A DNA stretch of 64,000 bases, taken from contig CAWIWS010000008.1 in NCBI GenBank assembly GCA_963839865.1, positions 60,301-124,300 on the forward strand, read 5' to 3'. This DNA comes from an uncultured Acidobacteriota bacterium. GTDB lineage: Bacteria > Acidobacteriota > Vicinamibacteria > Vicinamibacterales > UBA2999. Both the position numbers and the translations under genes were made by a program. Below the pieces are notes generated by a model that ran no database searches, was not told the DNA's origin, and worked only from the letters and a program-made list of their open reading frames with translations. Within the stretch, counting starts at the first letter, position 1, and each line of letters begins with the position of its first letter. Below, in pieces: positions 1-64,000 of this stretch.

Positions 1-1158
1 ACGTCGGTGCAGTTCCAGGATCGCCACATGTTTCAACTCGAAATCCTGCCCCTGTGGGTTTATGGGGTCGCCGCCGCCGCGCTCTGGGGCGCCCGGCGCC
101 GGGGCGCCGCACTCCGCGTTCCGGCGGTGTGGCGTCGGGCCGCCGTGGCCGCCGCTCTCCTGGCCGCCGTCGTCGTCGTCCCCGTCGCGGCCGCGCGCCG
201 TTACCAGCAGGGCGCGGCCGCATCGTTGTTTTCGAGCTACGAGTACGCGGAGGCCGAACCGGTGACGATAGTCGCGGGGCCCTCGGCCGATCCGTCCCGC
301 GTGATGCTGGCCACCACCTGGCAGTCGGCCGCGCACGCGCGCCGCTTCGTCGATAGCGACGTGCTCGTCCTCGATTTCGGCGGCGAGCGCTGCGACGCCG
401 ACGCCGTCTCGGTGACCTATCGCTACCATGCGGTGCCGCCCTATTCCGACCTCACGCGACAGGCCGTGGTCCCGGTGCCGGCCTCGGGCGATGCGCCGAC
501 CCGCGTGTTCTTCCCGGTCTACTCGCTCGGCGAGCGCATGGGCGTAGACGCGCTGTCCTTCACCGGCGTCGAGTTGTTGCCGGCGCAGGCGCCGTGCCTG
601 CTTGGCGTGCGCCGGTTCACGCGGCCGGAGAGCTTCCCCCTCTTGATGGAAGCCGTTCTTGTCCCCGGGTGGCGGCAGGTGCCCCTGCGCGAATCCTTGC
701 AGAATCTCGAGGCGCCCGACACGGCTCGGCCGGCCGGCATCTACGGCATTCCCGAAGGCCTGGCGCCCCTGCGCAGCGAACTGCCGAACCTTCAGCCGGT
801 CGCGGCGCCTCCCGCCTATCGTTCGCAGCTGGTTTCGGGCGCGGTGGGGCGGCTCCAGTTCAGCGGCACCCCCGAGACGCCGGCGGCGTATCTCGTGAAC
901 TGGGCGCCCGAGTGGCACGCCGCGGGCAGCCGCCTCTTCGTCGAAGGCGAGGTTGCCGAAGGTGGTCTCACCGTGGGGCTGCAACGGGACGACCGCTGGG
1001 TCCATCAATTGAACATCGACCGCTCCGGCCCCTTCCGCGCCACCGTGCGCGTGGACGCCGACGGACCGTACGCCGTGATCCTCGCCAACCACCTCACGCG
1101 AAGCCGGCACCAGCGCTCGTCGATCACGCAATACGGCTGGCTGCCGCCGAACCCATGA
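1..1158 (+). CDS. 3' part (5'-truncated by window edge) of large membrane/periplasmic protein, family copy P0
   Basis: The frame is open from nt 1. The first residues, SVQFQDRHMFQLEILPLWVYG, match the family signature GYPAIQFQERHFFHLEFMGWW of the other four copies. These are followed by a TM helix, the conserved Cys pair (ERCD ... APCLLGVRRF) and a C-terminal G-E-V-x-x-GG-L-T-V-G ... W ... V-I-L-A-N module. Stop TGA 1156-1158. Confidence 0.75.
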   Translation, partial: TSVQFQDRHMFQLEILPLWVYGVAAAALWGARRRGAALRVPAVWRRAAVAAALLAAVVVVPVAAARRYQQGAAASLFSSYEYAEAEPVTIVAGPSADPSRVMLATTWQSAAHARRFVDSDVLVLDFGGERCDADAVSVTYRYHAVPPYSDLTRQAVVPVPASGDAPTRVFFPVYSLGERMGVDALSFTGVELLPAQAPCLLGVRRFTRPESFPLLMEAVLVPGWRQVPLRESLQNLEAPDTARPAGIYGIPEGLAPLRSELPNLQPVAAPPAYRSQLVSGAVGRLQFSGTPETPAAYLVNWAPEWHAAGSRLFVEGEVAEGGLTVGLQRDDRWVHQLNIDRSGPFRATVRVDADGPYAVILANHLTRSRHQRSSITQYGWLPPNP

Positions 1159-2315
1159 CCCCTCCCGAACCCCATCGTGCTTCGGTGCCGTTCAACCGGC
1201 CGACCCGGACCGACCGCGATTTCGAGTACATCAGTGCGGCGCTCGCGTCCGGCAAACTGTCGGGCGATGGGCCGTATACCCGCCGCTGCCAGGACCTTCT
1301 GCAGGCCGTCCTCGGCGTGCCGCGCGCGCTGCTGACCACGTCCTGCACGGACGCGCTCGAGATGGCGGCACTCCTGTCCGGGGTCGGACCGGGCGATGAA
1401 GTCATCGTGCCGACCTACACCTTTGTCTCGAGCGTGAACGCGTTCGTGCTCAGGGGCGCCCGGCCCGTGTTTGCCGACATCCGCGCGGACACGCTGGGCC
1501 TCGACGAGCGCGCGCTCGACCATCTGATCACCCCGCGCACCAAAGTGATCGTCGTCGTCCACTACGCCGGCGTGCCCTGCGACATGGCGGCCATCACTGC
1601 GGCGGCGCGCCGCGCGGGCGCGATCGTCGTCGAGGACAACGCGCACGGCCTGTTCGGCCGGTGGCAGGGACGGCTGCTCGGGACGATTGGCGAGCTCGCC
1701 ACGCTGAGTTTTCACGACACCAAGAACCTCACGTGCGGCGAGGGCGGCGCCCTGCTGGTCAACGATCCCGCGCTCATCGAGCGCGCCGAGATTGTTCGCG
1801 AGAAAGGCACTGACCGGACGAAGTTTCTGCGCGGGCAAATCGACAAGTACGGGTGGGTGGACCTGGGGTCGAGTTTCCTGCCCTCGGATCTCCTGGCGGC
1901 GATGCTGCTCGCGCAGCTCGAGGAACGCGAGGCCATCCAGGCGCGGCGGGGCCAGCTGTGGCGCCGCTACTCCGAAGCGCTCGGCGCGTGGGCGGCGTCG
2001 GCCGGCGTCGAGTTGCCCGGGAATCCTGTCGACTGCGAGCCCAGCTTTCACATGTTCAACGTCATTGTGCCCAGCATCGCGTTTCGGGACGCGCTGTTCG
2101 CGCACCTCAAGAGGCAGGGCATCCAGGCGGTGTCCCACTACATCCCGCTGCACCTGACGCCGATGGGCGCCGCGTTCGGTGGGCGCCCCGGCCAGTGCCC
2201 GGTGGCCGAGCGGGTCAACGAACTGATCGTGCGGCTCCCGTTCTTCACCAACATGACCGACGAAGATCAGGCGCGCGTCATCGACGGCGTGACGGGCTTC
2301 CGCGGCGTTCGTTGA
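1155..2315 (+). CDS. wecE: dTDP-4-keto-6-deoxy-D-glucose 4-aminotransferase, WecE/RffA-like (PLP-dependent)
   Basis: ATG 1155 overlaps the upstream stop (ATGA). The translation is colinear with E. coli WecE as I recall it: FNRP..DFEYI..ALASGKLSGDGPYTRRCQ, TSCTDALEMAALL, VPTYTFVSSVNAFVLRGA.PVFADIR.DT, VHYAGV.CDM, SFHDTKN.TCGEGGALL.ND, REKGTDR..F.RGQ.DKY.W.D.GSS. The longer ORF-track start (594) lies inside the upstream gene and is rejected. Confidence 0.85.
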   Translation: MTPPEPHRASVPFNRPTRTDRDFEYISAALASGKLSGDGPYTRRCQDLLQAVLGVPRALLTTSCTDALEMAALLSGVGPGDEVIVPTYTFVSSVNAFVLRGARPVFADIRADTLGLDERALDHLITPRTKVIVVVHYAGVPCDMAAITAAARRAGAIVVEDNAHGLFGRWQGRLLGTIGELATLSFHDTKNLTCGEGGALLVNDPALIERAEIVREKGTDRTKFLRGQIDKYGWVDLGSSFLPSDLLAAMLLAQLEEREAIQARRGQLWRRYSEALGAWAASAGVELPGNPVDCEPSFHMFNVIVPSIAFRDALFAHLKRQGIQAVSHYIPLHLTPMGAAFGGRPGQCPVAERVNELIVRLPFFTNMTDEDQARVIDGVTGFRGVR

Positions 2316-2329
2316 GAAGGCGCACCTCC

Positions 2330-2752
2330 ATGTCCACACCGCTGCCCGAACCGGTCCTCAGGCTCATCCTCGAAGAACAGGCCCGGCAGGCGGGTCATTT
2401 CATCGAGCAGCCCGACCTCGAGGTGTACCTCGCCAAGCTCGCCGAGCGGGCGGAACTGCTCGCGGACTCGGCGGACGGGCGGTGCCGGGGCCTGGTGGCG
2501 TACTACTGCAACGATCTCGAGACACGGCAGGCGTTCATCACGCTCGTGGTCGTGGACCCCCGCGATCGCGGGACCGGACTCGGGCGCGCGCTGGTCGCAT
2601 GCGTGCTCAGCATCGCGAAGCAGCGCGGCTTCACGTCGTGCCGGCTCGAAGTGGCGCGGACCAACCAGGCCGCCGTGGACCTGTATCGCGCCCAGGGATT
2701 CCGCGTGGCCGCCGAACGCGCCCACAACTACCTCATGGAGATAGCCCTCTGA
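2330..2752 (+). CDS. GNAT-family N-acetyltransferase (candidate amino-sugar N-acetyltransferase partner of WecE)
   Basis: 140 aa. Has the acetyl-CoA motif A region, VVVDPRDRGTGLGRALV, followed by N..A..LY...GF. Sits directly downstream of the aminotransferase. Confidence 0.75.
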   Translation: MSTPLPEPVLRLILEEQARQAGHFIEQPDLEVYLAKLAERAELLADSADGRCRGLVAYYCNDLETRQAFITLVVVDPRDRGTGLGRALVACVLSIAKQRGFTSCRLEVARTNQAAVDLYRAQGFRVAAERAHNYLMEIAL

Positions 2753-3715
2753 TGTTCACGTGGCGCAAGCGCGGTCGGGTGTTCGACCCGGCCGCGATCA
2801 CGAGCGTTGAGTGGATGAACGAATTCGCGCAGGCCCCGGCCACGCTCGTCTTCGACACGTTCGTCCGCGTGTATTTTTCCTGCCGGCCCAGGGCCGATGC
2901 CAAAGGCCAGTACGTGAGCCGCGGCGCCTTCGTCGATCTCGACCGGCGCAACCTCCTTGCGCAGGTCGGCGTCTCCGCGCAGCCCATCATGGACCTCGGC
3001 GGGCTCGGCGCCTTCGACGAGTTCGGGACGTATCCGACGTCGGTCATCCGCGAGGGTGACGAGGTGCGGGCCTATTACGGCGGCTGGACGCGGTGCGCCT
3101 CGGTGCCGTTCGACGTCGCCATCGGCTACGCGATCAGCCGCGACGGTGGCGTCACGTTCGAGAAGCAGGGACGCGGGCCGGTCCTCGCCGCGAGCCTCCA
3201 CGAACCGTTCGTGATCAGCGGGCCCGAAGATCCGCCGGTTCAACGGCCGGTGGTATCTCTGGTACATCGCGGGCACCAAGTGGATCCCGAACGAGGGCCG
3301 CGCCGAACCGGTCTATAGGATCCGCATGGCAGTCTCGGACGATGGCCTCCGGTGGGAGCGGCTGAACCGGGAGATCATCCCGCCGCGGCTCGAAGACGAC
3401 GAGTGCCAGGCGAGTCCGGACGTGATCTTCGCCAACGGCAAGTACCACATGTTCTTCTGCTATCGCTACAGCCTTGGGTACCGCGGCCACGAAAAAGGCT
3501 ATCGCATCGGCTACGCGAGCTCGCCGGACCTGCTGACCTGGACGCGCGACGATGCGAAGGCGGGCATCGACGTGTCGCCCGAAGGGTGGGACGCCGAGAT
3601 GATCAGTTACCCGCACGTATTCGAGCTGGATGGCAAGACGTGGATGTTCTACCTGGGAAACCAGGTCGGGCGCCACGGCTTCGGCCTGGCCGAACTGGAA
3701 GGCGTACTGTCGTGA
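2752..3715 (+). pseudogene. Five-bladed beta-propeller, glycoside-hydrolase-like (GH32/43/130-superfamily-like) protein, copy A; frame broken (+1) near 3225
   Basis: ATG 2752 overlaps the upstream TGA. ORFs 2482-3318 (frame 1) and 3326-3715 (frame 2) join as ..EPFVISGP|KIRRFNGRWYLWYIAGTKW..RIRMAVSDDGLRWER. The joined product is colinear with the intact neighbour 3712-4668 (same FAQ.P.ALVFD.FVR.YFS.R, GLG.FDE.G, W.MWYI, DG.W.MFFCYR, YPHVF blocks). Confidence 0.7.
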
Positions 3716-4668
3716 AGTGGATCAAGCGGGGCCTGCTCTTCGAGCCGCAGCGCCATCGCCTGCCGAACGGCTGCACCGAGTTCGCGCAGTCGCCGCAGGC
3801 GCTCGTCTTCGACGATTTCGTGCGTATCTACTTCTCGACGCGGAGCCGCGACGCAGGCGGCCAGTACCTGAGCCACATCGCGTTCGTCGACGTGGACCGG
3901 GACCTGACCCGCGTCCTGCGCACGGCCACCGAGACGGTGATTCCGCTGGGCGGCCTCGGGTGTTTCGACGAGCACGGCATCTTTCCCATCAACATCGTCC
4001 GTCACGCGGGCAGGGTCTACGCCTACACGTGCGGCTGGAGCCGCCGGGTGTCGGTGCCGGTGGAAACCGCGATTGGCCTCGCGGTCAGCGACGACGAGGG
4101 CCTGACGTTCCAGCGGGTGGGCCCGGGCCCGGTGATGGCCCCGTCCCTCGAGGAGCCGTTTCTCGTGGGCGACCCCTTCGTCGTGGTGCGTGAGGGACGC
4201 TGGCACATGTGGTACATCTACGGCACCTCGTGGACCGAGGCCGGTCCCTCGGAGAAGGGGCCCGCGCGGGTCTACAAGATCGCGTACGCGAGTTCGGCCG
4301 ACGGGCTCGCCTGGCAGCGCGACGCGCGGCCGATCATCACCGACGTGCTCGGGCCCGATGAATGCCAGGCCCTGCCCACCGTCATCGAGATCGACGGGCG
4401 GTGGCACATGTATTTCTGCTACCGGCAGGCCACCGACTTCCGCTCCAACCGCGCGCGCGGCTACCGCCTTGGCCATGCCTGGTCCGACGACCTTCGCCGC
4501 TGGACGCGGGACGACGCGAGCGGGGGGCTCGACGTCTCGGCCGAGGGCTGGGACTCGGACATGCTCTGCTATCCTCATGTATTCTGGTGCGGGGACCGCG
4601 CCTGCATGCTGTACAACGGCAACGAGTTCGGCCGCGCCGGCTTCGGCGTGGCGGTCCTGGAGAGGTAG
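3712..4668 (+). CDS. Five-bladed beta-propeller, glycoside-hydrolase-like protein, copy B (intact)
   Basis: GTG 3712 overlaps the upstream stop (GTGA). 318 aa. Contains repeated W/F-x-D-D/G-L-x-W/F blade-like motifs (SDDEGLTFQR, SADGLAWQR, SDDLRRWTR). Paralog of 2752-3715. The fold assignment is by pattern recognition only. Confidence 0.6.
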   Translation: MKWIKRGLLFEPQRHRLPNGCTEFAQSPQALVFDDFVRIYFSTRSRDAGGQYLSHIAFVDVDRDLTRVLRTATETVIPLGGLGCFDEHGIFPINIVRHAGRVYAYTCGWSRRVSVPVETAIGLAVSDDEGLTFQRVGPGPVMAPSLEEPFLVGDPFVVVREGRWHMWYIYGTSWTEAGPSEKGPARVYKIAYASSADGLAWQRDARPIITDVLGPDECQALPTVIEIDGRWHMYFCYRQATDFRSNRARGYRLGHAWSDDLRRWTRDDASGGLDVSAEGWDSDMLCYPHVFWCGDRACMLYNGNEFGRAGFGVAVLER

Positions 4669-4717
4669 ATGCAGCCCGTGGGGCGGAATTACGATCAGGA
4701 ACTGCGGGACGCCGCCG

Positions 4718-5420
4718 ATGCACAAGTACGCCTACAACTTCGACTTCGACGTGATGCATCCGTTCATGCTCCGGTCGTTCGCGCCGTTCTTCCGGCCGGG
4801 CAGCCTCCTGGAGCTCGGGAGCTTCAAGGGCGACTTCACGAAGCGGCTGACCGCGCACTTCACCGACATCACCTGCGTCGAAGCCTCCGGCGCCGCCGTG
4901 GCCGAGGCGAAGGCCGCGCTCGGCGACCGCGTGACGTTCGTCCAGTCCACGTTCGAGACCGCCACGTTGAACCGCCGCTTCGACAACATCGTCCTCACGC
5001 ACGTGCTCGAGCACCTGGACGATCCGGTCGGCGTGCTGGCGCGCGTCAACCGCGAATGGCTGGCCGACGGGGGCCGGCTGTTCCTGGTGTGCCCGAACGC
5101 CAACGCCGCATCCCGGCAGATTGCCGTCCGGATGGGCATCATCAGCCATCACGCCGCCGTGACGCCGGCGGAGCGCGGAGCACGGGCACCGGATCACCTA
5201 TGCGCTGGACACGCTGGAGCGGGACGCCAGGGCGGCCGGCCTCACCGTGGTGCATCGCTCCGGGATCTTCTTCAAGGCGCTCGCCAACTTCCAATGGGAC
5301 CGCCTGCTGACCACCGACATCGTCTCGCCCGAGTACCTCGAGGGCTGCTATCAGCTGGGTCAGGTCTACCCGGACCTCTGTTCGAGCATTTTCCTGATGT
5401 GCGAAGCGGGCGGCCGCTAG
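4718..5420 (+). pseudogene. Class I SAM-dependent methyltransferase; frame broken (+1) near 5177
   Basis: Starts MHKYAYNFDFDVMHPFM. Motif I-like LLELGSFKGDFT; VLTHVLEHLDDP; GGRLFLVCPN. After AAVTPAER the sense continues in frame 0: HGHRITYALDTLERDARAAGLTVVHRSGIFFKALANFQWD...EAGGR, ending at TAG 5418-5420. Confidence 0.7.
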
Positions 5421-5433
5421 GCGGGATGCGCGT

Positions 5434-6129
5434 GTGACGCTGGGCATCATGCAGCCGTACTTCCTCCCCTACATCGGCTACTGGCAATTGCTGGCGGCCG
5501 TGGACCGGTTCGTCGTGTACGACAACATCCAGTACACGAAGAAGGGGTGGATCAACCGGAATCGCTTTCTCCGGAACGGCGCCGATGCCTTCTTCACCCT
5601 CCCACTGAAGAAGGGCTCGGATTTCCTGGACGTGGCCGACCGGGCGCTGGCCGACGATTTCGTGCCCTCGACGCTGCTCAACCCGCTGGCGAACGCCTAC
5701 CGCAAGGCGCCGTTCTTCGACGCGGTGTTCCCGGTGCTCGAGTCGATCGTCACCGCCGCGCCGCGCAACCTGTTCGAGTACCTGCACCACAGCCTGGTGG
5801 TCACCGCGGCCTATCTCGAGATCCCGACGCCGATCGTCGTCTCGTCCACCGTGGCGATCGATCCCGCGCTGAAGTCGGAGCAGAAGGTGATCGCGCTCTG
5901 CCAGGCGCTCGGCGCCGACCGGTACATCAATTTCATCGGCGGGCGCGAGCTGTATTCGCCGGCGGCATTCGCCGCCGCCGGAATCGAGCTGAAGTTCATC
6001 CGGTCGCGGCCCATCGAGTACGCGCAGTTCGGCCAGCCGTTCGTGCCGGCGCTGTCGATCCTGGACGTCATGATGTTCAATTCCAGGGACGCCATCCGGC
6101 GCATGCTCGGCGAGTACGACCTGGTGTGA
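5434..6129 (+). CDS. WbqC-like family protein (function unknown, O-antigen-cluster associated), copy 1
   Basis: N-terminus IMQPYFLPYIGYWQLL...VVYDNIQYTKKGWINRNRF is the characteristic WbqC-family signature. 231 aa. Confidence 0.8.
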   Translation: MTLGIMQPYFLPYIGYWQLLAAVDRFVVYDNIQYTKKGWINRNRFLRNGADAFFTLPLKKGSDFLDVADRALADDFVPSTLLNPLANAYRKAPFFDAVFPVLESIVTAAPRNLFEYLHHSLVVTAAYLEIPTPIVVSSTVAIDPALKSEQKVIALCQALGADRYINFIGGRELYSPAAFAAAGIELKFIRSRPIEYAQFGQPFVPALSILDVMMFNSRDAIRRMLGEYDLV

Positions 6130-6205
6130 TGGTGAGTCCCGGCGGCCCCGAAGGGGTGCCCTACGTTCGCGTGCCCGGCGTGTTGCGCCCAGAGGTATTC
6201 CACCC

Positions 6206-7339
6206 GTGATTGAGCCGTTCGACGAACCCATCTACGTGACCCGGCCGCTTCTGCCGCCGCTCGACGCGCTCCACGCGCGCCTCGCGGAGGTGTGGGAGGC
6301 GCGGTGGCTGACCAACGACGGGCCGCAGCACGTGCGGCTCACGCAGGCCATCGGCGCCTACCTCGGCGTGCCGAACGTCTCGCTCTTCAACAACGGCACG
6401 ATCGCGCTGCTGGCCGCCGTGCGGGCCCTCGGGATGCGCGGCGAGGTGATCACGACGCCGTTCACGTTCCCGGCCACGCCGCACGCCATCAGCTGGAGCG
6501 GCGCGACGCCGGTCTTCTGCGACATCGACCCGGTGACGATGACGCTCGATCCGGCGAAGGTCGAGGAGCTCATCACCCCCCGGACCACGGGCATCCTGGC
6601 CGTGCACGTCTACGGCATGCCGTGCGACGTCCACGGGCTGCAGGCCATCGCCAACCGCCGCGGCCTCAAGATCGTGTACGACGCGGCGCATGCCTTCGGG
6701 ACCAAAGTGGACGGCGTCGGCATCGGCAACTTCGGCGACGCGTCGATGTTCAGCTTCCACGCCACCAAGCTCTTTCACACCGCCGAAGGCGGCGCGCTCA
6801 CAGCGCCCAAGGCTGATAGCAAGGCCGCCTTCGATCACCTGAAGAACTTCGGCATTCTCAACCAGGAGGAGGTCGACGTCGTGGGCATCAACGGCAAGAT
6901 GAACGAGCTGCAGGCGGCGCTCGGCCTGGCCGTCCTGGACTGCGTGGCCGAGGAGGTCACGCGCCGGCAGGCCATCATCGCGCGCTACCGGGAACGGCTC
7001 GCCGGCGTCCCGGGCATCGCCCTGATGCCCGCGCCGGCCGGCGTCGAGAGCAGCTGCCAGTACTTCGTCATCCGCATCGATGCGGCCGGGTTCGGCGCGT
7101 CGCGCGACGTGGTGTTCGACACCCTCAAGGGCTACAACGTGTTCGCGCGGAAGTACTTCTTCCCGCTCTGCACCGACTACGCCTGCTACAGCGACTTGCC
7201 GTCGGCCGCGCCCGGCCGCCTGCCCGTCGCGTCGTCCATCGTCAAGCAGGTGCTGTGCCTGCCGCTGTATGGCACGTTACCGCTCACCGCGGTCGACACG
7301 ATCTGCGATATCGTTCGGGGCGTCCAGGCACGCGCATGA
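6206..7339 (+). CDS. DegT/DnrJ/EryC1/StrS-family PLP-dependent sugar aminotransferase
   Basis: 377 aa. Motifs: NGT.AL, TTPFTF.AT..AI.W.GA.PVF.DID, VHVYG..CD, DAAHAFG, and SFHATK (the PLP-binding lysine motif). Confidence 0.85.
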   Translation: MIEPFDEPIYVTRPLLPPLDALHARLAEVWEARWLTNDGPQHVRLTQAIGAYLGVPNVSLFNNGTIALLAAVRALGMRGEVITTPFTFPATPHAISWSGATPVFCDIDPVTMTLDPAKVEELITPRTTGILAVHVYGMPCDVHGLQAIANRRGLKIVYDAAHAFGTKVDGVGIGNFGDASMFSFHATKLFHTAEGGALTAPKADSKAAFDHLKNFGILNQEEVDVVGINGKMNELQAALGLAVLDCVAEEVTRRQAIIARYRERLAGVPGIALMPAPAGVESSCQYFVIRIDAAGFGASRDVVFDTLKGYNVFARKYFFPLCTDYACYSDLPSAAPGRLPVASSIVKQVLCLPLYGTLPLTAVDTICDIVRGVQARA

Positions 7340-8266
7340 CGGCCCCCAAGATCATCTCGTTCGTGATTCCGGTCTACCGCAACGAGCGCGCGGTCACGCT
7401 GACCTACGAGAAGATTCGCGGCGCCCTGGCACAGGACCTCACCGCCTACGACTACGAGTTCGTGTTCGTGGACGATGGATCCGACGATGGGTCGCTGGCG
7501 GAGCTGCTGCGGATCCGCGAGAGGGATCCCGAAGGTTCGGGTGATCTCGTTCACGCGCAACTTCGGCCAGATGGCGGCCATCCTGGCCGGGTTGAAGGGC
7601 GCCACCGGCGACCTCATCCTGCACCTGTCGGCCGATCTGCAGGATCCGGTGGAACTCATCCCGCGGATGGTCCGGGATTTCGAGGCCGGGTCGGAACTGG
7701 TGATTGGCCACAGGGCCGAGCGGGAGGACAAGTGGACCTCCCGGCTTACGTCGCGGATCTTCTACCGCATCGTGCGCATGTCGTTTCCGCAGATGCCCGC
7801 CGGCGGGTTCGACTACGTGCTGATGGCGCGGCGAGTCGTGGATTCGTTCAACAGCATCGAGGTCCGCAACCGCTTCTTCCAGGGGGACCTGCTCTGGATG
7901 GGCTACAAGACGACGTTCATCCCGTACACGCGGGCGAAGCGGACGATCGGCAGGTCGCAGTACACGTTTGCGAAGCGACTCAAGAACTCGCTCGACGCCA
8001 TCCTGGACTCTTCCTACCTGCCGATCCGGTTCATCAGCGTGGCCGGCGCGGTCACGGCGTTCACCGGGTTCCTGTACGCCGTGAACATCGCCTACACCTA
8101 TTTCAGGCACGGCACGCCATTCACGGGCTGGGCGCCGATCATGATCCTGCTCCTCGGCATCGGCGGCGTGCTGATGCTGATGCTCGGCATCATCGGCGAG
8201 TACGTCTGGCGCATCTACGACGAAGTGAAGAAGAAGCCGAACTACATCGTGCGAGAGACGTACTAG
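7336..8266 (+). pseudogene. GT2 polyprenol-phosphate glycosyltransferase-like (GtrB/ArnC/DPM1 type, two C-terminal TM helices); frame broken (+1) near 7525
   Basis: ATG 7336 overlaps the upstream stop. ISFVIPVYRNE...FVFVDDGSDDGS..LLRIRERDP| continues in frame 2 as KVRVISFTRNFGQ..A...G...A.GD....SADLQDP. The C-terminus has two hydrophobic helices and ends in IGEYVWRIYDEVKKKPNY, as is typical of this subfamily. Confidence 0.75.
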
Positions 8267-9108
8267 TGGCGGCCGACGCCCCTTACACGGAGATCGACGG
8301 CATCCGGTGCTACGCGCCGTCCGTCGCCCTGTCCTACACCGACTACCCCAGCGGGGGATTCGACGTCACGGCGGACGTGGAAGCGAGGAGCTTCTGGTGC
8401 CGCACGCGCAACCGGGTGCTGACGCGCGTGTTCCGCCGGTTCACCGATCGCTCCCGGCCGCTCGACGTGCTCGAGATTGGCTGCGGCATCGGGGGCGTCA
8501 TCGGCGCGTTGCGGCAGGTCGGCAACTTGCGCCTCACCGGCTCGGAGATCTACATCCAGGGCCTCAAGTACGCGCGCAAGAAGATGCCGGACGTGGACTT
8601 CATCCAGCTCGATGCCACCGACATCCCGTTCCGCGACGCCTTCGACGTGGTGGGCGCGTTCGACGTGCTGGAGCATATCGACCACGACGAGCTGGTGATG
8701 GGGCAGGTGCGGGACGCCCTCCGTCCCAACGGCCTGTTCGTGGTGACGGTGCCGCAGTATCAATGGATGTGGAGCACGCTCGACGAGCTCGTGCACCACA
8801 AGCGGCGCTACAGCCGCGCCGAGATGACGGGGAAGCTGCAGCGCGCCGGCTTCGAGGTGATCTACGCGACCTCGTTCGTGACGACGCTCTTCCCGTTCAT
8901 GTGGCTATCGCGCCTGCGCGACCGCGGCAAGGCGCCCTCGGCCGACGCCACGGCGGATTTCTCGGATCGCGTCAGCCTGCCGGGGCCAATCAACCTGATC
9001 TTCGACTGGATCATGCGCATTGACGAGGCCGCCCTGGCGCTAGGCGCCACGTTGCCCTTCGGCGGCTCCCTCCTGGTCGTCGCCCGGCGCATTCCTTCCC
9101 ATACGTGA
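8266..9108 (+). CDS. Class I SAM-dependent methyltransferase
   Basis: GTG 8266 overlaps TAG 8264-8266. Motif I VLEIGCGIGG; DVVGAFDVLEHI; LRPNGLFVVTVPQ; HKRRY. Confidence 0.75.
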   Translation: MAADAPYTEIDGIRCYAPSVALSYTDYPSGGFDVTADVEARSFWCRTRNRVLTRVFRRFTDRSRPLDVLEIGCGIGGVIGALRQVGNLRLTGSEIYIQGLKYARKKMPDVDFIQLDATDIPFRDAFDVVGAFDVLEHIDHDELVMGQVRDALRPNGLFVVTVPQYQWMWSTLDELVHHKRRYSRAEMTGKLQRAGFEVIYATSFVTTLFPFMWLSRLRDRGKAPSADATADFSDRVSLPGPINLIFDWIMRIDEAALALGATLPFGGSLLVVARRIPSHT

Positions 9109-11485
9109 ACCCCGCTCCGATGCCGGCGCCCACCGGGCCCGCGGCCGCCGCGCGGACCTGGCGGCACGTCGCGATCGACCTGTTGATCGCGGCGCTGCTG
9201 CTCGCCGGATCCGGCGTGTGGGCCACGCGCTTCTGGAACGCCTGGATCGCCCACGGCGGTCAGCCGATCTTCTACCAGAGCTACTTCGAGCCCGCCGTGA
9301 TGGTCGCGTGCGGCAAGGGCTTCGTCGTGGCGGAGGCGCCGCGGCCCGCCGTCCTCGACGAGTTCCTCTCCCTGCGCCGTGACGCGATCGCCTGCAGCGA
9401 CCTGCCGCCGGGCATGAGGGTCGGCCGGAACGGTCTCTACCAGGGCGCCTGGATCTACCTCCAGACGACCGTGGGCTGGGCATGGCGCATCCTGGGGATC
9501 TCCTGGAGCGGGATGGGACCGCTCTTCGGTCTCCTCTTCGGGATCGTCATCGCGCTGGCCTACGGCATCTGCCGAATCGGGATGGGCCGCACGACGGCGA
9601 TGGTCTGCGCCTTCGGCCTTGCGACCTCCTACATCCACCTGACGAACCTGCCGCACCTTCGCGACTACGCGAAGGCCCCGTTCACCCTGGCGCTCGTGTT
9701 CATCCTCGGCCTGCTGGTGACGCGGCCGGTGCGCCGCAGCTGGCTCCTCGGGCTGGCGGCCGCCTACGGCGTGGTGCTCGGCGTCGGGTACGGATTCCGC
9801 ACCGATTTCCTCGTGAACCTGCCGGTGTTCCTGCTCGCGGTGTTCGCGTTCGTCGAGGGCGGGCTCACGAAGCGCCTTGCGCTCAAGGCGGCCGCCGCGC
9901 TGCTGTTCCTCGCCACCTTCACCGCCGTGAGCTGGCCTGCCGCGTCGGTCGTGTACGCGCAGGGAGGGTGCCAGTGGCACGTCTCGCTGCTCGGGCTGCA
10001 GGCGCCGTTCGACGAGTACCTCCACGTGGCGCCCGCGCCGTACGACTTCGGCTACGCCTACTCGGACGGCTACATCTCGCAGACCATCGAAGGCTTCAAC
10101 CAGCGAATGGATCCCACCGCCTCCCCGCTGGGATTCTGCTCGCATGAATACGACGTGCAGAGCGGCCGCTACCTGCGCGAAATCGTCTTCGCCTTTCCGG
10201 CCGACCTGATCACGCGCGCGTACGCCTCGGTGCTGCAGATCGCGGAACTGCCGTTCCTGTCGTGGGCGAGCCCCCTCCAGGGGTGGGCCACGGGCCTGTA
10301 TGAGACGCGGGAGAGCCTCCTGCGTCCGAGGATTGGCTGGGGCGTCCCTATCGTCGCCGCCGCGCTGCTGATCGCCAGCGCGGGGGGCTGCGGCTGGGCC
10401 TCTTCCTCCTCTTCTTCACGGCGTACTTCGGCGGCTATCCGGCGATCCAGTTCCAGGAGCGCCACCATTTCCACCTCGAGTTCATGACGTGGTGGGCGGC
10501 CGGATTCGTCGTGCACCAGACCGTCGTCCATGCGTGGGCGGCGCGCGGTCGTCGTCCCGCTTGGCCCGATGTCGCCCGAGGCGCCCTGCGGTCAGTGGCG
10601 TTTGCGACGATCGCCGCTGGTCTCGTGATCGGCGGACTTGGCACCGCGAGGTGGTATCAGCGACGCACGGCCACGGCCATGCTGGCGTCCTACGTCGCTG
10701 CGCCAAAGGTCGCCCTCGACCCGTCCGGCACGCTGAGCGGAATCCCGCCGCGGGCGTGGCCGCAGTACCTCGAGGTGGACGTCGACCAGGCGCGGTGCGG
10801 CCGCAGTCCGGCGGTCACGTTTCGTTACGACCCGAACACGCCCGACGCCGGCCTATCCCGCACGGTGACCGTGTCCCGCTTCTCCCGCACGCCCGGGGTC
10901 ACGCGCATCCTGCAGCCGGTCTTCGAGCATTATGTCGGCCTCGCCCTGTCAGACCCGCGGCCGGGATGCCTCGCCGGCGTTTCGCGCGTCGCCGATTTGC
11001 ATCGGTTTCCGGTGCTGCTCGGCGTGACGCTGCCCCCGGACTGGCCGTCGCTGCCCCTTTACCAGCGCCTGGCTGAGTGGGAACGGGATCCATCGCTGCC
11101 TCCGTTCGCTCCGCTTCCCCCGCTCTCGACCTGGGCGCTCGCCTCCGGCAAGCCGCCGTCGGTCGGCCTGTTCGGCACGCTCAAGGTGGTCGGCGATCGA
11201 ACGACGTCCGGATACCAGCTGACGAGCCCTCGCGTGGATGCCCCGGTGGGCGCCAGCGTGTTCGTGCGGACGGACCTCACCGCTTCCCGGGGCCGCGTGT
11301 GCCTGGGCGCGCTCAACGGATCGGCCGCGACGTGGCTGTCGCCGGCGAGCGGCGTCCGGCAGGAGATGCGCTTCACCGTGGACGAGAGCGGCGGGTTCAT
11401 GGTGGCCGTCGCGAACTGCAACCCCAGCGAAATCCCGTCGGCCAGTGTCTTCCGCCTGTCGAAGGCGTCGTATGCGGTCGAGTAG
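9105..11485 (+). pseudogene. Large polytopic membrane protein with extracytoplasmic C-domain, family copy P1 (~793 aa if repaired); frame break at the G6 tract 10382-10387
   Basis: GTG 9105 overlaps the upstream TGA. ORF 9105-10487 (frame 0) ends in nonsense after ..LLIASAGG. Frame 2 continues LRLGLFLLFFTAYFGGYPAIQFQERHHFHLEFMTWW.., colinear with copies P2 and P3. Family motifs: YFEPAVMVACGKGF, HLTNLPHLRDYAKAPF, Cys pair ARCG...PGCLAGVSRV. Confidence 0.75.
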
Positions 11486-11494
11486 CCCACGCCC

Positions 11495-13518
11495 GTGATC
11501 AAGCCGTACACCTGGAAGGTGGAACTCGCCATCGTCGCCCTGATCTTCCTGGCGTCGAGCACGTGGGCCACCCATTTCTGGAACACGTGGACCGCGCGTG
11601 GCGGGCAGCCGGTGTTCTACCAGACCTACTTCGAGCCGGCGGTGATGATCGCGTGCGGTCGCGGTTTCGTCATCACCGTGCAGCAACCGGAGCCGCTCGC
11701 CGAGTTCCTGCGCCTGCGCCGCGACACCTTCGACTGCGCGACGCTGCCGGCGAAGCTGGAACTCGACCCCGACCACGTGTACCAGGCGGCGTGGCGGTAT
11801 CTCGAGACCGCGGTGGGATGGGCGTGGCGCATCCTCGGCATTTCCTGGAGCGGGTTGGGCCCGCTCTTCGGCGTGCTTTTCGGGACGGTGATCACGCTGG
11901 CGTACGGCATCAGTCGGCTGGCCGCGGGCCGCGTTTTCGCAGTCCTGGCCGCGATCGGTCTCTCGGCCTCGTCCATCCACCTGCTGAACCTGCCGCACCT
12001 GCGTGACTACGCGAAGGCGCCCTTCACGCTGGCGCTGGTGCTCATCCTCGGGTGGATCGTCACGCGACCCGTGCGGGCGTGGTCGTTGCTCGCGCTGTCC
12101 ACCGCGTACGGCGCCGTGCTCGGCATCGGCTACGGCTTCCGCACGGACTTCCTCGCCGCGCTGCCGGTGCTGGTGATCGTGCTGTTCGGCTTCCTGGAAG
12201 GCGGCATCGGGCGGCATCTGAGGCTGAAGGCCGCGGCCACCGCGCTCTTTCTCGCGACCTTCACGGTGGTGAGCTGGCCGATCACCACGGCGGTGTACGT
12301 CAAGGGCGGGTGCCAGTGGCACGTGGCGTTGCTCGGCCTGCAGACGCCGCTCGATCCCAATCTGAGCATCGGCGCCGCGCCCTACGACTTCGGTTACGCC
12401 TATTCGGACGAGTACATCAGCCGCACCGTGTCCGGCTATGCGTTTCGCATGGACCCGGGCCGCGAGCCCCTGGTGTTCTGCGGCCACGAGTACAACGTCG
12501 AGAGCGGACGCTACCTGCGCGGCATCGTCACGTCGTTTCCCGGAGACCTGCTGACACGCGCGTCGGCGTCGGTCCTCCAACTGGTGGAACTGCCGTTCCG
12601 TCAATGGTCGGCGCCGATGACGGACTGGTATGCCCCCTTCTACCGCCTGCGCGCCTTCGCCCTCCAACCCGGCGTGCGCTGGGGCACGTCAACTTCACTG
12701 CCGCGGCAATCCTGGTGATCAGCGCCGGTAGCTTGAGACTCGGGCTTTTCCTCGTGTTCTTCCTTGCCTATTTCGGCGGCTATCCGGCGATCCAGTTCCA
12801 GGAGCGTCACTTCTTCCACCTCGAGTTCATGGGGTGGTGGGCGATGGCGTTTATCGGACACCACGCCGTGGCGGCGGCGTGGTCGCTGAAGGACCGCGCG
12901 CCGGACTTTGTTCGCGTGAAGCGGGGAGCGATGACTGCCGGCGCCTTCGCCCTGGGCGTCGGGCTGCTGTTTGTCGGCGTGCTCGGCGCGGCGCGGTGGT
13001 ACCAGGCCCGCCAGGCGCGCCAGCTGTTCGAGGCTTATATCGCGGCACCCAAGGTGATCGTGGACAACCCGGCCGGGCCGATCACCGGCATCGCGCCGAC
13101 GGCCTGGCCGCAGATGCTCGAAGTCGACCTCGACGAGGCTGTGTGCGGCCCGAAGCCGTCGGTCACGTTTCGCTACGCCGCCCTTCCGGCCGACACCAAC
13201 TTTACGCGGACGATCACCATCGAGCGAAGGGCGAGCCGGGCAGGCTTGACCCGGTTGTTCCAGCCGGTGTTCGCCCCGTTCGATGGACTGGCGGTGTCGG
13301 ACCCGACGCCGGGGTGCCTTGTCGGCGCCTCCCGCATCGCGGATCTCTCGGCGTTCCCGCTGCTCCTGGGTGTCACCCTATCGCCCGACTGGCGCACGCT
13401 GCCGCTGCACCAGCGCCTTGCCGGCTGGGAACGCGACGCCCTCGGCGCGTCGGTGGCGCCGCCGGGTGTGTCATTGTTGACGGAGGCGTCCCCGGCGGGC
13501 GCGGCCATGGTTCGATGA
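11495..13518 (+). pseudogene. Large polytopic membrane protein, family copy P2 (~674 aa if repaired); frame break near 12686
   Basis: GTG 11495. ORF 11495-12718 (frame 2) reads ..QPGVRWG. Frame 1 then continues VNFTAAAILVISAGSLRLGLFLVFFLAYFGGYPAIQFQERHFFHLEFMGWW.. Alignment to P1 implies two extra nt (ac) at 12686-12687. Closest paralog of P1 (tandem duplicate). Confidence 0.75.
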
Positions 13519-13540
13519 CCCCCACGAAAGGATCCCGCGC

Positions 13541-14692
13541 GTGATCGATCCGAAGTCGCCAGTCGCCATCCACCGCAGCGTGGAGGCGGCCGCCAAGCAG
13601 TACGGGTTGCGGCCGGGCGCGGAAGAGTTCCCGCTGATGGTGGTGATCTCCATCATCTACCCGTGCAACTTCGGTTGCCCGATGTGCCCGTACACGGACG
13701 GGAATTCCGAGCTGCGGAAGTTCTATCACGCGCACGACGGCGACCTGATGCCCGTGCCGTTATGGGAGAAGATGGCCGACGAATGCGGCCAGTACGGCGC
13801 GTGGATGCGGTGCACCGGCGGAGGCGAGCCGATGCTCCACCCGAAGATGGTGGAGATGGTCGAGTATGCGAAGGCCCGTGGCGCCCGGATCTGGATGAAC
13901 TCCAACGGCAGCATGTTCGGGCCGCTGCCGCAGTTTCGCGCCAAGCTCGAACGCATTTTGAAAGCCGGCATCGACCTCATCGAGTTCTCGATGGACGCCG
14001 GCGATCCCGACACCTACGCGAAGGTGCGGCCGCCGCACCGCGGGGCGCCGCGCGATCCGCAGAAGTGGTGGGACAACCACGTCGGCAACGTCCGCGCCGC
14101 GCTCGCGATGCGCAAGGAGTTCCGCACCACCAACCGCATCGTCGTCTCCATGATCCGGCAGGACATCATGGAGGGAAAGATGGAAGCGGCGGTGAAGTTC
14201 TGGATGGAGGACGTGGGCGTGGACGAAGTAATCACGCGCAAGTTTCTCTCCTGGGACGACAACACGACGATCCAGCTCGGTCACGCGATGGACCCGCACC
14301 TCTATAAGGCGACGCCGTCCGAGCGGAAGGAGCCGTGCGTGTGGCCGTTCGAGCGTCTGAACGTGGACACGCTGGGACGCATCGCGCTCTGCGGCCAGGA
14401 CATTTCGTTCAAGACGGCCGATCTCTTTCCCAACGTGAACGACGTCAGCCTCAAGGACATCTGGCAGGGCGAGCGGTTCAACTGGTACCGCCGCCTGCAC
14501 CTGGAAGGGAAGGGCGCCGAGGCGTGGCCCTGCCGCGGCTGCTCGGCCTGGCTGGCGGGGATTCGCGACTGGGACCACGGCTGGCTCAAGGTGCTCAGGA
14601 CCTCGGGTCTCCACGTAAAAGACGTCATGAAGAAGGACCTCGGCGTTGACGTCGAGGTTTACCAGCCGCATCACGACCTGCCAAGCAAATAG
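13541..14692 (+). CDS. Radical SAM enzyme with SPASM-like C-terminal Cys cluster
   Basis: CNFGCPMC (CxxxCxxC) near the N-terminus; GGGEP; C-terminal CVWPF...LCGQD...WPCRGCSAW. RBS-like GAAAGGA lies 9 nt upstream of GTG 13541. Confidence 0.8.
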   Translation: MIDPKSPVAIHRSVEAAAKQYGLRPGAEEFPLMVVISIIYPCNFGCPMCPYTDGNSELRKFYHAHDGDLMPVPLWEKMADECGQYGAWMRCTGGGEPMLHPKMVEMVEYAKARGARIWMNSNGSMFGPLPQFRAKLERILKAGIDLIEFSMDAGDPDTYAKVRPPHRGAPRDPQKWWDNHVGNVRAALAMRKEFRTTNRIVVSMIRQDIMEGKMEAAVKFWMEDVGVDEVITRKFLSWDDNTTIQLGHAMDPHLYKATPSERKEPCVWPFERLNVDTLGRIALCGQDISFKTADLFPNVNDVSLKDIWQGERFNWYRRLHLEGKGAEAWPCRGCSAWLAGIRDWDHGWLKVLRTSGLHVKDVMKKDLGVDVEVYQPHHDLPSK

Positions 14693-14695
14693 CGG

Positions 14696-15628
14696 ATGTC
14701 GCACGCGCGGGTCATCGTGTTTGGGTACGGCGAGCTGGCGCTCGCGGCCCTCGACACGCTTGCGCGCCTCGGCGTCACGCCTGTTGCGGTCGTCGTCCCT
14801 GGCAACCGCCCCGGCCACGACGTGGACATCGTGTCCGTGTATGCCCGCGCAAAAGGCCTCGTGCTGCTGGCCCAGCCTCCGCGCGCGCGCATCGCACCGT
14901 TCCTTGCGGAGGTGCGCGCCCTCAATCCGGACCTGCTGTTCGTCTGGTCCTATTCGATGTTGCTCCCGCCGGAACTCGTGGCCCTCGCGCCGCGCGGCGC
15001 CGTCAACCTGCACGGCGGGCTGCTCCCTGAGTACCGGGGCGGGCACGTGATGAACTGGGCGATCGCCAATGGCGAGACGGAGACTGGCGTCACCCTTGCC
15101 TACATCGACGAGGGGATCGACACGGGGCCGGTAATCGCCGAGCGGCGATTCCCGATCGAGTGGGGAGACGATGCGGCGTCGGTGCGGCAGAAGCTGAAGA
15201 CGGCGGGGGAGTCGTTGCTGGCCGAGTGGTGGCCGGCGATCGAGGCCGGCAGCGCGCCGAGAATGCCCCAGGATGAGACCCGCGCCGGGTACCACCGCAT
15301 GCGCACGGCCGACGATGGCCGCATCGACTGGGCGCAGTCGAACATCGCCATCTACAACCTGGCCCGCGCGCTCGTGGCGCCGTGGCCGGGCGCGTTCACG
15401 ACAATCGGCTCGACGAAACTCGTGCTGAGAAAGGTCGAGCCGGTCGCGGCCTCTGCCCCGCGCGCGCCAGGCTCCGTGGTGCGCTGCGATGACGCCGAAG
15501 TGCGGATCGCCGCCGGCGATGGCGATGTGCTCGTGAGTGCGATCGAGATCGAAGGCCGCCGCGCCACACTCGCGGATCTCCGTCGCGCCGGGTGCGCCGA
15601 AGGCGCCCGGCTGGGCGCGCCGGCGTAA
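14696..15628 (+). CDS. Formyltransferase (Fmt / ArnA-N / sugar N-formyltransferase family)
   Basis: 310 aa. Catalytic-region motif NLHGGLLPEYRGGHV.NWAI..GE.ETGVT....DEGIDTGP.I, with a C-terminal Fmt-like domain. Its position in an amino-sugar cluster favours a sugar N-formyltransferase role (inference). Confidence 0.8.
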   Translation: MSHARVIVFGYGELALAALDTLARLGVTPVAVVVPGNRPGHDVDIVSVYARAKGLVLLAQPPRARIAPFLAEVRALNPDLLFVWSYSMLLPPELVALAPRGAVNLHGGLLPEYRGGHVMNWAIANGETETGVTLAYIDEGIDTGPVIAERRFPIEWGDDAASVRQKLKTAGESLLAEWWPAIEAGSAPRMPQDETRAGYHRMRTADDGRIDWAQSNIAIYNLARALVAPWPGAFTTIGSTKLVLRKVEPVAASAPRAPGSVVRCDDAEVRIAAGDGDVLVSAIEIEGRRATLADLRRAGCAEGARLGAPA

Positions 15629-17100
15629 TTGTCGCAAATGACACTGTTGGAATATCCCACTCTCAGCCCGGACATCCAGGCGTTCGTCCGCGCCGGCTAC
15701 GGCGTGCTGATGCTCCTGACCCTCGTCGCCGCGTTGCCGCACGCGCGACGCTACTTCCGGAGCGAGAAGTGGGGCGGCTACGCGCAGTCCGGCCCCCTGG
15801 TCGATGCGATCCAGAACCCCGTTGTCGGGTCGCTGCTCTTCGCACTGTGGGTGGCGGCCGCGGTGGCGCTCATCGCCGGCCGCGCAGTGGTGCTGGCCTC
15901 GGCGGTCAACCTGGTCCTCTGCTACTACTTCTTCGTCCGCATGCGGTGGCGCAGCGTCACGCGCGGGATGGGCGCACCCGGCTTCATCGCGTTCTGGCTC
16001 GGCGCGGCGGTGTGCCTGCTCGAAGTCACCGCGCGGCACGCGCCAGACGTCCGCGCGTTGGTCCTGCTGACGCTCCAGATCGACTTCGGGGGCATCATGC
16101 TCTCGGCCGGCCTCTACAAGCTCGCCGCCGGGTATCGCCAGAACCACGGCATGGAGCTCGGCATGGTCAACCCGGAATGGGGCTACTGGCCGCGTTTCTG
16201 GATGGACTGGCGGCCCACGCACCCGCTCTTCCGGTTCTTCAACGAGATGGCCTGGAGCACCGAAGTGGCGTGCGGCATCCTGATGCTGATTCCGGTCACC
16301 CGCATGCTTGGCGGCCTCGGCATGCTGCTCAGTTTCATCTTCATCGCCACGCAGATCCGCCTCGGCTTCCTGTGCGAGATGGTGATGCTGTGCTGCGTCC
16401 TGTTCTTCGGCGCCGGCACCGCTCCAGAGGGATGGTTGCTTGGCGTGCTGCCCGCGGCGGCACCGGTCGCGGGCCAGCCGATGCCGGCGCTCGCACAGGC
16501 GGCGCTCGCCACGTTCTGCTGGGCCTACATCGCCCTGCTTGCCCCTGGTCGCGGGCCGGCATGTTCTACAACCAGCTGAAGCACCGATCGTTGCCGGCGC
16601 CGGTGCAGCGCGCGCTGGATCTCTACGCCAACGCGTTCGGCCTGATTCTCTGGCGCGTCTTCACGGCGGACGTCGTCAATTTCTTCGTCCGCGTCTGGGA
16701 GGCCCCGCGTAACGGCGGCGCCCGGCAGCTGGTCTCCGACTTCCGCAGGACCGGCCCGTCGCGGTTTGCCCAGGTCGCCGAATCCATCGCCCTCACCAGC
16801 GTCTTCACGACGCTGAAGTACTACCCGAGCAATCGCGGGCTGTTCGTCGAGCGCCTGCTGCGCTATGCGCGGACGATTCCCTGCGCGGCAGACGCCCGGC
16901 TCGTGTTCGAGTGGGTCAACGTCGCGACGCGTCCGGAACGATTCGAGTTCGTGCCGATCGCGGAGTACATCGTCGATCCTGCCGCGAGCAGCGTCACCGA
17001 CGTGGCGCTGAGCGACGCCGACAGCGTCTCGCGCATCCCGAGCGTCTCTCCTGTGCATGAAGGCGCGCGCCCCGGCAGCTACGCGCCACTGGGCCGATGA
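15629..17100 (+). pseudogene. Polytopic membrane protein of unknown function (~490 aa if repaired); two +1 breaks near 16537 and 16559
   Basis: ORF 15629-16579 (frame 2) is strongly hydrophobic (about 9 helices). Sense passes through frame 0 (PLVAGR) into frame 1 (MFYNQLKHRSLPAPVQRALDLYANAFGLILWRVF...), ending at 17100. The start may instead be ATG 15638. I considered a possible HTTM-like domain but could not verify it. Confidence 0.55.
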
Positions 17101-17110
17101 TGACCGCCGT

Positions 17111-17145
17111 CGACTCCCGACTCCCGACTCCCGTCTCCCGGTTCC
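17111..17145. repeat. Tandem heptamer repeat (CGACTCC)x3 plus two degenerate units (CGTCTCC, CGGTTCC)
   Basis: Read directly: cgactcc cgactcc cgactcc cgtctcc cggttcc. Lies in the 57-nt gap between 17100 and the AsnB-like start at 17158. Confidence 0.9.
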
Positions 17146-17157
17146 CGGTGTACTGAC

Positions 17158-19028
17158 ATGTGCGGCATCTGTGGAATGTTCGGGCGCGGTGACCGCGCGG
17201 TGACCGAGTCGATGCTCGCGACGCTCCGCCACCGCGGCCCGGATGATGGGCACGTGGTGCACCGCGAGCGCTTCGCCATCGGCGCGCGTCGCCTGGCCAT
17301 CCTCGACCTCGAGGGCGGACGCCAGCCGATGTCCAACGAAGACGGCTCGATCTGGGCGGCCGAGAACGGCGAGCTCTACAACTACCCGCAACTCCGGCCG
17401 CGGCTCCTCCAGGCCGGTCACCAGCTGCACACCCACTGCGACACCGAGGTGCTGCCGCATCTCTACGAAGACCACGGCGCCGGACCTGCCCGAACATATC
17501 GACGGCATGTTCGCGATCGCGGTGTGGGACGAGAACCGCCAGACCGGGTTGCTCGCCCGCGACCGGATGGGGAAGAAGCCGCTTTACTACTGGCAGAGCG
17601 GTGATGTCCTCTATTTCGCCTCCGAGCTCAAGGCGCTCCTCACGATCCCTGGCTTCACGCGGACGATCAACCTCGAGGCGATGCACCATTTCATCAGCCT
17701 CAAGCACGTTCCGCACCCGCTGACCATCTTCAAGGACGTCTACATGCTGCCGCCGGCGCACCGGCTGACGTTCCGCCCGGGTGAGCAGCCGGTGATCAGC
17801 CGCTATTGGGACGTGGACTTCACGGTGGACCCGGACCTCGACCGGCGGACGGACGAGGAGTTGACGGACGAAGTGATCCGGTTGCTCGGCCAGGGCGTCG
17901 AGCGGCGACTGTTGTCGGACGTGCCCATCGGCTTCTTCCTGAGCGGCGGCCTCGACTCGAGCCTCTCCACGGCCATCGCGGCCGAGGCCACGGGCCGCAT
18001 CAAGACGTTCACGCTGACCTATTCGAACGAGTCCACGACCCCGGGTAAGGAACAGGACCGCCGGTGGGCCCGGTGGGTGGCGGACAAGTACGGCACCGAA
18101 CATCACGAAGAGACCATCGAGTTCAGCAATTACCCTGACAACCTCAAGAAGATCCTGGGCTGCTTCGACGAGCCGTTCGCGGGCGTTGTCTCCAGCTACT
18201 TCCTGTCGCAGCTGATCGCCCGGCACGTGAAGGTCGCGTTGTCGGGGGACGGCGCCGACGAGATCTTCGGGAGCTACCTGTCGCATCGCCTTGCGCAGCC
18301 GCTCGCGCGGTTTCCGGAATACCAGCGCACGGGCAACGCCGATCTCGATCCGGCCCTTCGAGAACCGGCCGGAATACCTGGCCGGCCTCCTTGGTCCCGG
18401 CGACACGCCGGCGCCGGACTGGGAGTGGCGCGCGAAGCTCCTGGTGTTCGGCGAGCATGAGAAGCGCGACCTGTACAACCCCGATGTGCAGCAGGCCCTG
18501 GCCGGCACGAGCACTGCTGCGTACCTGAAGGAGACGTTCGAACGCCTCACCGCAGCGGACCCGCTCAACCGCATCCTCGAGGCCGAGTTCAAGACGATCT
18601 TCCCCGACCAGGTGCTGACCTACGGCGATCGCCTGTCGATGGCGCACTCCCTCGAGGTGCGCAGCGCCTATCTCGACACCGACCTGGTCACCTTCGTGGC
18701 GAAGTTGCCCGGACGCGTGAAGATCAAGCTGGGCGACACGAAATACCTGCTGAAGCAGGCGGCCCGCCGCTACTTCCCGGCGGAGATGGTGGACCGGCCG
18801 AAGGAAGGCTTCCTCATGCCCGTCACGCAGTGGATGCTGGGCGACCTCCAGTCCTACGTGCGCGACACCCTGAGCCCGTCGCGCCTCCGCCGCCACGATT
18901 TCTTCGACGCGGCGCGCGTCGGCGCGCTCGTCGATCGCCTGTATCGACCCGGCGCCGACTACACTGACGTCAACAAGGTGCTCGCCTTCGTCGTCTTTCA
19001 GGAGTGGTACGACCTGTACCTCGCATGA
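17158..19028 (+). pseudogene. asnB: Asparagine synthase (glutamine-hydrolysing) family amidotransferase, copy 1; +1 breaks near 17480 and 18350
   Basis: N-terminal MCGICG (Ntn glutaminase Cys2) with RGPDD and FNGE-type region. Frame 2 continues LPEHIDGMFAIAVWD...GKKPLYY and carries the PP-loop FLSGGLDSS. Frame 0 continues RPFENRPEYL...SLEVRSAYLD...KEGF. Three ORF-track pieces (17158-17604, 17243-18460, 18291-19028) join colinearly. Confidence 0.8.
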
Positions 19029-19744
19029 CCGTCCCGGCCTCCGGCAACCCGAAGACCCTCGTCGTCCTCCAGCCCGGCTACCTGCCATGGCTCGGCTTCT
19101 TCGACCAGATGCGGCGCGCGGACGTGTTCGCGTACTACGACGATGTCCAGTTCGACAAGCATGGGTGGCGCAACCGCAACCGGATCAAGACGCCGGCGGG
19201 CCCGTTGTGGCTCACCGTCCCGGTGCTCCACAGCGGCCAGGGCCAGCCGAAGATCCTCGACACCCTCATCGACACGCGGTCCAACTGGCAGCGCAAGCAC
19301 GTGGCCTCGCTGAAGCAGTACTATGCAAAGGCCCCGTATGCGATGCGCTACCTGCCGGAGATCGAGGAGATCTTGACCCGCCCCTGGACGCACCTGGCGG
19401 AGCTGGACATCGCGGTGTCCGGGCAGATGGCCGCGTGGCTGAAGCTGCCGGTCCCGACGATTCGCACGTCCACGCTGGGCATCGGCGGCGCGCAGTCGGA
19501 GCGGCTCATCGAACTGTGCCGCCATTTCGGCGCCACGCGGTACCTGAGCGGCGACGCGGCGAGCGATTACCTCGACGTGCCGCTCTTCGCCAGCCACGGC
19601 ATCGAGGTGGTCTGGCAGAATTATCAACACCCGGTCTACCCGCAGCAGCACGGGCCGTTCGTGCCGTACCTGTCGGCGATCGACCTGCTTCTCAACTGCG
19701 GCGACACCAGCGCAGAGATCCTCAAGGGCGGACCCACGGAATGA
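19025..19744 (+). CDS. WbqC-like family protein, copy 2
   Basis: ATG 19025 overlaps the upstream stop (ATGA). Contains LQPGYLPWLGFFDQM...YDDVQFDKHGWRNRNRIKT, the same signature as 5434-6129. Confidence 0.8.
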   Translation: MTVPASGNPKTLVVLQPGYLPWLGFFDQMRRADVFAYYDDVQFDKHGWRNRNRIKTPAGPLWLTVPVLHSGQGQPKILDTLIDTRSNWQRKHVASLKQYYAKAPYAMRYLPEIEEILTRPWTHLAELDIAVSGQMAAWLKLPVPTIRTSTLGIGGAQSERLIELCRHFGATRYLSGDAASDYLDVPLFASHGIEVVWQNYQHPVYPQQHGPFVPYLSAIDLLLNCGDTSAEILKGGPTE

Positions 19745-20778
19745 AGACACTCCTCGTGACGGGCGGCGCCGGCTTCATCGGCAGCAACTTCGTGCACCAC
19801 ATCTTCAACAAGTATCCGGACTACCGGATCCTGGTGCTCGACCTGCTGACGTACGCCGGCAGCGTCGACAACCTGCCCACCGACTTCCAGGACGCGCACA
19901 CCAGCGGGCGGATCGAGTTCTGGTACGGCGACGTGCGCAACGCGTCGCTCGTCGAGAACCTCATGCGCCGCGTCGACGTCGTGGTGCACTTCGCCGCCGA
20001 GACGCACGTCACGCGCTCCATCTTCGATAATTACCACTTCTTCGAGACCGACGTGCTGGGCACGCAGGTGATCTCGAACGCCGTGCTCCGGTGCGCCGAT
20101 CGCATCGAGCGGTTCGTGCACATCTCCACCTCGGAAGTCTACGGGACGGCGGAAACGCCGTTGATGAACGAGGAGCACCCGCTCAAGCCGCTCAGCCCCT
20201 ACGCGAGCGCGAAGTGTGGCGCCGATCGCCTCGTCTACTCCTACTGGGCGACGTACCACCTGCCCGCCGTGATCGTCAGGCCGTTCAACAACTTCGGCCC
20301 CCGCCAGCACCTCGAGAAGGCCGTGCCGCGGTTCATCACCAGTTGCCTGCTCGACGAACCGCTCCGTCTCCACGGACAAGGCGTGGCGCAGCGGGACTGG
20401 GTCTTCGTGGAAGACACTTGCGACGCCATCGATCGGATCGTCCACGCGCCGAGGGAAACTGTCGTGGGGGAAGTGATCAACATCGGCACCGACGACAGCC
20501 TCAGCGTCGCCGACGTCGCGCACCACATCGTCCGGCTGATGGACAAGCCCGAGTCGCTGATCACGTACGTGGGCGAGCGGCCGGGACAGGTGTTCCGCCA
20601 CACCGCCGACGCCGCCAAGGCGCGACGGGTCCTCGGGTGGAAGCCGAGCGTGACGTTCGAGCAGGGCCTCGAGAAGACCATCGAGTGGTACCGCACGCAT
20701 CGCAGCGTGTGGGAGAAGCAGCTCTGGATGCGCGAGATTCCCATTGTCACCGGGTCCGGGAAGGCCGAACTCCATTAG
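19741..20778 (+). CDS. rfbB: dTDP-glucose 4,6-dehydratase
   Basis: ATG 19741 overlaps the upstream stop. Motifs: TGGAGFIGSNF, LDLLTYAG, HFAAETHVTRS, STSEVYG, YASAKCGADRL (YxxxK), RPFNNFGPRQ..EK..P.F. 345 aa. Confidence 0.9.
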   Translation: MKTLLVTGGAGFIGSNFVHHIFNKYPDYRILVLDLLTYAGSVDNLPTDFQDAHTSGRIEFWYGDVRNASLVENLMRRVDVVVHFAAETHVTRSIFDNYHFFETDVLGTQVISNAVLRCADRIERFVHISTSEVYGTAETPLMNEEHPLKPLSPYASAKCGADRLVYSYWATYHLPAVIVRPFNNFGPRQHLEKAVPRFITSCLLDEPLRLHGQGVAQRDWVFVEDTCDAIDRIVHAPRETVVGEVINIGTDDSLSVADVAHHIVRLMDKPESLITYVGERPGQVFRHTADAAKARRVLGWKPSVTFEQGLEKTIEWYRTHRSVWEKQLWMREIPIVTGSGKAELH

Positions 20779-23326
20779 CCCGATTCGCCGCTGGGGGATT
20801 GAAGGTGCGCTTGCGGCCGTCCTCTTCGTGGCGGCGTACGCCATGGCCGCGTGGTACGTGCCGCACTTCGTGGCCGCGGGCGGCAAGCCCTGGTTCTACC
20901 AGCAGGAGTTCGGCCCCGCGGTGATGGAGGCGTGCGGGCTCGGGTACGTGAACCCCGACGCCTCGGCGCGGCCCGCGCTCACGGCTTTTCTCGATCGCAG
21001 GGCCGACGAGGTGTCGTGCGGCGAGGTCCAGGCGGTCGCCACGCGCCCATTGACCTCGATGCAGCGCGCGTTCCGCTACCTGATCATGACGGTCGGCGAA
21101 ACGTGGCGGGTTCGCGGACACGTCGCCTGGAGCGCGCTGACCCCGCTCTACGGATTCCTGTACGGGCTGACCATCGTCCTGGCCTTCGCGATCTTCCGGC
21201 AGGGAATGGGGCGGACGCTGTCGGGCCTGGCGGCGACGGCGCTGATTGTCTCGACACTGCACCTTCACAACATCCCGCACCTGCGCGACTACGCGAAGGC
21301 GCCTTTCGTGCTGGCGCTGATCCTCCTGGCCGTTCGCCTCGTGCGGACCGAGGTGACGCTCTGGCGCACGCTGCTGCTCGCCGTGGTGGCGGGCGTCCTG
21401 ACGGGCGTGGGCATCGGTTTCCGCAACGACTTGCTCGTGGCCATCCCCGCGTTCGTCGGCGTGCTCGCGGTCTTCCTTCCCCTGGGCCTTCGCGAGGGGA
21501 TCGCGCTGCGGGCCGGTGCCATTGCGATCTACCTCGTGGCCGTCTACGCGGCGATGTGGCCGATGTCCTCCGTGTACCAGACCGGGGGCGGCAGCTCGAC
21601 GCAGCACCTCGTGCTCCTGGGTCTCACGCCGGCGTTCAGCGCTGATCTGGGCGTGGACAACAGCCATCTCTACGAGATGGGCTTCGAGTACCGCGATGAG
21701 CTCGCGCTCGCGATGATCGACAACTACGCGGATCGGAGGCTCGGGCAGCACCGCTTCCTGGCGATGTACGGCGCCGACTACGACCGCACGGCGAGCGGCC
21801 TGCTTCGCGAGGTGGCCACGAACTTCCCGGCGGACCTGCTGACGCGCGTGTATGCCTCGGCCGTGCGAATCACCGAGCTGCCGCACTCGACGACGACGGC
21901 GGCGCTGGTGGTGCCGGAGTTCCTGCCGAACGCGGCGCAGAGCCTGCTACGGATCAAGGCCGATGGGCTGCGGCAGTTCGGCAGGCTCTGGCCGTGGCCG
22001 CTGGTCATCACGCTGACCGCACTGAGCGTGTGGAACCTTCGCATCGGACTCTTCGCCGGGCTCTTCGTCCTGTATCTCGCCGGCTATCCCGCCCTGCAAT
22101 TCCAGGAACGGCACTTCTTCCACCTCGAGTTCGTCGGCTGGTGGGCGCTTGGCTTCTGCCTGATGCTGGCGGGGCGCACGGCCGGTGCCGTGGTGAAGCG
22201 CGAATGGCGGGCCGAGTGGATCAAGGCCGCCACGCCGAAGGTGGGTTGGGTGCGCGCCACCGGGTTGGCGCTGGCCATGTGGGCCGTCCTCGCGGTGGTC
22301 ATCGTCGGCCCCTTGTGGCTGCTGCGCCGATACCAGGAAGGGCACGTGCGCGCGCTCCTCGGCACGATCGACTCGGCCCCGAGGACCGCGCTGGACCTGG
22401 CGCCCGTTACGTTGCCGAATGGGGACGTCCGGTTCGAGAGCGCGGCGCTTCAGCGCGACCTGCCCGCCGACGGCGGCGTGCACGCGGCCTACGTGGTGGC
22501 CTACGTCGGCGGTGCGCGTTGCGACACGATGAACCTCCGCGTTACGGAGCGCTACCGCGCAATGACGGCGGCGTACGATTTCAGTCACGGCGTGGACGTG
22601 GCCGTGCCGCTCTCCGACGTTCCGGTGGCCCTCTATTTCCCGGCCTACTTCAGGAACCCTGGATCGACCAGCCCGGGTGACGAGCCCTTTGGGTTCGCGG
22701 GCCTGGAGTTGCCGGGCGCACACGCATCGTGCCTCGTCCGCGTCTCGAGACTGAACGAGATCTCGTCGCTACCGACCCTGCTCGACCTGCGCCTGCGACC
22801 AGGATGGGAGCGCGTGACGCCCTACGCGACGATCAGCGGCGTGGAGGGGCGGCAGAATCCCGCCGAGGTCTACACCTTCCCCACGGACCTGGCGCGCAGC
22901 GAGGTGAAGAAGAGCCTGGCCGCCACGCCCACGGGATTCGTCCCGTCGGACATCTCCAAGGTATCGCCGACCTTCCAGATGGACGGCCTCGCGTGGAGCG
23001 CGCGCGGAGTCGGGGGAGTCGGCGGGCGCGGCCCGCTCCTGTATCTCGTCGAGATGAGGCCGCGTCGCCTCCTCAAGGGGACGACGTTCATCGCGGAAGG
23101 CACGATCGAGAAGGGCGGCGTCACGTTCGGCATGGTGAGCCACGACGAATGGGTCGTGCAGCTTCACGTCGTGCAGACCGGCGACTTCTCCGTGGTCATC
23201 AAGGTCCCCGAGGACGGCGACTACAAGGTCGTCATGGCCAACAACCTTCGCGGCATGTCACTGGAGAACCGCGTCGTCGTCTCGCGCGCGGGGCTCATCG
23301 AGCCGCAGGCGGAGGCCGCCAAGTGA
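20744..23326 (+). CDS. Large polytopic membrane protein, family copy P3 (intact, up to 860 aa)
   Basis: Single uninterrupted ORF. Motifs: FGPAVMEACGLGY, HLHNIPHLRDYAKAPF, GYPALQFQERHFFHLEFVGWW, Cys pair ARCD...ASCLVRVSRL, and the C-terminal module EGTIEKGGVTFGMV...W...DYKVVMANN. Start uncertain: TTG 20744 overlaps rfbB by 35 nt, and the alternatives GTG/ATG lie near 20828-20843. Confidence 0.8.
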   Translation: MSPGPGRPNSISPIRRWGIEGALAAVLFVAAYAMAAWYVPHFVAAGGKPWFYQQEFGPAVMEACGLGYVNPDASARPALTAFLDRRADEVSCGEVQAVATRPLTSMQRAFRYLIMTVGETWRVRGHVAWSALTPLYGFLYGLTIVLAFAIFRQGMGRTLSGLAATALIVSTLHLHNIPHLRDYAKAPFVLALILLAVRLVRTEVTLWRTLLLAVVAGVLTGVGIGFRNDLLVAIPAFVGVLAVFLPLGLREGIALRAGAIAIYLVAVYAAMWPMSSVYQTGGGSSTQHLVLLGLTPAFSADLGVDNSHLYEMGFEYRDELALAMIDNYADRRLGQHRFLAMYGADYDRTASGLLREVATNFPADLLTRVYASAVRITELPHSTTTAALVVPEFLPNAAQSLLRIKADGLRQFGRLWPWPLVITLTALSVWNLRIGLFAGLFVLYLAGYPALQFQERHFFHLEFVGWWALGFCLMLAGRTAGAVVKREWRAEWIKAATPKVGWVRATGLALAMWAVLAVVIVGPLWLLRRYQEGHVRALLGTIDSAPRTALDLAPVTLPNGDVRFESAALQRDLPADGGVHAAYVVAYVGGARCDTMNLRVTERYRAMTAAYDFSHGVDVAVPLSDVPVALYFPAYFRNPGSTSPGDEPFGFAGLELPGAHASCLVRVSRLNEISSLPTLLDLRLRPGWERVTPYATISGVEGRQNPAEVYTFPTDLARSEVKKSLAATPTGFVPSDISKVSPTFQMDGLAWSARGVGGVGGRGPLLYLVEMRPRRLLKGTTFIAEGTIEKGGVTFGMVSHDEWVVQLHVVQTGDFSVVIKVPEDGDYKVVMANNLRGMSLENRVVVSRAGLIEPQAEAAK

Positions 23327-23332
23327 GGACGC

Positions 23333-24652
23333 ATGGCAGACGCTGAAGCCCGGGTACTGGCGGCCATCGACCGGCTGGAGCCCGCGTATCGCGCGCTGCT
23401 GCAATCGCTGGTGCGGACGCCGAGTCCCGTGGGCGAGGAAGGCGCGGCCCAGGCGATCGTGGCCGGGCACATGCGCGACATCGGGCTCGAGGTGGACAGC
23501 TTCGACGTTGATCCCGCGACGCTCGCGAGCGACGAGACGTTCAACCCTTCGCCCCGCCACTACGCCGGCCGGCCGTGCGTCGTCGGGAAACGGAAGGGCA
23601 GCGGTGGGGGACGCTCGCTGGTCCTCAACGCTCACATCGACACGGTGCCGGTCGACGCGCCGGACGCGTGGACGTTCCCGCCCTACGGCGGCGTCGTCGA
23701 CGGCGGACGGCTCTATGGCCGCGGCGCCTGCGACGACAAGGCCGGTGTCGTCGAGTGCCTGCTTGTGGCGCACGCGTTCCGCGAGGCCGGCATCGAGTTG
23801 GCCGGCGACCTCACCGTGACGAGCGTGATCGAAGACGAATCCACCGGCAACGGATCGCTGGCGGCCGTCCATCGCGGCTACACAGGCGAAGGCGTCATTA
23901 TCGTGGACGGCACCTGGCCGGAGCGCTATATCGTGTCGCACATGGGACACGTGTCGTTCCAGATCAGGCTTGGCGGGGTGGCCGGTCATGCGACGTCGCC
24001 GGGGCCCAATCCGATCGCTGCCGTTGGTCCCGTGGTCGCCGCACTGCAGGCGTTCGTGGCGACGCGAAATGCCGCGCATGCGCAACCCTGGGGTCCCCAC
24101 GAGCGTCCGCACTTCATCAACCTCGGCATGGTCCGGGGTGGCGTGTGGCCGGGCTCGGTGCCTGCCGACTGCGTCATCGAAGGGCAGTTCGGGTTCCCCC
24201 CGCCCGAGACCTGCGCGGGAGCGAAGGACGCGCTGCGCCAGGTCCTGCGTGAACTGGCGCAGTCACCCGGATGGCCGCTCGCGGATCCGGCGACGATCAT
24301 GTTCGTCGGCCTGGAGACGCCACCAGAGCAGGGCGATCCGCACAACCCGATCGCGCAACTCCTTGTGGACACGGTGACCCGGCGTCACGGCGCCGTGCTG
24401 AAGGAAAGCGTGATCGTCGGCCACTGCGATCTGCGTCATTACACGCGCGCGCGATTGGGGGCGACGTCTGCCGCGTGCCTGTATGGGCCCGGCGGTGGAC
24501 GCAATGTCCATGGCGCCGACGAGTATTTCGAACTCGCGCACTTGCCGCTCGTGGCCGGCAATCTCGCGTGCGTCGCCCTGCAATGGTGTGGCCTCGATGT
24601 GGCGTCCGGCTTTAGCCGGGCCAGTGACAACGAAGGTGGTGTCCGGCTTTAG
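23333..24652 (+). CDS. M20-family metallo-hydrolase (ArgE/DapE/CPG2-like deacylase)
   Basis: 439 aa. Motifs: NAHIDTVP, GRGACDDKAG, EDESTGNGS. The last ~16 codons and the stop are contributed by the hairpin-repeat element at 24604-24658. Confidence 0.75.
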   Translation: MADAEARVLAAIDRLEPAYRALLQSLVRTPSPVGEEGAAQAIVAGHMRDIGLEVDSFDVDPATLASDETFNPSPRHYAGRPCVVGKRKGSGGGRSLVLNAHIDTVPVDAPDAWTFPPYGGVVDGGRLYGRGACDDKAGVVECLLVAHAFREAGIELAGDLTVTSVIEDESTGNGSLAAVHRGYTGEGVIIVDGTWPERYIVSHMGHVSFQIRLGGVAGHATSPGPNPIAAVGPVVAALQAFVATRNAAHAQPWGPHERPHFINLGMVRGGVWPGSVPADCVIEGQFGFPPPETCAGAKDALRQVLRELAQSPGWPLADPATIMFVGLETPPEQGDPHNPIAQLLVDTVTRRHGAVLKESVIVGHCDLRHYTRARLGATSAACLYGPGGGRNVHGADEYFELAHLPLVAGNLACVALQWCGLDVASGFSRASDNEGGVRL

Positions 24653-24658
24653 CCGGAC
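24604..24658. repeat. Pair of short palindromic hairpin units, GTCCGGCTTTAGCCGG(g/A)C, 37 nt apart
   Basis: 24604-24620 gtccggctttagccggg (imperfect). 24641-24658 gtccggctttagccggac (perfect 8-bp stem, 2-nt loop). The same unit (loop TC instead of TT) recurs twice at 57589-57635. Confidence 0.85.
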
Positions 24659-24665
24659 CATCCAT

Positions 24666-25475
24666 ATGACTCCCGAGTCTCTTCTCGACACCCTCGGCGT
24701 CCCCCGTGGGCGCATGATCTACGTCCAGTCGTCGGTGGACTGGATCCAGCGCGCGGGCCTTCGCGCGCCCGAGATGCTCGCCGCTCTGCTCGACTGGACC
24801 GGCGCCGCCGGCACGCTGGTGATGCCAAGTTACCCGTTCCACTCGACGCACCAGGAGTACCTGGCCACGGGACCGGTGTTCGATGTCCGCCGGACGCCCG
24901 CGGGCATCGGCCTGATGCCCGAGATGTTTCGCCGGACGGCGGGTGTGGTCCGAAGCCTCGACCCGGACTTCTGCGTGTGCGCGCGCGGCGCGGAGGCCGA
25001 GGCTATCGTGGGCGTCGCGCCTGCCGAACCGGATCCCTTCGGCCCGGACTCGAGCTACCAGCGGATGCTCGATTGCCGCACGACGCTGGTGGGCCTCGGC
25101 GTGAGCCTGAATACGAACTCCTTCATCCACGCGATCGACTCACGGGCCGGCGTGCGGTATCCCGCGGCGGTCTACGACGACCGCGTGTACGCTACAACGG
25201 TGATCGATGGGCAGGGTGTCTCCCGCGTGGTCCGGCGCATGTGCCTGCGGCCGCCGTTTCAGCAACTGACGAGCCCTTCGGCGATCGGCGACGCGATGCA
25301 GCCCGATGCGGGCGTGTTCACCACGCTCGAGATCGACGGCGCGCGGTTCTTCAAGTGGGACCTCAGGGCGTGGTCGGCGTGGTGCCTCGCGCACGCGGCC
25401 ACCCGGGCCGAGCGGGGCGAGTGGCCCTGCTGGCTCACGCGGCTCGCGACCGCATTTCCGGCCCGCGCTTCATGA
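24666..25475 (+). CDS. AAC(3)-family (Antibiotic_NAT fold) N-acetyltransferase-like protein
   Basis: 269 aa. Motifs: MIYVQSSVDWI, GAAGTLVMPSYPF, GLMPE.FRR, and a G.S...NSF.H..D-type layout, all reminiscent of aminoglycoside 3-N-acetyltransferases. ATG 24666 is chosen because the upstream part of ORF 24483 overlaps the M20 gene. Confidence 0.65.
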   Translation: MTPESLLDTLGVPRGRMIYVQSSVDWIQRAGLRAPEMLAALLDWTGAAGTLVMPSYPFHSTHQEYLATGPVFDVRRTPAGIGLMPEMFRRTAGVVRSLDPDFCVCARGAEAEAIVGVAPAEPDPFGPDSSYQRMLDCRTTLVGLGVSLNTNSFIHAIDSRAGVRYPAAVYDDRVYATTVIDGQGVSRVVRRMCLRPPFQQLTSPSAIGDAMQPDAGVFTTLEIDGARFFKWDLRAWSAWCLAHAATRAERGEWPCWLTRLATAFPARAS

Positions 25476-26266
25476 CCGACACGCCGCCCGAGACGCCGTT
25501 CCGCCCCAGCCTCTCGATGCTCGGCTGGGCGCTCAACGAGGAAGAAAACGTCACGGAGTACGTCCGCCGCGCGCAAGCCTTCCTCGCCAGCGTGTCGGAC
25601 GACTACGAGCTGATCCTAATCGACGACGGGAGCACCGATCGGACGTGGGCGATCATGATTGAGCTGGCCGCGAACCGGCCCTGGCTGACGCCGCTCAAGA
25701 ACGAACGCAACCGCGGCCCCGGGTACTGCTACCGTCGCGGCATCGGCGCCGCCACGAAGGACTACTTCATGGCGCAGACGGTGGACTGGGCGTACGACAT
25801 CGACGCCTTCAAGCCGTTCTTCGGCGAGCTGCGGCGGCACGACATCCTCCAGGGCGTGCGCCCGGGCGAGTTCGACCTGGGCACGATCCGGCGGCGCTCC
25901 GACAGCCTCTACAAGGGCATCGTGTCGCTGACCAACTACGCGCTGATCCGCATCCTGTTCCAGTTGCCCTTCGACGATTTCCAGAACGTGACGATTTGCC
26001 CGACCCGGCTCGCGCAGCCGCTGCGCCTCGAGTCCGAAGGGTCGTTCACGAACCCCGAAGTGATGATGAAGTTGTACTGGGGCGGGGCGTCGTTCCTGCA
26101 GGTGCCCGTGTTGTTCCAGAAGCGCGGCCGCGGCAAGGGCACGGGCACGCGCGCCGGGGCGATCGCCCGGTCGATCGGCGACATCCTCTCCAGTTGGTTC
26201 CGCTGGGTCGTGCTGGGCCGGTATGCGAACCGGCGCCACGGCACCGTGCGGTCGCGATATCCATGA
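25472..26266 (+). CDS. GT2-family glycosyltransferase (short, 264 aa)
   Basis: ATG 25472 overlaps the upstream stop. Motifs: LSMLGWALNEEENV, YELILIDDGSTDRT, N.G.G, Q.VDW..D. Confidence 0.75.
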   Translation: MTDTPPETPFRPSLSMLGWALNEEENVTEYVRRAQAFLASVSDDYELILIDDGSTDRTWAIMIELAANRPWLTPLKNERNRGPGYCYRRGIGAATKDYFMAQTVDWAYDIDAFKPFFGELRRHDILQGVRPGEFDLGTIRRRSDSLYKGIVSLTNYALIRILFQLPFDDFQNVTICPTRLAQPLRLESEGSFTNPEVMMKLYWGGASFLQVPVLFQKRGRGKGTGTRAGAIARSIGDILSSWFRWVVLGRYANRRHGTVRSRYP

Positions 26267-27809
26267 GCGCGCCACGGCGGTGACGGCCCGCCTTTCACAA
26301 TGGGTCCGGTACGGACTGCTGTGGCACCGGCCGGTCGCCTTTCGATGGTCGGTGGCCGCCACGGCGGTGTTGCTCGCGGCGTCGCTCGCGACCTCCCGAG
26401 CGGCGTGGTCGATGGATGGCGCCTCACTCTCCGACGGCCACGCCATCGTCTCGCTGGACCTCGCGACGGCCCGCGCGTTCTGCGGGGCCGGATCGTCGTT
26501 TTCGCGAACCGTCCGGATCCCGATGGATCTCGGCGCGCGGATGGAACGACGGCACGTGCCGCTCCGTGCCTTGATCGCGGAGAAAGCCGGATCGCTCGAA
26601 GCGTACTGCCGGTCGATCGACCAGCCGTTCGTGAATAGCGAGAACTCGCTGATGCTCGTGGAGGCCGCGATCCTCTCCCTGAATCCGAACCTTTCCCTCT
26701 CACAGCTAGGGCAGGTCCTGCACCTGATCAAGATCGCCTGCCTCGCGGCGTTCGTGCTGTTACTGATGGATCTGGGGAGCAGCCTGGTCCTCGGCCTCGC
26801 GACCTTGCTGTGCGGCCTGATGCTGCTGCAGTCGATGCCGGACCACGTGTACTCGAACTACCCGTTCTTCTTCGCGCTCGTGCTCGTGTCGTTGGCGCTG
26901 CACGGGTTCGCGATCAAGTACCGGTGGACGCGCGGGCCCGTGGGCCTCGTGGCGTACGGCGTCGTGGCCGGCGTGCTGTCCGCCTTCGTCGCGAACATGC
27001 GCTCCAGCTACCTCCCGGTGGTTGCGCTCTTCTTCGCGTGTGCGCTCGTCGAAGAGCTCCGCGCCCGGGGGCGCGTCATCGCCTGGAGCGGGCGGGCGCT
27101 GCGGGCGGTGGCGCTCGCGACCTGTTTCATCGCGGGTTTCGTGGCGTTCCAGCAGGGCCTCATCACGAGTCGCCTGCCAGAGGAGGGCCGCTTCAACGCG
27201 GCGCATCCTTTCGGGCACCCGCTGGTGCTCGCGCTCGGCGTGCCGGAGAACGACTTCAGCCGGGCCCAGGGCATCCGCTGGGCGGACGAAGTTGGGCCGC
27301 GGATCGCGGACCGCGTGGACCCCGGCGTGCCGTTCCTCGGGCCGCGTTACAACGCGGCGCTGCTGCGCTACTACACGTCCCTCTGGCGGTCGCACACCCG
27401 CGAGATGATCGGCGTCTATTACCTGAAGTTCTCGGTGTCGGGCGCGGACATGCTGCGCGTGTTGCGCGGGTCGCCCGGTCTGGTGGGCCTGGGGGTCAGC
27501 GTGCTACTGGCGCCGCTTGGCTTGCTGCCGTCTGGTGTGTGGCTGCTCGGCCTTTACGTTGCGATCACCCTCGGCGCCTTCGCGTTCTATTACCGGCGCG
27601 ACGAGCCGGCGGCGCTTTCGCTGGCGCTGCTCAGCCTGGCGGCGTGCCTCATGCAGGTCGAGTCGGGGCTCATCTTCTCGGTGTTCGTGAAGCAGTACCA
27701 CAACTACTCGGCTTTCTACGCGCTGTTCCTGTCACTGCTCGGCGTGCAGGCGGCGGGCAATGCGGTGTGGGCCTGGCTGGGCCCGCGGGGAGCGGCTATT
27801 GGCAGCTAG
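26223..27809 (+). CDS. Polytopic membrane protein, unknown function (about 10 or more predicted helices)
   Basis: Long ORF with many hydrophobic segments (LIKIACLAAFVLLLMDLGSSLVLGLATLLCGLMLL, etc.). Start uncertain: ATG 26223 overlaps the GT2 by 44 nt, while GTG 26280 is 14 nt past its stop. Confidence 0.6.
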   Translation: MRTGATAPCGRDIHERATAVTARLSQWVRYGLLWHRPVAFRWSVAATAVLLAASLATSRAAWSMDGASLSDGHAIVSLDLATARAFCGAGSSFSRTVRIPMDLGARMERRHVPLRALIAEKAGSLEAYCRSIDQPFVNSENSLMLVEAAILSLNPNLSLSQLGQVLHLIKIACLAAFVLLLMDLGSSLVLGLATLLCGLMLLQSMPDHVYSNYPFFFALVLVSLALHGFAIKYRWTRGPVGLVAYGVVAGVLSAFVANMRSSYLPVVALFFACALVEELRARGRVIAWSGRALRAVALATCFIAGFVAFQQGLITSRLPEEGRFNAAHPFGHPLVLALGVPENDFSRAQGIRWADEVGPRIADRVDPGVPFLGPRYNAALLRYYTSLWRSHTREMIGVYYLKFSVSGADMLRVLRGSPGLVGLGVSVLLAPLGLLPSGVWLLGLYVAITLGAFAFYYRRDEPAALSLALLSLAACLMQVESGLIFSVFVKQYHNYSAFYALFLSLLGVQAAGNAVWAWLGPRGAAIGS

Positions 27810-29319
27810 CCAGGATGCTCGCCTTGGTGACGAGCGGGTAGTCGCCGCGCGGGAACGCGGGATGCGCGTCGAGCGGGTGCTGCATCGGACGCGGCAGGCG
27901 CCCGGCCGCGACTTCCTGGTCGATCCAGCGGACGATCCACTGGAAGTAGTACCACGATTGCAGCCGGTTGCCGGCCGGCGTCATGTGCACCATGTCGAGG
28001 AACAGCTCGGGGTCGAGCGGCAGGGCCGCTGCTTTGTCGATGAACGGCAGCTCGTGGCGCGCGGCGTAGTTCCGGAACACGTGGTTCTGGAAGTCCATCA
28101 GCCGCCGGTTCTGGGCGTAGGTGACCGGGAACGTCTGATCGTTGATGGCCTTGAACAGCGTCTCGTCCCGCGGCAGCACGAGCTTGAGGCCGTCGTGCAC
28201 CATGGCGACTTCCGAGCTGAGCGCGAGCGTCCCGCCCGTGGCCGTGACCGCCGCGCGCATGGTGTCGAAGTTGGTCATGACGTCGTGCAGGCCCATCGGG
28301 AGCGGCCGTTGCGTCACGTCGGGATCGGACTCGTTCACGTCAGGTGGCCACTGGATCGGGTACGACGGCTTGGCGGGCTCGACGCCTTCTCTTCGCGTGT
28401 CGACGACCACCCTGATGCGCCGCGCCACCGCGGAGTAGCGCTCGGCGGCCCACTGCGGACCCCGGCCGCCGAAGTCCGGCGGCACCGGCGGCAAACCTTC
28501 CTTAGGCAGCTTCAACAGCAGGCCGGGCCGGTAGTCGTTGGCGCCGTCGAAGATGACCAGGTCGGGCTCGAGCGGCATGAGCTCCTGGACGACAGCGGCA
28601 GCCACCGACGACGAGTCAACGCCCGTGCGCGCGATGTTGAGGACTTCGACCTTGAACGGATAGCCGCGCGCCTTGACCCACAGGTTCAGCCATTCCCCGA
28701 TGTACTCGATGTGCGAAAAAGGAAGGTTGTAGCCGTCAATCGTCATCGACGATCCGGCGAACGCCACGCGGATGGTCTGCGGCGGCTTGTTGAGCGTGAC
28801 GTCCGGCCCGCGCCATCCGAAGCGGTTGGTCGGGAACCATCCGGGCGGGCTCATGCTCGACAGGTGACGATAGATGGGGAACCCGTTCTGCGGCGGGGGC
28901 TCGAATGTGTAAAAATCGTCAAGGATCCCCAGCGACCCGAATCGCAGTCCTCCACAGAGTTCGAGTTTCAGGTAGGCCGGATTCCAGGCGAAGAATGCCC
29001 CAAGGGGATCGGTGGCCTTGTAGCGCTCGGCGCGCGCGGCGATCGCGGGTGTCATCGGGATCGGCTGGTGCGGCGGCGGATCCTGGGGATACCACGTGGG
29101 GTCAACGCCGGTCGCGAGCGCGATCGTGTCGAAGTACCGGGCGTCGGCGTTGTCGCGTGACGTGCGCGTGACCAGCCGCGGTCGCGCCGGCGCGGCCGCG
29201 AGGCTGATGTGGAAAAGTGAGTATCCGTCGATCCAGCGGACCACCGCTTCACCGAGGATGACGAGCAGGAGGACGAGCACCGCTGCCACCGTGGCGCCCA
29301 GGAAATGCAGCCGATTCAA
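27796..29319 (-). CDS. Membrane-anchored SGNH/GDSL-type hydrolase or acyltransferase-like protein (the only minus-strand gene)
   Basis: 507 aa. N-terminal TM (LGATVAAVLVLLLVILG). SGNH-like blocks: VAFAGSSMT (I), DLVIFDGANDY (III), DMVHMT (V). Its 3' end overlaps the convergent gene by 14 nt. Confidence 0.65.
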   Translation of the reverse strand: MNRLHFLGATVAAVLVLLLVILGEAVVRWIDGYSLFHISLAAAPARPRLVTRTSRDNADARYFDTIALATGVDPTWYPQDPPPHQPIPMTPAIAARAERYKATDPLGAFFAWNPAYLKLELCGGLRFGSLGILDDFYTFEPPPQNGFPIYRHLSSMSPPGWFPTNRFGWRGPDVTLNKPPQTIRVAFAGSSMTIDGYNLPFSHIEYIGEWLNLWVKARGYPFKVEVLNIARTGVDSSSVAAAVVQELMPLEPDLVIFDGANDYRPGLLLKLPKEGLPPVPPDFGGRGPQWAAERYSAVARRIRVVVDTRREGVEPAKPSYPIQWPPDVNESDPDVTQRPLPMGLHDVMTNFDTMRAAVTATGGTLALSSEVAMVHDGLKLVLPRDETLFKAINDQTFPVTYAQNRRLMDFQNHVFRNYAARHELPFIDKAAALPLDPELFLDMVHMTPAGNRLQSWYYFQWIVRWIDQEVAAGRLPRPMQHPLDAHPAFPRGDYPLVTKASILASCQ

Positions 29320-29376
29320 AGTGGGATCGACTATAGCAGGGCCATCCGCGAGAACCCAAGCCGCCGTCGAGAATCA
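29320..29376. promoter_or_regulatory. Divergent intergenic region, presumed to hold promoters for 27796-29319 (-) and 29377-33580... (+)
   Basis: This is the only divergent junction in the window. It is 57 nt, visibly less GC-rich (tcaaagtgggatcgactatagcagggcc...gagaatca), and contains a TATAGC -10-like hexamer. No -35/-10 pair can be assigned confidently. Confidence 0.4.
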
Positions 29377-30351
29377 ATGAGTTCCAACACGAAATCCACG
29401 AACCCGCTATTTTCCGTGATCCTGATGTCGGTCTCCCTCGTGCTGGCCTTCGGCCTCGGAGAGCTGGCGCTGCGCGTCAAGAACAGCTCGATGAAGACCT
29501 ACGACATCGAGATGTGGCGATATGCCAAGGACCTGAAGGCGCAGAGCAGCGACCCCGCGCTCGATTTCGATCACGTGAAGTCCAAGTCGGCCTTGCTGCA
29601 GAGCGTGACGATCCGCCTCAACGAGTGGGGCCTGCGCGGAGGTCCCGTCGAGCCGCTGCCGCCCGGCGGGCGCCGCATCCTCTTCCTCGGCGGTTCGATC
29701 GCGCTCGGTTGGGGCGTCCCGGAAGAAGAGACGGTGGAGGCGCGCCTCGAGCAGAAGCTGAAGGCGGCCGGCCAGCCGGTGCAGGTCCTGAACGGCGGAG
29801 TGGGCAATTACAACACGCAGCGCTACGTGTCCCGGTTCTTCAAGGAACTCTCGGGCCTCGAACCCACGGACATCGTCGTGCACTACTTCCTCCGGGACGC
29901 CGAGGAGCTGCCGCCGGGCGGCGGCAACGCGATCCTTCGCAACAGCCAGCTGGGCGTCACGCTGTGGATTGCCTATCACCGGCTCTTCGACCGCGCGGGC
30001 GAGCAATCCCTGGTCGATCACTATCGCGCCGTCTACCGGCCCGATGCGCCCGGGTTCGTCGTGATGCAGGCGAGGCTCAAGGAATTGGCCGAGTACGCGC
30101 GGGCCCATCACATCCGGCTCTACCTGGCGATGACGCCAGACGTGCACAACCTGATCGACTACAAGTTCGGGTTCGTGCACGACGCCATGCGCCAGATCGC
30201 CGAGCGCGAGGGCTACACCTACGTCGACCTGCTGCCCGGCATGCTCGGCCACCCGCCCGAGGCGATGTTCGCGATGCCTGGCGATCCGCACCCGAACGCC
30301 CTCGGCCACCAGTTGATGGCCGACGCCATTCTGCCCGTGTTGACCCAGTAG
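29377..30351 (+). CDS. Membrane-anchored SGNH/GDSL-type protein (AlgJ/AlgX/PatB-like candidate O-acyltransferase partner of the MBOAT)
   Basis: ATG 29377 is chosen because ORF-track start 29305 would overlap the divergent gene. N-terminal TM (LFSVILMSVSLVLAFGLG). Blocks: ILFLGGSIALG (I), NGGVGNYN (II), PGDPHPN..GH (V-like). Confidence 0.65.
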   Translation: MSSNTKSTNPLFSVILMSVSLVLAFGLGELALRVKNSSMKTYDIEMWRYAKDLKAQSSDPALDFDHVKSKSALLQSVTIRLNEWGLRGGPVEPLPPGGRRILFLGGSIALGWGVPEEETVEARLEQKLKAAGQPVQVLNGGVGNYNTQRYVSRFFKELSGLEPTDIVVHYFLRDAEELPPGGGNAILRNSQLGVTLWIAYHRLFDRAGEQSLVDHYRAVYRPDAPGFVVMQARLKELAEYARAHHIRLYLAMTPDVHNLIDYKFGFVHDAMRQIAEREGYTYVDLLPGMLGHPPEAMFAMPGDPHPNALGHQLMADAILPVLTQ

Positions 30352-30355
30352 CGCC

Positions 30356-31753
30356 GTGCTCTTCAGCTCGCCCGCGTTCTTCGTCTTCTTCCTGGTGTAC
30401 TTCTGCCTGCACCTGGTGGTGCCGCTGCGGCACCGCGTCTACCTGATCATCGCGGGCAGCGCGATCTTCTACGCGTGGTGGCGCATCGAGTACGCCTGGC
30501 TGCCGTTTGCCCTGATGGCCACGGCCTACGGCGGCGTCCTATGGATGGAGCAGGCGCCCGACGCGGTCCGGCGGAAGCGGCGCGCCACCGTCGCCGTCGT
30601 CATCCTCTTCCTGCCGCTGCTCGTCTTCAAGTACACGAACTTCGTCTACCGCGACGTGCTCGGCCCGATCGTCGGGTGGGACGGCCGCCTGCTCGACCTG
30701 CCGCTGCCGCTCGGCGTGTCCTTCGTCACCTTCACGCTTACCGCCTTCATCGTCGACATCTACAAGCGGAAGTATCGCGAGGTGCCGGGCGCGGCGACGG
30801 TTCTGGCCTACGTGCTCTTCTTCCCGCATCTGATCGCGGGACCGATCCTGCGGCCGCACGAACTGGTCCCGCAGCTCGAACATCCGGCGCGGACCCGCCT
30901 GCGCCGGGTTGCCGTGCCCATCGCCATCTTCACCCTGGGCATCGTCAAGAAACTGGTGTTCGCCGACACGATCGCGGGCGCGGTGGACACGGTCTACGCA
31001 CAGGCCGGCGGCACCGTCAGCGGCCCGTCCGCGTTGCTGGCGATTTACGGCTTCTCCGTCCAGATCTACTGCGACTTCAGCGGCTACACCGACATGGCGA
31101 TTGGCCTCGCGCTGCTCCTCGGCGTCCGGCTCCCCAACAATTTCCTGCGGCCGTACACCGCCACCTCGATCATCGACTTCTGGCGGAGGTGGCACATCAC
31201 CCTGTCGTCCTGGCTCCGCGACTACCTCTATATCCCGCTCGGCGGCAACCGCCACGGGCGGGCGCAGGAGATGCGCAACGTCATCATCACGATGGCGCTC
31301 GGCGGCCTGTGGCACGGGGCGAGCTGGACCTTCGTGGTGTGGGGCCTGTTTCACGGCACCGGCGTCGCCGTGACGCATGCGCTGCAACGCGCGTTCGGCG
31401 CGGCGCGCGCGCTGCCCGCCTGGCTGGGGGTGCTCATCACCTTCCACTTCGTCACCCTCGGCTGGGTGTTCTTCCGCGCGCCGAGCCTGCGCAAGGCGTT
31501 CGAGATGCTGGCGGCGGCCTTCGGGGGCGGGGGATGGACGGACGCCTCCGCGTTTGTGTCCGCGAACCTCTTCCTCGTGGCGCTGGTGCTGATCTTCGCG
31601 GCGTTCCACCGGTACGACGACCATCGCCGTGTCCGCGCGATGGTGCGCTACCTGCGGCCGGAAATCCTGTGGCCGGTCGTCCTGTTCCTGTGGGTGCTGG
31701 CGATCACCGTGAGCCAGGGCAATTCCGCCAAGTTCATCTACTTCGATTTCTGA
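30356..31753 (+). CDS. MBOAT-family membrane O-acyltransferase (AlgI/DltB/PatA-like)
   Basis: 465 aa, polytopic. Diagnostic motifs FWRRWHITLSSWLRDYLYIPLGGNR and LGGLWHGASW (the conserved His). Confidence 0.9.
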   Translation: MLFSSPAFFVFFLVYFCLHLVVPLRHRVYLIIAGSAIFYAWWRIEYAWLPFALMATAYGGVLWMEQAPDAVRRKRRATVAVVILFLPLLVFKYTNFVYRDVLGPIVGWDGRLLDLPLPLGVSFVTFTLTAFIVDIYKRKYREVPGAATVLAYVLFFPHLIAGPILRPHELVPQLEHPARTRLRRVAVPIAIFTLGIVKKLVFADTIAGAVDTVYAQAGGTVSGPSALLAIYGFSVQIYCDFSGYTDMAIGLALLLGVRLPNNFLRPYTATSIIDFWRRWHITLSSWLRDYLYIPLGGNRHGRAQEMRNVIITMALGGLWHGASWTFVVWGLFHGTGVAVTHALQRAFGAARALPAWLGVLITFHFVTLGWVFFRAPSLRKAFEMLAAAFGGGGWTDASAFVSANLFLVALVLIFAAFHRYDDHRRVRAMVRYLRPEILWPVVLFLWVLAITVSQGNSAKFIYFDF

Positions 31754-31754
31754 G

Positions 31755-32594
31755 ATGACCCGCTGCGACGTGTGTGACGCCGACGGCACGGGGGTCGGCT
31801 ACGCCGGACTCCGCCGCTGCGGCGCATGCTCGCACGTGTGGGCGGACCTCTCCCTCGACCCCGAGGCGATTCAACGGCTGTACCAGCGCAGCTACTTCTT
31901 CGGCGACGAGTACGGCAATTACCTCGAGGACCGGCGGATCATCGAGAAGAACTTCGCGGGCCGCCTCGCCACGCTGCGGCGGTTCCTGACCGCCTCCCAC
32001 CGGCGGCTCTTCGAGGTTGGGTGTGCCTACGGGTTCTTCCTGAATGCCGCGCGGAGCCTGTTCGAGTCGGTCCGGGGCATCGATGTCTCTGAGGACGCGG
32101 TGCGCTACGCCACCCGGGAACTGGGCCTCGACGTGTCGTGCGGCGACCTCCTGGCGGCGGATTTCTCGGGACAGACCTTCGACGTCGTGTGCATGTGGGA
32201 CACCATCGAGCACCTGGCGGCGCCGCGGCGGTACATCGAGACCGTGGCGGCTCACATGCCGCCCGGCGCGCTCATCGCCGTCACCACCGGCGATATCGGC
32301 AGCCTGAACGCCCGCGTGCAGAAGGGCAGGTGGCGCCTGATCCATCCGCCGACACACCTGCACTACTTCACGCGCCGATCCCTCTCGGCCCTCCTCGAGC
32401 GGTGTGGCTTTCGCGTGATCCACGTCGAGTATTGCGGCGTCTATCGAAGCCTGGGCGGCATGCTCCACAACCTGGTCGCGCTGCGGGGCCGCTGGCCGCG
32501 CCTGGGTGCGTGGCTGCAGCGCGCTGCGCCGTCCGGCCTTGATGTGTACCTGAACCTGCACGACATCATGTACATTGTCGCGGAGCGCCGATGA
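31755..32594 (+). CDS. Class I SAM-dependent methyltransferase with N-terminal CxxC...CxxC zinc-ribbon-like motif
   Basis: CDVCDADG...CGACSHVW; motif I LFEVGCAYGFF; DVVCMWDTIEHL; ALIAVTTGD. Confidence 0.75.
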   Translation: MTRCDVCDADGTGVGYAGLRRCGACSHVWADLSLDPEAIQRLYQRSYFFGDEYGNYLEDRRIIEKNFAGRLATLRRFLTASHRRLFEVGCAYGFFLNAARSLFESVRGIDVSEDAVRYATRELGLDVSCGDLLAADFSGQTFDVVCMWDTIEHLAAPRRYIETVAAHMPPGALIAVTTGDIGSLNARVQKGRWRLIHPPTHLHYFTRRSLSALLERCGFRVIHVEYCGVYRSLGGMLHNLVALRGRWPRLGAWLQRAAPSGLDVYLNLHDIMYIVAERR

Positions 32595-33580
32595 CACACC
32601 TCCTGATCGTGACGCCGGCGTTCAACGAGGCGGCCGTGCTTCCCGATTTCGTGCAGGCGGTCCTCGCGCTGCGCCGGCAGTTGTCCGCCACCACCGACGT
32701 CCGCCTCCTCGTGGTGGACGACGGATCGATCGACGACACGGCCGGCGTGCTGCGCCGGGCGGCGGACGCGCACCCCGACGTGGTCGCCTACCTTTCGCTT
32801 ACCGCCAACGCCGGCCACCAGGCGGCGCTGATCGCGGGCCTCTGCCATGCGGGGGCCTGGCCCGATGCGATCGTGACGATGGACGCGGATCTCGAGCACC
32901 CGATGGCCGTGGTGGGCGAGCTCGTTGAGAAATGGCGGGAGACCGGTGCGATCATCGTCCACGCCATTCGACGGCCGACCCGCGAGCTGCCACTGCTCAA
33001 GCGCCTGCCCTCCGCCATGTTCTATCGCGTCACGGCGGCGCTCACCGGCTTGAGCCTCTCGACCGGCCAGGCCGACTTCCGCCTCTGGGACGCGCAGGTA
33101 CTGCGCAGCGTGGCGGATTACCTGCCGCACATCGGCTCGCTCCGCGTGTTTGCCGCGTGGCTGCCGGGGCGCAAGTCGGCGGTGACGTACGAGCAGCACG
33201 TTCGCAACGACCGCACATCGCGGTTCACCTTCAGCAAGAACTACGAGCTGGCCGCCATCAGCATCGTCCGCTTCTCGCACGTGCCGCTGCAGATCATCAG
33301 CGGCCTCGGGTTGATTGGATTGATCTTCTCGTTCAGCTACGGCGGCTTCATCGCATGGGAGACGTTGCAGGGCAACACCGTCCCCGGCTGGTCGAGCACC
33401 GTGCTGACGGTGATGACGATGGGGTGCCTGCAGCTGCTGGCGTTCGGCGTGCTTGCCAGCTACTTCCAGCGGCTGGTGTTTGCCAGGGACCTGCCGCCAT
33501 GGGTGATCCGCACGTCGCGCCTGGCGCCGTTGGCGCCGCCGGATGCGCGCGAGCCCGCACGGATGGATGGCCTAAAATAG
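32591..33580 (+). CDS. GT2 polyprenol-phosphate glycosyltransferase (GtrB/ArnC/DPM1 type), intact
   Basis: ATG 32591 overlaps the upstream stop. Motifs: VTPAFNEA, LLVVDDGSIDDT, N.GHQAAL.AG, MDADLEHP, FRLWD. Two C-terminal TM helices (IISGLGLIGLIFSF.., VLTVMTMGCLQLLAFGVLASYF). Confidence 0.8.
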   Translation: MTHLLIVTPAFNEAAVLPDFVQAVLALRRQLSATTDVRLLVVDDGSIDDTAGVLRRAADAHPDVVAYLSLTANAGHQAALIAGLCHAGAWPDAIVTMDADLEHPMAVVGELVEKWRETGAIIVHAIRRPTRELPLLKRLPSAMFYRVTAALTGLSLSTGQADFRLWDAQVLRSVADYLPHIGSLRVFAAWLPGRKSAVTYEQHVRNDRTSRFTFSKNYELAAISIVRFSHVPLQIISGLGLIGLIFSFSYGGFIAWETLQGNTVPGWSSTVLTVMTMGCLQLLAFGVLASYFQRLVFARDLPPWVIRTSRLAPLAPPDAREPARMDGLK

Positions 33581-33596
33581 GGAGCTTCCCCTCACC

Positions 33597-35606
33597 GTGA
33601 CGACGCCACTCCGGACAATCTTTCGTGAGGCCCTCGTCGTTGCTGCGTTGTTTGCCGTGTCGCTCGTTGCTTCGCAGTCGGCCATGCATGGCTTCCGTGC
33701 GGCCGGGGCACAGCCCTTCTTCTATCAATCGAACTTCGAGCCGGCCGTGATGATGGCCTGCGGGCGGGGATTCGTGACGTCTCCCTCGGCCCCGCCGCAG
33801 CTGGCCGAATTCCTCAATGTCTCGCGGAACGACTTCGATTGCGCCCTCCTGCCGGCCGGGATGACCGAACTGCCGCTGACGACGCCGGCGAACGCGAACT
33901 GGTACTACCTGTACGGCGCGGCCGCGGCGGTCTGGAAGATGACGGGCGTGTCGTGGACGGCGCTGGATGGGCTCGTGTCCGCGATGAGCGCCGTCGGCGC
34001 CGTGTTGCTCTACGGGTTGTTCCGGCTCGTGACCAATACACCGGTGTCCGCCGCGCTTTCGCTGCTGCTGACGCTCTCGCCCGCCAACCTGACGCACCTC
34101 TTGTCGCTGCGCGACTACAGCAAGGCGCCGTTCGTGCTCGGCGCGATCCTGATTCTCGGCGCGCTGGTCATGCGGCCCATGCGTCGCGCCGGCACGCTCG
34201 CGCTGGCGGCGACGTACGGGGTCGTTGTGGGGATCGGCTATGGGTTTCGCGGCGACCTCGCCGTGATGGTGCCGTTCGGCGCCATCGTGGTGTTGCTGTT
34301 CCTGCCCGGCGCGATCCGCGCTCATGCCTGGCGCAACGCCCTCGCGACCTCCGTGCTCCTCCTCGCGTTCGTCGTCTCCGCGTGGCCCGTGATCAGCGGC
34401 CTCCAGCTCGGCGGGTGCCAGTACCACTTCTCGCTGCTCGGCCTCACCGATCCCCTGACGAGCGAGTTGCGGCTCACGCCGTCGATTTACCGCTTCGGGG
34501 AACACCTGTCGGACACGTTCGCCGACCTCAAGACCGGCGATTACGCCGCGCGCGTGCTCGGCGCGCCGGTGCCGAGGCTGTGCTCTGCCGAGTACGACAC
34601 GGCTTCCGGCCAACTGTATTTCGATCTCGCCCGGACGTTTCCCGCCGACTTCGTCGTGCGGGCGTATGCGTCGGTCCTCATGATCCTGCGCGTCGGCCTG
34701 GCGATTCCCGAAGCCATGCTTCCGATGGTGCCGTTCGCGGACAGCCAGGCGGCGGTAGGGGCCTATCGGGCGCTGCATGCGATCACGTCGCCGCTGTCGG
34801 CCCTCGGGGTGCTGGTCACCGTCGCGGCGATCGCCGGTGCCTGGGCCTCCTCGATTCGGCTGGGCCTGGCAATGACGGCTTTCGTGCTGTTTCTCACCGG
34901 TTATCCAGCGATCCGGTTCGACGAGCGTCATTGGTTTCACTTGCGGTTCATTCCCTGGTGGGCGGCCGCCCTCGTGGGCACGGAACTGCTGCGCCTCGGG
35001 ACACGCGCCTGGGAACGCGCGCGCCTGGTGCGCGCCGCGGTCGCGATCGGCGGGCTGCTGCTGGCGTTGGCCGCGTCGCTCGGGGCCCTGCGACTCGTGC
35101 AGGCGGGACGGGTGGAGGCGCTCGTGACCCAATATCTCCATGCCCCGACCGAGGCCGTGCCGGCGCAGGTGGTGGACGGTGCCACGTTGCGCGTGGACTG
35201 GCAGCCTCGCGACGCCGGCACGCCACCCGCGCATCGCGCGTCGGACCTCCTGGTGGTCACGCTCGAGGGGCCGGCCTGTGCGGGGACCGGGGACCTCGGC
35301 CTGCGCGTCACCTACGACGCCGACGTGCCCAGCCACGACATGTCCACGTCGTTCACGGTGGCGCGCCCAACGGCCGGGCCGACGAAGCTCTTCGTGCCGG
35401 TGTTCTGGCAGGGCGTCGGCGATCACGACGACCTCCGCTTCTCCGGACTCCAGGTCGCCGGCGCGTCGAGCGCCTGCGTTGGACAGGTGGCCCGGGTGAC
35501 GAGCGGCCGCCAAGTGCCGCTGTGGGTCGAACTCCAGGTCCCGGCGGACTGGGCGAGCTATTCCTTGTACGAATCCATGCGACCACCACGACTGCTCAAC
35601 CGGTGA
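33597..35606 (+). CDS. Large polytopic membrane protein, family copy P4 (intact, 669 aa)
   Basis: GGAG lies 12 nt upstream of GTG 33597. Motifs: FEPAVMMACGRGF, NDFDCALLP, NLTHLLSLRDYSKAPF, GYPAIRFDERHWFHLRFIPWW, Cys pair PACAG...SACVGQVARV. Confidence 0.8.
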   Translation: MTTPLRTIFREALVVAALFAVSLVASQSAMHGFRAAGAQPFFYQSNFEPAVMMACGRGFVTSPSAPPQLAEFLNVSRNDFDCALLPAGMTELPLTTPANANWYYLYGAAAAVWKMTGVSWTALDGLVSAMSAVGAVLLYGLFRLVTNTPVSAALSLLLTLSPANLTHLLSLRDYSKAPFVLGAILILGALVMRPMRRAGTLALAATYGVVVGIGYGFRGDLAVMVPFGAIVVLLFLPGAIRAHAWRNALATSVLLLAFVVSAWPVISGLQLGGCQYHFSLLGLTDPLTSELRLTPSIYRFGEHLSDTFADLKTGDYAARVLGAPVPRLCSAEYDTASGQLYFDLARTFPADFVVRAYASVLMILRVGLAIPEAMLPMVPFADSQAAVGAYRALHAITSPLSALGVLVTVAAIAGAWASSIRLGLAMTAFVLFLTGYPAIRFDERHWFHLRFIPWWAAALVGTELLRLGTRAWERARLVRAAVAIGGLLLALAASLGALRLVQAGRVEALVTQYLHAPTEAVPAQVVDGATLRVDWQPRDAGTPPAHRASDLLVVTLEGPACAGTGDLGLRVTYDADVPSHDMSTSFTVARPTAGPTKLFVPVFWQGVGDHDDLRFSGLQVAGASSACVGQVARVTSGRQVPLWVELQVPADWASYSLYESMRPPRLLNR

Positions 35607-35622
35607 GCGGGAGAGACTGACC

Positions 35623-36711
35623 TTGAAGACGATCGTTCACGTCGTCGGCGCGCGGCCCAATTACATGAAGATTGCGCCGCTCATGGACGCGCTCCGCGGC
35701 GCGCCCGGCATCCGGCAGATCCTCGTCAACACCGGGCAGCACTACGACGAGGCGATGTCCAAGTCGTTCCTGCGCGAGCTGTCGCTGCCCGCGCCGGATC
35801 GCAACCTGGAGGTCGGCTCGGCGAGCCACGCCGTGCAGACGGCCAAGGTGATGATCGGCTTCGAGCAGGTCTGCCTCGAGGAGAAGCCGGATCTCGTCGT
35901 CGTTGCCGGTGACGTGAACTCGACGATGGCCGCGACGCTGGTGGCGGCGAAGCTGATGATCCCCGTGGCCCACCTCGAAGCGGGCCTGCGCAGCTTCGAT
36001 CGCGGCATGCCGGAGGAGGTCAACCGCATCGTGACCGACTGCCTCGCGGACCTGCTGCTCACGCCGTCCACGGACGGGGACGAGAACCTGATGAAGGAAG
36101 GCGTGCCGCGCGAGAAGATCCACTTCGTCGGCAACATCATGATCGACACGCTGATGCGCCACCTGCCGATGGCGACGCTCGCGCGCATCCAGGACCGCGT
36201 GCCCGTGACCGACAAGGGCTACGGCGTGCTGACGCTGCACCGCCCGTCGAACGTGGACGACCCCGTCATCCTGCGCCGCATCCTCGAGGCCATCGCTCAC
36301 GTTGCGCGCCAGATGCCGGTGGTGTTCCCCGTGCACCCCCGCACCCGCCAGAGGCTCGCGGCCTTCGGCGTGGATGACCTGCTGGCCAACGTGATCCTCA
36401 CCGAGCCGATGGGCTACATCGACTTCCTGAGCCTGACGTCGCACGCGCGGATCATCCTGAGCGACTCCGGCGGCCTCCAGGAGGAGTCGACGGCGCTCGG
36501 CATCCCGTGCCTGACGCTGCGTGAGAATACCGAGCGCCCCGTCACGATCACCCACGGCACGAATCGACTCGTGGGCACGCAGACGGCGAACATCATCGCG
36601 GGCTTCGACGAGGCGATGGCGTCCGAGCATGCGCCGCAGCGGCGACCGCCCCTGTGGGACGGACACACCGCGGAGCGCGTGGCGGCGGTGCTGCAGAAGT
36701 TCCTGGCCTGA
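35623..36711 (+). CDS. wecB: UDP-N-acetylglucosamine 2-epimerase (non-hydrolysing)
   Basis: 362 aa. Motifs: VVGARPNYMKIAPL, NTGQHYD, GDVNST.A, HLEAGLRSFDR.MPEE.NR, SDSGG.QEE. GGGAGAG RBS lies 8 nt upstream of TTG 35623. Confidence 0.9.
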   Translation: MKTIVHVVGARPNYMKIAPLMDALRGAPGIRQILVNTGQHYDEAMSKSFLRELSLPAPDRNLEVGSASHAVQTAKVMIGFEQVCLEEKPDLVVVAGDVNSTMAATLVAAKLMIPVAHLEAGLRSFDRGMPEEVNRIVTDCLADLLLTPSTDGDENLMKEGVPREKIHFVGNIMIDTLMRHLPMATLARIQDRVPVTDKGYGVLTLHRPSNVDDPVILRRILEAIAHVARQMPVVFPVHPRTRQRLAAFGVDDLLANVILTEPMGYIDFLSLTSHARIILSDSGGLQEESTALGIPCLTLRENTERPVTITHGTNRLVGTQTANIIAGFDEAMASEHAPQRRPPLWDGHTAERVAAVLQKFLA

Positions 36712-38806
36712 TGACCGTCTCGACATTCGTCGCGCGCGCCAAGAAGGCGCTGCGCATGCCCCCACGGGTGCTGGCGGCGCGCCTCCGTGAGTCGTTGCGC
36801 GCGCATTCACGCCGACCCTGGTCGCAGGTGTACCCGCGCGTGCTGCGGGACCAGGCGATCCTCGGCGAGAGCGGCGCCGCGACGTTCGACGCGTTGTGGG
36901 CGCGGCAGATGGCGCAGCCGTTCTTCCTGCAGCCCGCCGATCGCGATGCCTACGTCGCCGCGTTTCGCGCGCGGTACCCGGAGGAGGTCACCGCGGTCCT
37001 CGCCACCGCGGACGCGGCGATGCGGCACGAGTTCGACCTGCTCGGCTCCGGCGTCACTGCCCTCGGACCGAAGCTGCCGTGGCTGGACGACTTCAAGACC
37101 GGCCGTCGGTATCCGGTGCAGTACCTGCCGCGACATCCAGTACATGGAACTCGAGAAGCCCACGGACGTGAAGGTGCCGTGGGAACTGAGCCGGTGCCAG
37201 CACTTCACCGCGCTCGGCCAGGCGTACTGGCTGACCGGTGACGAACGGTACGCCGCCGAGTACCGCGCCGAGATTGAAGACTGGATTGCGACCAATCCCT
37301 TTGCCTACAGCGTGAACTGGGCCTGCGCGATGGACGTCGCCCTGCGCGCGATCAACTGGATTTGGGGTTTCTATTTCATGGCCGGTTCGGCGGCGTGCGC
37401 CGATCCCGCGTTCCGCCGCCGGCTCCTGCGGAGCCTCTTCCTCCACGGCGAGTTCGTGTTCCAACACCTCGAGAAGGGCGACGTCAACGGCAACCATTAC
37501 CTGAGCGACGGCGCGGGCCTCGTGTTCCTCGGGCTGTTCTTCAAGCACACGCCGCAGGGGCGCCGCTGGCTCGACACGGGCAGGGCGATTGTGGTCGACG
37601 AGATGCTCCTCCAGGTCTCGGAGGACGGCGTGGATTTCGAGCAGTCCACCTCCTATCAACGACTGGTCCTCGAGTTGTTTCAGACGTCATACCTGCTGCT
37701 GGAGAAGCACGGCGAGCGCGTGCCGGAGGCGCAGTCCGCGCGGCTCGCCCGCATGCTCGAGTTCGTGTGCGCGTACACGAAGCCGGACGGCCTCGCCCCG
37801 CTCATCGGAGACGCCGACGATGGCCGGGTGCAGAAGCTCGGGTCGCAGCGCCTCAACGACCATCGCTACCTGGTCTCGACAGGCGCCGTGCGCTTCGCGC
37901 GGGCGGATTTCAAGGCCGCGGCCGGCCGGTTCTGGGCCGAGTCCTTCTGGATGCTGGGGCCGGAGGGCGCCGCGTCCTTCGACGCGCTGGCGGACGGTCC
38001 CGCCGGCGTCCGGCTCGGTCGCCTTTCCAGCCGGCGGCTTCTACGTCCTCCGAAGCCCTTCGGCGCACGTCGTGATCGACTGCGGCGAGGTGGGAATGCG
38101 CGGGCGCGGCGGCCACGGACACAACGACATCACCAGCTTCGAGCTGTTCCTGAACGGCATGAACGTCGTCTCCGACTGCGGCGCCTACCTCTACACCGCT
38201 TCGCGCGAGTGGCGGAACCGGTTCCGCAGCACGGCGTTCCACAACGTGGCGCAGGTCGACGGGGAAGAGTTGAACCGGTTCATCGGCCCCGACGCGCTCT
38301 GGCAGTTGATGTACGACGCCCATCCCGTCGATCTCGAATGGAAAAGCGACGGATTCGGGGGATACTTTTGTGGAGGGCACGACGGCTACGCGCGGCTCGC
38401 GCCGCCCGTCGCCTCGGTCCGGGAGTTGTTCGTCGATCCCACCCGTCCGCGCGTCGCGTTGCGGGACCGCCTGTCGAGTGCGCGGCCCTCGAGCGGCACG
38501 ACGTGGCGGTTTCACTTCGATCCCGCGCTCGACGCGGACGCTGGTGGGGCCGGACTGCCGCCTCCGCGCGGTGGCCGCGAAGTCTGGCTGCTGGCGGCCG
38601 ATGAGGCCGACACGCGCGAGCGGCGGATCGAGCCCGGCTGGGTCTCGGCGGGCTATGGCGTGAGGATGGAAACGTCGGTGCTCGTGATCCCCGACAACCA
38701 GATGCCGGCGACGTTGGCGTGCGTGTTCGCGGACACGCGCCTCACGGCCGAAGAGCGCCGCGAGGTCACGGCACAACTTGATGCGCATCGTGCGCGCATC
38801 CACTGA
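36711..38806 (+). pseudogene. Heparinase II/III-like (alginate-lyase-type N-domain + Hepar_II_III C-domain) protein, copy 1; +1 breaks near 37128 and 38000
   Basis: ATG 36711 shares one nt with the upstream TGA. Three ORF-track pieces (36654-37241, 36787-38604, 37589-38806) join colinearly: ..HEFDLLGSG.., VPWELSRCQHFTALGQAYWLTGDERYA, NHYLSDG.GL, DGLAPLIGDADDG, AFPAGGFYVLRS, GHGHNDITSFEL, HN...VDG. No signal peptide is evident. Confidence 0.75.
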
Positions 38807-38823
38807 AGGACAAGAAGAGCGTT

Positions 38824-41482
38824 ATGCGTCAGATTCTCATGAACATGGGCGGCGCGGTCGTCGCGCGCGTTCCCGCGGCCGGCCGTCGAAGCGGGCAGCG
38901 TGCTCGTCCGCGTGCATTACTCCCTCGTCAGCGTGGGCACCGAACTGGCGCCCCTGAAGGCGCCGCTCGTGCCCACGGCCGAAGGGCGCGAGCGCCGTTG
39001 AGAAGGGCGCGGCCTATGCCAGCCTCGCCACGCACTACCTCAAGGCCTCGTGGCGCGATCCCGAGAAGGCCGCCCGGCGCCTCGCGTCGATCGCTCGACA
39101 GGCAGCTGGCGCAGCTGAAGCCGGCGACGACGCCGCAGACGCTGGCGCCGGTGGTCACGGCGGGCGACCTGCAGTGGACGCAGGCCAACGCGGTGAAGTT
39201 CTCCGCGAAGGACGGCCGGCTCGAGATCAGCACGGACGATTCCGCCGGCCGGCTACCAGGTGATGACGCGCGAATTGGCCGTGCCCGAGGGCCTGGTGCC
39301 GCTCATCCGCGTCGCCGGCACCGTGCACAGCGGCGCCATCGCCATCGGCATCCTCAACGCCGGCCGCCAGGCCTGGCTCGGCTCGAAGACGTTCGACGCC
39401 GGGCCGCTTCGAGGACTACCTGATCTTCGATCCCGGCGCGTCGCGCCAGGTCACGGTCGTGATCGCCAACTCGAACGGCGGCAAGTCGCAGGTCACCGTC
39501 GACACCGTCGAAGTGACGATGGCGCCGTCGACGCCGGGCGGGCTGCCCTACAGCGAGATGGACCAGACGGGCTGGAACATCGGCTACTCGGTCGTCGGGC
39601 GAGGTCGTGGCCGTCGGCGAGGGCATCACCGACCTCGTCGCCCGGCGACCTCGTCGCGTGCGCGGGCGCGGGCGCGGCGAACCACGCGGACTACGTCAGC
39701 GTGAAGCGGAACCTCGTGTGCCGCGTGCCCGCCGGCTGCGCGGCGAGCGCGGCGGCCTCCGCCACGATCGGCTCGATCGCGCTGCAGGGCGTGCGCCGCG
39801 CGACGCCGCAACTGGGCGAGCGCATCGCCGTGCTGGGCCTCGGCCTCATCGGCCAGATCACGGTGCAGTTGCTGCGCAGCGCCGGATGCACGGTCATCGG
39901 CCTCGACCTCGATCCCGAGCGCGTCGCGCGCGCCAAGGCGCTCGGCATGGACGCCGGCGCGTCGGATCCCGGAGGCGTTCAAGGCGCTCGTGCGCGACTG
40001 CACCGAGGGCCGCGGCGTGGACAAGACGCTGATGACGGCGGCCACGCGGTCCGATTCCGTCGTGAACCTCGCGATGGACGTCACCCGCGCCAAGGGCGCC
40101 GTCGTCATCGTCGGCGACGTGGGCCTGAACGTGCAGCGCGCGGTCTTCTATCGCAAGGAGATCGACCTGCTGATGAGCACGTCGTACGGCCCGGGCCGCT
40201 ACGACGCAGACCTACGAGGTCGACGGGCGCGACTACCCGTTCGCGTACGTGCGCTGGACGCTGAACCGCAACATGCAGTCGTATCTCGAGCTGATCGCCT
40301 CGGGACGCGTGAACCTCGACGCGCTGATCGATCGGGTGATCACCGTGGACGAGGCGACCGCCGCCTACAAGGCGCTCGCCGGCGCGGCGGGCACGCCGCC
40401 GCTCGGCGTCCTCATCCGGTATCCGGACGACGCGCGGGAGCTGCCGGAGCCGGCCGATGCGACGCGGATCACGGTGCGCGGCCACAAGCCGCCGAACCCC
40501 GAGCTGATCAACTACGCGCTCGTCGGCGCCGGCGCCTTCGGCATGGCGATGCTCGTGCCGCAGATGAAGAAGCGGAAGGACCGCTACTTCCTCCGCGGCG
40601 TCGTCACGCGCAACAACGCGCAGGGCGGCAACTTCGCGCGCGAGAACGGCGTGGAGGTGCTGGCGTCGGAACTCAAGACGGTCCTGGACGACCCGTCGTT
40701 CCACCTGATGGTCATCGCGACGCGGCATCACGAGCACGTCGGGCCGGTCATCGAGAGCCTCAAGGCGGGCAAGCACGTGTTCGTCGAGAAGCCGCTGGCG
40801 ATCACCTGGCAGGGGCTGGATGACGTCGTCAAGGCGTACAACAGCCTCGAGCACAAGCCGCTGCTGATGGTCGGGTTCAACCGGCGCTTCTCGCCGGCGG
40901 TCACCGAGATCAAGAAGGCCGTGGCCGGGCGCCGGGCGCCGCTGATGATCGAGTACCGCCTGAACGGCGGCTACATCCCGATGGACAGCTGGGTGCAGGG
41001 CGCGCAGGGCGGCGGCCGCAACATCGGCGAGGCCTGCCACATGTACGACGTGTTCCGCTCGCTGACGGGATCGCCGGTGCGGTCCATCTCCGCGACCTCG
41101 ATCGATCCCGGGCACGCTCCCGTACCTGCGGAACGACAACTTCTCCGCGACGATCGGCTACGAGGACGGCAGCGTGGCCACGCTCGTCTACACCGCGCTC
41201 GGGCCCAAGACCGGCATGAGCAAGGAGCGCATCGAGGTGTTCTGCGACGGCGACGCGTACGTCGTGGACAACTTCCAGAAGCTCACGCGCGCGAGCGACG
41301 GGCACGTGATGTGGCAGAGCAGCGAGCCCGACAAGGGGCACGCCGAGGAGTTCAGCCTCCTCGGTGACGCCATCGCCACCGGCGGCGCGGCGCCGATTTC
41401 CTTCGAGGAGATCGTCGAGACGACGGCGGTGTCGCTGCACGTCGAGGACCTCCTGCACCACCGAGAGGAAGGGAGCGCCTAG
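38824..41482 (+). pseudogene. Bi-domain oxidoreductase (N-terminal MDR/zinc-type alcohol dehydrogenase-like + C-terminal Gfo/Idh/MocA) with a ~150-aa inserted module; about 10 consecutive +1 frame breaks
   Basis: Sense hops through frames 1>2>0>1>2>0>1>2>0>1>2 at about 38865, 38992, 39097, 39253, 39408, 39598, 39640, 39970, 40210 and 41118. The repaired reading contains VLVRVHYSLVSVGTE, GDLVACAGAGAANHADYV, AVLGLGLIGQITVQLL (Rossmann), then YALVGAGAFG, HVFVEKPLA, GFNRRF (Gfo/Idh/MocA). At ~886 aa it is about 150-180 aa longer than the ~700-aa size I recall for this fusion type. Confidence 0.7.
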
Positions 41483-41484
41483 GC

Positions 41485-44229
41485 ATGGCCTCGTGCCTGT
41501 ATGTCGGGCCACGGCTCGACAGCTTCCGGCATCGTCAGCCGCGAGGGTCTGGAGGCGACGACGGAGCGTCACCGTCTCGAGATCCCGCCGGCGGTCATGA
41601 CCCCGGTCCGCGCGTCCGCTCGACGAATTGGCGCGCCTGCCGAACCTGGCCGGCGTCATCGTGGAGATGCACCAGGGCTGGCCCGGGCAGAACCACCTGC
41701 GGTTTGCCGCGGTCCGCGGCGAAGATGGGCCGTCGCGTCTGGTTCTACTGGCCCGCCGAGGATGCGATCGAGTGCATCGACGGCGAACAGCTGACCACGT
41801 ATTGGAACCTGTGGGTACTTCATGCTGGCGGTCCGCACGTGGCGCCGCGTGGCGCGCGTGGTGGCCCGTGCCTGGCGGGCGGTCACGTTGCCGTACCGGA
41901 TGGCCCGGGTCCTCGCCGTCCAGGCCAACGCGCCGGCGCCGGGCGCGCCCGCCGGGCAGGTGCCCACGGACGTGGCGGCCGAGCGTTCCCGCCGCGCGCT
42001 GGCGGAGCTGATGCCTGTCGCCGAGCCCGTGCCGATGGGCGAGGCCCCCTCGCAACCCGACGCGGCGCACCGCGTTCGCCGGTACCGGCGTCTACTTGCG
42101 CACGGACTTCTGGGCGCAGATCACCTCCGGCGGCAGCTACGGCCACACTTGCTACGTGGCGAAGGAACTGGCCGCCGTCACAGAACGGTTCACCTGCTTC
42201 ATGGGCAGCCGCTTCAGCCTGCTCGACGAGCTACGGCCTGCACCAGGTCGTGCTGCCGCGCCCATCGGAGACGAGCAGCGAGTCCGACCTCCTCGAGGCG
42301 CACTGGGCGTACTACCCGCAGCTGAAGCTGGCCTGCCGAGCGTTGAGGCCCGCCTACATCTACGAGCGCCTGTGCATGGGCAACTTCTGCGGGGCCGCCC
42401 TCAGCCATGAACTCGGCATTCCCTACATCGTTGAATACAACGGCTCCGAGATCTCGATGACTCGGAGCTTCGGCGGCGTGGCCCTCACGCACGAGGACGT
42501 CTTCATCGCCGCGGAGGACGCGGCGTTCAGGCAGGCGACGATGATCAGCGTCGTGTCGCAGGTGATGCAAGGACTCGCTCGTGGCGCGCGGCGTCGACGC
42601 GGCGAAGATCCTGGTGAACCCGAACGGCGCCGACCCCGACACCTACCGCCGATGGCACCGGCCGCGAAGGCGGCCCTGCGCGCCGAACTGGGTTTTGCCC
42701 CCGACGATCGGGTGGTCGGCTTCACCGGCACCTTCGGAGGATGGCACGGCATCGACGTGCTCGCCAAGGCCATCCCGACGATTTGCGCCGCGTCAGCCGC
42801 GCGTCATGTTCCTGCTCATCGGCGACGGCACGCACAAGCACTTCGTGGACGACGCCGTGGTCGAGCACGGGCTCGAGCGACGGGTGAAGAGCGTGGGCCG
42901 CGTGCCGCAAGCCGAAGGCGCGCGGTTGCTCGGCGCCTGCGACCTCTACGTGTCACCGCACAACAGCCACATGGTGGACAGCAAGTTCTTCGGCTCGCCG
43001 ACCAAGCTGTTCGAGTACATGGCGATGGGCGGCGGCATCGTCGGCAGCGACCTCGAGCAACTTGGCGAGGTGTTGTCGCCGGCGCTGCGGGTGTCCGATT
43101 TCCGCAAGGCCGACGTCGCCGTGGGCCCGGAGCGCGCCGTCCTTTGCACGCCGGGCGACGTGGACGAGTTTGCCGAGGCCGTCGTCGCGCTGGCCGAGCG
43201 CCCGAAGGTCGCGGAGACGATTGGGCGCAATGCGCGCCAGGCCGTGATCGATGAATTCTCGTGGCGCCGTCACGTCGGCCACGTCTGGCGGTTCCTCGAC
43301 GACGATCGGCCGGCGTTGGCGGCCCGGAACGAGCGCGCGCGCGAGCGCGCCGCACAGGCCCTGGCAGGAGTCGTCGTGGCGCCGGTGGTCGTGCCGGAGC
43401 GGCCTGGCCTGCGACCGCGTGGAGACCGGCGACGCCTACAAGGAAGAAGTCCAGGACCAGTGGAACAACAACCCGGTCGGCAGCCACTACGCCAAGGTGA
43501 CCAAGCCGCACACGCTCGAGTGGTACCACGAGATCGAGCGATACCGGTACGCGGAGTACGCGCCGTGGATGCTCGAGGTCATGGAGTTCCAGCGGCATGC
43601 GGGTCACGACGGTGCTGGAAATCGGCGGCGGCCTGGGCACCGACCTGAGCCAGTTCGCCCGCAACGGCGCGATGGTGACGGACGTGGACCTGTCGGCCGG
43701 TCACCTGGGGCACGCGAAGGAGAACTTCGAACTGCGCGGCCTCACCGGCCAGTTCGTGCACCACGACGCCGAGGATCTGCCGTTTCCCGACAACAGCTTC
43801 GACGTCGTCTACAGCAACGGCGTGATCCACCACACGCCGAACACCCAGCAGGTGGTCCGCGAGATCCGGCGCGTGCTGAAGCCCGGCGGCAAGGCGATCA
43901 TCATGCTGTACGCCGAGCATTCCTGGCACTACTGGTACCGCCTGGTCTGGGAACAAGGCGTCAAGCACGACATGCTGTCGACGTATTCGATCGGCGAGAT
44001 CATGTCGCGCCGCGTCGAGATCACCGAGAATGACGCGCGGCCGCTCGTGAAGGTATACACGGCGCGCCGGCTCCGGCGCATGTTCAAGGACTTCGCGTCA
44101 CACGCCTTCTACAAGCGCCAGTTGATCCGGTCGGAGTTGCCGGCAGGGCTGCGCTGGGTGCCCGTCGAGCCCGCGTCGAAACTCGTGGGGTGGAACATCA
44201 TCATCAAGGCGACCAAGCCCCGCGCATGA
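41485..44229 (+). pseudogene. Tri-partite fusion: novel N-domain + GT4-type glycosyltransferase + class I SAM methyltransferase, copy 1; about 11 frame breaks
   Basis: The reading is colinear with the better-preserved copy 2. Breaks are at about 41505, 41618, 41712, 41818, 42074, 42230, 42572, 42652 (-1), 42790, 43397 and 43612. Blocks: CLYV..TERHRLEI, RRVWFYWP, GVYLRTDFWAQITSGGSYGHTCYVAKELA, IVEYNGSEI, ILVNPNGADP, GTFGGWHGIDVL, FFGSPTKLFEYMAMGGGIVGSDL. The methyltransferase part has VLEIGGGLGTD, VYSNGVIHHTPN and LKPGGKAII. Confidence 0.7.
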
Positions 44230-46823
44230 GCGAGCGCATGGACTCGTGCCTCTACGTCACGTCGAACCTCGGCGCGGCGGCGACGGTGACCGAGGCGGGG
44301 CTGGCGGAGACCACCGAGCGCCATCACCTGGCGATTCGCCTGGGGCCGATGGCCACCTGCCTCGATCCGCTTGGCGAACTGGCCAGGCGGCCGGACCTCC
44401 TCGGCGTGATCGTCGCGATGGAGCGCGGGTGGCCTGGCTCGTCTCACCTCCGGTTTGCGTCCGCTGCGCTGAAGCAGAAGCGCCGCGTGTGGTTCTATTG
44501 GCCGTCGGAGCAGGCCGTCGAGGTGATCGACGCCGACACACTGGGCACCTACTGGCGGCTGTGGGCCTACTGCACGGCGGACCTGCTCAAGCGCCGCCTC
44601 AAGGGCCTCGTGCGACCGCAAGTGCACGACGCCGGCGCGGATGTCGTCGAGCGCTGCAGCGTCGCGCTGCGGCAGCTGTACGGCGGCGCCTCGCCGGTGC
44701 CGTTCCCCACGGATCTCCCTCGGCCGACTGGCGACCGTCGCATTCCCGGCACGGGCGTGTACCTCCGCACGGACTACTGGGTCCAGTTGACGTCGGGCGG
44801 GAGCTACGGGCACACCTGCTATGTCGCGCGCGAGCTCGCGGCCGTGACGGAGGACTTCACGTGCCTCATGGCCAGCCCCTTTGCGATGCTGGACGAGTTC
44901 GGCCTGCGGCAGGTGGTGATGCCGCCGGCCTCGGACTCGGCCGCGGAGATTCCGCTGCTGGCCGCGACGTGGCACTACTATCCGATCCTGAAGGTGGCGT
45001 TCGGAATGCAGCGGCCGGCCTATATCTACGAGCGCTTGTGTCTCGGCAACTTCGCCGCCGCGCTCGTGAGCCAGGAACTCGGCATCCCCTACATCCTCGA
45101 ATACAACGGCTCGGAAATTTCGATGAGCCGCAGCTTCAACGGGACGAGCCTCGAGCATGAGCAGATGTTCGTGCGGGCTGAAGACGCCGCCTTTCGCCAG
45201 GCCACGCTCATCACCGTGGTGTCGCAGGTGCTCAAGGACTCGCTGGTCGCGCGAAAGGTCGATCCGCGGAAGATCCTCGTCAATCCCAACGGCGCCGATC
45301 CGGTGCAATACGCGCCGCCGTCCGCCGAGGCAAGGCGCGCCGTGCGGACGAACCTCGGGTATACGGACGATGACCGCGTCATCGGGTTCTCGGGCACGTT
45401 CGGCGGCTGGCACGGCATCGACGTGCTCGCGGAGGCGATTCCGAAGATCTGCGCACGCGCGCCGAAGGCGAAGTTCCTGCTGATCGGCGACGGCTCGCAC
45501 AAGCCCATGCTGGACGAAGCGGTGTCGCAACACCACCTGCAGTCGCGCGTGCACAGCGCGGGCCGCGTGCCCCAGCAGGAAGGCGCGCGGCTGCTCGGCG
45601 CGTGCGACATCTTCGTCTCTCCCCACAACAGCCACATGGTGGACAGCAAGTTCTTCGGGTCGCCGACGAAGCTGTTCGAGTACATGGCGATGGGCGGTGG
45701 CATCGTCGGCAGCGACCTCGAGCAGCTGGGCGAAGTCCTGTCGCCGGCGCTGCGGCCCGCCGATCTCGGTCCGTGCCGACCTGCGCGTCGGCGTCCGAGC
45801 GCGCGGTGCTGTGCACGCCCGGCAGCGTCGAAGAATTCGTCGAGGCAGTCGTCGGCCTCGTTGATCGGCCGGACGTGTCCGCCGCGCTCGGCCGCAACGC
45901 CCGGAAGGCCGTGCTCGACCAGTTCACCTGGGCACGCCACGTCGACAACGTGTGGCGCTTCGTGCGCGAGGAACTCCAGGCCGGCCCGGCGGTCGCGGCG
46001 GAGCCCGGGCGCGTCACCACCGGCGACGCCTACAAGGAGCAGGTCCAGGACCAGTGGAACAACAACCCGGTCGGGACGCACTACGCGAAGACCACCGAGC
46101 CGCACACGCTCGAGTGGTTCCAGGAGGTCGAGGCGCACCGCTACGGCGTCTACGCCCCGTGGATGCCCGCGCTGATGGAGTTCGACCAGCACGCCGGCGA
46201 GGACGTGCTCGAGATTGGCGGCGGCATCGGCACCGATCTGAGCCAGTTCGCGCGGCACGGCGCGCGCGTGACCGACCTCGATTTGTCGGCCGGACACCTG
46301 GCGCTCGCGCAAGAGAACTTCGAGCGGCGCGGCCTCCAGGGCCGCTTCGTGCACCACGACGCCGAGTCGCTCCCGTTCGACGACAACACCTTCGACGTCG
46401 TCTATTCGAACGGCGTGCTGCACCACACGCCCAACACGCGCCACGTCGTCCAGGAGATCCGGCGCGTGCTGAAGCCCGGCGGCAAGGCGATCGTGATGAT
46501 GTACGCCGAGCACTCGATTCATTACTGGCGTGAGCTGGTGCGCACGCTCGGCCTCGACCGCGACCTGTTGAAGAACCACTCGATGGGCGAAATCATGTCG
46601 AGGTACGTCGAGATCTCCCAGAATGACGCGCGTCCGCTCGTGAAGGTCTACACAGCCGCGCGCCTCAAACGCCTCTTCGACGGGCTTCGAGGGCCGCGCG
46701 GTCTACAAGCGCCAGTTGATGCCCAGCGAAGTCCCCGGCGCGTGCTCGTGGCTGCCCCTCGACCTGAACGGGCGGCTCATGGGTTGGAACGTCATCATCA
46801 AGGCCAGGAAGCCCCGCACGTGA
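44226..46823 (+). pseudogene. N-domain + GT4 glycosyltransferase + SAM methyltransferase fusion, copy 2; +1 breaks near 45769, 45798 and 46685
   Basis: ATG 44226 overlaps the upstream stop (ATGA). ORF 44190-46175 is intact through the GT4 domain. Two +1 shifts 30 nt apart restore LRPADL|VRADLRVGV|ERAVLCTPG, which is length-identical to copy 1. The methyltransferase domain is in ORF 45602-47071. The last ~45 codons (EGRAVYKRQLMPSE...GWNVIIKARKPRT) are in frame 0, ending at TGA 46821-46823. Confidence 0.75.
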
Positions 46824-48876
46824 GTCTTGTCTCGCGACTGAAACAATTGATTCGCGGCACGGTCGCCATGCCGGCGGCCGCGCCGGTTGCCGACCTCGGC
46901 GCCGGCAGCACCGCCGGAGCGATGGGACGATCAGGTCGCCGCACTCGGCGTGACCGTCGACGTGTGGTCGCAGCAGCGGCGGGATGCGGGACGGCTCTAC
47001 GCGGACGTATCCGACGCGGCGATCGAGGCCATGCGCGCGCGGTGGCCCGACCGCGTCGCCCGCCTCCGTGACGCGGCGGATCGCATCTGCGCGCACGAGT
47101 TCGACCTGCTCGGCAGCGGCTTCGGGGTGATCGCCGATCCCGACCGCCCGGCCGGCGCCGATGGCTACCGGCCGATTGATTGGGCGGTGGATCCAATTGC
47201 GGGTCTTCGTTTTCCATCGGGATTCCCGCACAAGCAATGGAACCCGGGGATGCGTCCCGGACTGGCGGACATCAAGTGGCCGTGGGAAATCGGCCGCTGC
47301 CAGCACTGGGTGACGCTGGGCCAGGCGTTCCGCCTGACCGGCGACGAACGCTACGCCGCCGAGATCGTGCGCCAGCACGCGGACTTCATGGAGGCGAACC
47401 CGGTGGGGATCGGAGTGCAGTTCGTCTGCACGATGGACGTGGCGATCCGCGCCTTCAACTGGGCCCTGGCCTTCGAGTTGATTCGGCAGTCGGCGTCGTT
47501 CGATCCGACCGCGATGGCGCGCGCCTACCGGTCGCTCTTCGACGTCGGCGTCTTCATCGAAGGCAACCTCGAGAACAAGTACGAAGTCACGAGCAACCAC
47601 TTCCTGAGCAACGTCGTCGGGCTCTACGGCGTCGGCCTCGTGTTCAGCGATCTCGCGGCCGGCCGGCGTTGGCTGGGCGAAGGCCGCGAATGGCTCGAGC
47701 AGGAGATGCGCGTCCAGGTGCTCGAAGACGGCATGGACTACGAATCATCCATTCCGTATCACCGCCTCGTCGCCGAGTTGTTTCTTGGCGGCGCACGGGT
47801 CGCGGAACTCGAGGGATCGCCGTTGTCGCCCGAGTATCTCGAGAGCCTGCACCGGATGGTCGAGTTCCTGGTCGCCGTGCAGCGGCCCGACGGCGTGATG
47901 CCGCAGGTCGGCGACGCGGATGACGGGCGCCTCCACATCTTCACCGACTACGGAACCTGGAAGCCGCAGGATGGTCGGCACCTCGCCGGCCCCGCGGCGT
48001 TCGTGCTGCACGAGCCCTCATGGGATGCGGCGGGCGGCGACGACGGGCAGTGGGAGGCGGCGTGGTGGGGCGCGAATCCCGCCGAGGCAGGGCAGCCTTC
48101 TGGAATTGACGTAGGGCACCCCTTTACGGGGTGCCCCGACACCGCCCACCTCTTCCCTCACGCGGGGATCGCCGTGTCGCGCACGGGCGGTACCTACCTG
48201 CTCGTCACCAACAGCCGCGTGGGCACCAACGGGTTCGGCAACCACAAGCACAACGACCTGCTGTCGTTCGAATTTCACGCCGACGGCGTGCCGCTCATCG
48301 TGGACCCGGGCAGCTACGTCTACACATCCGACCCCGACGCTCGCAACCTGTTCCGCACGACCGGGTATCACAACACCCTGCGAATCGACGGCGTCGAGCA
48401 GAACGACGTGCGGCTCGACTATCTCTTCCGGATGTTCGAGACGTCCACGGTGGAGCACCTGGCCTTCGAGGACTCGCCTTCGGAGACGACCTATCGTGGC
48501 CGGCACACGGGTTACGAACGCCTCCCCGCCGCGGTGACGCACGAGCGCGAGTTCCGCGTCGACCAAGGATCCGGGAGCGCTGACGATTACCGACCGCTTG
48601 AGCGGCGGCGGCACGCATGCCCTCACGTGGCACTTCCACGTCGCGCCGGGGGTTGGCGTGGCCGATCTCGGCGGCGGACGGTTCGCGCTCTCGGTGCCGG
48701 GAGGGATCTGGGAACTGCGCGCGCCGTCGCACCTGAAAGCCGCCGTATCCGACGCGTGGTACTCGCCCTCGTACGGCATGCGGGTCCCGTGCCGCGCCAT
48801 CGACTTCTCGGCGACGGCGGACGTGTCATCCTCGCCGGACTATCACTTCGCGATTGGACCCCAGGCCCATGGCTAA
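46820..48876 (+). pseudogene. Heparinase II/III-like protein, copy 2; +1 breaks near 46915 and 48585
   Basis: GTG 46820 overlaps the upstream stop (GTGA). VSLVSRLKQLIRGTVAMP.. (frame 2) passes into ORF 46887-48914 (HEFDLLGSG, WPWEIGRCQHWVTLGQAFRLTGDERYA, NHFLSN, DGVMPQVGDADDG, GNHKHNDLLSFEF, HNTLRIDG), then into frame 1: ALTITDRLSGGGTHALTWHFHV...AIGPQAHG*. Confidence 0.75.
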
Positions 48877-49691
48877 CCCTGTCTCCGCCCTCGCCCGAGG
48901 CACGACCGCGATGACCCGCACGCTGGCGGGCAACGCGCGGCTGCTCGTGGCCATCACGCGCGTCGAGCTGTCGAAGAAGTACGCCGGCTCGGTGCTCGGC
49001 CCCCTGTGGCTGGTCCTCCAGCCCGCGCTCCTGCTCTCGGTCTACATCTTCGTCTACCTCGTCGTCTTCAAGATGCGGTTCAAGGATTTCAGCCGCCTCG
49101 ACTACGTGCTCTACGTGTTCACCGGGCTGATCCCGTACATGGGGACCATCGACGCCATCACGTCCGGCGCCGTGTCCATCAAGCAGAACATCCATCTCGT
49201 GAAGAACGTGATGCTGCCGATTGAACTCGTGCCCGTGCGGGCCGTGCTCGTCGCGTCCCTCAGCCAGGCCGTGGGGCTCGGCGTGGTCATCCTGCTCACG
49301 GCGATCAACGGGTCGCTCACGTGGCACATCCTGTGGCTGCCCGTCGTGTGGGCGCTCCAGATCCTCATGCTTTTCGGCATCGCCTGGATCCTCGCGAGCA
49401 TCGCCGTGGGCCTGCCCGACATCAGCTATTTCATCAGCCTGTTCCTGTTCCTGCTGATGTGGGTGTCGCCGATCGGCTTCACGCCGGACATGGTGCCGGC
49501 CAGACCTGGCGGCGATGCTCTATCTCAACCCGGTGTACTACCTGCTCGAGATGTATCGCGACAGCCTGCTCTTCGGGCACCTTCCGTCGCTCCAGGTGGC
49601 CGGTGTCTACGCCGGCATGTGCCTCTTCACGTTCGCCGTCGGCAGCGCGTTCTTCCGCGCGTTCCGCAGCGTCCTCCTGGATTACGAGTAG
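48869..49691 (+). pseudogene. ABC-2 type transporter permease (Wzm/KpsM/TagG-like polysaccharide exporter component); +1 break near 49505
   Basis: RVELSKKYAGSVLGPLWLVLQPALLL.., 6 hydrophobic helices. After ..FTPDMVPAR the sense continues in frame 0 (LAAMLYLNPVYYLLEMYRDSLLFG...LLDYE*), which is typical of ABC-2 C-termini. No ATPase gene lies adjacent. Confidence 0.7.
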
Positions 49692-49706
49692 GCCGGTCCT
49701 CATCAC

Positions 49707-51628
49707 ATGTGCGGCATAGCCGGCGTCCTGGCCTTCGACCACGGCGCCACCCGTGTGTCCGAACCCCTCGTGACGGCGATGCGCGAGACGCTGCGGCATC
49801 GCGGACCCGACGGCGGCGACACCTGGGTGGACGCGGCCGGCCGCATCGGTCTCGGCCATCGCCGCCTGTCGATCATCGACCTCGCGACGACGGCCTCGCA
49901 GCCGATGGCCAACGAGGACGGCACGCTGCACATCGTCTTCAACGGCGAGATCTACAACCACCTCGACCTGCGCGCGGAGTTGTCGAAGTCGGGACGGCAC
50001 CGGTGGTCCACGGACCATTCCGACACCGAGGTGATCCTCCACGGCTTCGAGGAGTGGGGCATCGAGGTCGTCCACAGGCTGCGCGGGATGTTCGCGTTCG
50101 CGTTGTGGGACGCGCGCGAGCAGGCGCTGTGGCTCGTGCGCGACCGCATCGGCATCAAGCCGCTCTACTACAGCCTCGACGCCCACCGCCTCTGCGTTCG
50201 CCTCCGAGATCAAGGCGCTGCTCGAGGTTCCGGGCCAGCGCCGCGCCGTGCACGAGGAAGCGCTCTTCCACTACCTGTCGTTCCTGACGACGCCGAACAC
50301 GCAGACGCTGTTCGACGGCATCCTCAAGATGGCGCCGGGCACCTGGCTGCGCGCCGGCGCCGACGGTCGCGTCACGCAGAAGCGCTACTGGGACGTGTGG
50401 GATGCCGCTCGGCCGCTCGAGGCCGGATGACGACGAGTCGCTGGCCGAGCGCGTGCTCGACGAGCTGCGCACCTCGGTGCGTCTGCGCAAGCTGAGCGAC
50501 GTCCCGGTCGGCGTGTTCCTCTCCGGCGGGCTCGACTCCAGCACCAACGCCGCGCTGTTCTCGGAGGGCGAGGGGCGCCCGGTCCGCACGTTCTCCATCG
50601 GCTACGACCGCGACTACCCCGGCTACGCCAACGAGCTGCACTTCGCACGCTCGATGGCCGAGCGCATCGGCGCCGAGCATCACGAGCGCCGCCTCACGCG
50701 GGACGACGTCGTGGAGTTCCTGCCGAGGATGGTGCACCTGCAGGACGAGCCCATCGCGGATCCGGTCTGCGTGCCGGTCTACTACGTGGCGAAGCTCGCG
50801 CGCGAGAGCGGCACCGTCGTCTGCCAGCTCGGCGAGGGCGCCGACGAGCTGTTCATCGGGTACCCCAACTGGCTGCAGGCGCTCGAACGGCAGCAGTATG
50901 ACGACCTGCCGGTGCCGCGCTTCGTGAAGGGGCTGGCCGCCGCCGGGCTCAAGGCCGCCGGCTACGACCACGCGTGGCAGTACGAGTACCTGCGCCGCGG
51001 CTCGCGCGGCGAGCCGTTGTTCTGGGGCGGCGCCGAGTCGTTCCCCGATGCCGAGAAGCGCCGGCTGCTTGGCTCACGCCTGCGAAGTCAGTTCAAGGAC
51101 CTCACGTCCTGGGACGCGCTGGCGCCGATTCGAGCGGATTTCCTGAGCAAGGCGCACGAGACTTCGAGCCTGAACTGGATGAGCTACGTCGACCTGCGCC
51201 TGCGCCTCCCCGAGCTGCTGCTGATGCGCGTCGACAAGATGACGATGGGCGTGGGACTCGAGGCGCGGGTGCCGTTCCTGGATCACGAGTTCGTGACGCT
51301 GGCGATGAGCATCCCGAGCGCGCGCAAGGCGCCGAACGGCCGGCTGAAGCACCTGCTGAAGACCGCGGTGCGGGACCTCGTCCCCACCGAGTTGATCGAA
51401 CGGCGCAAGCAGGGCTTCGGCGTGCCCGTCGATGACCTGTTCGCCGGTCGCCTGGCCGAGGTTGCCACGAAGGAGCTGACGCGTTTCTGCGACGAGACGG
51501 GGCTCTTGGACAAGGCGGCCGCGCTGCATCTCGTGCGCTCCGGCCAGGGCTCGAAGACCTGGTACCTGCTGAACCTGGCGATGTGGTGGCGCCACTTCAT
51601 CGCGGGTGAGGAACTGGAGGTCGAATAG
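49707..51628 (+). pseudogene. asnB: Asparagine synthase (glutamine-hydrolysing) family amidotransferase, copy 2; +1 breaks near 50190 and 50425
   Basis: MCGIAG, RGPDG, FNGEIYNH, GIKPLYY. Then frame 1 reads FASEIKALLE...YLSFLTTP. Then frame 2 carries the PP-loop FLSGGLDSS, and ends with ..DKMTMGVGLEARVPFLD..RRKQGF. Confidence 0.8.
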
Positions 51629-51630
51629 CC

Positions 51631-54600
51631 TTGCCGCTTGCTTCGCGCGCGGCGGAATGGGCGTGGGTGCTCGCGGCCTTCGTCTTGCTCAGTGGCGTCT
51701 ACGCCAGCCAGCAGCCCATCGACGGGCGAGAGGGACTTGGCGAGGGGGGCCAGATCTACCACGCCATGGCGACGGCGTTCCCGCGCGAGTTGCCGCCGCC
51801 GGGCACGGCGCCTTTCGTCCATCGACTTGGGACCCCACTCGCGGCCGCGGTCCTCGCGAAGAGTCGGGATTGGGTGATTGCGGCTGGGTTCGATCGCCTC
51901 AACTTCGCCTTGAACGCGCTCTCGGTGCTGCTGCTGGTGGTGCTCCTGCAGCGCCATGTGCCGGGCGCCTTCGCCCGGGTGCTGGTCGCGTGCGCCTTCA
52001 TGATCGAGCCGCATTCCCCCATGCGGCTTTCGTACGTCCACCCGCTGTCGGCCGATCCGGCGGCCCTGGCCGGACTCCTCGCCGGCCTCGTGGGCATCGA
52101 GTGGTTCCAGGCACGGCCCGGCCCCACGCGGGCGGCGTGGCTCGCCGCGCTCGTCTCGGCGGGCGTGGTCTTCCACGAGGCGATCCTCATGGTGGGCGTG
52201 TGCGTGCTCTTCACGCCGGCCTCGAACGACTGGAGAGGCGCGGGACCTCGACCGGCGACGTGGCGGGAGCGGCTCTCGGCGCTGGATCGAACGGGCGCCT
52301 GGCTGCCGCTGATGAGCGGCACGATCACCCTCGCGCTCATCCATGCGTGGGTGGTACCGACGCCGTCCGCCTACTCGGCGTCCGGCGAGATGCTGCGATG
52401 GCTCACGGAGAAATCGATGCTCCGGTACGGCATCGCGTGGTTCCTCGTGTTCGGTCCCTTGCTCGCCTTGCCGTTGTACTTCTGGCGCGCCAGCGCCGGG
52501 TTCCTGCGCGAGCGCCCGGCGTGGCCGGCCTACCTTGCCATGTGCGCCGCCGTGGCGTGGGTGGGTGACGGCGAAACGGAGCGGCTGCTGGCGTGGGCGT
52601 CGCCCGTGGTCTACATCCTGATCGGCCGGGCGTTCGCGGCCGCCGCCTTCGACCCCGCCAGCGTGGCCGTGACCGGACTCGTGCTGGCGCAAGGGTTCTC
52701 GTCTCGCGTGTTCTCACCAATCGGGGGCCCGATCGCGCCTCCTGCAGTGCGCGCCGAGGTGTGGGAGCGGCTCGGATGGGCCGATACCGCCTGGGCCCTG
52801 TCGTATCAGAACATGTGGAGCCAATTCTGCGCGCCCGCGATGCTGAACGCTTACCTGTTGTGGTACGGCGTCACCGTGGGATGCGTGATGGGGCTCGTGT
52901 GGCACCGCGCGAACGGCCCGGGCCGCCCACGGGTTGAGGGGGAGGCGCCAACGCGTCCGCCGCGCGCGCGGCCGGGCCCCGGGCTCGTGGCGATCTCGGG
53001 TGCCGTGGTCGCCCTGTCACCGGTGGTGTGGCTGGCGTCGAGTGGCTTCTACGCGAGCCACTATGACCTGCCAGGATTCGCATACCTGCCCTACAATCTC
53101 GCGCGCATCTGGGTGTTGCCCGTCCTGCTCGCCGCGTTCTGGTCCACCGGCTCGCGGATCACCCAGGCGCTCTCGCCCCCGGGGGCTGCGTCCGCGCACG
53201 GCATGAGCCGATTCCTCGAATCCGTGTTCTGCGGCGCCGCGGCGTGGTCCGTGGCCATCGTCCTCGTTGCGATGACCCACCTCTATTACCTTTGGGTCGT
53301 GCTTGCCCGCGGTCTTCGTGGCGGTGGCGCTCGCGATCTTCGATCTCCTGTCGCGCCATCGGGAAGCACCCGCGCTGGGTGACGGACCGGATCCCGGCCG
53401 GTGGGGTTTCCTCGGCCTGGTGCTCCGGTTCACCGTGGTTCTGCACGCCGCGGCCATCCTCCTGGCGATCGTGCTCTGGGGCCATTTCGGGGGCGACAAC
53501 GACGTGCCCGGGAACTACCTGCCCTATTACGCGGCGGTGCTGCGCGATCACTCGAACGCCCCCAACGAGTACTGGGTGCACTTCTTCGCGTCCAAGGGCA
53601 ATGGCCTGGCGTTCCTGTCGAACGTCCTTTCCGATGTCCAGGGCGCGGCGCTTGCGACCTACCTGATGCTGCTGCTGGGCGCGGGCCTGATGTGGCGCCA
53701 CGCCTCACGGTCGGCCTCGTCCGCCGCATCCGCGATTGGGCTCGTGGCTGCCGCGCTGTACCTCCAGTACTACGCGGGTCAGGGCGCGTACGCGAAGCCG
53801 CACATCCTCCGCAACACGTTCATCCTCTTCATCGTCCTCGAGGGCATCCAGGCGTGGCGCGTTCGAGGCGGCTATTCGGGCGCCGGCCTCGCATCGCGCG
53901 TTGCGGCCGCGACCGCAGTGGTCGTCCTCTCGCCGCTGGCCATCGTCCTGCTGGTGCCCATCTTCCTCATGGAAACGGCGGTCGCGTGGTTCCGCCACGG
54001 CGCGGCCGCGGCGCGGCGGTCCCTCGTCGCGCCGCTCTGGGCGTCCGGCGTGGCGGTCCTGGTTTGCGCCTACAACTTCCTCGAAGTCGGCCTGCCCGAA
54101 CTGCATTCGATGCCGTCGTTCGTCGGCCGCATGGTGGACGTGGGTCGCCTCGGTCGCTGGATTCGATCCGGGCCTTGCGTACCTCGACTATCGGCTTGCG
54201 TTCGTGCAGGTCGCGTTGCGTGGCGACAGCGCCCCGGGCAACGCCGCCGCGATCCTGACGCCCACACTCGCGGTCCCGCAGGTCCTTGCGGGTCTGCTCA
54301 GCCCCGCGACCCTGGCGATGATCGGCGGCGCGCTCCTGGCCCTCGCGCTCGGCATCGTGTGCTCGATGGGATCGAGGCGGGCGCCAACCGCCGCGACGCC
54401 GGCCGTTGCGGGTTCTGGGGTGGTGATCGAGGTGGCGTTTCTGCTGGTCGTCCTGGCGATGCTGGCGACGCTTCAGATGTTCGGCGGCGGACCGGGCTCA
54501 TCGATGGGGCGCTTCACGGACTTCGCCAACCCAATCGGCCTCGCGCTCGGCGTCGTCCTGCTGACGACGGCCTGGTCGATGGTGCCACCGGGGATTTGGC

Positions 54601-55235
54601 GAGGCCTGCTCGGGACCATCATCGCCGTCGTGGCGGTGGCGGCCCTGTATCTCGGCGCTTCGCCCGTGCTGGCGCTGCCATGGCGGGCGAGCACCGGCTT
54701 CCTCCTTGGCCAGAACAGCTACGCGTCGATGAACGAGGTGTATTGGGACACGCAGACGGCGCAGAGTCTGGCGCGCTCTCTTCCACACGGCTCACGGGCG
54801 GAACTGCTCAATTTCCTTCCGGGCTTCACCGCGGTGCCTTCAACGCCGTTTCAGCGGCCGGACGGGTGCGTCTACCTCACGGACTACACGAGGGTCCTTT
54901 ACGGTTCCGCGGACGAATCGTCGGCCATATACGCGTCATCGAACATCGACTACTTTCTGTTCGACGTTGGCGCCGAATCTCCGGTGGTGTGGAGTGGGTT
55001 CGCACCGTTGTTCACGCCGCAGTCGATCGAGTCTCGCATGCGCCTCGTGACGCACGTGGCCACCAACACGCGGGATCTGTACCTCTTGACCTGGCGTCAC
55101 GATGCCGCGCCGACAGAGAGCGATGCCTTCAACACGTTCCTGGGAAAATGGGCCGCGAAGCTGGCGTCGGAGCGGAACAACGGGTCTTTCAGCGGTTCGT
55201 ACGACTACGGCGCGCAGCACGCTCGTTCCCGTTAG
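51631..55235 (+). pseudogene. Very large polytopic membrane protein (~1200 aa if one gene) or two fused/adjacent membrane-protein genes; +1 breaks near 53300 and 54158
   Basis: ORFs 51631-53382 (frame 1), 53303-55261 (frame 2) and 53736-55235 (frame 0) join colinearly: ..THLYYLWVV|LPAVFVAVALAIFDLL.. and ..VDVGRLGR|GFDPGLAYLDYRLAF... More than 20 hydrophobic segments. A Pro/Arg-rich linker (GPGRPRVEGEAPTRPPRARPGPG) mid-way could mark a masked gene boundary. The C-terminal ~170 aa are soluble. Confidence 0.5.
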
Positions 55236-55337
55236 TTCCAGCACCTGACCGCGAGCCATGATGCACTACGCTGTAAGGCACACCCACCCCCATGCTGACG
55301 CTCATCCCCAGATGCCCCAGTTGGTGACGACCTGACC

Positions 55338-56951
55338 GTGGTCTCCGCACGCACGCGCATCACGGTGCTTCGCCACGGGTCCGGTCGATGGGACGTGGGA
55401 CCTGACGAGACGGTGGCCACGGTCGATCGGCTCAGGGCCGCGGCGCGGGGCGGCGGCCTGCTGCGCCACCTGTTCCGATACGACGAGGCGCGGATCCTCA
55501 CCCATCGCCTCGAGACGATCGGCCGTCCGCTCAAGCTCGCGTTGTTCCTTCGCGCGCTCAGCCACGGCCCCTGCTTCGTCGAGGACGAGGGCGGCCGCCG
55601 GCGCGCGCTCTCGCTGCCGTTGATCGGCCGCTGGGCCTGGCAGGCCCTTCGGGAGCCCTTCGGCAAGGCGCGCCTCCTGCAGTCGATCGACGAGGAAACG
55701 GCGGCGCTCGTCGCGCGAGCGAAGGCTGAACCGCCGCGCCGGCTGGCCCTGAGCCATCAACCACTCTACCTGCGCACCGACCTGAGCTTCGGCCTCAAGG
55801 CGGGCGGATCGGTGGGGCACATCGCCGGCGTGATCAACCACCTGAAAGCCTTCGGCGGCCCGCCGATCATGCTGACGACCGACATGGTGCCCACCGTGGA
55901 CCCTGCGATTGAAGTGCATCTCGTCCCGCCCGCGGAGGCGTTCTGGGAATATCCGGAACTCCCCAGTCTCGTCATGAACGAGCAGTTCAAGGCGGTGGCG
56001 CGCGAGGCCCTGGGGACGCGGCCTGTCTCGTTCATCTACCAGCGCTACAGCCTGAACAGCTACGCGGGCGCCCGCCTTGCCGTCGAGCACCGCGTGCCGT
56101 TCGTCATGGAATACAACGGCTCCGAGATCTGGATGAGCCGCCACTGGGGCACGCCGCTCGAGCACGAAGCGCTCTCCTCGCGGATCGAGCTGGCCAATCT
56201 CGCCATTGCCGACCTCGTGGTCGTCGTCAGCCAGGCGATGGCCGATGAGCTCACGGCGCGCGGCATTCCGGCGAGCAAGATCCTCGTAAACCCCAACGGC
56301 GTGGAGCCGGCTCTCTATTCGCCGGAGATCCCCGGCGGCGCCACCCGCGATCAATTGGGGTTCGATGGCAAGACGGTGATCGGCTTCATCGGCACCATGG
56401 GACCGTGGCACGGCGCCGAGGTGCTCGCAGAGGCGTTTGCCCGGCTCATCGACCGGAATCCCGTGTATCGCGAGTCGGTCCGCCTGCTGATGATTGGCGA
56501 CGGCGTGAAGATGCCGGAAGTGACGGCGGCGCTCGACGCCGGCGGTGTGCGCAACCTCGCCGTGCTCACGGGCATCGTCCCGCAGGCGGAGGGGCCCCGC
56601 TATCTCGCGGCGTGCGACATCCTCGCGTCGCCGCACGTGCCGAACCCGGACGGGACGCCGTTCTTCGGATCGCCGACGAAGCTGTTCGAATACATGGCGA
56701 TGGGCAAGGGCATTGTCGCGTCCGATCTCGACCAGGTCGGCGAGATTCTCGAGCACGGCCGCGCCGCGCAGATGACCGTACCCGGGAGCGTCGATTCGCT
56801 GGTCGACGGGCTGCGCGCCTTGATCGACAACCCGGTGCGTCGCGAGGCCCTCGGCACCGAGGCGCGCTGCCTGGTCCTCGAACGACATTCGTGGCGCGAG
56901 CACACGCGCCGCATCATCCACGCCCTCCAGGAACGCGTGCCCGCCTCGTGA
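55338..56951 (+). CDS. N-domain + GT4-type glycosyltransferase (third paralog of the 41485/44226 genes, without a methyltransferase domain), intact
   Basis: 537 aa. Blocks: LYLRTDLSFGLKAGGSVGHIAGVINHL, VMEYNGSEI, ILVNPNGVEP, GTMGPWHGAEVL, FFGSPTKLFEYMAMGKGIVASDL. Preceded by the largest same-strand gap in the window (102 nt). Confidence 0.8.
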   Translation: MVSARTRITVLRHGSGRWDVGPDETVATVDRLRAAARGGGLLRHLFRYDEARILTHRLETIGRPLKLALFLRALSHGPCFVEDEGGRRRALSLPLIGRWAWQALREPFGKARLLQSIDEETAALVARAKAEPPRRLALSHQPLYLRTDLSFGLKAGGSVGHIAGVINHLKAFGGPPIMLTTDMVPTVDPAIEVHLVPPAEAFWEYPELPSLVMNEQFKAVAREALGTRPVSFIYQRYSLNSYAGARLAVEHRVPFVMEYNGSEIWMSRHWGTPLEHEALSSRIELANLAIADLVVVVSQAMADELTARGIPASKILVNPNGVEPALYSPEIPGGATRDQLGFDGKTVIGFIGTMGPWHGAEVLAEAFARLIDRNPVYRESVRLLMIGDGVKMPEVTAALDAGGVRNLAVLTGIVPQAEGPRYLAACDILASPHVPNPDGTPFFGSPTKLFEYMAMGKGIVASDLDQVGEILEHGRAAQMTVPGSVDSLVDGLRALIDNPVRREALGTEARCLVLERHSWREHTRRIIHALQERVPAS

Positions 56952-58215
56952 AGCGCCTCCTCGCCATCTCGTGGGAGATGCCGCCGCTCTCCGGCCCGCG
57001 CGCGGTGCAGGTGACGCGGACGCTGACGGCGCTCGGCTCGCTCGGGTGGCGCTCGCGCGTTGTCTGTTTCGGCCCGCGCTCGGGGCGCTACCACCAGGAC
57101 TATCGCGTACCGGTGGAGGAAACCTCGAGCGGAATGACGACGCGTCTGCCCGTGCCGTCGCCGGAAGAGTGGTTGTTCTTCCGCGCGTTGTGGCGTGTGT
57201 GCCCTCCGCTGAAGCACCATCCCGACGAGAAGCGCGTGTGGTTGCCGGGCGCGCTGGCGGAGGCCCGGCGTTCCCTGGCCGAGGAGCCGGCCGACGCGAT
57301 CGTCAGCTTTGCCCAGCCGTGGACCGACCACTCGCCGGGTTGTGGCTGCACCGCGAGACCGGCCTGCCCTGGGTCGCCCACTTTTCCGATCCGTGGTTGG
57401 ACAGTCCCTACATGACGACCAACGCGTGGGCGCGGCGGACCGCCGCTGAACACGAACGCGCGGTGATCGCCGAGGCCTCCCGCGTAGTGTTCGTCAATCG
57501 CTACACGCAGGATCGCGTGATGGCCAAGTACCCGGCCGAATGGATGGCGCGAGCGCGCGTGATCCCGCAAGGCTTCGAATCGATGTGGGGTCCGGCTTCA
57601 GCCGGACCGGCGTCGCGTCCGGCTTCAGCCGGACCTCGCGGTCCCCTGCGCCTGGTCTACACCGGCCGCTTCTACGAAGGCATCCGCACCCCGACGACCT
57701 TGCTCGAGGCGCTTGATTCGATCCACCGCGTGCGTCCCCTTGATGGACGGTTGATCGTCGAGTTCGTCGGCGGAGACACGGCGGCGTACGCGCGGCAGGC
57801 GCAGGCACTCGGCCTGGACGCGATCGTGCACTTCTCCGGCCGTGTCGATCCGGCCGCCGCACGCGCGCGAGCCGCCGCCGCGGATGCGCTGCTCATCATC
57901 GATGCGCCGAGCGACGGGCCCAGCCTGTTCCTGCCTAGCAAGCTGGTGGACTACCTCCCGCTGCGCAAGCCGGTCCTGGGCCTGACACCCCGGGAGGGGC
58001 CTTCCGCCGACCTGCTGGGTGCGCTGGGGTATCCCGTGGTCGATCCCCAGGACGTCGCCGGAATCGCCGCGGCGCTCGAACAACTCGTCGACGCGCACGC
58101 GTCGGGCCGACTAGGACCGACGCCGCAGCATGACGAGGTGTCGCACACGTACGACATCCGCGAAACGACCCGCGCGTTTGCGCGCGTCCTGGACGAAGCG
58201 TGCGGCCAGGCATGA
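56948..58215 (+). pseudogene. GT4/GT1-fold glycosyltransferase; single -1 break near 57331; carries an in-frame hairpin-repeat insertion
   Basis: GTG 56948 overlaps the upstream stop. VKRLLAISWEMPPLSGPRAVQ...FAQPWTDH| continues in frame 1 as LAGLWLHRETGLPWVAHFSDPW... LVYTGRFY... Observed cac-tcg versus expected cac-ctc suggests one missing C. Confidence 0.7.
57589..57635. repeat. Pair of perfect palindromic hairpin units, (G)GTCCGGCTTCAGCCGGAC(C), 27 nt apart, inside a coding region
   Basis: 57589-57608 ggtccggcttcagccggacc (9-bp stem). 57617-57634 gtccggcttcagccggac (8-bp stem). Translated in frame as GPASAGPAS-R-PASAGP, just before the LRLVYTG strand of the GT. Same unit as at 24604-24658. 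Confidence 0.85.
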
Positions 58216-59402
58216 ACACCTCCACGCGAAATCGCCCCGGGGTCCTGATGGTGACCGGCGCGTATTTCCCGGAACTGAGCGGCGGCGGCCTCCAGTGCCG
58301 GACGATGATCGAGGCGCTTGGGGAGTGGCTGGACTTCCAGGTTCTGACCACTTGCACCGATCTCGCGCTGCCTGCCGACGACACCGTCGAAGGCACGCCG
58401 GTGACGCGCGTGTTCGTCGACGTCGCCCGCCCGCTGACCAAGGTCGCGGCGGCCTGGAAGACCATCTGGTTCTTCCTCACGCGGAGTGGTTCCTTCGATG
58501 CCGTGCACCTCCACGGCTTCTCCCAGAAGTCGGTCCTCGTGATGCTCCTCGCCCAGCTCCTGGGCAAGGCGACCATCATCACGATTCATACCGCCGGCTC
58601 CGACGAGCCCGAGGGCGTGCGCCGCCTGGGGGGACTCGCGTACTGGTGCTACTCGCGGGCGGATCGGTACCTGGCCATCTCCGACGCGATGGCCGCGAAC
58701 TATCGCCTGGCGGGGTTGCCTGAAGAACGCCTGCGCGTCGTGCCCAACGGCGTGGACGCCGAGCGGTTCCACCCCGCGGCGCCGGGCGAGCGCGAGGTTT
58801 GCTGCCGGCAACTGGGCCTCGATCCCGCGATTCAATGGATCGCTTTCGTCGGGTTCTTCTCGCGCGAGAAGAATCCCGACCTTCTGCTGGATGCGTGGCT
58901 CGAGGTGGTGCCGGCGGAGCGAGAGGGCACAGGTCTCGTGTTCGCGGGCGCCACCGAGTCGAAGTATCACGAGGTCGATCCGACGCTGGCGGAGCGCATC
59001 CGCGAAGAGGCGGGCCGCCGGGGGATCGCGGACCGCGTCCGCTTCCTCGGAGAAGTGGCCGGCGTGGAGCGTGTCTATCGAGCGGCTGACCTGTTGGTGA
59101 TGCCTTCGACGCGCGAAGCATTCGGGATGGTGCTGGTGGAAGCCATGGCCTCCGGGTTGCCCGTCGTCGCCACGCGCATCCCCGGGGTCACGGATGCGAT
59201 CATCGAGGACGGTGTCACCGGCCTGCTGGTGCCGCCGCGCGATAGGTCGGCGCTCACCGCGGCGCTCGAGCGCGTGCTGGCGGACCGCCCGTGGGCCGCG
59301 GGCCTGGGCACGCGGGCGCGGGCTTCCGTGGCGGAGCGGTACGGCCTCGACGTGAGCGCTGAGCGCTGGCGCCAGATCTACGCCCAGGTATTACACTCGT
59401 AG
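58212..59402 (+). CDS. GT4-family (GT-B fold, 'group 1') glycosyltransferase
   Basis: ATG 58212 overlaps the upstream stop (ATGA). Motifs: VLMVTGAYFPELSGGG; VPNGVD..RF; and the E-x7-E region PSTREAFGMVLVEAMASGLPVVAT..PG..D. Confidence 0.85.
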   Translation: MNTSTRNRPGVLMVTGAYFPELSGGGLQCRTMIEALGEWLDFQVLTTCTDLALPADDTVEGTPVTRVFVDVARPLTKVAAAWKTIWFFLTRSGSFDAVHLHGFSQKSVLVMLLAQLLGKATIITIHTAGSDEPEGVRRLGGLAYWCYSRADRYLAISDAMAANYRLAGLPEERLRVVPNGVDAERFHPAAPGEREVCCRQLGLDPAIQWIAFVGFFSREKNPDLLLDAWLEVVPAEREGTGLVFAGATESKYHEVDPTLAERIREEAGRRGIADRVRFLGEVAGVERVYRAADLLVMPSTREAFGMVLVEAMASGLPVVATRIPGVTDAIIEDGVTGLLVPPRDRSALTAALERVLADRPWAAGLGTRARASVAERYGLDVSAERWRQIYAQVLHS

Positions 59403-59409
59403 GGCCTGC

Positions 59410-61251
59410 ATGGACCGCCGCCCCGACATCCTCTGTATCTCCTCGATCGACTGGGATTTCATCTGGCAGGGCCACCAGGAGATCATGTCCCGGCTGGCGG
59501 CCGACGGGCACCGCGTCCTCTTCATCGAGAACACCGGCGTGCGTCGTCCGTCGGTGCGCGACATCTCGCGGGTTCGCAAGCGTGCGATGAACTGGTGGCG
59601 CGGCACCAAGGGCTTCCGGCAGGAGCGGCCCAACCTGTTCGTGCATTCGCCGATCGTGCTGCCGCTGCCGTACTCGCGCATCGCGCGCTGGGTGAACCGG
59701 CAGATCATGCTGCGCAGCCTGACGCGGTGGATGAAGGCGACGGGATTCTCGCGGCCGATCGTCTGGACGTTCCTTCCGACGCCGCTGGCCCGCGACGTGA
59801 TCGACAACGTCGATTCGTCGCTGACGATCTACTACTGCATCGACGACCTCGCGTCGAGCTCGCCCGAAGCGCGCCGGATCACGGCGAGCGAGGACCGGTT
59901 GTTCCGCGAGGCGGATCTCGTCTTCGTCACCTCGGAGAAGCTTCGCCAGCGCGCCGCGCAGTTCAGCGACCGCGTCCACCTGTTTCCGTTCGGGGTGAGC
60001 CTCGAGGCGTTCGACCGGGTGCGCGAGTCGGGTGCGGGCGTACCCGACGATCTCAAGTCGCTGCCGCGGCCCGTGGCGGGCTACGTGGGCGGCCTGCACC
60101 AGTGGGTCGATCAGGACCTGCTGGCGGCCACCGCCGAGCGGCTCCCGCACGTGACGTTCGCCCTGGTCGGGCCGCGCCAGGTTGACGTCTCGACGCTCGA
60201 GCGCGTGCCGAATATTCACCTGCTCGGCCAGCGGCCCCACGCGGAGCTGCCACGCTACGTGCAGGGCTTCGACGTGGGTCTCGTGCCGTACCGAATCACC
60301 GAATACACGGCCAACGTCTATCCGACCAAGCTGAACGAGTACCTGGTGATGGGCGTACCCGTCGTCGCCACGGACCTCGCGGAGATTCGCCGCTTCAATC
60401 GCGAGCACGGGGACCTCGTCCAGATCGCGAGCGAGGCCGACGGGTTTGCGAAGGCGGTCGCCGGCGCGATCGCGGAGCCGCGCGAGGAGGAACAACCGCG
60501 CCGCATCGCGGTGGCCCGGTCCAACGGATGGGACCGCCGCATCCAGGCGATGTGGGCGCTGATCGACGAGGCGGTGACGCGTCGCGATGCCGGCGGCAAG
60601 GGGTGGGAAGAGCGGCTGCGGCGGATGTACAACGCCGCCCGCCGGCGCACGGCCGAGGGCCTCGTCGCCGTTGTGGTGGCCTACCTGTTGGTCTTCCAGA
60701 CGCCGCTTCTCTGGTGGGTCGCCGAGCCTCTGCGGGTCTCGGCCACACCCGTGCCGGCCGACGCGATCGTGGTCTTCGCGGGTGGCGTGGGGGAGTCGGG
60801 CAAAGCCGGCGGCGGCCACCTCGAGCGCCTCAAGCAGGCGGTCGACCTCTACAAGGCCGGTTACGCGCCGTCGCTCGTGTTTTCCTCCGGCTACGTGTTC
60901 AGCTTCAAGGAGGCGGAAGTGATGCGCGCGCTCGCGGTCGATCAAGGCGTGCCGCCCGACCGCATCGTGCTCGAAGAGGAAGCGACCAACACCCACGAGA
61001 ACGTCGTCTTTACCCACCGTATCGCGCAAGAGCGGCACTGGCGCCGCATCCTGCTGGTGAGCTCGCCGTACCACATGCGCCGGGCGACGATGGTGTGGCA
61101 CAAGATCGCGCCGGAGGTCACGGTGGTGCCCACCCCGCCTTACAGCAGCCAGTTCTACGAACACGCGATGGGCGCCAGTCTGGAACAGGTTCGCGGCATC
61201 ATCTGGGAGTACGCGGCCGTGGTCTCCTACTGGTGGCACGGCTGGCTGTGA
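59410..61251 (+). CDS. Fusion of GT-B glycosyltransferase-like domain and C-terminal DUF218 (YdcF/ElyC/SanA-like) domain
   Basis: 613 aa. N-part: ILCISSIDWDFIWQGHQEIMSRLA..GHRVLFIEN, YVGGLHQWVDQDLL, PTKLNEYL.MG.PVVAT. A TM segment follows (LVAVVVAYLLVFQTPLLWWV). Then ADAIVVFAGG...R...A..LYK.GYAP.LVFSG, EATNTHEN and LVSSPYHMRRA, which are DUF218 signatures. Confidence 0.75.
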   Translation: MDRRPDILCISSIDWDFIWQGHQEIMSRLAADGHRVLFIENTGVRRPSVRDISRVRKRAMNWWRGTKGFRQERPNLFVHSPIVLPLPYSRIARWVNRQIMLRSLTRWMKATGFSRPIVWTFLPTPLARDVIDNVDSSLTIYYCIDDLASSSPEARRITASEDRLFREADLVFVTSEKLRQRAAQFSDRVHLFPFGVSLEAFDRVRESGAGVPDDLKSLPRPVAGYVGGLHQWVDQDLLAATAERLPHVTFALVGPRQVDVSTLERVPNIHLLGQRPHAELPRYVQGFDVGLVPYRITEYTANVYPTKLNEYLVMGVPVVATDLAEIRRFNREHGDLVQIASEADGFAKAVAGAIAEPREEEQPRRIAVARSNGWDRRIQAMWALIDEAVTRRDAGGKGWEERLRRMYNAARRRTAEGLVAVVVAYLLVFQTPLLWWVAEPLRVSATPVPADAIVVFAGGVGESGKAGGGHLERLKQAVDLYKAGYAPSLVFSSGYVFSFKEAEVMRALAVDQGVPPDRIVLEEEATNTHENVVFTHRIAQERHWRRILLVSSPYHMRRATMVWHKIAPEVTVVPTPPYSSQFYEHAMGASLEQVRGIIWEYAAVVSYWWHGWL

Positions 61252-62399
61252 CCCGCCCCGGCCTGCGGCGGTTCGTCCTCCTCAGCATTCCCGCGGTCGT
61301 GATCAGCACGCTCGTCGTGGCGGTGCTGATCGAGGCGTGGGTGCGCCTGTCCTGGGATCAGAAGAAGGGCACGCCGGGCTTCTTCGTCTCCGACCCGGTC
61401 CGCGGCCAGCGCCTCAGCGAGAATTACGACGGGTGGTTCGCCGGCGTGCCGGTGCACACCAACAGCCTGGGCTTCCGCGCGGAGCGCGACTACGACCTCC
61501 GCAAGGGCCCGAAGACGTTTCGCATCCTCGTCCTCGGCGATTCGGTGACTTTCGGGCACGGCGCCGTCCACGACTACCCGTCGCTGCTCGAGCCTATGCT
61601 GAAGCGGTGGCGTCCCGACGTGGACTGGCAGGTGTGGAACCTCGGCGTGCCGGGCTACAACACGAGCCAGGAGCTCGCCCACCTGCGGCAGGTGGGGCCG
61701 TCGTACCAACCCGACCTCGTGATCGTGGGTTTCTTCCTCAACGACATCATCGGCAACCAGGCCGTGGCCGAGCCCGGCGCGGCGCGCATCGCGGCGAGCC
61801 GCGCGCTCGCGTTCCTGCAGCGGCACTGGTATTCGACCGAGTTCTACAAGCGCGTGGCGCTGACGCTGGCGTGGCGCTTGTCGGGGAGCGAAGCGACGAA
61901 GCTCCGCTTCGAGAACCTCGAGAGCGAGGAGCGGATGCAGGCGGACCCGGACTCGCTCGCCGAGTCCGCGCGCCAGCAGATCACGCCGTTCACCCGCTTC
62001 ACCGACGAGGAGGTGGCGGCCCGGCCCTGCACCGAGGGCATGAAGCCGAGCGCGAAGGACCTGGCGGAGATGGAAGCGAGGCCCGACTGGCCGCCGTTCG
62101 TGGACGCCGTCCGCGGCTTCCAGGACCTCAATCGCCGCGGTGCCTACAAGATTGTGTTCTTCCTCAACGTGATTCCGCCGGTGTGCCCGGACGGAGACTT
62201 CTTCTACGACGCGAAGTCCATCGAGCACGAGGCGTTCGTGAAGTTGTTCTCCGACGGCACGCCGGTCGTGAGCGCGTATCCGGCGTTCCTGCACGTGAAG
62301 CCTTCCGAGATGCCGCTGGCCGAGGCCCATGCCATCGGCAACGCGAACCAACTGAAGGCCGAAGTGCTGTTTGATTTCCTGAAGCAGACGCTTCCGTAG
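61248..62399 (+). CDS. Membrane-anchored SGNH/GDSL-family hydrolase or acyl-esterase
   Basis: GTG 61248 overlaps the upstream stop. N-terminal TM (FVLLSIPAVVISTLVVAVLI). Block I ILVLGDSVTFG, block II NLGVPGYNT, block III VIVGFFLNDI. Confidence 0.75.
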   Translation: MTRPGLRRFVLLSIPAVVISTLVVAVLIEAWVRLSWDQKKGTPGFFVSDPVRGQRLSENYDGWFAGVPVHTNSLGFRAERDYDLRKGPKTFRILVLGDSVTFGHGAVHDYPSLLEPMLKRWRPDVDWQVWNLGVPGYNTSQELAHLRQVGPSYQPDLVIVGFFLNDIIGNQAVAEPGAARIAASRALAFLQRHWYSTEFYKRVALTLAWRLSGSEATKLRFENLESEERMQADPDSLAESARQQITPFTRFTDEEVAARPCTEGMKPSAKDLAEMEARPDWPPFVDAVRGFQDLNRRGAYKIVFFLNVIPPVCPDGDFFYDAKSIEHEAFVKLFSDGTPVVSAYPAFLHVKPSEMPLAEAHAIGNANQLKAEVLFDFLKQTLP

Positions 62400-62413
62400 G
62401 CCCCGGCGACCCC

Positions 62414-64000
62414 ATGTGCGGCATCTGCGGTGAAATGAGATTCGACGGCGCTCCGGTGGACCCGGCGGCGCTCGAGGCGATGCGCGACCGCATCGCGCAC
62501 CGCGGCCCTGACCACGCGGATCGCTACATCGCGCCCGATCGGGAAACGGGCCTCGGGTTCCGGAGGTTGCAAATCATCGATCTCAGCGCCCCGGCCAACC
62601 AGCCGATGCCGAACGAGGACGGCTCGGTTCGCGTGGTCTTCAACGGCGAGATCTACAACTACCTCGACCTGCGCGCCGGCCTCGTCGCGCGCGGCCACAC
62701 GTTCCGTTCCCGCTCCGACACCGAGACCATCGTCCACTTGTACGAAGAGCGCGGCGCCGACTGCATCGCGGAACTCGACGGCATGTTCGCCGTGGCGATC
62801 TGGGACGAGCGACGGGGCCGCCTGGTGCTCGCGCGCGATCGTTCCGGCAAGAAGCCGCTCTTCTATCACCACGATCGGCGGCGCATCCTGTTCGGGTCGG
62901 AGATGAAGACCTTCTTCGGGCACCCGGATTTCACGGGCGAGATCGATCGCGACGCCGTCGCTCCATACTTCCTCTACGGGTACGTGCCCGGGCCGAACAC
63001 CTGGTATCGCGGTGTCCAGCAGGTCGAGCCGGGAAGCCTCGTCACGATCGATCGCGGCGGGGCGCTCACGTCGCGCCACTACTGGTCGCTGACGTATCCG
63101 CCGGCCGCCGAGGTCATGGCCGCGGCGCCGGACCGCGCCACGGCCACCGCCCGCGTGCGAGAACTGGTCACCGCCGCGGTGAAGCGGCGGCTGATGAGCG
63201 ACGTGCCGCTCGGCGCGTTCCTGAGCGGCGGCATCGACTCGACGGTGGTGGTGGGGGTCATGCGGCGGCTGGGCGTCGCGCCGCTCAAGACCTTCAGCAT
63301 CGGTTTCGAGGGCGACGAGGCCTACGACGAGACGCCGTTCGCGCGCCGCATCGCCGACGGGTTCGGGACCGAGCACACCGAGTTCCGCGTGCGGCCGTCG
63401 GCGCTCGACCTGCTCGACACGCTGATCTGGCATCACGACGGCGCCTTCGGCGATTCGTCCGCGATTCCCACCTACATGGTCGCGAAGCTCACGCGGGCCC
63501 ACGTGACCGTGGCCCTCACGGGCGACGGCGGCGATGAGGTGTTTGCGGGCTACATGCGGTTCCGCGCCGCGATCGCGGCGGACCGGTTGCCGCGCGTGCT
63601 GAGCGGACCGCTGGGCGCGCTCCTGTCGCGCCTGCCGGGTGGGCACAATGAGCGCCACTGGCGATCGCGCGCGGCGCGGTTCGGCCGCGCGCTCGGGATG
63701 CCGCTCCACGAGCGCGTCACGCGGTGGAACAGCTACTTCAACGACGACCTCGAGGCGCTCGTCGGCGAGCCGCCGAACACGATGAATCGGCTGCAGCACC
63801 TGCGGGGCGTGATGGACCGCATGCCGGGCCTGTCGCCGCTCAACGAGCTGCTGCTCGCCAACTTCTCGTCGTACCTGCCGGATGACCTGCTGGCCAAGGT
63901 CGATCGCTGCACGATGGCCAACTCGCTCGAGTCACGCTCGCCGTTCCTCGATCGCGATCTGATGGAATACGTCGCGACCTTGCCCGATTCCTACAAGCTC
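62414..64000 (+). CDS. asnB: Asparagine synthase (glutamine-hydrolysing) family amidotransferase, copy 3 (3'-truncated by window edge, no frame breaks)
   Basis: Not in the ORF track because no stop is reached. Translated by hand from ATG 62414: MCGICGEMRFDG, HRGPD, FNGEIYNYLDLR, SDTE, GKKPLFY, PP-loop FLSGGIDST, LTGDGGDEVFAGY, SLESRSPFLD. The frame is open to nt 64000. Confidence 0.85.
   Translation, partial: MCGICGEMRFDGAPVDPAALEAMRDRIAHRGPDHADRYIAPDRETGLGFRRLQIIDLSAPANQPMPNEDGSVRVVFNGEIYNYLDLRAGLVARGHTFRSRSDTETIVHLYEERGADCIAELDGMFAVAIWDERRGRLVLARDRSGKKPLFYHHDRRRILFGSEMKTFFGHPDFTGEIDRDAVAPYFLYGYVPGPNTWYRGVQQVEPGSLVTIDRGGALTSRHYWSLTYPPAAEVMAAAPDRATATARVRELVTAAVKRRLMSDVPLGAFLSGGIDSTVVVGVMRRLGVAPLKTFSIGFEGDEAYDETPFARRIADGFGTEHTEFRVRPSALDLLDTLIWHHDGAFGDSSAIPTYMVAKLTRAHVTVALTGDGGDEVFAGYMRFRAAIAADRLPRVLSGPLGALLSRLPGGHNERHWRSRAARFGRALGMPLHERVTRWNSYFNDDLEALVGEPPNTMNRLQHLRGVMDRMPGLSPLNELLLANFSSYLPDDLLAKVDRCTMANSLESRSPFLDRDLMEYVATLPDSYKL

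Follow-up and report, generated by a model that had tools for sequence, protein, structure and literature searches.

GtrB-type glycosyltransferases and a large family of GT-C-like membrane proteins in an amino-sugar polysaccharide locus of an uncultured Acidobacteriota bacterium

In the 64,000-nt stretch of DNA analysed here (the window), GT2 glycosyltransferase genes repeatedly stand beside genes for large membrane proteins, which raises the question whether polyprenol-phosphate-sugar synthases are paired there with GT-C-like transferases. The original prediction, made from the sequence alone, had counted three such pairs. All the genes concerned were found in place, but the arrangement is not a one-to-one pairing: the window encodes two GtrB-type GT2s (GT2a and GT2c) and one short GT2 (GT2b) against five copies (not four, as first counted) of one membrane-protein family, P0 to P4, as determined by blastp within the family, and a further polytopic protein of 528 AA (mem528). 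The family member P3 has no GT2 directly adjacent. The pattern is real and conserved, though not made up of three clean pairs.

Organization of the locus

The window is a large polysaccharide gene cluster of the amino-sugar type, probably of a soil-dwelling acidobacterium. The cytoplasmic GT4 enzymes encoded in it number at least four or five. The features that concern us are collected in Table 1. Membrane proteins encoded at 15629-16579, 51631-53382 and 53303-55261 are possible exporters or polymerases.

Table 1. Positions of the GT2 genes, the membrane-protein genes and their neighbours in the window
Feature	Position	Strand	Basis and remarks
P0, family member, C-terminal ~383 AA	1..1158	+	blastp; cut by the window start
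WbqC-like gene	5434-6129	+	Pfam WbqC 1e-66
DegT aminotransferase	6206-7339	+	Pfam DegT 4e-94
GT2a, GtrB/ArnC-type polyprenyl-phosphate glycosyltransferase (by sequence)	7336..8266	+	PF00535 and GtrB/ArnC/PgfS matches; frameshifted
SAM methyltransferase	8266..9108	+	Pfam Methyltransf_23/11/25
P1, family member	9105..11485	+	blastp within family; one frameshift ~10380-10420
P2, family member, tandem with P1	11495..13518	+	blastp within family; one frameshift ~12685-12700
P3, long-form family member, 832 AA	20828..23326	+	blastp within family
ArgE/DapE-family M20 deacylase	23333-24652	+	Pfam, NCBIfam, synteny
AAC(3)-like N-acetyltransferase	24624-25475	+	Pfam, NCBIfam, synteny
GT2b, 264-AA GT2	25472..26266	+	PF00535 7.6e-16 (25355/25472-26266)
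mem528, polytopic 528-AA protein, GT-C-like predicted fold	26223..27809	+	model and Foldseek
GT2c, GtrB-type polyprenyl-phosphate glycosyltransferase (by sequence), two C-terminal TM helices	32591..33580	+	GtrB/ArnC/PgfS matches; intact
P4, family member, 669 AA	33597..35606	+	AlphaFold model and Foldseek
WecB-type non-hydrolysing UDP-GlcNAc 2-epimerase	35623..36711	+	Pfam and NCBIfam

The order GT2a, methyltransferase, P1/P2 tandem was found as predicted, with GT2a, P1 and P2 each interrupted. The GT2a span of 931 nt holds no intact ORF, the frame change being visible directly, and comparison with three intact 930-nt orthologues places a 1-nt insertion (+1 frameshift) at ~7527. P1 and P2 are 62% identical, and their orthologues in two other loci (L010 and L012) are single ORFs that align across the frame change. 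As frameshifts occur also in many unrelated genes of the window, the breaks are most simply put down to indel errors in the assembly; if the breaks were real, the GT2a module could be inactive. Directly upstream of GT2a lie the WbqC-like and DegT genes, the DegT stop overlapping the GT2a start, and an ArnA-N-like formyltransferase (1.7e-58) is encoded nearby.

Three GT2 enzymes, two of GtrB type

By their sequences, GT2a and GT2c are full-length GtrB/ArnC-type polyprenyl-phosphate glycosyltransferases, as had been proposed for both. Pfam detects PF00535 in GT2c at 1.7e-20 and in the GT2a segment 7475-8266 at 1.3e-12. The reconstructed 309-AA GT2a protein aligns over its full length with GtrB (5EKP; 1.9e-54), both C-terminal TM helices included, and with ArnC (1.7e-40). 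GT2c matches GtrB at 8e-36 over residues 4-296, again covering the two C-terminal TM helices, and ArnC next best (7e-18). Among the NCBIfam matches of the two proteins PgfS and ArnC rank first, with PgfS the best for GT2a (1e-65, 222 bits) as well as for GT2c (1e-39, 137 bits). The functional residues D94, D96, R122, D157 and R200 named for GtrB (PMC4728340) all have kept equivalents in GT2c; in GT2a four are kept and D94 is replaced by Ser.

GT2c is followed by P4 after 16 nt, as had been noted: a GGGAG motif lies between the GT2c stop (33580) and the GTG start of P4 (33597). The gene directly downstream of P4 matches Epimerase_2 (5.5e-106) and TIGR00236 (336.7 bits, cutoff 210).

GT2b, in contrast to GT2a and GT2c, could not be placed with the polyprenol-phosphate transferases by sequence. 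It has no hydrophobic segment and hence no TM helix; only its N-terminal GT-A part aligns with solved structures (DPMS 6e-8, chondroitin synthase 3e-7, GtrB 2e-6), and sequence comparison assigns it to no GT2 subtype and does not distinguish it from ordinary GT2s. Even so, GT2b is strongly linked to GT-C-like genes: four other genomes (L004, L032, L034, L035) have a GT2b-type gene immediately before a family member, and in L034 one such gene occupies the GT2 slot of the order GT2, family member, WecB. In the window GT2b closes a block of P3, M20 deacylase, AAC(3)-like acetyltransferase and GT2b that is kept in five other loci (L006, L008, L009, L032, L034), and is followed by mem528. The true start of mem528 may be a GTG near 26280, since its homologues (n=40, all unnamed) are ~505 AA long.

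A large membrane-protein family with a GT-C-like predicted fold

The membrane family is large (~2000 clusters at 50% identity), unnamed and not previously described. Neither P3 nor P4 has a Pfam or NCBIfam match, and P0, without a Pfam match, is recognised by blastp to residues 423-827 of P3 (1e-32) and 439-662 of P4. Among 102 relatives PMT_2 was the sole recurrent Pfam match, found in 13 (6/40 and 7/62); four members that were checked scored 27.8-29.1 bits over model positions 11-157 of 160 (gathering threshold 26.1). A search of PDB sequences with the family profile, Emb and Aft proteins included, found nothing, and hhalign against E. coli ArnT was not significant (E 0.22).

The AlphaFold model of P4 (pLDDT 92.9, pTM 0.91) combines a GT-C-like membrane domain with a predicted helical insert in the periplasm and, at the C-terminus, a beta-sandwich with likeness to TNF-like/BC2L-C lectin folds. 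Its best Foldseek match in the PDB was EmbC (5.5e-5), followed by STT3, AglB, ArnT, ALG3, PglB, AftA/B and Pmt4; among PDB membrane proteins it matches GT-C enzymes only, with Foldseek probabilities of ~0.9-1.0. The mem528 model (pLDDT 86.4) likewise has GT-C enzymes for all of its top 13 PDB matches. For both proteins the Foldseek figures are weak (E 5.5e-5 to ~0.1) and TM-scores are low (0.25-0.39). The modelled folds of P4 and mem528 are GT-C-like, in agreement with the expected analogy to GT-C partners, and the description of mem528 as unrelated to the family holds at the BLAST level only. Against the family profile mem528 gives a weak collinear match (E 1.7e-3, probability 15%).

In known GT-C enzymes a catalytic Asp or Glu sits in the first periplasmic loop. 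No conserved acidic residue was seen in that loop of the family, the best column reaching 78% D/E. With the topology predicted from charge and Cys distribution in 76 members, the invariant residues R143, R172/D173/K176, R218/D220, H277, D306, D351 and R444/H445/H448 would lie on the periplasmic side.

Conserved linkage, proposed mechanism and known systems

We sampled 30 family loci from 21 genomes, fetching 10 kb. A GtrB-like GT2 is encoded within 10 kb of a family member in 17 of the 21 genomes and in 19-20 of the loci, usually directly upstream on the same strand, and a WecB 2-epimerase adjoins a family member in half of the loci (15/30). Two loci, both from Magnetococcales, lack a GT2 within 5-10 kb. 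The family forms tandem arrays, with up to 4-6 paralogues per locus (L029, L026, L012, L016), and subtypes co-vary: the P4 clade and WecB accompany GT2c, and the P1/P2 clade accompanies GT2a. The order WbqC, DegT, GT2a, family member is kept in loci of Acidobacteriota, Desulfobulbaceae, Gammaproteobacteria and Chloroflexia, and the methyltransferase holds an equal position in six loci (L010, L011, L012, L018, L020, L022). In nearly all sampled genomes the family genes sit inside polysaccharide loci, which carry GT4s, heparinase II/III-like genes, MBOAT/SGNH acylation genes and AsnB amidotransferases. As the same adjacencies are found in other genomes and phyla, their recurrence is beyond chance.

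The missing acidic residue and the weak Foldseek scores, together with a weak O-ag_pol_Wzy match (0.004) in 2 of 62 members, would fit a family that is no glycosyltransferase at all, but a Wzy-like polymerase, ligase or transporter, with the GT2s as ordinary membrane-anchored enzymes brought close by the crowding of polysaccharide loci. We regard this as very improbable: the alignment of the GT2s to GtrB runs through the TM hairpin with functional residues kept, Wzy, WaaL and SEDS structures are absent from the top Foldseek matches of P4 and mem528, the linkage persists across phyla with co-varying GT2 subtype and family clade, and a polymerase or ligase would not usually be encoded in multiple copies at one locus. 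Because GT2a and GT2c cluster with GtrB/ArnC, away from the processive GT2s, and the family is linked to GT2 genes elsewhere, the original reading of polyprenol-phosphate-sugar synthases paired with GT-C-like transferases is supported.

The window probably combines, within one amino-sugar polysaccharide locus, several modules for periplasmic glycosylation of the 'three-component' type, for which precedents exist in the Gtr, Arn and GT136 systems (PMC11127046) and in the Pgf operon with its GtrB-type GT2, epimerase and two GT-C enzymes (PMC12041528). We infer that at the cytoplasmic face a GT2 would move a sugar from a nucleotide sugar to undecaprenyl phosphate, with GT2a and GT2c as the GtrB/ArnC-type loading enzymes and GT2b probably as a TM-less analogue. 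The nucleotide sugar might be made by WbqC, DegT, methyltransferase and formyltransferase for GT2a, by the WecB 2-epimerase for GT2c, and by the M20 deacylase and N-acetyltransferase for GT2b. The lipid-linked monosaccharide would be flipped by a protein encoded outside the window. In the window, as had been noted, no GtrA-like flippase was found (no small ORF with >= 3 hydrophobic segments); elsewhere, a 124-AA ArnE-like EamA protein inside the GT2 operon of the Polaromonas locus (L024) is a flippase candidate. In the periplasm a GT-C-like enzyme, with P0-P4 and mem528 as candidates, would pass the sugar to an acceptor after its export; the polysaccharide of this locus is the most likely one. 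Binding of the acceptor glycan is probably the role of the C-terminal beta-sandwich, and paralogues in tandem probably use the same donor but act at different acceptor sites; several GT2/GT-C pairs may in this way decorate one polymer.

The same enzymes could instead modify a protein, as in PMT/Pgf-like O-glycosylation, or lipid A/LPS core, as ArnT does. PMT_2, the recurrent family match, is of ArnT/PMT type, the GT2a module is like arnB-arnC-arnA in its DegT, ArnC-like GT2 and formyltransferase, the order GT2, family member, epimerase, family member mirrors pgfS-pgfM1-pgfE-pgfM2 (PMC12041528), and a 1698-AA ORF lies immediately upstream of a family member in one Magnetococcales locus (L028). 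Such an acceptor is quite unlikely, given the polysaccharide-locus setting, the multiple paralogues per locus, which suit multiple acceptor sites on one glycan, and the lack of detectable ArnT similarity.

It is also unlikely, though to be weighed, that the arrays are an extracytoplasmic assembly line that polymerises or branches a glycan from Und-P-monosaccharides, like mycobacterial Emb/Aft/Mpt, rather than decorating the side chains of a finished polymer. The tandem paralogues (five and mem528 in the window), EmbC as best structural match with AftA/AftB also present, and the absence of any Wzx, Wzy or ABC exporter recognised by Pfam in the window are consistent with it, as is the C-terminal beta-sandwich, which resembles the carbohydrate-binding domains of Emb-type enzymes. 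However, the cytoplasmic GT4s of the locus and the Wzx-type flippase of the Polaromonas locus fit a conventional repeat-unit pathway followed by decoration, and the three further membrane proteins of the window could serve as exporter or polymerase.

Like GtrA/GtrB/GtrC O-antigen glucosylation of Shigella and Salmonella phages (PMC11127046), the preferred decoration system has a GtrB-type GT2 with two C-terminal TM helices beside a polytopic GT-C-like protein. Unlike it, the window has no GtrA gene, its transferases come from another, unnamed family, which has a C-terminal beta-sandwich and occurs in multiple tandem copies, and its sugars are probably amino sugars, not glucose. The Arn pathway (ArnB-C-A-D-T-E-F, lipid A aminoarabinose) shares DegT directly upstream of an ArnC-like GT2, the nearby ArnA-N-like formyltransferase and, in Polaromonas, the small ArnE-like protein; it differs in that the family has no significant ArnT alignment, ArnD is absent, the context is a polysaccharide locus, and the window has extra WbqC, methyltransferase and radical SAM genes.

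With Streptococcus mutans Pgf (PgfS-PgfM1-PgfE-PgfM2; function described in PMC12041528) the likeness lies in the PgfS matches and in the order GT2, GT-C-like, epimerase, GT-C-like, which recurs in four loci (L015, L016, L021, L030). Yet the bit scores of GT2a and GT2c are far under the PgfS equivalog cutoff of 500, a WecB-type 2-epimerase stands in place of a 4-epimerase, the partners are not of the YfhO family, and the organisms are Gram-negative, with the genes in a polysaccharide-locus context. Mycobacterial Ppm1/PpgS with Emb, Aft, PimE and Rv3779 resembles the window in having several GT-C paralogues fed by polyprenyl-P-monosaccharide donors, and EmbC tops the structural matches of P4; Emb/Aft have no sequence similarity to the family, and phyla and glycans differ. 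PpgS, a short polyprenyl-P-GalNAc synthase (226-position NCBIfam model), is a precedent for a TM-less enzyme of GT2b type, although GT2b does not match its model.

The GT136 pentofuranose three-component system of Citrobacter youngae, found via locus context and an AlphaFold model and acting in the periplasm after polymerisation (PMC11127046), is comparable, going by its description, as a GT-C family that was established recently and has a beta-rich domain at its C-terminus. It differs in its donor, which comes from a UbiA-type phosphoribose synthase and not from a GtrB-type GT2, and in its MATE-type flippase. The proposed modular periplasmic glycosylation is of a known kind; the GT-C-like family behind it is new.

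Locus make-up and the three GT2 genes

Given the G+C content of the window (68%), genes were called by third-position G+C. Nearly all lie on the plus strand, and together they form one very large sugar-modification/polysaccharide locus. It comprises genes for two DegT aminotransferases, two WbqC-like proteins, a GNAT, an ArnA-N-like formyltransferase, a radical SAM/SPASM protein, methyltransferases, an NDP-sugar 4,6-dehydratase, AsnB-like amidotransferases, an MBOAT with two SGNH proteins, heparinase II/III-like proteins, several GT4s and a WecB-type 2-epimerase. Features with coordinates, including those in homologous loci from other genomes or metagenomic contigs (L numbers), are listed in the table.

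Coordinates of genes and blocks in the window and in two homologous loci
Feature	Sequence	Position	Remark
Beta-propeller tandem pair	window	2752-4668	about 320 aa each
GT2a	window	7336-8266	
Radical SAM/SPASM protein	window	13541-14692	directly after the P1/P2 array
Multi-TM protein	window	15629-16579	316 aa, about 8 TM segments; no Pfam or NCBIfam match
P3 (family copy)	window	20828-23326	long form, 832 aa
GT2b	window	25472-26266	264 aa
mem528	window	26223-27809	528-aa polytopic protein
O-acylation block	window	27796-31753	SGNH (- strand), SGNH, DltB-like MBOAT
GT2c	window	32591-33580	intact
P4 (family copy)	window	33597-35606	GTG start at 33597
First duplicated block	window	36654-38806 vs 46887-48914	one copy frameshifted
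Second duplicated block	window	41485-44229 vs 44190-47071	one copy frameshifted
Two membrane proteins	window	51631-53382 and 54204-55235	no NCBIfam match
Genes broken by frame changes into two or three ORFs	window	2752-3715, 17158-19028, 36654-38806, 41485-44229, 53303-55261, 56891-58215	
Multi-TM protein	L024 (Polaromonas)	6668-8635 (- strand)	655 aa, about 12 TM segments; no Pfam match, no BLAST similarity to the family
1698-aa ORF and family member	L028 (Magnetococcales MAG)	2249-9426	family member directly after the ORF

Frameshifts occur in the window at a density of about one per 5 kb. Genes unrelated to the present finding are affected, with AsnB and a heparinase-like gene each in three pieces, and GT4/methyltransferase genes and a beta-propeller gene are also broken. 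This density, and the many unrelated genes hit, suggest an error-prone (long-read?) assembly rather than targeted pseudogenisation; the broken genes are most simply read as assembly indel errors, though not proven to be such. Within the two large duplicated blocks, identities are 34-41% for the heparinase II/III-like genes and 56-75% for the GT4 and methyltransferase genes.

All three GT2 genes are present where the original prediction had placed them, and each product scores above the gathering threshold of PF00535, the GT-A catalytic domain. The gap between GT2c and the following P4, a copy of an unnamed polytopic membrane-protein family (hereafter the family), is 16 nt and includes GGGAG. 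GT2a is not intact: its first 64 codons follow the frame of 7336 and the remainder that of 7475, and comparison with three orthologous 930-nt genes reveals a single surplus base near 7527. GT2c (residues 4-296) and reconstructed GT2a (residues 7-307) match Synechocystis GtrB end to end (5EKP chain residues 28-315, 8e-36, and 28-328, 1.9e-54, respectively) with the two C-terminal TM helices covered, and both proteins have two hydrophobic segments. ArnC was second best (7e-18 for GT2c and 1.7e-40 for GT2a), in alignments that span both C-terminal TM helices. The key residues of GtrB are D94xD96, R122, D157 and R200 (PMC4728340); GT2c retains D94, D96, R122, D157 and R200, and GT2a retains D96, R122, D157 and R200, with Ser at D94. 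The full-length alignments and functional residues agree with the GtrB/ArnC type proposed for both genes. The top NCBIfam models were PgfS (221.9 and 136.7 bits for GT2a and GT2c; equivalog cutoff 500) and ArnC (155.6 and 71.9 bits; cutoff 529). As these scores are well under the equivalog cutoffs, GT2a and GT2c are PgfS/ArnC superfamily relatives, not orthologues.

GT2b, which is 70-86% identical across metagenomes, aligns to solved structures over the N-terminal GT-A part only (100-140 aa). No hydrophobic segment was found in it, and full-length similarity to GtrB or ArnC, with C-terminal TM helices, was not observed. Its best structure match, archaeal DPMS (6e-8), is barely ahead of chondroitin synthase (3e-7), GtrB (2e-6) and ArnC (3e-6), so the subtype of GT2b cannot be placed by sequence.

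The unnamed membrane-protein family and mem528

All-against-all BLAST identified five family copies in the window. P0 is truncated by the window start, P1 and P2 form a tandem with 62% identity, and P3 has no directly adjoining GT2. Recurrent pairing of a GT2 gene with a downstream membrane protein had been proposed; the adjacencies are there, but with five family copies and P3 lacking a neighbouring GT2 the arrangement is modular, not strictly pairwise. P1 and P2 are each read as two ORFs, the membrane domain in one and the C-domain in the next. A natural two-gene split was rejected, because their orthologues are single-ORF and the alignment crosses exactly one frame change in each, at about 10380-10420 in P1 and about 12685-12700 in P2.

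None of P1-P4 matched a Pfam or NCBIfam model. Homologues are all annotated as hypothetical and come from Acidobacteriota/Vicinamibacterales and other MAGs. When 1.84 billion representatives were scanned in full with HMMER, 1999 family clusters passed E<=1e-3 and 1223 passed E<=1e-30, in two size classes (about 650-730 aa and 810-870 aa); the total of about 2000 refers to clusters at 50% identity. Literature searches on WbqC and on newly described GT-C families turned up nothing on this membrane family.

P4 was modelled with AlphaFold from 40 homologues. The model is of high confidence (pLDDT 92.9, pTM 0.91) and comprises some 13 long helices, two short helices within the first loop (36-96), a helical insert (263-366) and a C-terminal beta-sandwich (518-669). 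Its top membrane-protein matches in the PDB are all GT-C enzymes, EmbC first (5.5e-5), followed by STT3, AglB, ArnT, ALG3, PglB, AftA/B, Pmt4 and DPY19, with modest TM-scores of 0.25-0.36. For the beta-sandwich, the resemblance is to TNF-like jelly rolls, the BC2L-C lectin domain among them. At the sequence level, PMT_2 (PF13231; ArnT/PMT-type GT-C) was the sole Pfam family recurring among relatives, matching 13 of 102 (6/40 and 7/62); in four relatives that were checked, scores of 27.8-29.1 bits vs a gathering score of 26.1 were obtained, with the model spanned by residues of about 95-260. The family profile gave no match to PDB sequences at E<=10, and hhalign against E. coli ArnT was not significant (E 0.22).

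Among 76 diverse members, the invariant or near-invariant polar residues are R143, R172-D173-Y174-x-K176, R218-x-D220, H277, D306, D351, R444-H445 and Q502, and two Cys pairs are conserved. Topology was predicted from charge and Cys counts per loop: the N-terminus, 193-199, 236-246, 418-420 and 466-480 are predicted to be cytoplasmic, and the first loop, 216-221, the 262-348 insert, 440-450 and the C-domain periplasmic. This would require a re-entrant segment at 148-169. All conserved charged residues would then face the periplasm, which fits a lipid-phosphate-binding, sugar-transferring site. In canonical GT-C enzymes, a catalytic Asp/Glu of the first extracytoplasmic loop is conserved. No invariant D/E was present in this loop (36-96) in either 40 or 76 members, the best column reaching 78% D/E; the invariant acids (D173, D220, D306, D351) lie outside it. 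Because the canonical acid is not conserved, we describe the family as GT-C-like and not as a proven GT-C member.

The product of the gene downstream of GT2b, mem528, had been regarded as unrelated to the family. Its 40 homologues are all unnamed and about 505 aa long; NCBIfam gave no match, and hhalign with E. coli ArnT was not significant (E 0.29). BLAST indeed found no similarity between mem528 and the family, but its model (pLDDT 86.4, about 13 long helices) has GT-C enzymes as all of its top 13 structure matches, and a weak profile-profile match to the family (E 1.7e-3, probability 15%) is collinear over 270 columns, with RDYSKAPF aligned to VYSNYPF. Probably mem528 is a distant analogue or relative and not an unrelated protein. 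Between mem528 and the methyltransferase-GT2c-P4 module sits the O-acylation block, which is absent at that position from L032 and is present in L002.

Gene neighbourhoods and candidate flippases

A neighbourhood scan with one genome per species covered 30 loci in 21 genomes, from Acidobacteriota, Gemmatimonadaceae, a Myxococcales MAG, Desulfobulbaceae, Gammaproteobacteria, Legionellales, Magnetococcales, Chloroflexia and the isolate Polaromonas sp. AET17H-212. In these loci 65 copies of the family were counted, often arranged as tandem arrays (four members in L029, three in L012 and L016, more in L026). The expected linkage to GT2 genes extends to other genomes: a GtrB-like GT2 was present in 19-20 of the loci and 17 of the genomes, and loci without one are mostly short contigs, the clear exceptions being two from Magnetococcales. 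In one Magnetococcales MAG (L028), no GT2 was detectable within 7-10 kb of the family member; there, donor supply may differ or the substrate may be a protein.

GT2c orthologues are always upstream of P4-clade members, followed by WecB, which adjoins a family member in half of the loci (15/30). GT2a orthologues come after WbqC-DegT and before P1/P2-clade members, with or without a methyltransferase; hence GT2 subtype and family clade co-vary. Three intact metagenomic contigs (L032, L034, L035) were added; locus L033 was left out as too fragmented. GT2b-type genes directly precede family members in L004, L032, L034 and L035, and in L034 such a gene takes the GT2 slot of the GT2-family-WecB order. 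The link of GT2b to GT-C-like partners is therefore just as firm as that of the GtrB-type genes.

Other parts of the locus are also kept in place. The beta-propeller pair, whose GH130/GH32N-like matches are weak, belongs to the module upstream of GT2a and lies between GNAT and WbqC across phyla (L010, L011, L012, L018, L020, L022, L024). The position of the radical SAM/SPASM gene, with the formyltransferase next, is kept in L010, L012 and L013.

No small multi-TM ORF was found in the window, in line with the earlier remark that no GtrA-like flippase is visible. Likewise, neither the window nor the 20-kb loci L032, L034 and L035 contained a dedicated small flippase gene of the GtrA, ArnE/F-SMR or MATE type, and the latter three gave no GtrA Pfam match. 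The 316-aa protein, kept after the formyltransferase in L010 and L012, could be a flippase or transporter for the GT2a module. The Polaromonas locus L024 encodes a 124-aa EamA-family protein (36.4 bits vs threshold 28.2) that matches E. coli ArnE, in an operon with a GtrB-like GT2 and WbqC that is divergent to the family gene. L024 therefore carries all three components (GtrB-like synthase, ArnE-like candidate flippase and GT-C-like protein). A Wzx-type protein and a WbpA/B/D/E/I-like gene set for a diacetamido-mannuronic-type sugar are likewise encoded in this locus. The 655-aa L024 protein, encoded directly upstream of WbqC and the GtrB-like GT2, may be another GT-C-like partner.

Proposed glycosylation modules and known systems

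The model with the best support is one of several three-component-type glycosylation modules acting side by side. An Und-P-sugar synthase would load the sugar onto the lipid on the inside, a putative flippase would carry the Und-P-sugar across the membrane, and outside, a GT-C-like transferase with a glycan-binding C-domain would move the sugar, with paralogues aimed at different acceptor sites. For the use of a lipid-phosphate-linked donor by the family, the evidence is its genomic linkage to GtrB-type synthases, which suggests it. The original prediction of polyprenol-P-sugar synthases partnered with GT-C transferases is upheld for two modules and, for the module of GT2b, is plausible. Judging from neighbouring genes only, the GT2c-P4-WecB sugar would be of ManNAc type and that of the GT2a module a methylated or formylated amino sugar.

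A more far-reaching proposal, which we consider rather unlikely, is that the family is a new GT-C (and new CAZy) family whose tandem arrays form, in Acidobacteriota and other Gram-negative phyla, a line for the extracytoplasmic assembly and branching of amino-sugar glycans. This line would be fed by dedicated Und-P-monosaccharide synthases, possibly including one for an Und-P-ManNAc-type donor, and D173/K176, R218/D220, D306 and D351 would make up the catalytic site in place of a first-loop acid.

Soils are rich in Acidobacteriota and their relatives, whose surface glycans are, to our knowledge, almost unstudied. The interest lies chiefly in the concrete, testable function that a large family of hypothetical proteins (the 1223 stringent clusters, for which Pfam and NCBIfam have no model) would gain. 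The loci can be annotated by a simple rule, GtrB-type or short GT2, family member, WecB; the range of GT-C active sites may widen, the usual first-loop acid not being conserved; and Polaromonas sp. AET17H-212, a cultured carrier, offers an experimental handle on the family.

The same three-component logic is found in the Gtr, Arn, Pgf and mycobacterial systems and in GT136 (PMC11127046, PMC12041528). The present system is not a member of any of these, because its synthases fall below the equivalog cutoffs, its transferase family is unnamed and has no canonical first-loop acid, one of the GT2 types involved is TM-less and the transferases occur in arrays. If the arrays do act as an assembly line, the mycobacterial Emb/Aft system would be their analogue.

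Follow-up and report, generated by a model that had tools for sequence, protein, structure and literature searches.

Clustered single-base frame breaks in an acidobacterial polysaccharide module as probable errors of a long-read consensus

Known sources of broken reading frames

Reading frames that break within otherwise conserved genes are known from several settings. Programmed +1 frameshifting, as in bacterial prfB and in Euplotes genes, and the transcriptional slippage by which endosymbionts rescue frameshifts depend either on a slippery sequence or stop at the site or on long A/T homopolymers, and in known recoding systems the site is conserved among orthologs. In real decay, deletions, insertions, nonsense mutations and larger deletions occur mixed and amino-acid divergence rises, and natural bacterial indels reportedly lean to deletion. 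The multi-hit pseudogenes of reductive genomes (Mycobacterium leprae and recent host-restricted bacteria) carry several frameshifts per gene, with pathway neighbours hit together.

Indels in a long-read consensus are a further known source of fragmented gene calls, chiefly below about 40x depth (Sereika et al. 2022, PMC9262707), and residual indels that break gene calls are referred to as the 'IDEEL' problem; the proovframe preprint (10.1101/2021.08.23.457338) also concerns such errors. PacBio continuous long reads contain 8% insertions, 3.2% deletions and 1.7% substitutions (PMC7671305). Typical residual errors of Nanopore assemblies are deletions and insertions within homopolymers.

Frame breaks in the window

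The window, a stretch of 64,000 nucleotides, lies on a 187 kb contig of an uncultured soil lineage. Its G+C content is 68%, and the + strand carries almost every gene. An earlier note on this DNA had described a hotspot of about 21 breaks, and codon-usage segmentation combined with frameshift-aware alignment indeed placed 21 of them within 4.83 kb (38824-43650), a density of 4.35 per kb. In a GC3 frame plot and a codon-usage Viterbi segmentation, the coding frame moves from +0 to +1 to +2 and back to +0 from 38.8 to 44.2 kb, changing after every 46-900 nt, and elsewhere stays constant for 1-4 kb. Break coordinates were taken from a three-frame protein-to-DNA alignment with the intact proteins of a syntenic relative (locus L001) as reference. 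The following genes are concerned:

35623..36711, + strand, WecB, UDP-GlcNAc 2-epimerase, intact, the final unbroken gene ahead of the break zone
36711..38806, + strand, Hep1, Heparinase II/III-like copy 1, +1 at about 37125 and about 37993
38824..41482, + strand, Ox, bi-domain oxidoreductase (zinc-type ADH domain and Gfo/Idh/MocA domain), ten +1 single-base insertions
41485..44229, + strand, GT4-MT copy 1, fusion of a family 4 glycosyltransferase with a class I methyltransferase, ten +1 and one -1
44226..46823, + strand, GT4-MT copy 2, +1 at about 45768, 45793 and 46682, where break density is already declining
46820..48873, + strand, Hep2, Heparinase II/III-like copy 2, +1 at about 46886-46896 and 48561
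48869..49691, + strand, ABC-2 type transporter permease (Pfam assignment from the ortholog), +1 at about 49502
49707..51628, + strand, AsnB, asparagine synthase-like amidotransferase, +1 at about 50193 and 50428

Pfam matches are ADH_zinc_N, GFO_IDH_MocA and GFO_IDH_MocA_C3 in Ox, and Glyco_transf_4, Glycos_transf_1 and Methyltransf_11/25 in GT4-MT copy 1. The hotspot breaks in these two genes are:

38870..38875 (aligned 38872), + strand, Ox extra base 1, position ambiguous in TTCCCG
38982..38987 (aligned 38984), + strand, Ox extra base 2, in AAGGGC
39098..39100 (aligned 39099), + strand, Ox extra base 3, in ACA
39245..39248 (aligned 39247), + strand, Ox extra base 4, in CCGG
39399..39405 (aligned 39401), + strand, Ox extra base 5, in CCGGGCC
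39593..39594 (aligned 39594), + strand, Ox extra base 6, GT[C][G]TCG
39639..39640 (aligned 39640), + strand, Ox extra base 7, GT[C][G]CCC
39967..39972 (aligned 39968), + strand, Ox extra base 8, GA[T]CCCGG
40206..40206 (aligned 40206), + strand, Ox extra base 9, GAC[G]CAG
41106..41113 (aligned 41107), + strand, Ox extra base 10, GA[T]CCCGGGC
41528..41530 (aligned 41530), + strand, GT4-MT copy 1 extra base 1
41614..41615 (aligned 41615), + strand, GT4-MT copy 1 extra base 2
41711..41713 (aligned 41712), + strand, GT4-MT copy 1 extra base 3
41817..41831 (aligned 41818), + strand, GT4-MT copy 1 extra base 4, position poorly resolved
about 42078 (aligned 42077), + strand, GT4-MT copy 1 extra base 5 (G)
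42228, + strand, GT4-MT copy 1 extra base 6 (G)
about 42567 (aligned 42568), + strand, GT4-MT copy 1 extra base 7
42647..42648 (aligned 42647), + strand, GT4-MT copy 1, its sole -1 break, one base missing, also in the codon-usage segmentation
42788..42790 (aligned 42790), + strand, GT4-MT copy 1 extra base 8
about 43398 (aligned 43397), + strand, GT4-MT copy 1 extra base 9
43607..43610 (aligned 43608), + strand, GT4-MT copy 1 extra base 10

Hep1 additionally shows a +1 at 38540 and a -1 at 38571, a compensating pair that the alignment itself may have produced. An apparent '+1' at 38789 was discarded because the C-terminus of Hep1 naturally varies in length, and the locus L002 shares the length of the window there; the Hep1 orthologs in L001 and L002 are intact (696-699 aa).

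Several further statements of the earlier note held up. Its count of about 43 breaks for the window compares with about 44 here, about 40 of them +1, and the four breaks it had listed with another sign were recovered at 10386, 12686, 42647 and 57329. Ten breaks lie outside the stretch aligned to L001 (about 3215, 5174, 7520, 10386, 12686, 17464, 18335, 53308, 54161 and 57329), and five of these junctions are spanned by Pfam domains. The stretches described as break-free, about 19.0-36.7 kb and beyond 58.2 kb, contained zero intragenic breaks. Clustering is strong, with 21 breaks in the hotspot against 3.3 expected (Poisson P = 7e-11) and none in the empty 17.7 kb against 12.2 expected (P = 5e-6). 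The claimed +1 bias was borne out for the hotspot (20/21, P = 1e-5), as was the remark that the insertions are mostly not in homopolymers: 3/31 are of homopolymer type, and simulated random insertions give 25-30%, or 35-40% under a GC3-like base mix. Over about 15 kb the density runs through 0, about 1-2.4, about 4, about 1, about 0.45 and 0 breaks per kb, with a peak of about 5 kb that declines smoothly on both sides and is not affected by gene borders. It varies 3-4 fold among genes of one operon and also within genes, and break-free gaps of 0.6-0.9 kb occur inside the hotspot.

Conservation of the repaired genes

Deletion of one base per break turns each broken gene into a single stop-free open reading frame of ortholog length. 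Repaired Ox has 881 aa, and most of about 28 intact relatives have 879-881 aa, with a few, such as that of L001, called at 894 aa; the stitched protein matches intact 880 aa proteins with 92% identity over 100% of the length. GT4-MT copy 1 aligned to its L001 ortholog over residues 1-908/908 with 11 frameshifts and 0 stops, and WecB aligned over 1-362/362 with 93% identity and 0 frameshifts. Across all 11 genes aligned to L001, zero in-frame stops were found, in line with the earlier note, which saw none separate from a frame break in its hand-translated segments, and the 5.4 kb of the two hotspot genes contain 0 nonsense mutations against 3-13 expected at 5-20 base substitutions per indel.

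Repaired Ox agrees with 16 homologs at 483/483 invariant columns, whereas each of the other homologs shows 1-12 private changes. A random substitution in Ox would strike an invariant column in about 40% of cases, and the probability of zero hits with 50 substitutions is 2e-9; judged by these columns, at most about 7 unselected substitutions would have come with the 10 insertions. Values of dN/dS against L001 are 0.068 for Ox, 0.059 for intact WecB and 0.091 for the intact MT, and GT4-MT copy 2 has 0.085, on a branch so long (dS 0.6-0.9) that the ratio cannot reveal very recent inactivation. By these measures no trace of relaxed selection is seen in the repaired genes.

A comparison with relatives, a check of the kind that the earlier note had proposed, pointed the same way. 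L001 carries all eight break-zone genes (Hep1 to AsnB) unbroken, its AsnB extending past the end of the locus, and Ox-type genes are intact in about 28 other assemblies besides L001. The same strain is also represented in a separate assembly by Logan (run ERR10755939), two contigs of which showed 0 gaps against the window over 3.27 kb, both lying in break-free stretches; a search for such contigs over the breaks of the window found none on any break.

Origin of the breaks and state of the genes

With a probability of roughly 0.88, the breaks stem from errors in the deposited consensus, namely spurious single-base insertions of a long-read metagenome assembly. The earlier note had preferred an artefact too, and repair to ortholog length, the 483 invariant columns, dN/dS, the 20:1 ratio of insertions to deletions and the intact relatives speak for it. 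Residual long-read indel errors are alike in their single-base size, otherwise conserved reading frames, uneven density and restoration of length upon repair, and in the setting, a long contig of an uncultured organism; fragmentation is also seen in homologs on further long contigs of Flye style (L084 and L085). The match is imperfect. A polished consensus would rarely carry as many as about 1 break per 230 nt along 5 kb. Related long contigs resemble Nanopore/Flye assemblies, and the breaks of L084 are of mixed sign, whereas the window has nearly pure insertions (20/21 in the hotspot) with about 10% of homopolymer type, which is odd for this likeliest kind of pipeline. The insertion-heavy, substitution-poor profile is nearer to that of PacBio continuous long reads (PMC7671305).

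The errors would be the remnant of an incompletely polished long-read metagenome assembly, with spurious insertions at about 0.4% of hotspot positions and an error process that is insertion-specific and almost devoid of substitutions. Their local concentration suggests poorer evidence beneath the consensus, which might stem from few reads over a strain-variable sugar-gene island or from polishing with mixed reads of co-occurring related strains or species. The idea that haplotype SNPs were kept as two tandem bases fitted 16/31 sites against a null of 41-47% (uniform or genome-composition insertions), which is not significant; the pattern is conspicuous only in Ox (9/10), a subset picked after the fact.

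A true and very recent inactivation of the 36.7-51.6 kb polysaccharide module, with real frameshifts accumulating since, is improbable. The extra bases do exist in the deposited record, where truncated frames are annotated as products, the hotspot sits within a single functional module that a free-living bacterium could afford to lose, and dN/dS on a long branch is compatible with a recent event. The several frameshifts per gene and the joint hits on neighbours also recall Mycobacterium leprae. However, 20 insertions against 1 deletion, few of them in homopolymers, match no known spontaneous mutation spectrum. Unlike decay of the Mycobacterium leprae type, the aligned genes have no stops, no larger indel and nearly pure +1 breaks, and Ox keeps all its invariant residues without private substitutions despite 10 indels. 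The uneven density within one operon also argues against decay, and the module is not exclusively affected, as about 0.4 breaks per kb occur outside it.

Still less probable is cross-talk of paralogs (GT4-MT copy 1 with copy 2, Hep1 with Hep2), which the earlier note had offered as mis-polishing. The module around the hotspot does contain tandem duplicates, and one of the two most broken genes is GT4-MT copy 1. Yet this cause is rejected because Ox, with 10 breaks, has no paralog in the window; moreover, 5 breaks fall in the initial 600 nt of GT4-MT copy 1, a part without detectable DNA similarity to copy 2 or to anything else in the window, and the alignable parts of the copies are only 74-77% identical, their longest exact matches reaching roughly 35 nt, a divergence too great for long reads to be misplaced between them.

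Recoding, whether by ribosomes that shift to +1 in a programmed way, by slippage during transcription or by excision of the extra bases from the RNA, is barely credible: coding sequence between breaks is perfectly conserved, as if the full-length protein were still made, and the frame advances by +1 as in prfB, Euplotes or endosymbiont slippage, but no slippery or stimulatory motif is common to the break sites (no k-mer passes multiple-testing correction), the old frame has no stop at the break (the next comes 18-1727 nt on, more than 100 nt at 20/21 sites), orthologs require no frameshift at any break position, and we know of no bacterial precedent for 21 recoding events in two genes.

Read as consensus errors, the breaks are of low biological interest; of practical note, public protein databases already contain truncated products of the broken frames. 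As judged from sequence comparison, the Acidobacteriota population concerned, which is Vicinamibacterales-like, almost certainly carries intact copies of Ox, of the two GT4-methyltransferase genes and of the genes next to them, and this gene set would most likely be a working biosynthesis cluster for a polysaccharide of the EPS or O-antigen type.

Coding frames and frame breaks in the sugar-gene cluster

The window has a G+C content of 68% and carries nearly all of its genes on the + strand. As spurious open reading frames (ORFs) are frequent in such DNA, the true coding frame was sought by two routes, third-position G+C and a Viterbi segmentation by codon usage, with the long ORFs of the window itself as training set. 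Both routes agree that between 38.8 and 44.2 kb the frame steps through +0, +1, +2 and +0 in pieces of 46-900 nt, and that outside this stretch it is unchanged over kilobases. Window 31.7-51.5 kb has a syntenic counterpart, about 80% identical in nucleotides, in the ENA scaffold L001, and each protein of this related locus was aligned to the window by a three-frame dynamic programme permitting frameshifts. Beyond the syntenic stretch, gene borders and intragenic breaks were told apart by the geometry of stop codons at Viterbi boundaries.

Frame breaks in the window (+1, extra base; -1, missing base), by alignment to L001 except in the last line
31755-36708: four genes, no frameshift
36711-38806: heparinase II/III-like copy 1, two firm breaks and one +1/-1 pair 31 nt apart
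38824-41482, + strand: bi-domain oxidoreductase, ten breaks, all +1
41485-44229, + strand: glycosyltransferase-methyltransferase (GT4-MT) copy 1, ten +1 and one -1
44226-46823: GT4-MT copy 2, three breaks
46820-48873: heparinase II/III-like copy 2, two breaks
Downstream: ABC-2 permease gene, one break; AsnB gene, two breaks
Outside the syntenic stretch: intragenic breaks at about 3215, 5174, 7520, 10386, 12686, 17464, 18335, 53308, 54161 and 57329

About 44 breaks were found in the window, half of them within 5 kb. The hotspot of 4.83 kb (38824-43650) has 21 breaks against 3.3 expected (P = 7e-11), ten in the oxidoreductase and eleven in GT4-MT copy 1, and 20 of these 21 are +1 (P = 1e-5). Between 19.0 and 36.7 kb there are none, against 12.2 expected (P = 5e-6). 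Only four breaks in the whole window are not +1 (10386, 12686, 42647 and 57329), and in-frame stops are absent from every gene aligned to L001. Along the cluster the density per kb runs from 0 through about 1-2.4, about 4, about 1 and about 0.45 back to 0, over a span of about 15 kb and indifferent to gene borders. The earlier note had described the break counts and hotspot, the strong +1 bias with these four exceptions, a break-free stretch of 17.7 kb, no in-frame stop apart from the breaks in the segments translated by hand, and inserted bases mostly outside homopolymers; the observation of breaks, bias and clustering is confirmed in full. In two places about 8-10 codons are out of frame, namely at 38540-38571 in the first heparinase-like gene, where the +1/-1 pair restores the frame, and at 45768-45793 in GT4-MT copy 2, with two +1 events 25 nt apart; either errors that fall close together or a locally wrong alignment may explain them. 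The breaks at 10386 and 12686 were considered as one conserved site in two paralogs, which was ruled out as they lie 17 codons apart.

Translated in order, the frame pieces give continuous, sensible protein, and Pfam domains are continuous across the stitched junctions at 5174, 7520, 17464, 18335 and 57329. The oxidoreductase pieces join to an 881 aa protein with zinc-type alcohol dehydrogenase and Gfo/Idh/MocA domains (ADH_zinc_N 339-458, GFO_IDH_MocA 558-673, GFO_IDH_MocA_C3 710-804 of the stitched protein), which is 92% identical at 100% coverage to intact 880 aa proteins of many metagenomes; most relatives have 879-881 aa. As in a bi-domain oxidoreductase, a single chain of about 880 aa holds both domains and aligns with the family end to end, and two weaker matches (about 64-69% identical) from Vicinamibacterales (Acidobacteriota) metagenome-assembled genomes bear the source name 'bi-domain-containing oxidoreductase'. 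The pieces of GT4-MT copy 1 join to a family 4 glycosyltransferase fused to a class I SAM methyltransferase (Glyco_transf_4 216-378, Glycos_transf_1 389-576, Methyltransf_11 699-794 of the stitched protein), and its ortholog in L001, intact and 908 aa long, has these domains too.

The gene order in L001 is methyltransferase, GT2, a 642 aa membrane protein, WecB (UDP-GlcNAc 2-epimerase), heparinase-like 1, oxidoreductase, GT4-MT 1, GT4-MT 2, heparinase-like 2, ABC-2 permease and AsnB. Comparison with relatives had been proposed as a check, and none of these genes has an internal frame break, with AsnB, the last, running off the locus end; a second relative, L002, agrees over its extent. Window 36711-48873 is a tandemly duplicated module in mirrored order (heparinase-like, oxidoreductase, GT4-MT / GT4-MT, heparinase-like), kept and intact in L001 (6746-18836). 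The duplication is old, given the conserved layout in L001 and a DNA identity of 74-77% between the copies. Three paralogs at 9094-11395, about 11400-13507 and 33597-35606 encode a multi-pass membrane protein of 640-770 aa with the common motif FYQS(N/Y)FEPAVM..CG(R/K)GF; the L001 ortholog has no Pfam match on record, and they may form a still uncharacterised family of polymerases or glycosyltransferases in the sugar clusters of Acidobacteriota. In a database protein from a 15.6 kb ENA contig (P0239, a 1794 aa ORF) the oxidoreductase reads through into the downstream GT4-MT, either because the two are naturally fused or through one more artefact of assembly.

Sequence error or gene decay

When one base was deleted at each break and one added at the -1 site, all seven broken genes became single stop-free ORFs of ortholog length. 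Leaving aside the possible part of paralogs in their origin, the breaks are taken as a technical artefact with a probability of about 0.88. Genuine recent decay of these genes, the main alternative, is improbable. Three further tests looked for traces of lost function.

Against L001, dN/dS is 0.068 in the oxidoreductase with its ten breaks, compared with 0.059 in the intact WecB and 0.091 in the intact methyltransferase; in GT4-MT copy 1 it is higher (0.248), yet close to that of the unbroken 642 aa protein (0.193), all on a branch so long (dS 0.6-0.9) that a recent event is invisible to dN/dS alone. Among 17 aligned oxidoreductases, the repaired window protein has no private change at otherwise invariant columns, whereas the others have 1-12, and it agrees at 483/483 columns that are invariant in its 16 homologs. 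By simulation, 40% of random substitutions would change one of these 483 residues, which limits the unselected substitutions that accompanied the ten insertions to about seven or fewer; fifty substitutions would leave all columns untouched with P = 2e-9. Mutation-accumulation studies give 5-20 substitutions per indel, and as about 3% of random substitutions in the broken genes make a stop, 3-13 nonsense mutations would be expected, against none seen.

The mix of lesions is also unlike that of decay, with 20 insertions to one deletion and every indel that is not a triplet limited to a single base; bacterial mutation, as Mira, Ochman and Moran are said to have reported in 2001, is biased to deletion. 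The 20:1 ratio, together with the dN/dS, conserved-residue and nonsense tests, makes genuine multi-hit decay very unlikely, there being no stops, almost pure +1 and no trace of relaxed selection in the oxidoreductase. The results show a process that adds bases and hardly ever alters them, and a one-directional bias, here accompanied by no excess of substitutions, is typical of a technical process. The preference for artefact over pseudogenes voiced in the earlier note is thus upheld by the stop-free repair, the insertion ratio, the invariant columns and the oxidoreductase dN/dS.

It is highly improbable that the extra bases are real, either as a localised, insertion-specific mutational burst in a sugar-gene island (a 'kataegis' of +1) or through recoding or editing that still yields full-length proteins, although such an undescribed process would account for the perfect conservation of the coding sequence between the breaks.

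Inserted bases and the cause of local clustering

In nucleotide alignments with L001 and L002, most insertions sit between unlike neighbours, for example GT[C]G (twice), GA[T]CCCGG (twice), GAC[G]CAG and CG[A]CAGG, with the extra base in brackets. Simulated insertions were put through the same classifier as the 31 observed sites, and 3/31 were of homopolymer type versus 25-30% with uniform or genome base composition and 35-40% with a GC3-like mix. The homopolymer association that marks Nanopore, 454 and Ion Torrent errors is thus absent from these sites. The -1 at about 10386, within a G run (GCGGGGGGCTG, window 10380-10388), is the only clearly homopolymer-linked break seen and is of another type than the insertions in the hotspot.

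No k-mer around the break sites was enriched after multiple-testing correction. The palindrome CGGWCCG adjoins four breaks (CGGTCCG at 41604-41610, 41710-41716, 41829-41835 and 45767-45773, each within a few bases), and three of the four CGGTCCG copies inside the hotspot are affected; 22 other copies in the window are unbroken. A shared break motif was therefore dropped, and the proximity may be due to chance or to a small share of errors tied to a specific context (a methylation motif).

At nine of the ten oxidoreductase breaks (38870-41113) the extra base together with the one beside it gives two synonymous choices for the third codon position, one after the other, as in CC[C][G], GA[A][G], GT[C][G] and GA[T][C]; at CC[C][G], L001 has CCC and L002 has CCG. 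This subset, picked after inspection of the data, hints at a consensus drawn over two mixed haplotypes and serves as a lead rather than a finding. Over all sites the pattern occurs in 16/31, not significantly different from the 41-47% of a simulated null in which insertions follow a uniform or the genome's base composition, and haplotype collapse was rejected as an overall account.

The earlier note had also considered mis-polishing between paralogs, and this origin was rejected. It would act through cross-talk between similar copies, such as those of the duplicated module, and the window contains no paralog of the oxidoreductase; over its first 600 nt, where five breaks lie, GT4-MT copy 1 shows no DNA similarity to copy 2, and the alignable parts of the two GT4-MT copies reach only 74-77% identity. 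Local G+C was rejected as a driver as well: it is highest in the hotspot (0.706-0.709), yet other stretches at 0.70 carry 0-1 breaks. Recoding of the genes is scarcely conceivable, with no enriched k-mer, no stop codon at the shift sites, no conservation of the frameshift and orthologs that are single ORFs.

For the preferred reading, technical error, the span of about 15 kb is the scale on which long-read depth changes. The smooth rise and fall of the breaks across gene borders is indirect evidence that error density may follow local read depth or strain heterogeneity. The consensus in the hotspot may have rested on little or mixed evidence, which would plausibly fit a strain-variable sugar-gene island in a soil metagenome.

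Independent sequence and consequences for databases

The same strain is present, at 99.9% identity, in an independent Logan assembly of run ERR10755939, in which one contig (L003) equals window 32165-34145 with 2 mismatches and another (L086) window 1629-2920 with 1 mismatch, both without a gap and both in break-free stretches. Homology searches for same-strain sequence with short stitched peptides found nothing above 83% identity for the oxidoreductase N-terminus and nothing above 59% for the GT4-MT N-terminus. In the opened 90% clusters of the closest homologs the nearest match was 94.7%, with no same-strain sequence over a break, and exact look-ups of repaired ABC-2 variants, small neighbour genes and truncated ORFs returned only the two same-strain Logan contigs, in unbroken stretches. 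That these searches met no ERR10755939 fragment over the hotspot fits low depth or high heterogeneity there and proves nothing.

Two very long, Flye-style contigs carry homologous clusters. In L084 (ERZ25039464 contig_21406, 248 kb) small ORFs occur throughout 20 kb with +1 and -1 shifts, and in L085 (ERZ25039469 contig_14632, 833 kb) the cluster is broken mainly in the GT4-MT and AsnB homologs, with intact flanking genes. As these homologs are also frame-broken, fragmentation of these genes is common in long-read assemblies, and the two contigs suggest that assemblies of this type are generally error-prone. A shared hotspot as a signal specific to this locus was dropped on the pattern in these two contigs. 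According to published work, indels in long-read consensus sequence break up gene calls, and polishing is needed for bins under about 40x (PMC9262707). In PacBio continuous long reads errors are mostly insertions with few substitutions, whereas Nanopore errors are balanced (PMC7671305); the break signature of the window resembles the PacBio profile.

The ORFs of the window, truncated and wrong-frame ones included, are on record from one 187,309-bp NCBI/ENA contig. Wrong-frame or truncated ORFs that arose from the breaks stand as distinct cluster representatives in public protein collections, among them P0123 (41485-43254), a 589 aa ORF mostly out of frame and held there as a distinct protein, and P0124 (38824-39423), so that the errors have already spread into sequence databases. 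The signature of almost pure non-homopolymer insertions, no substitutions and sharp clustering could help to trace where a particular assembly or polishing pipeline goes wrong. The biological weight of the result is small, and its practical value is a curation warning on the record and its bogus proteins. Pseudogene counts, pathway-completeness calls and protein-family statistics from this genome are unreliable until it is re-polished or frame-corrected. The frame-break cluster is no biological feature; the genes of the break zone are almost certainly intact in the organism, and related Acidobacteriota conserve this locus, an ordinary cluster for polysaccharide biosynthesis.
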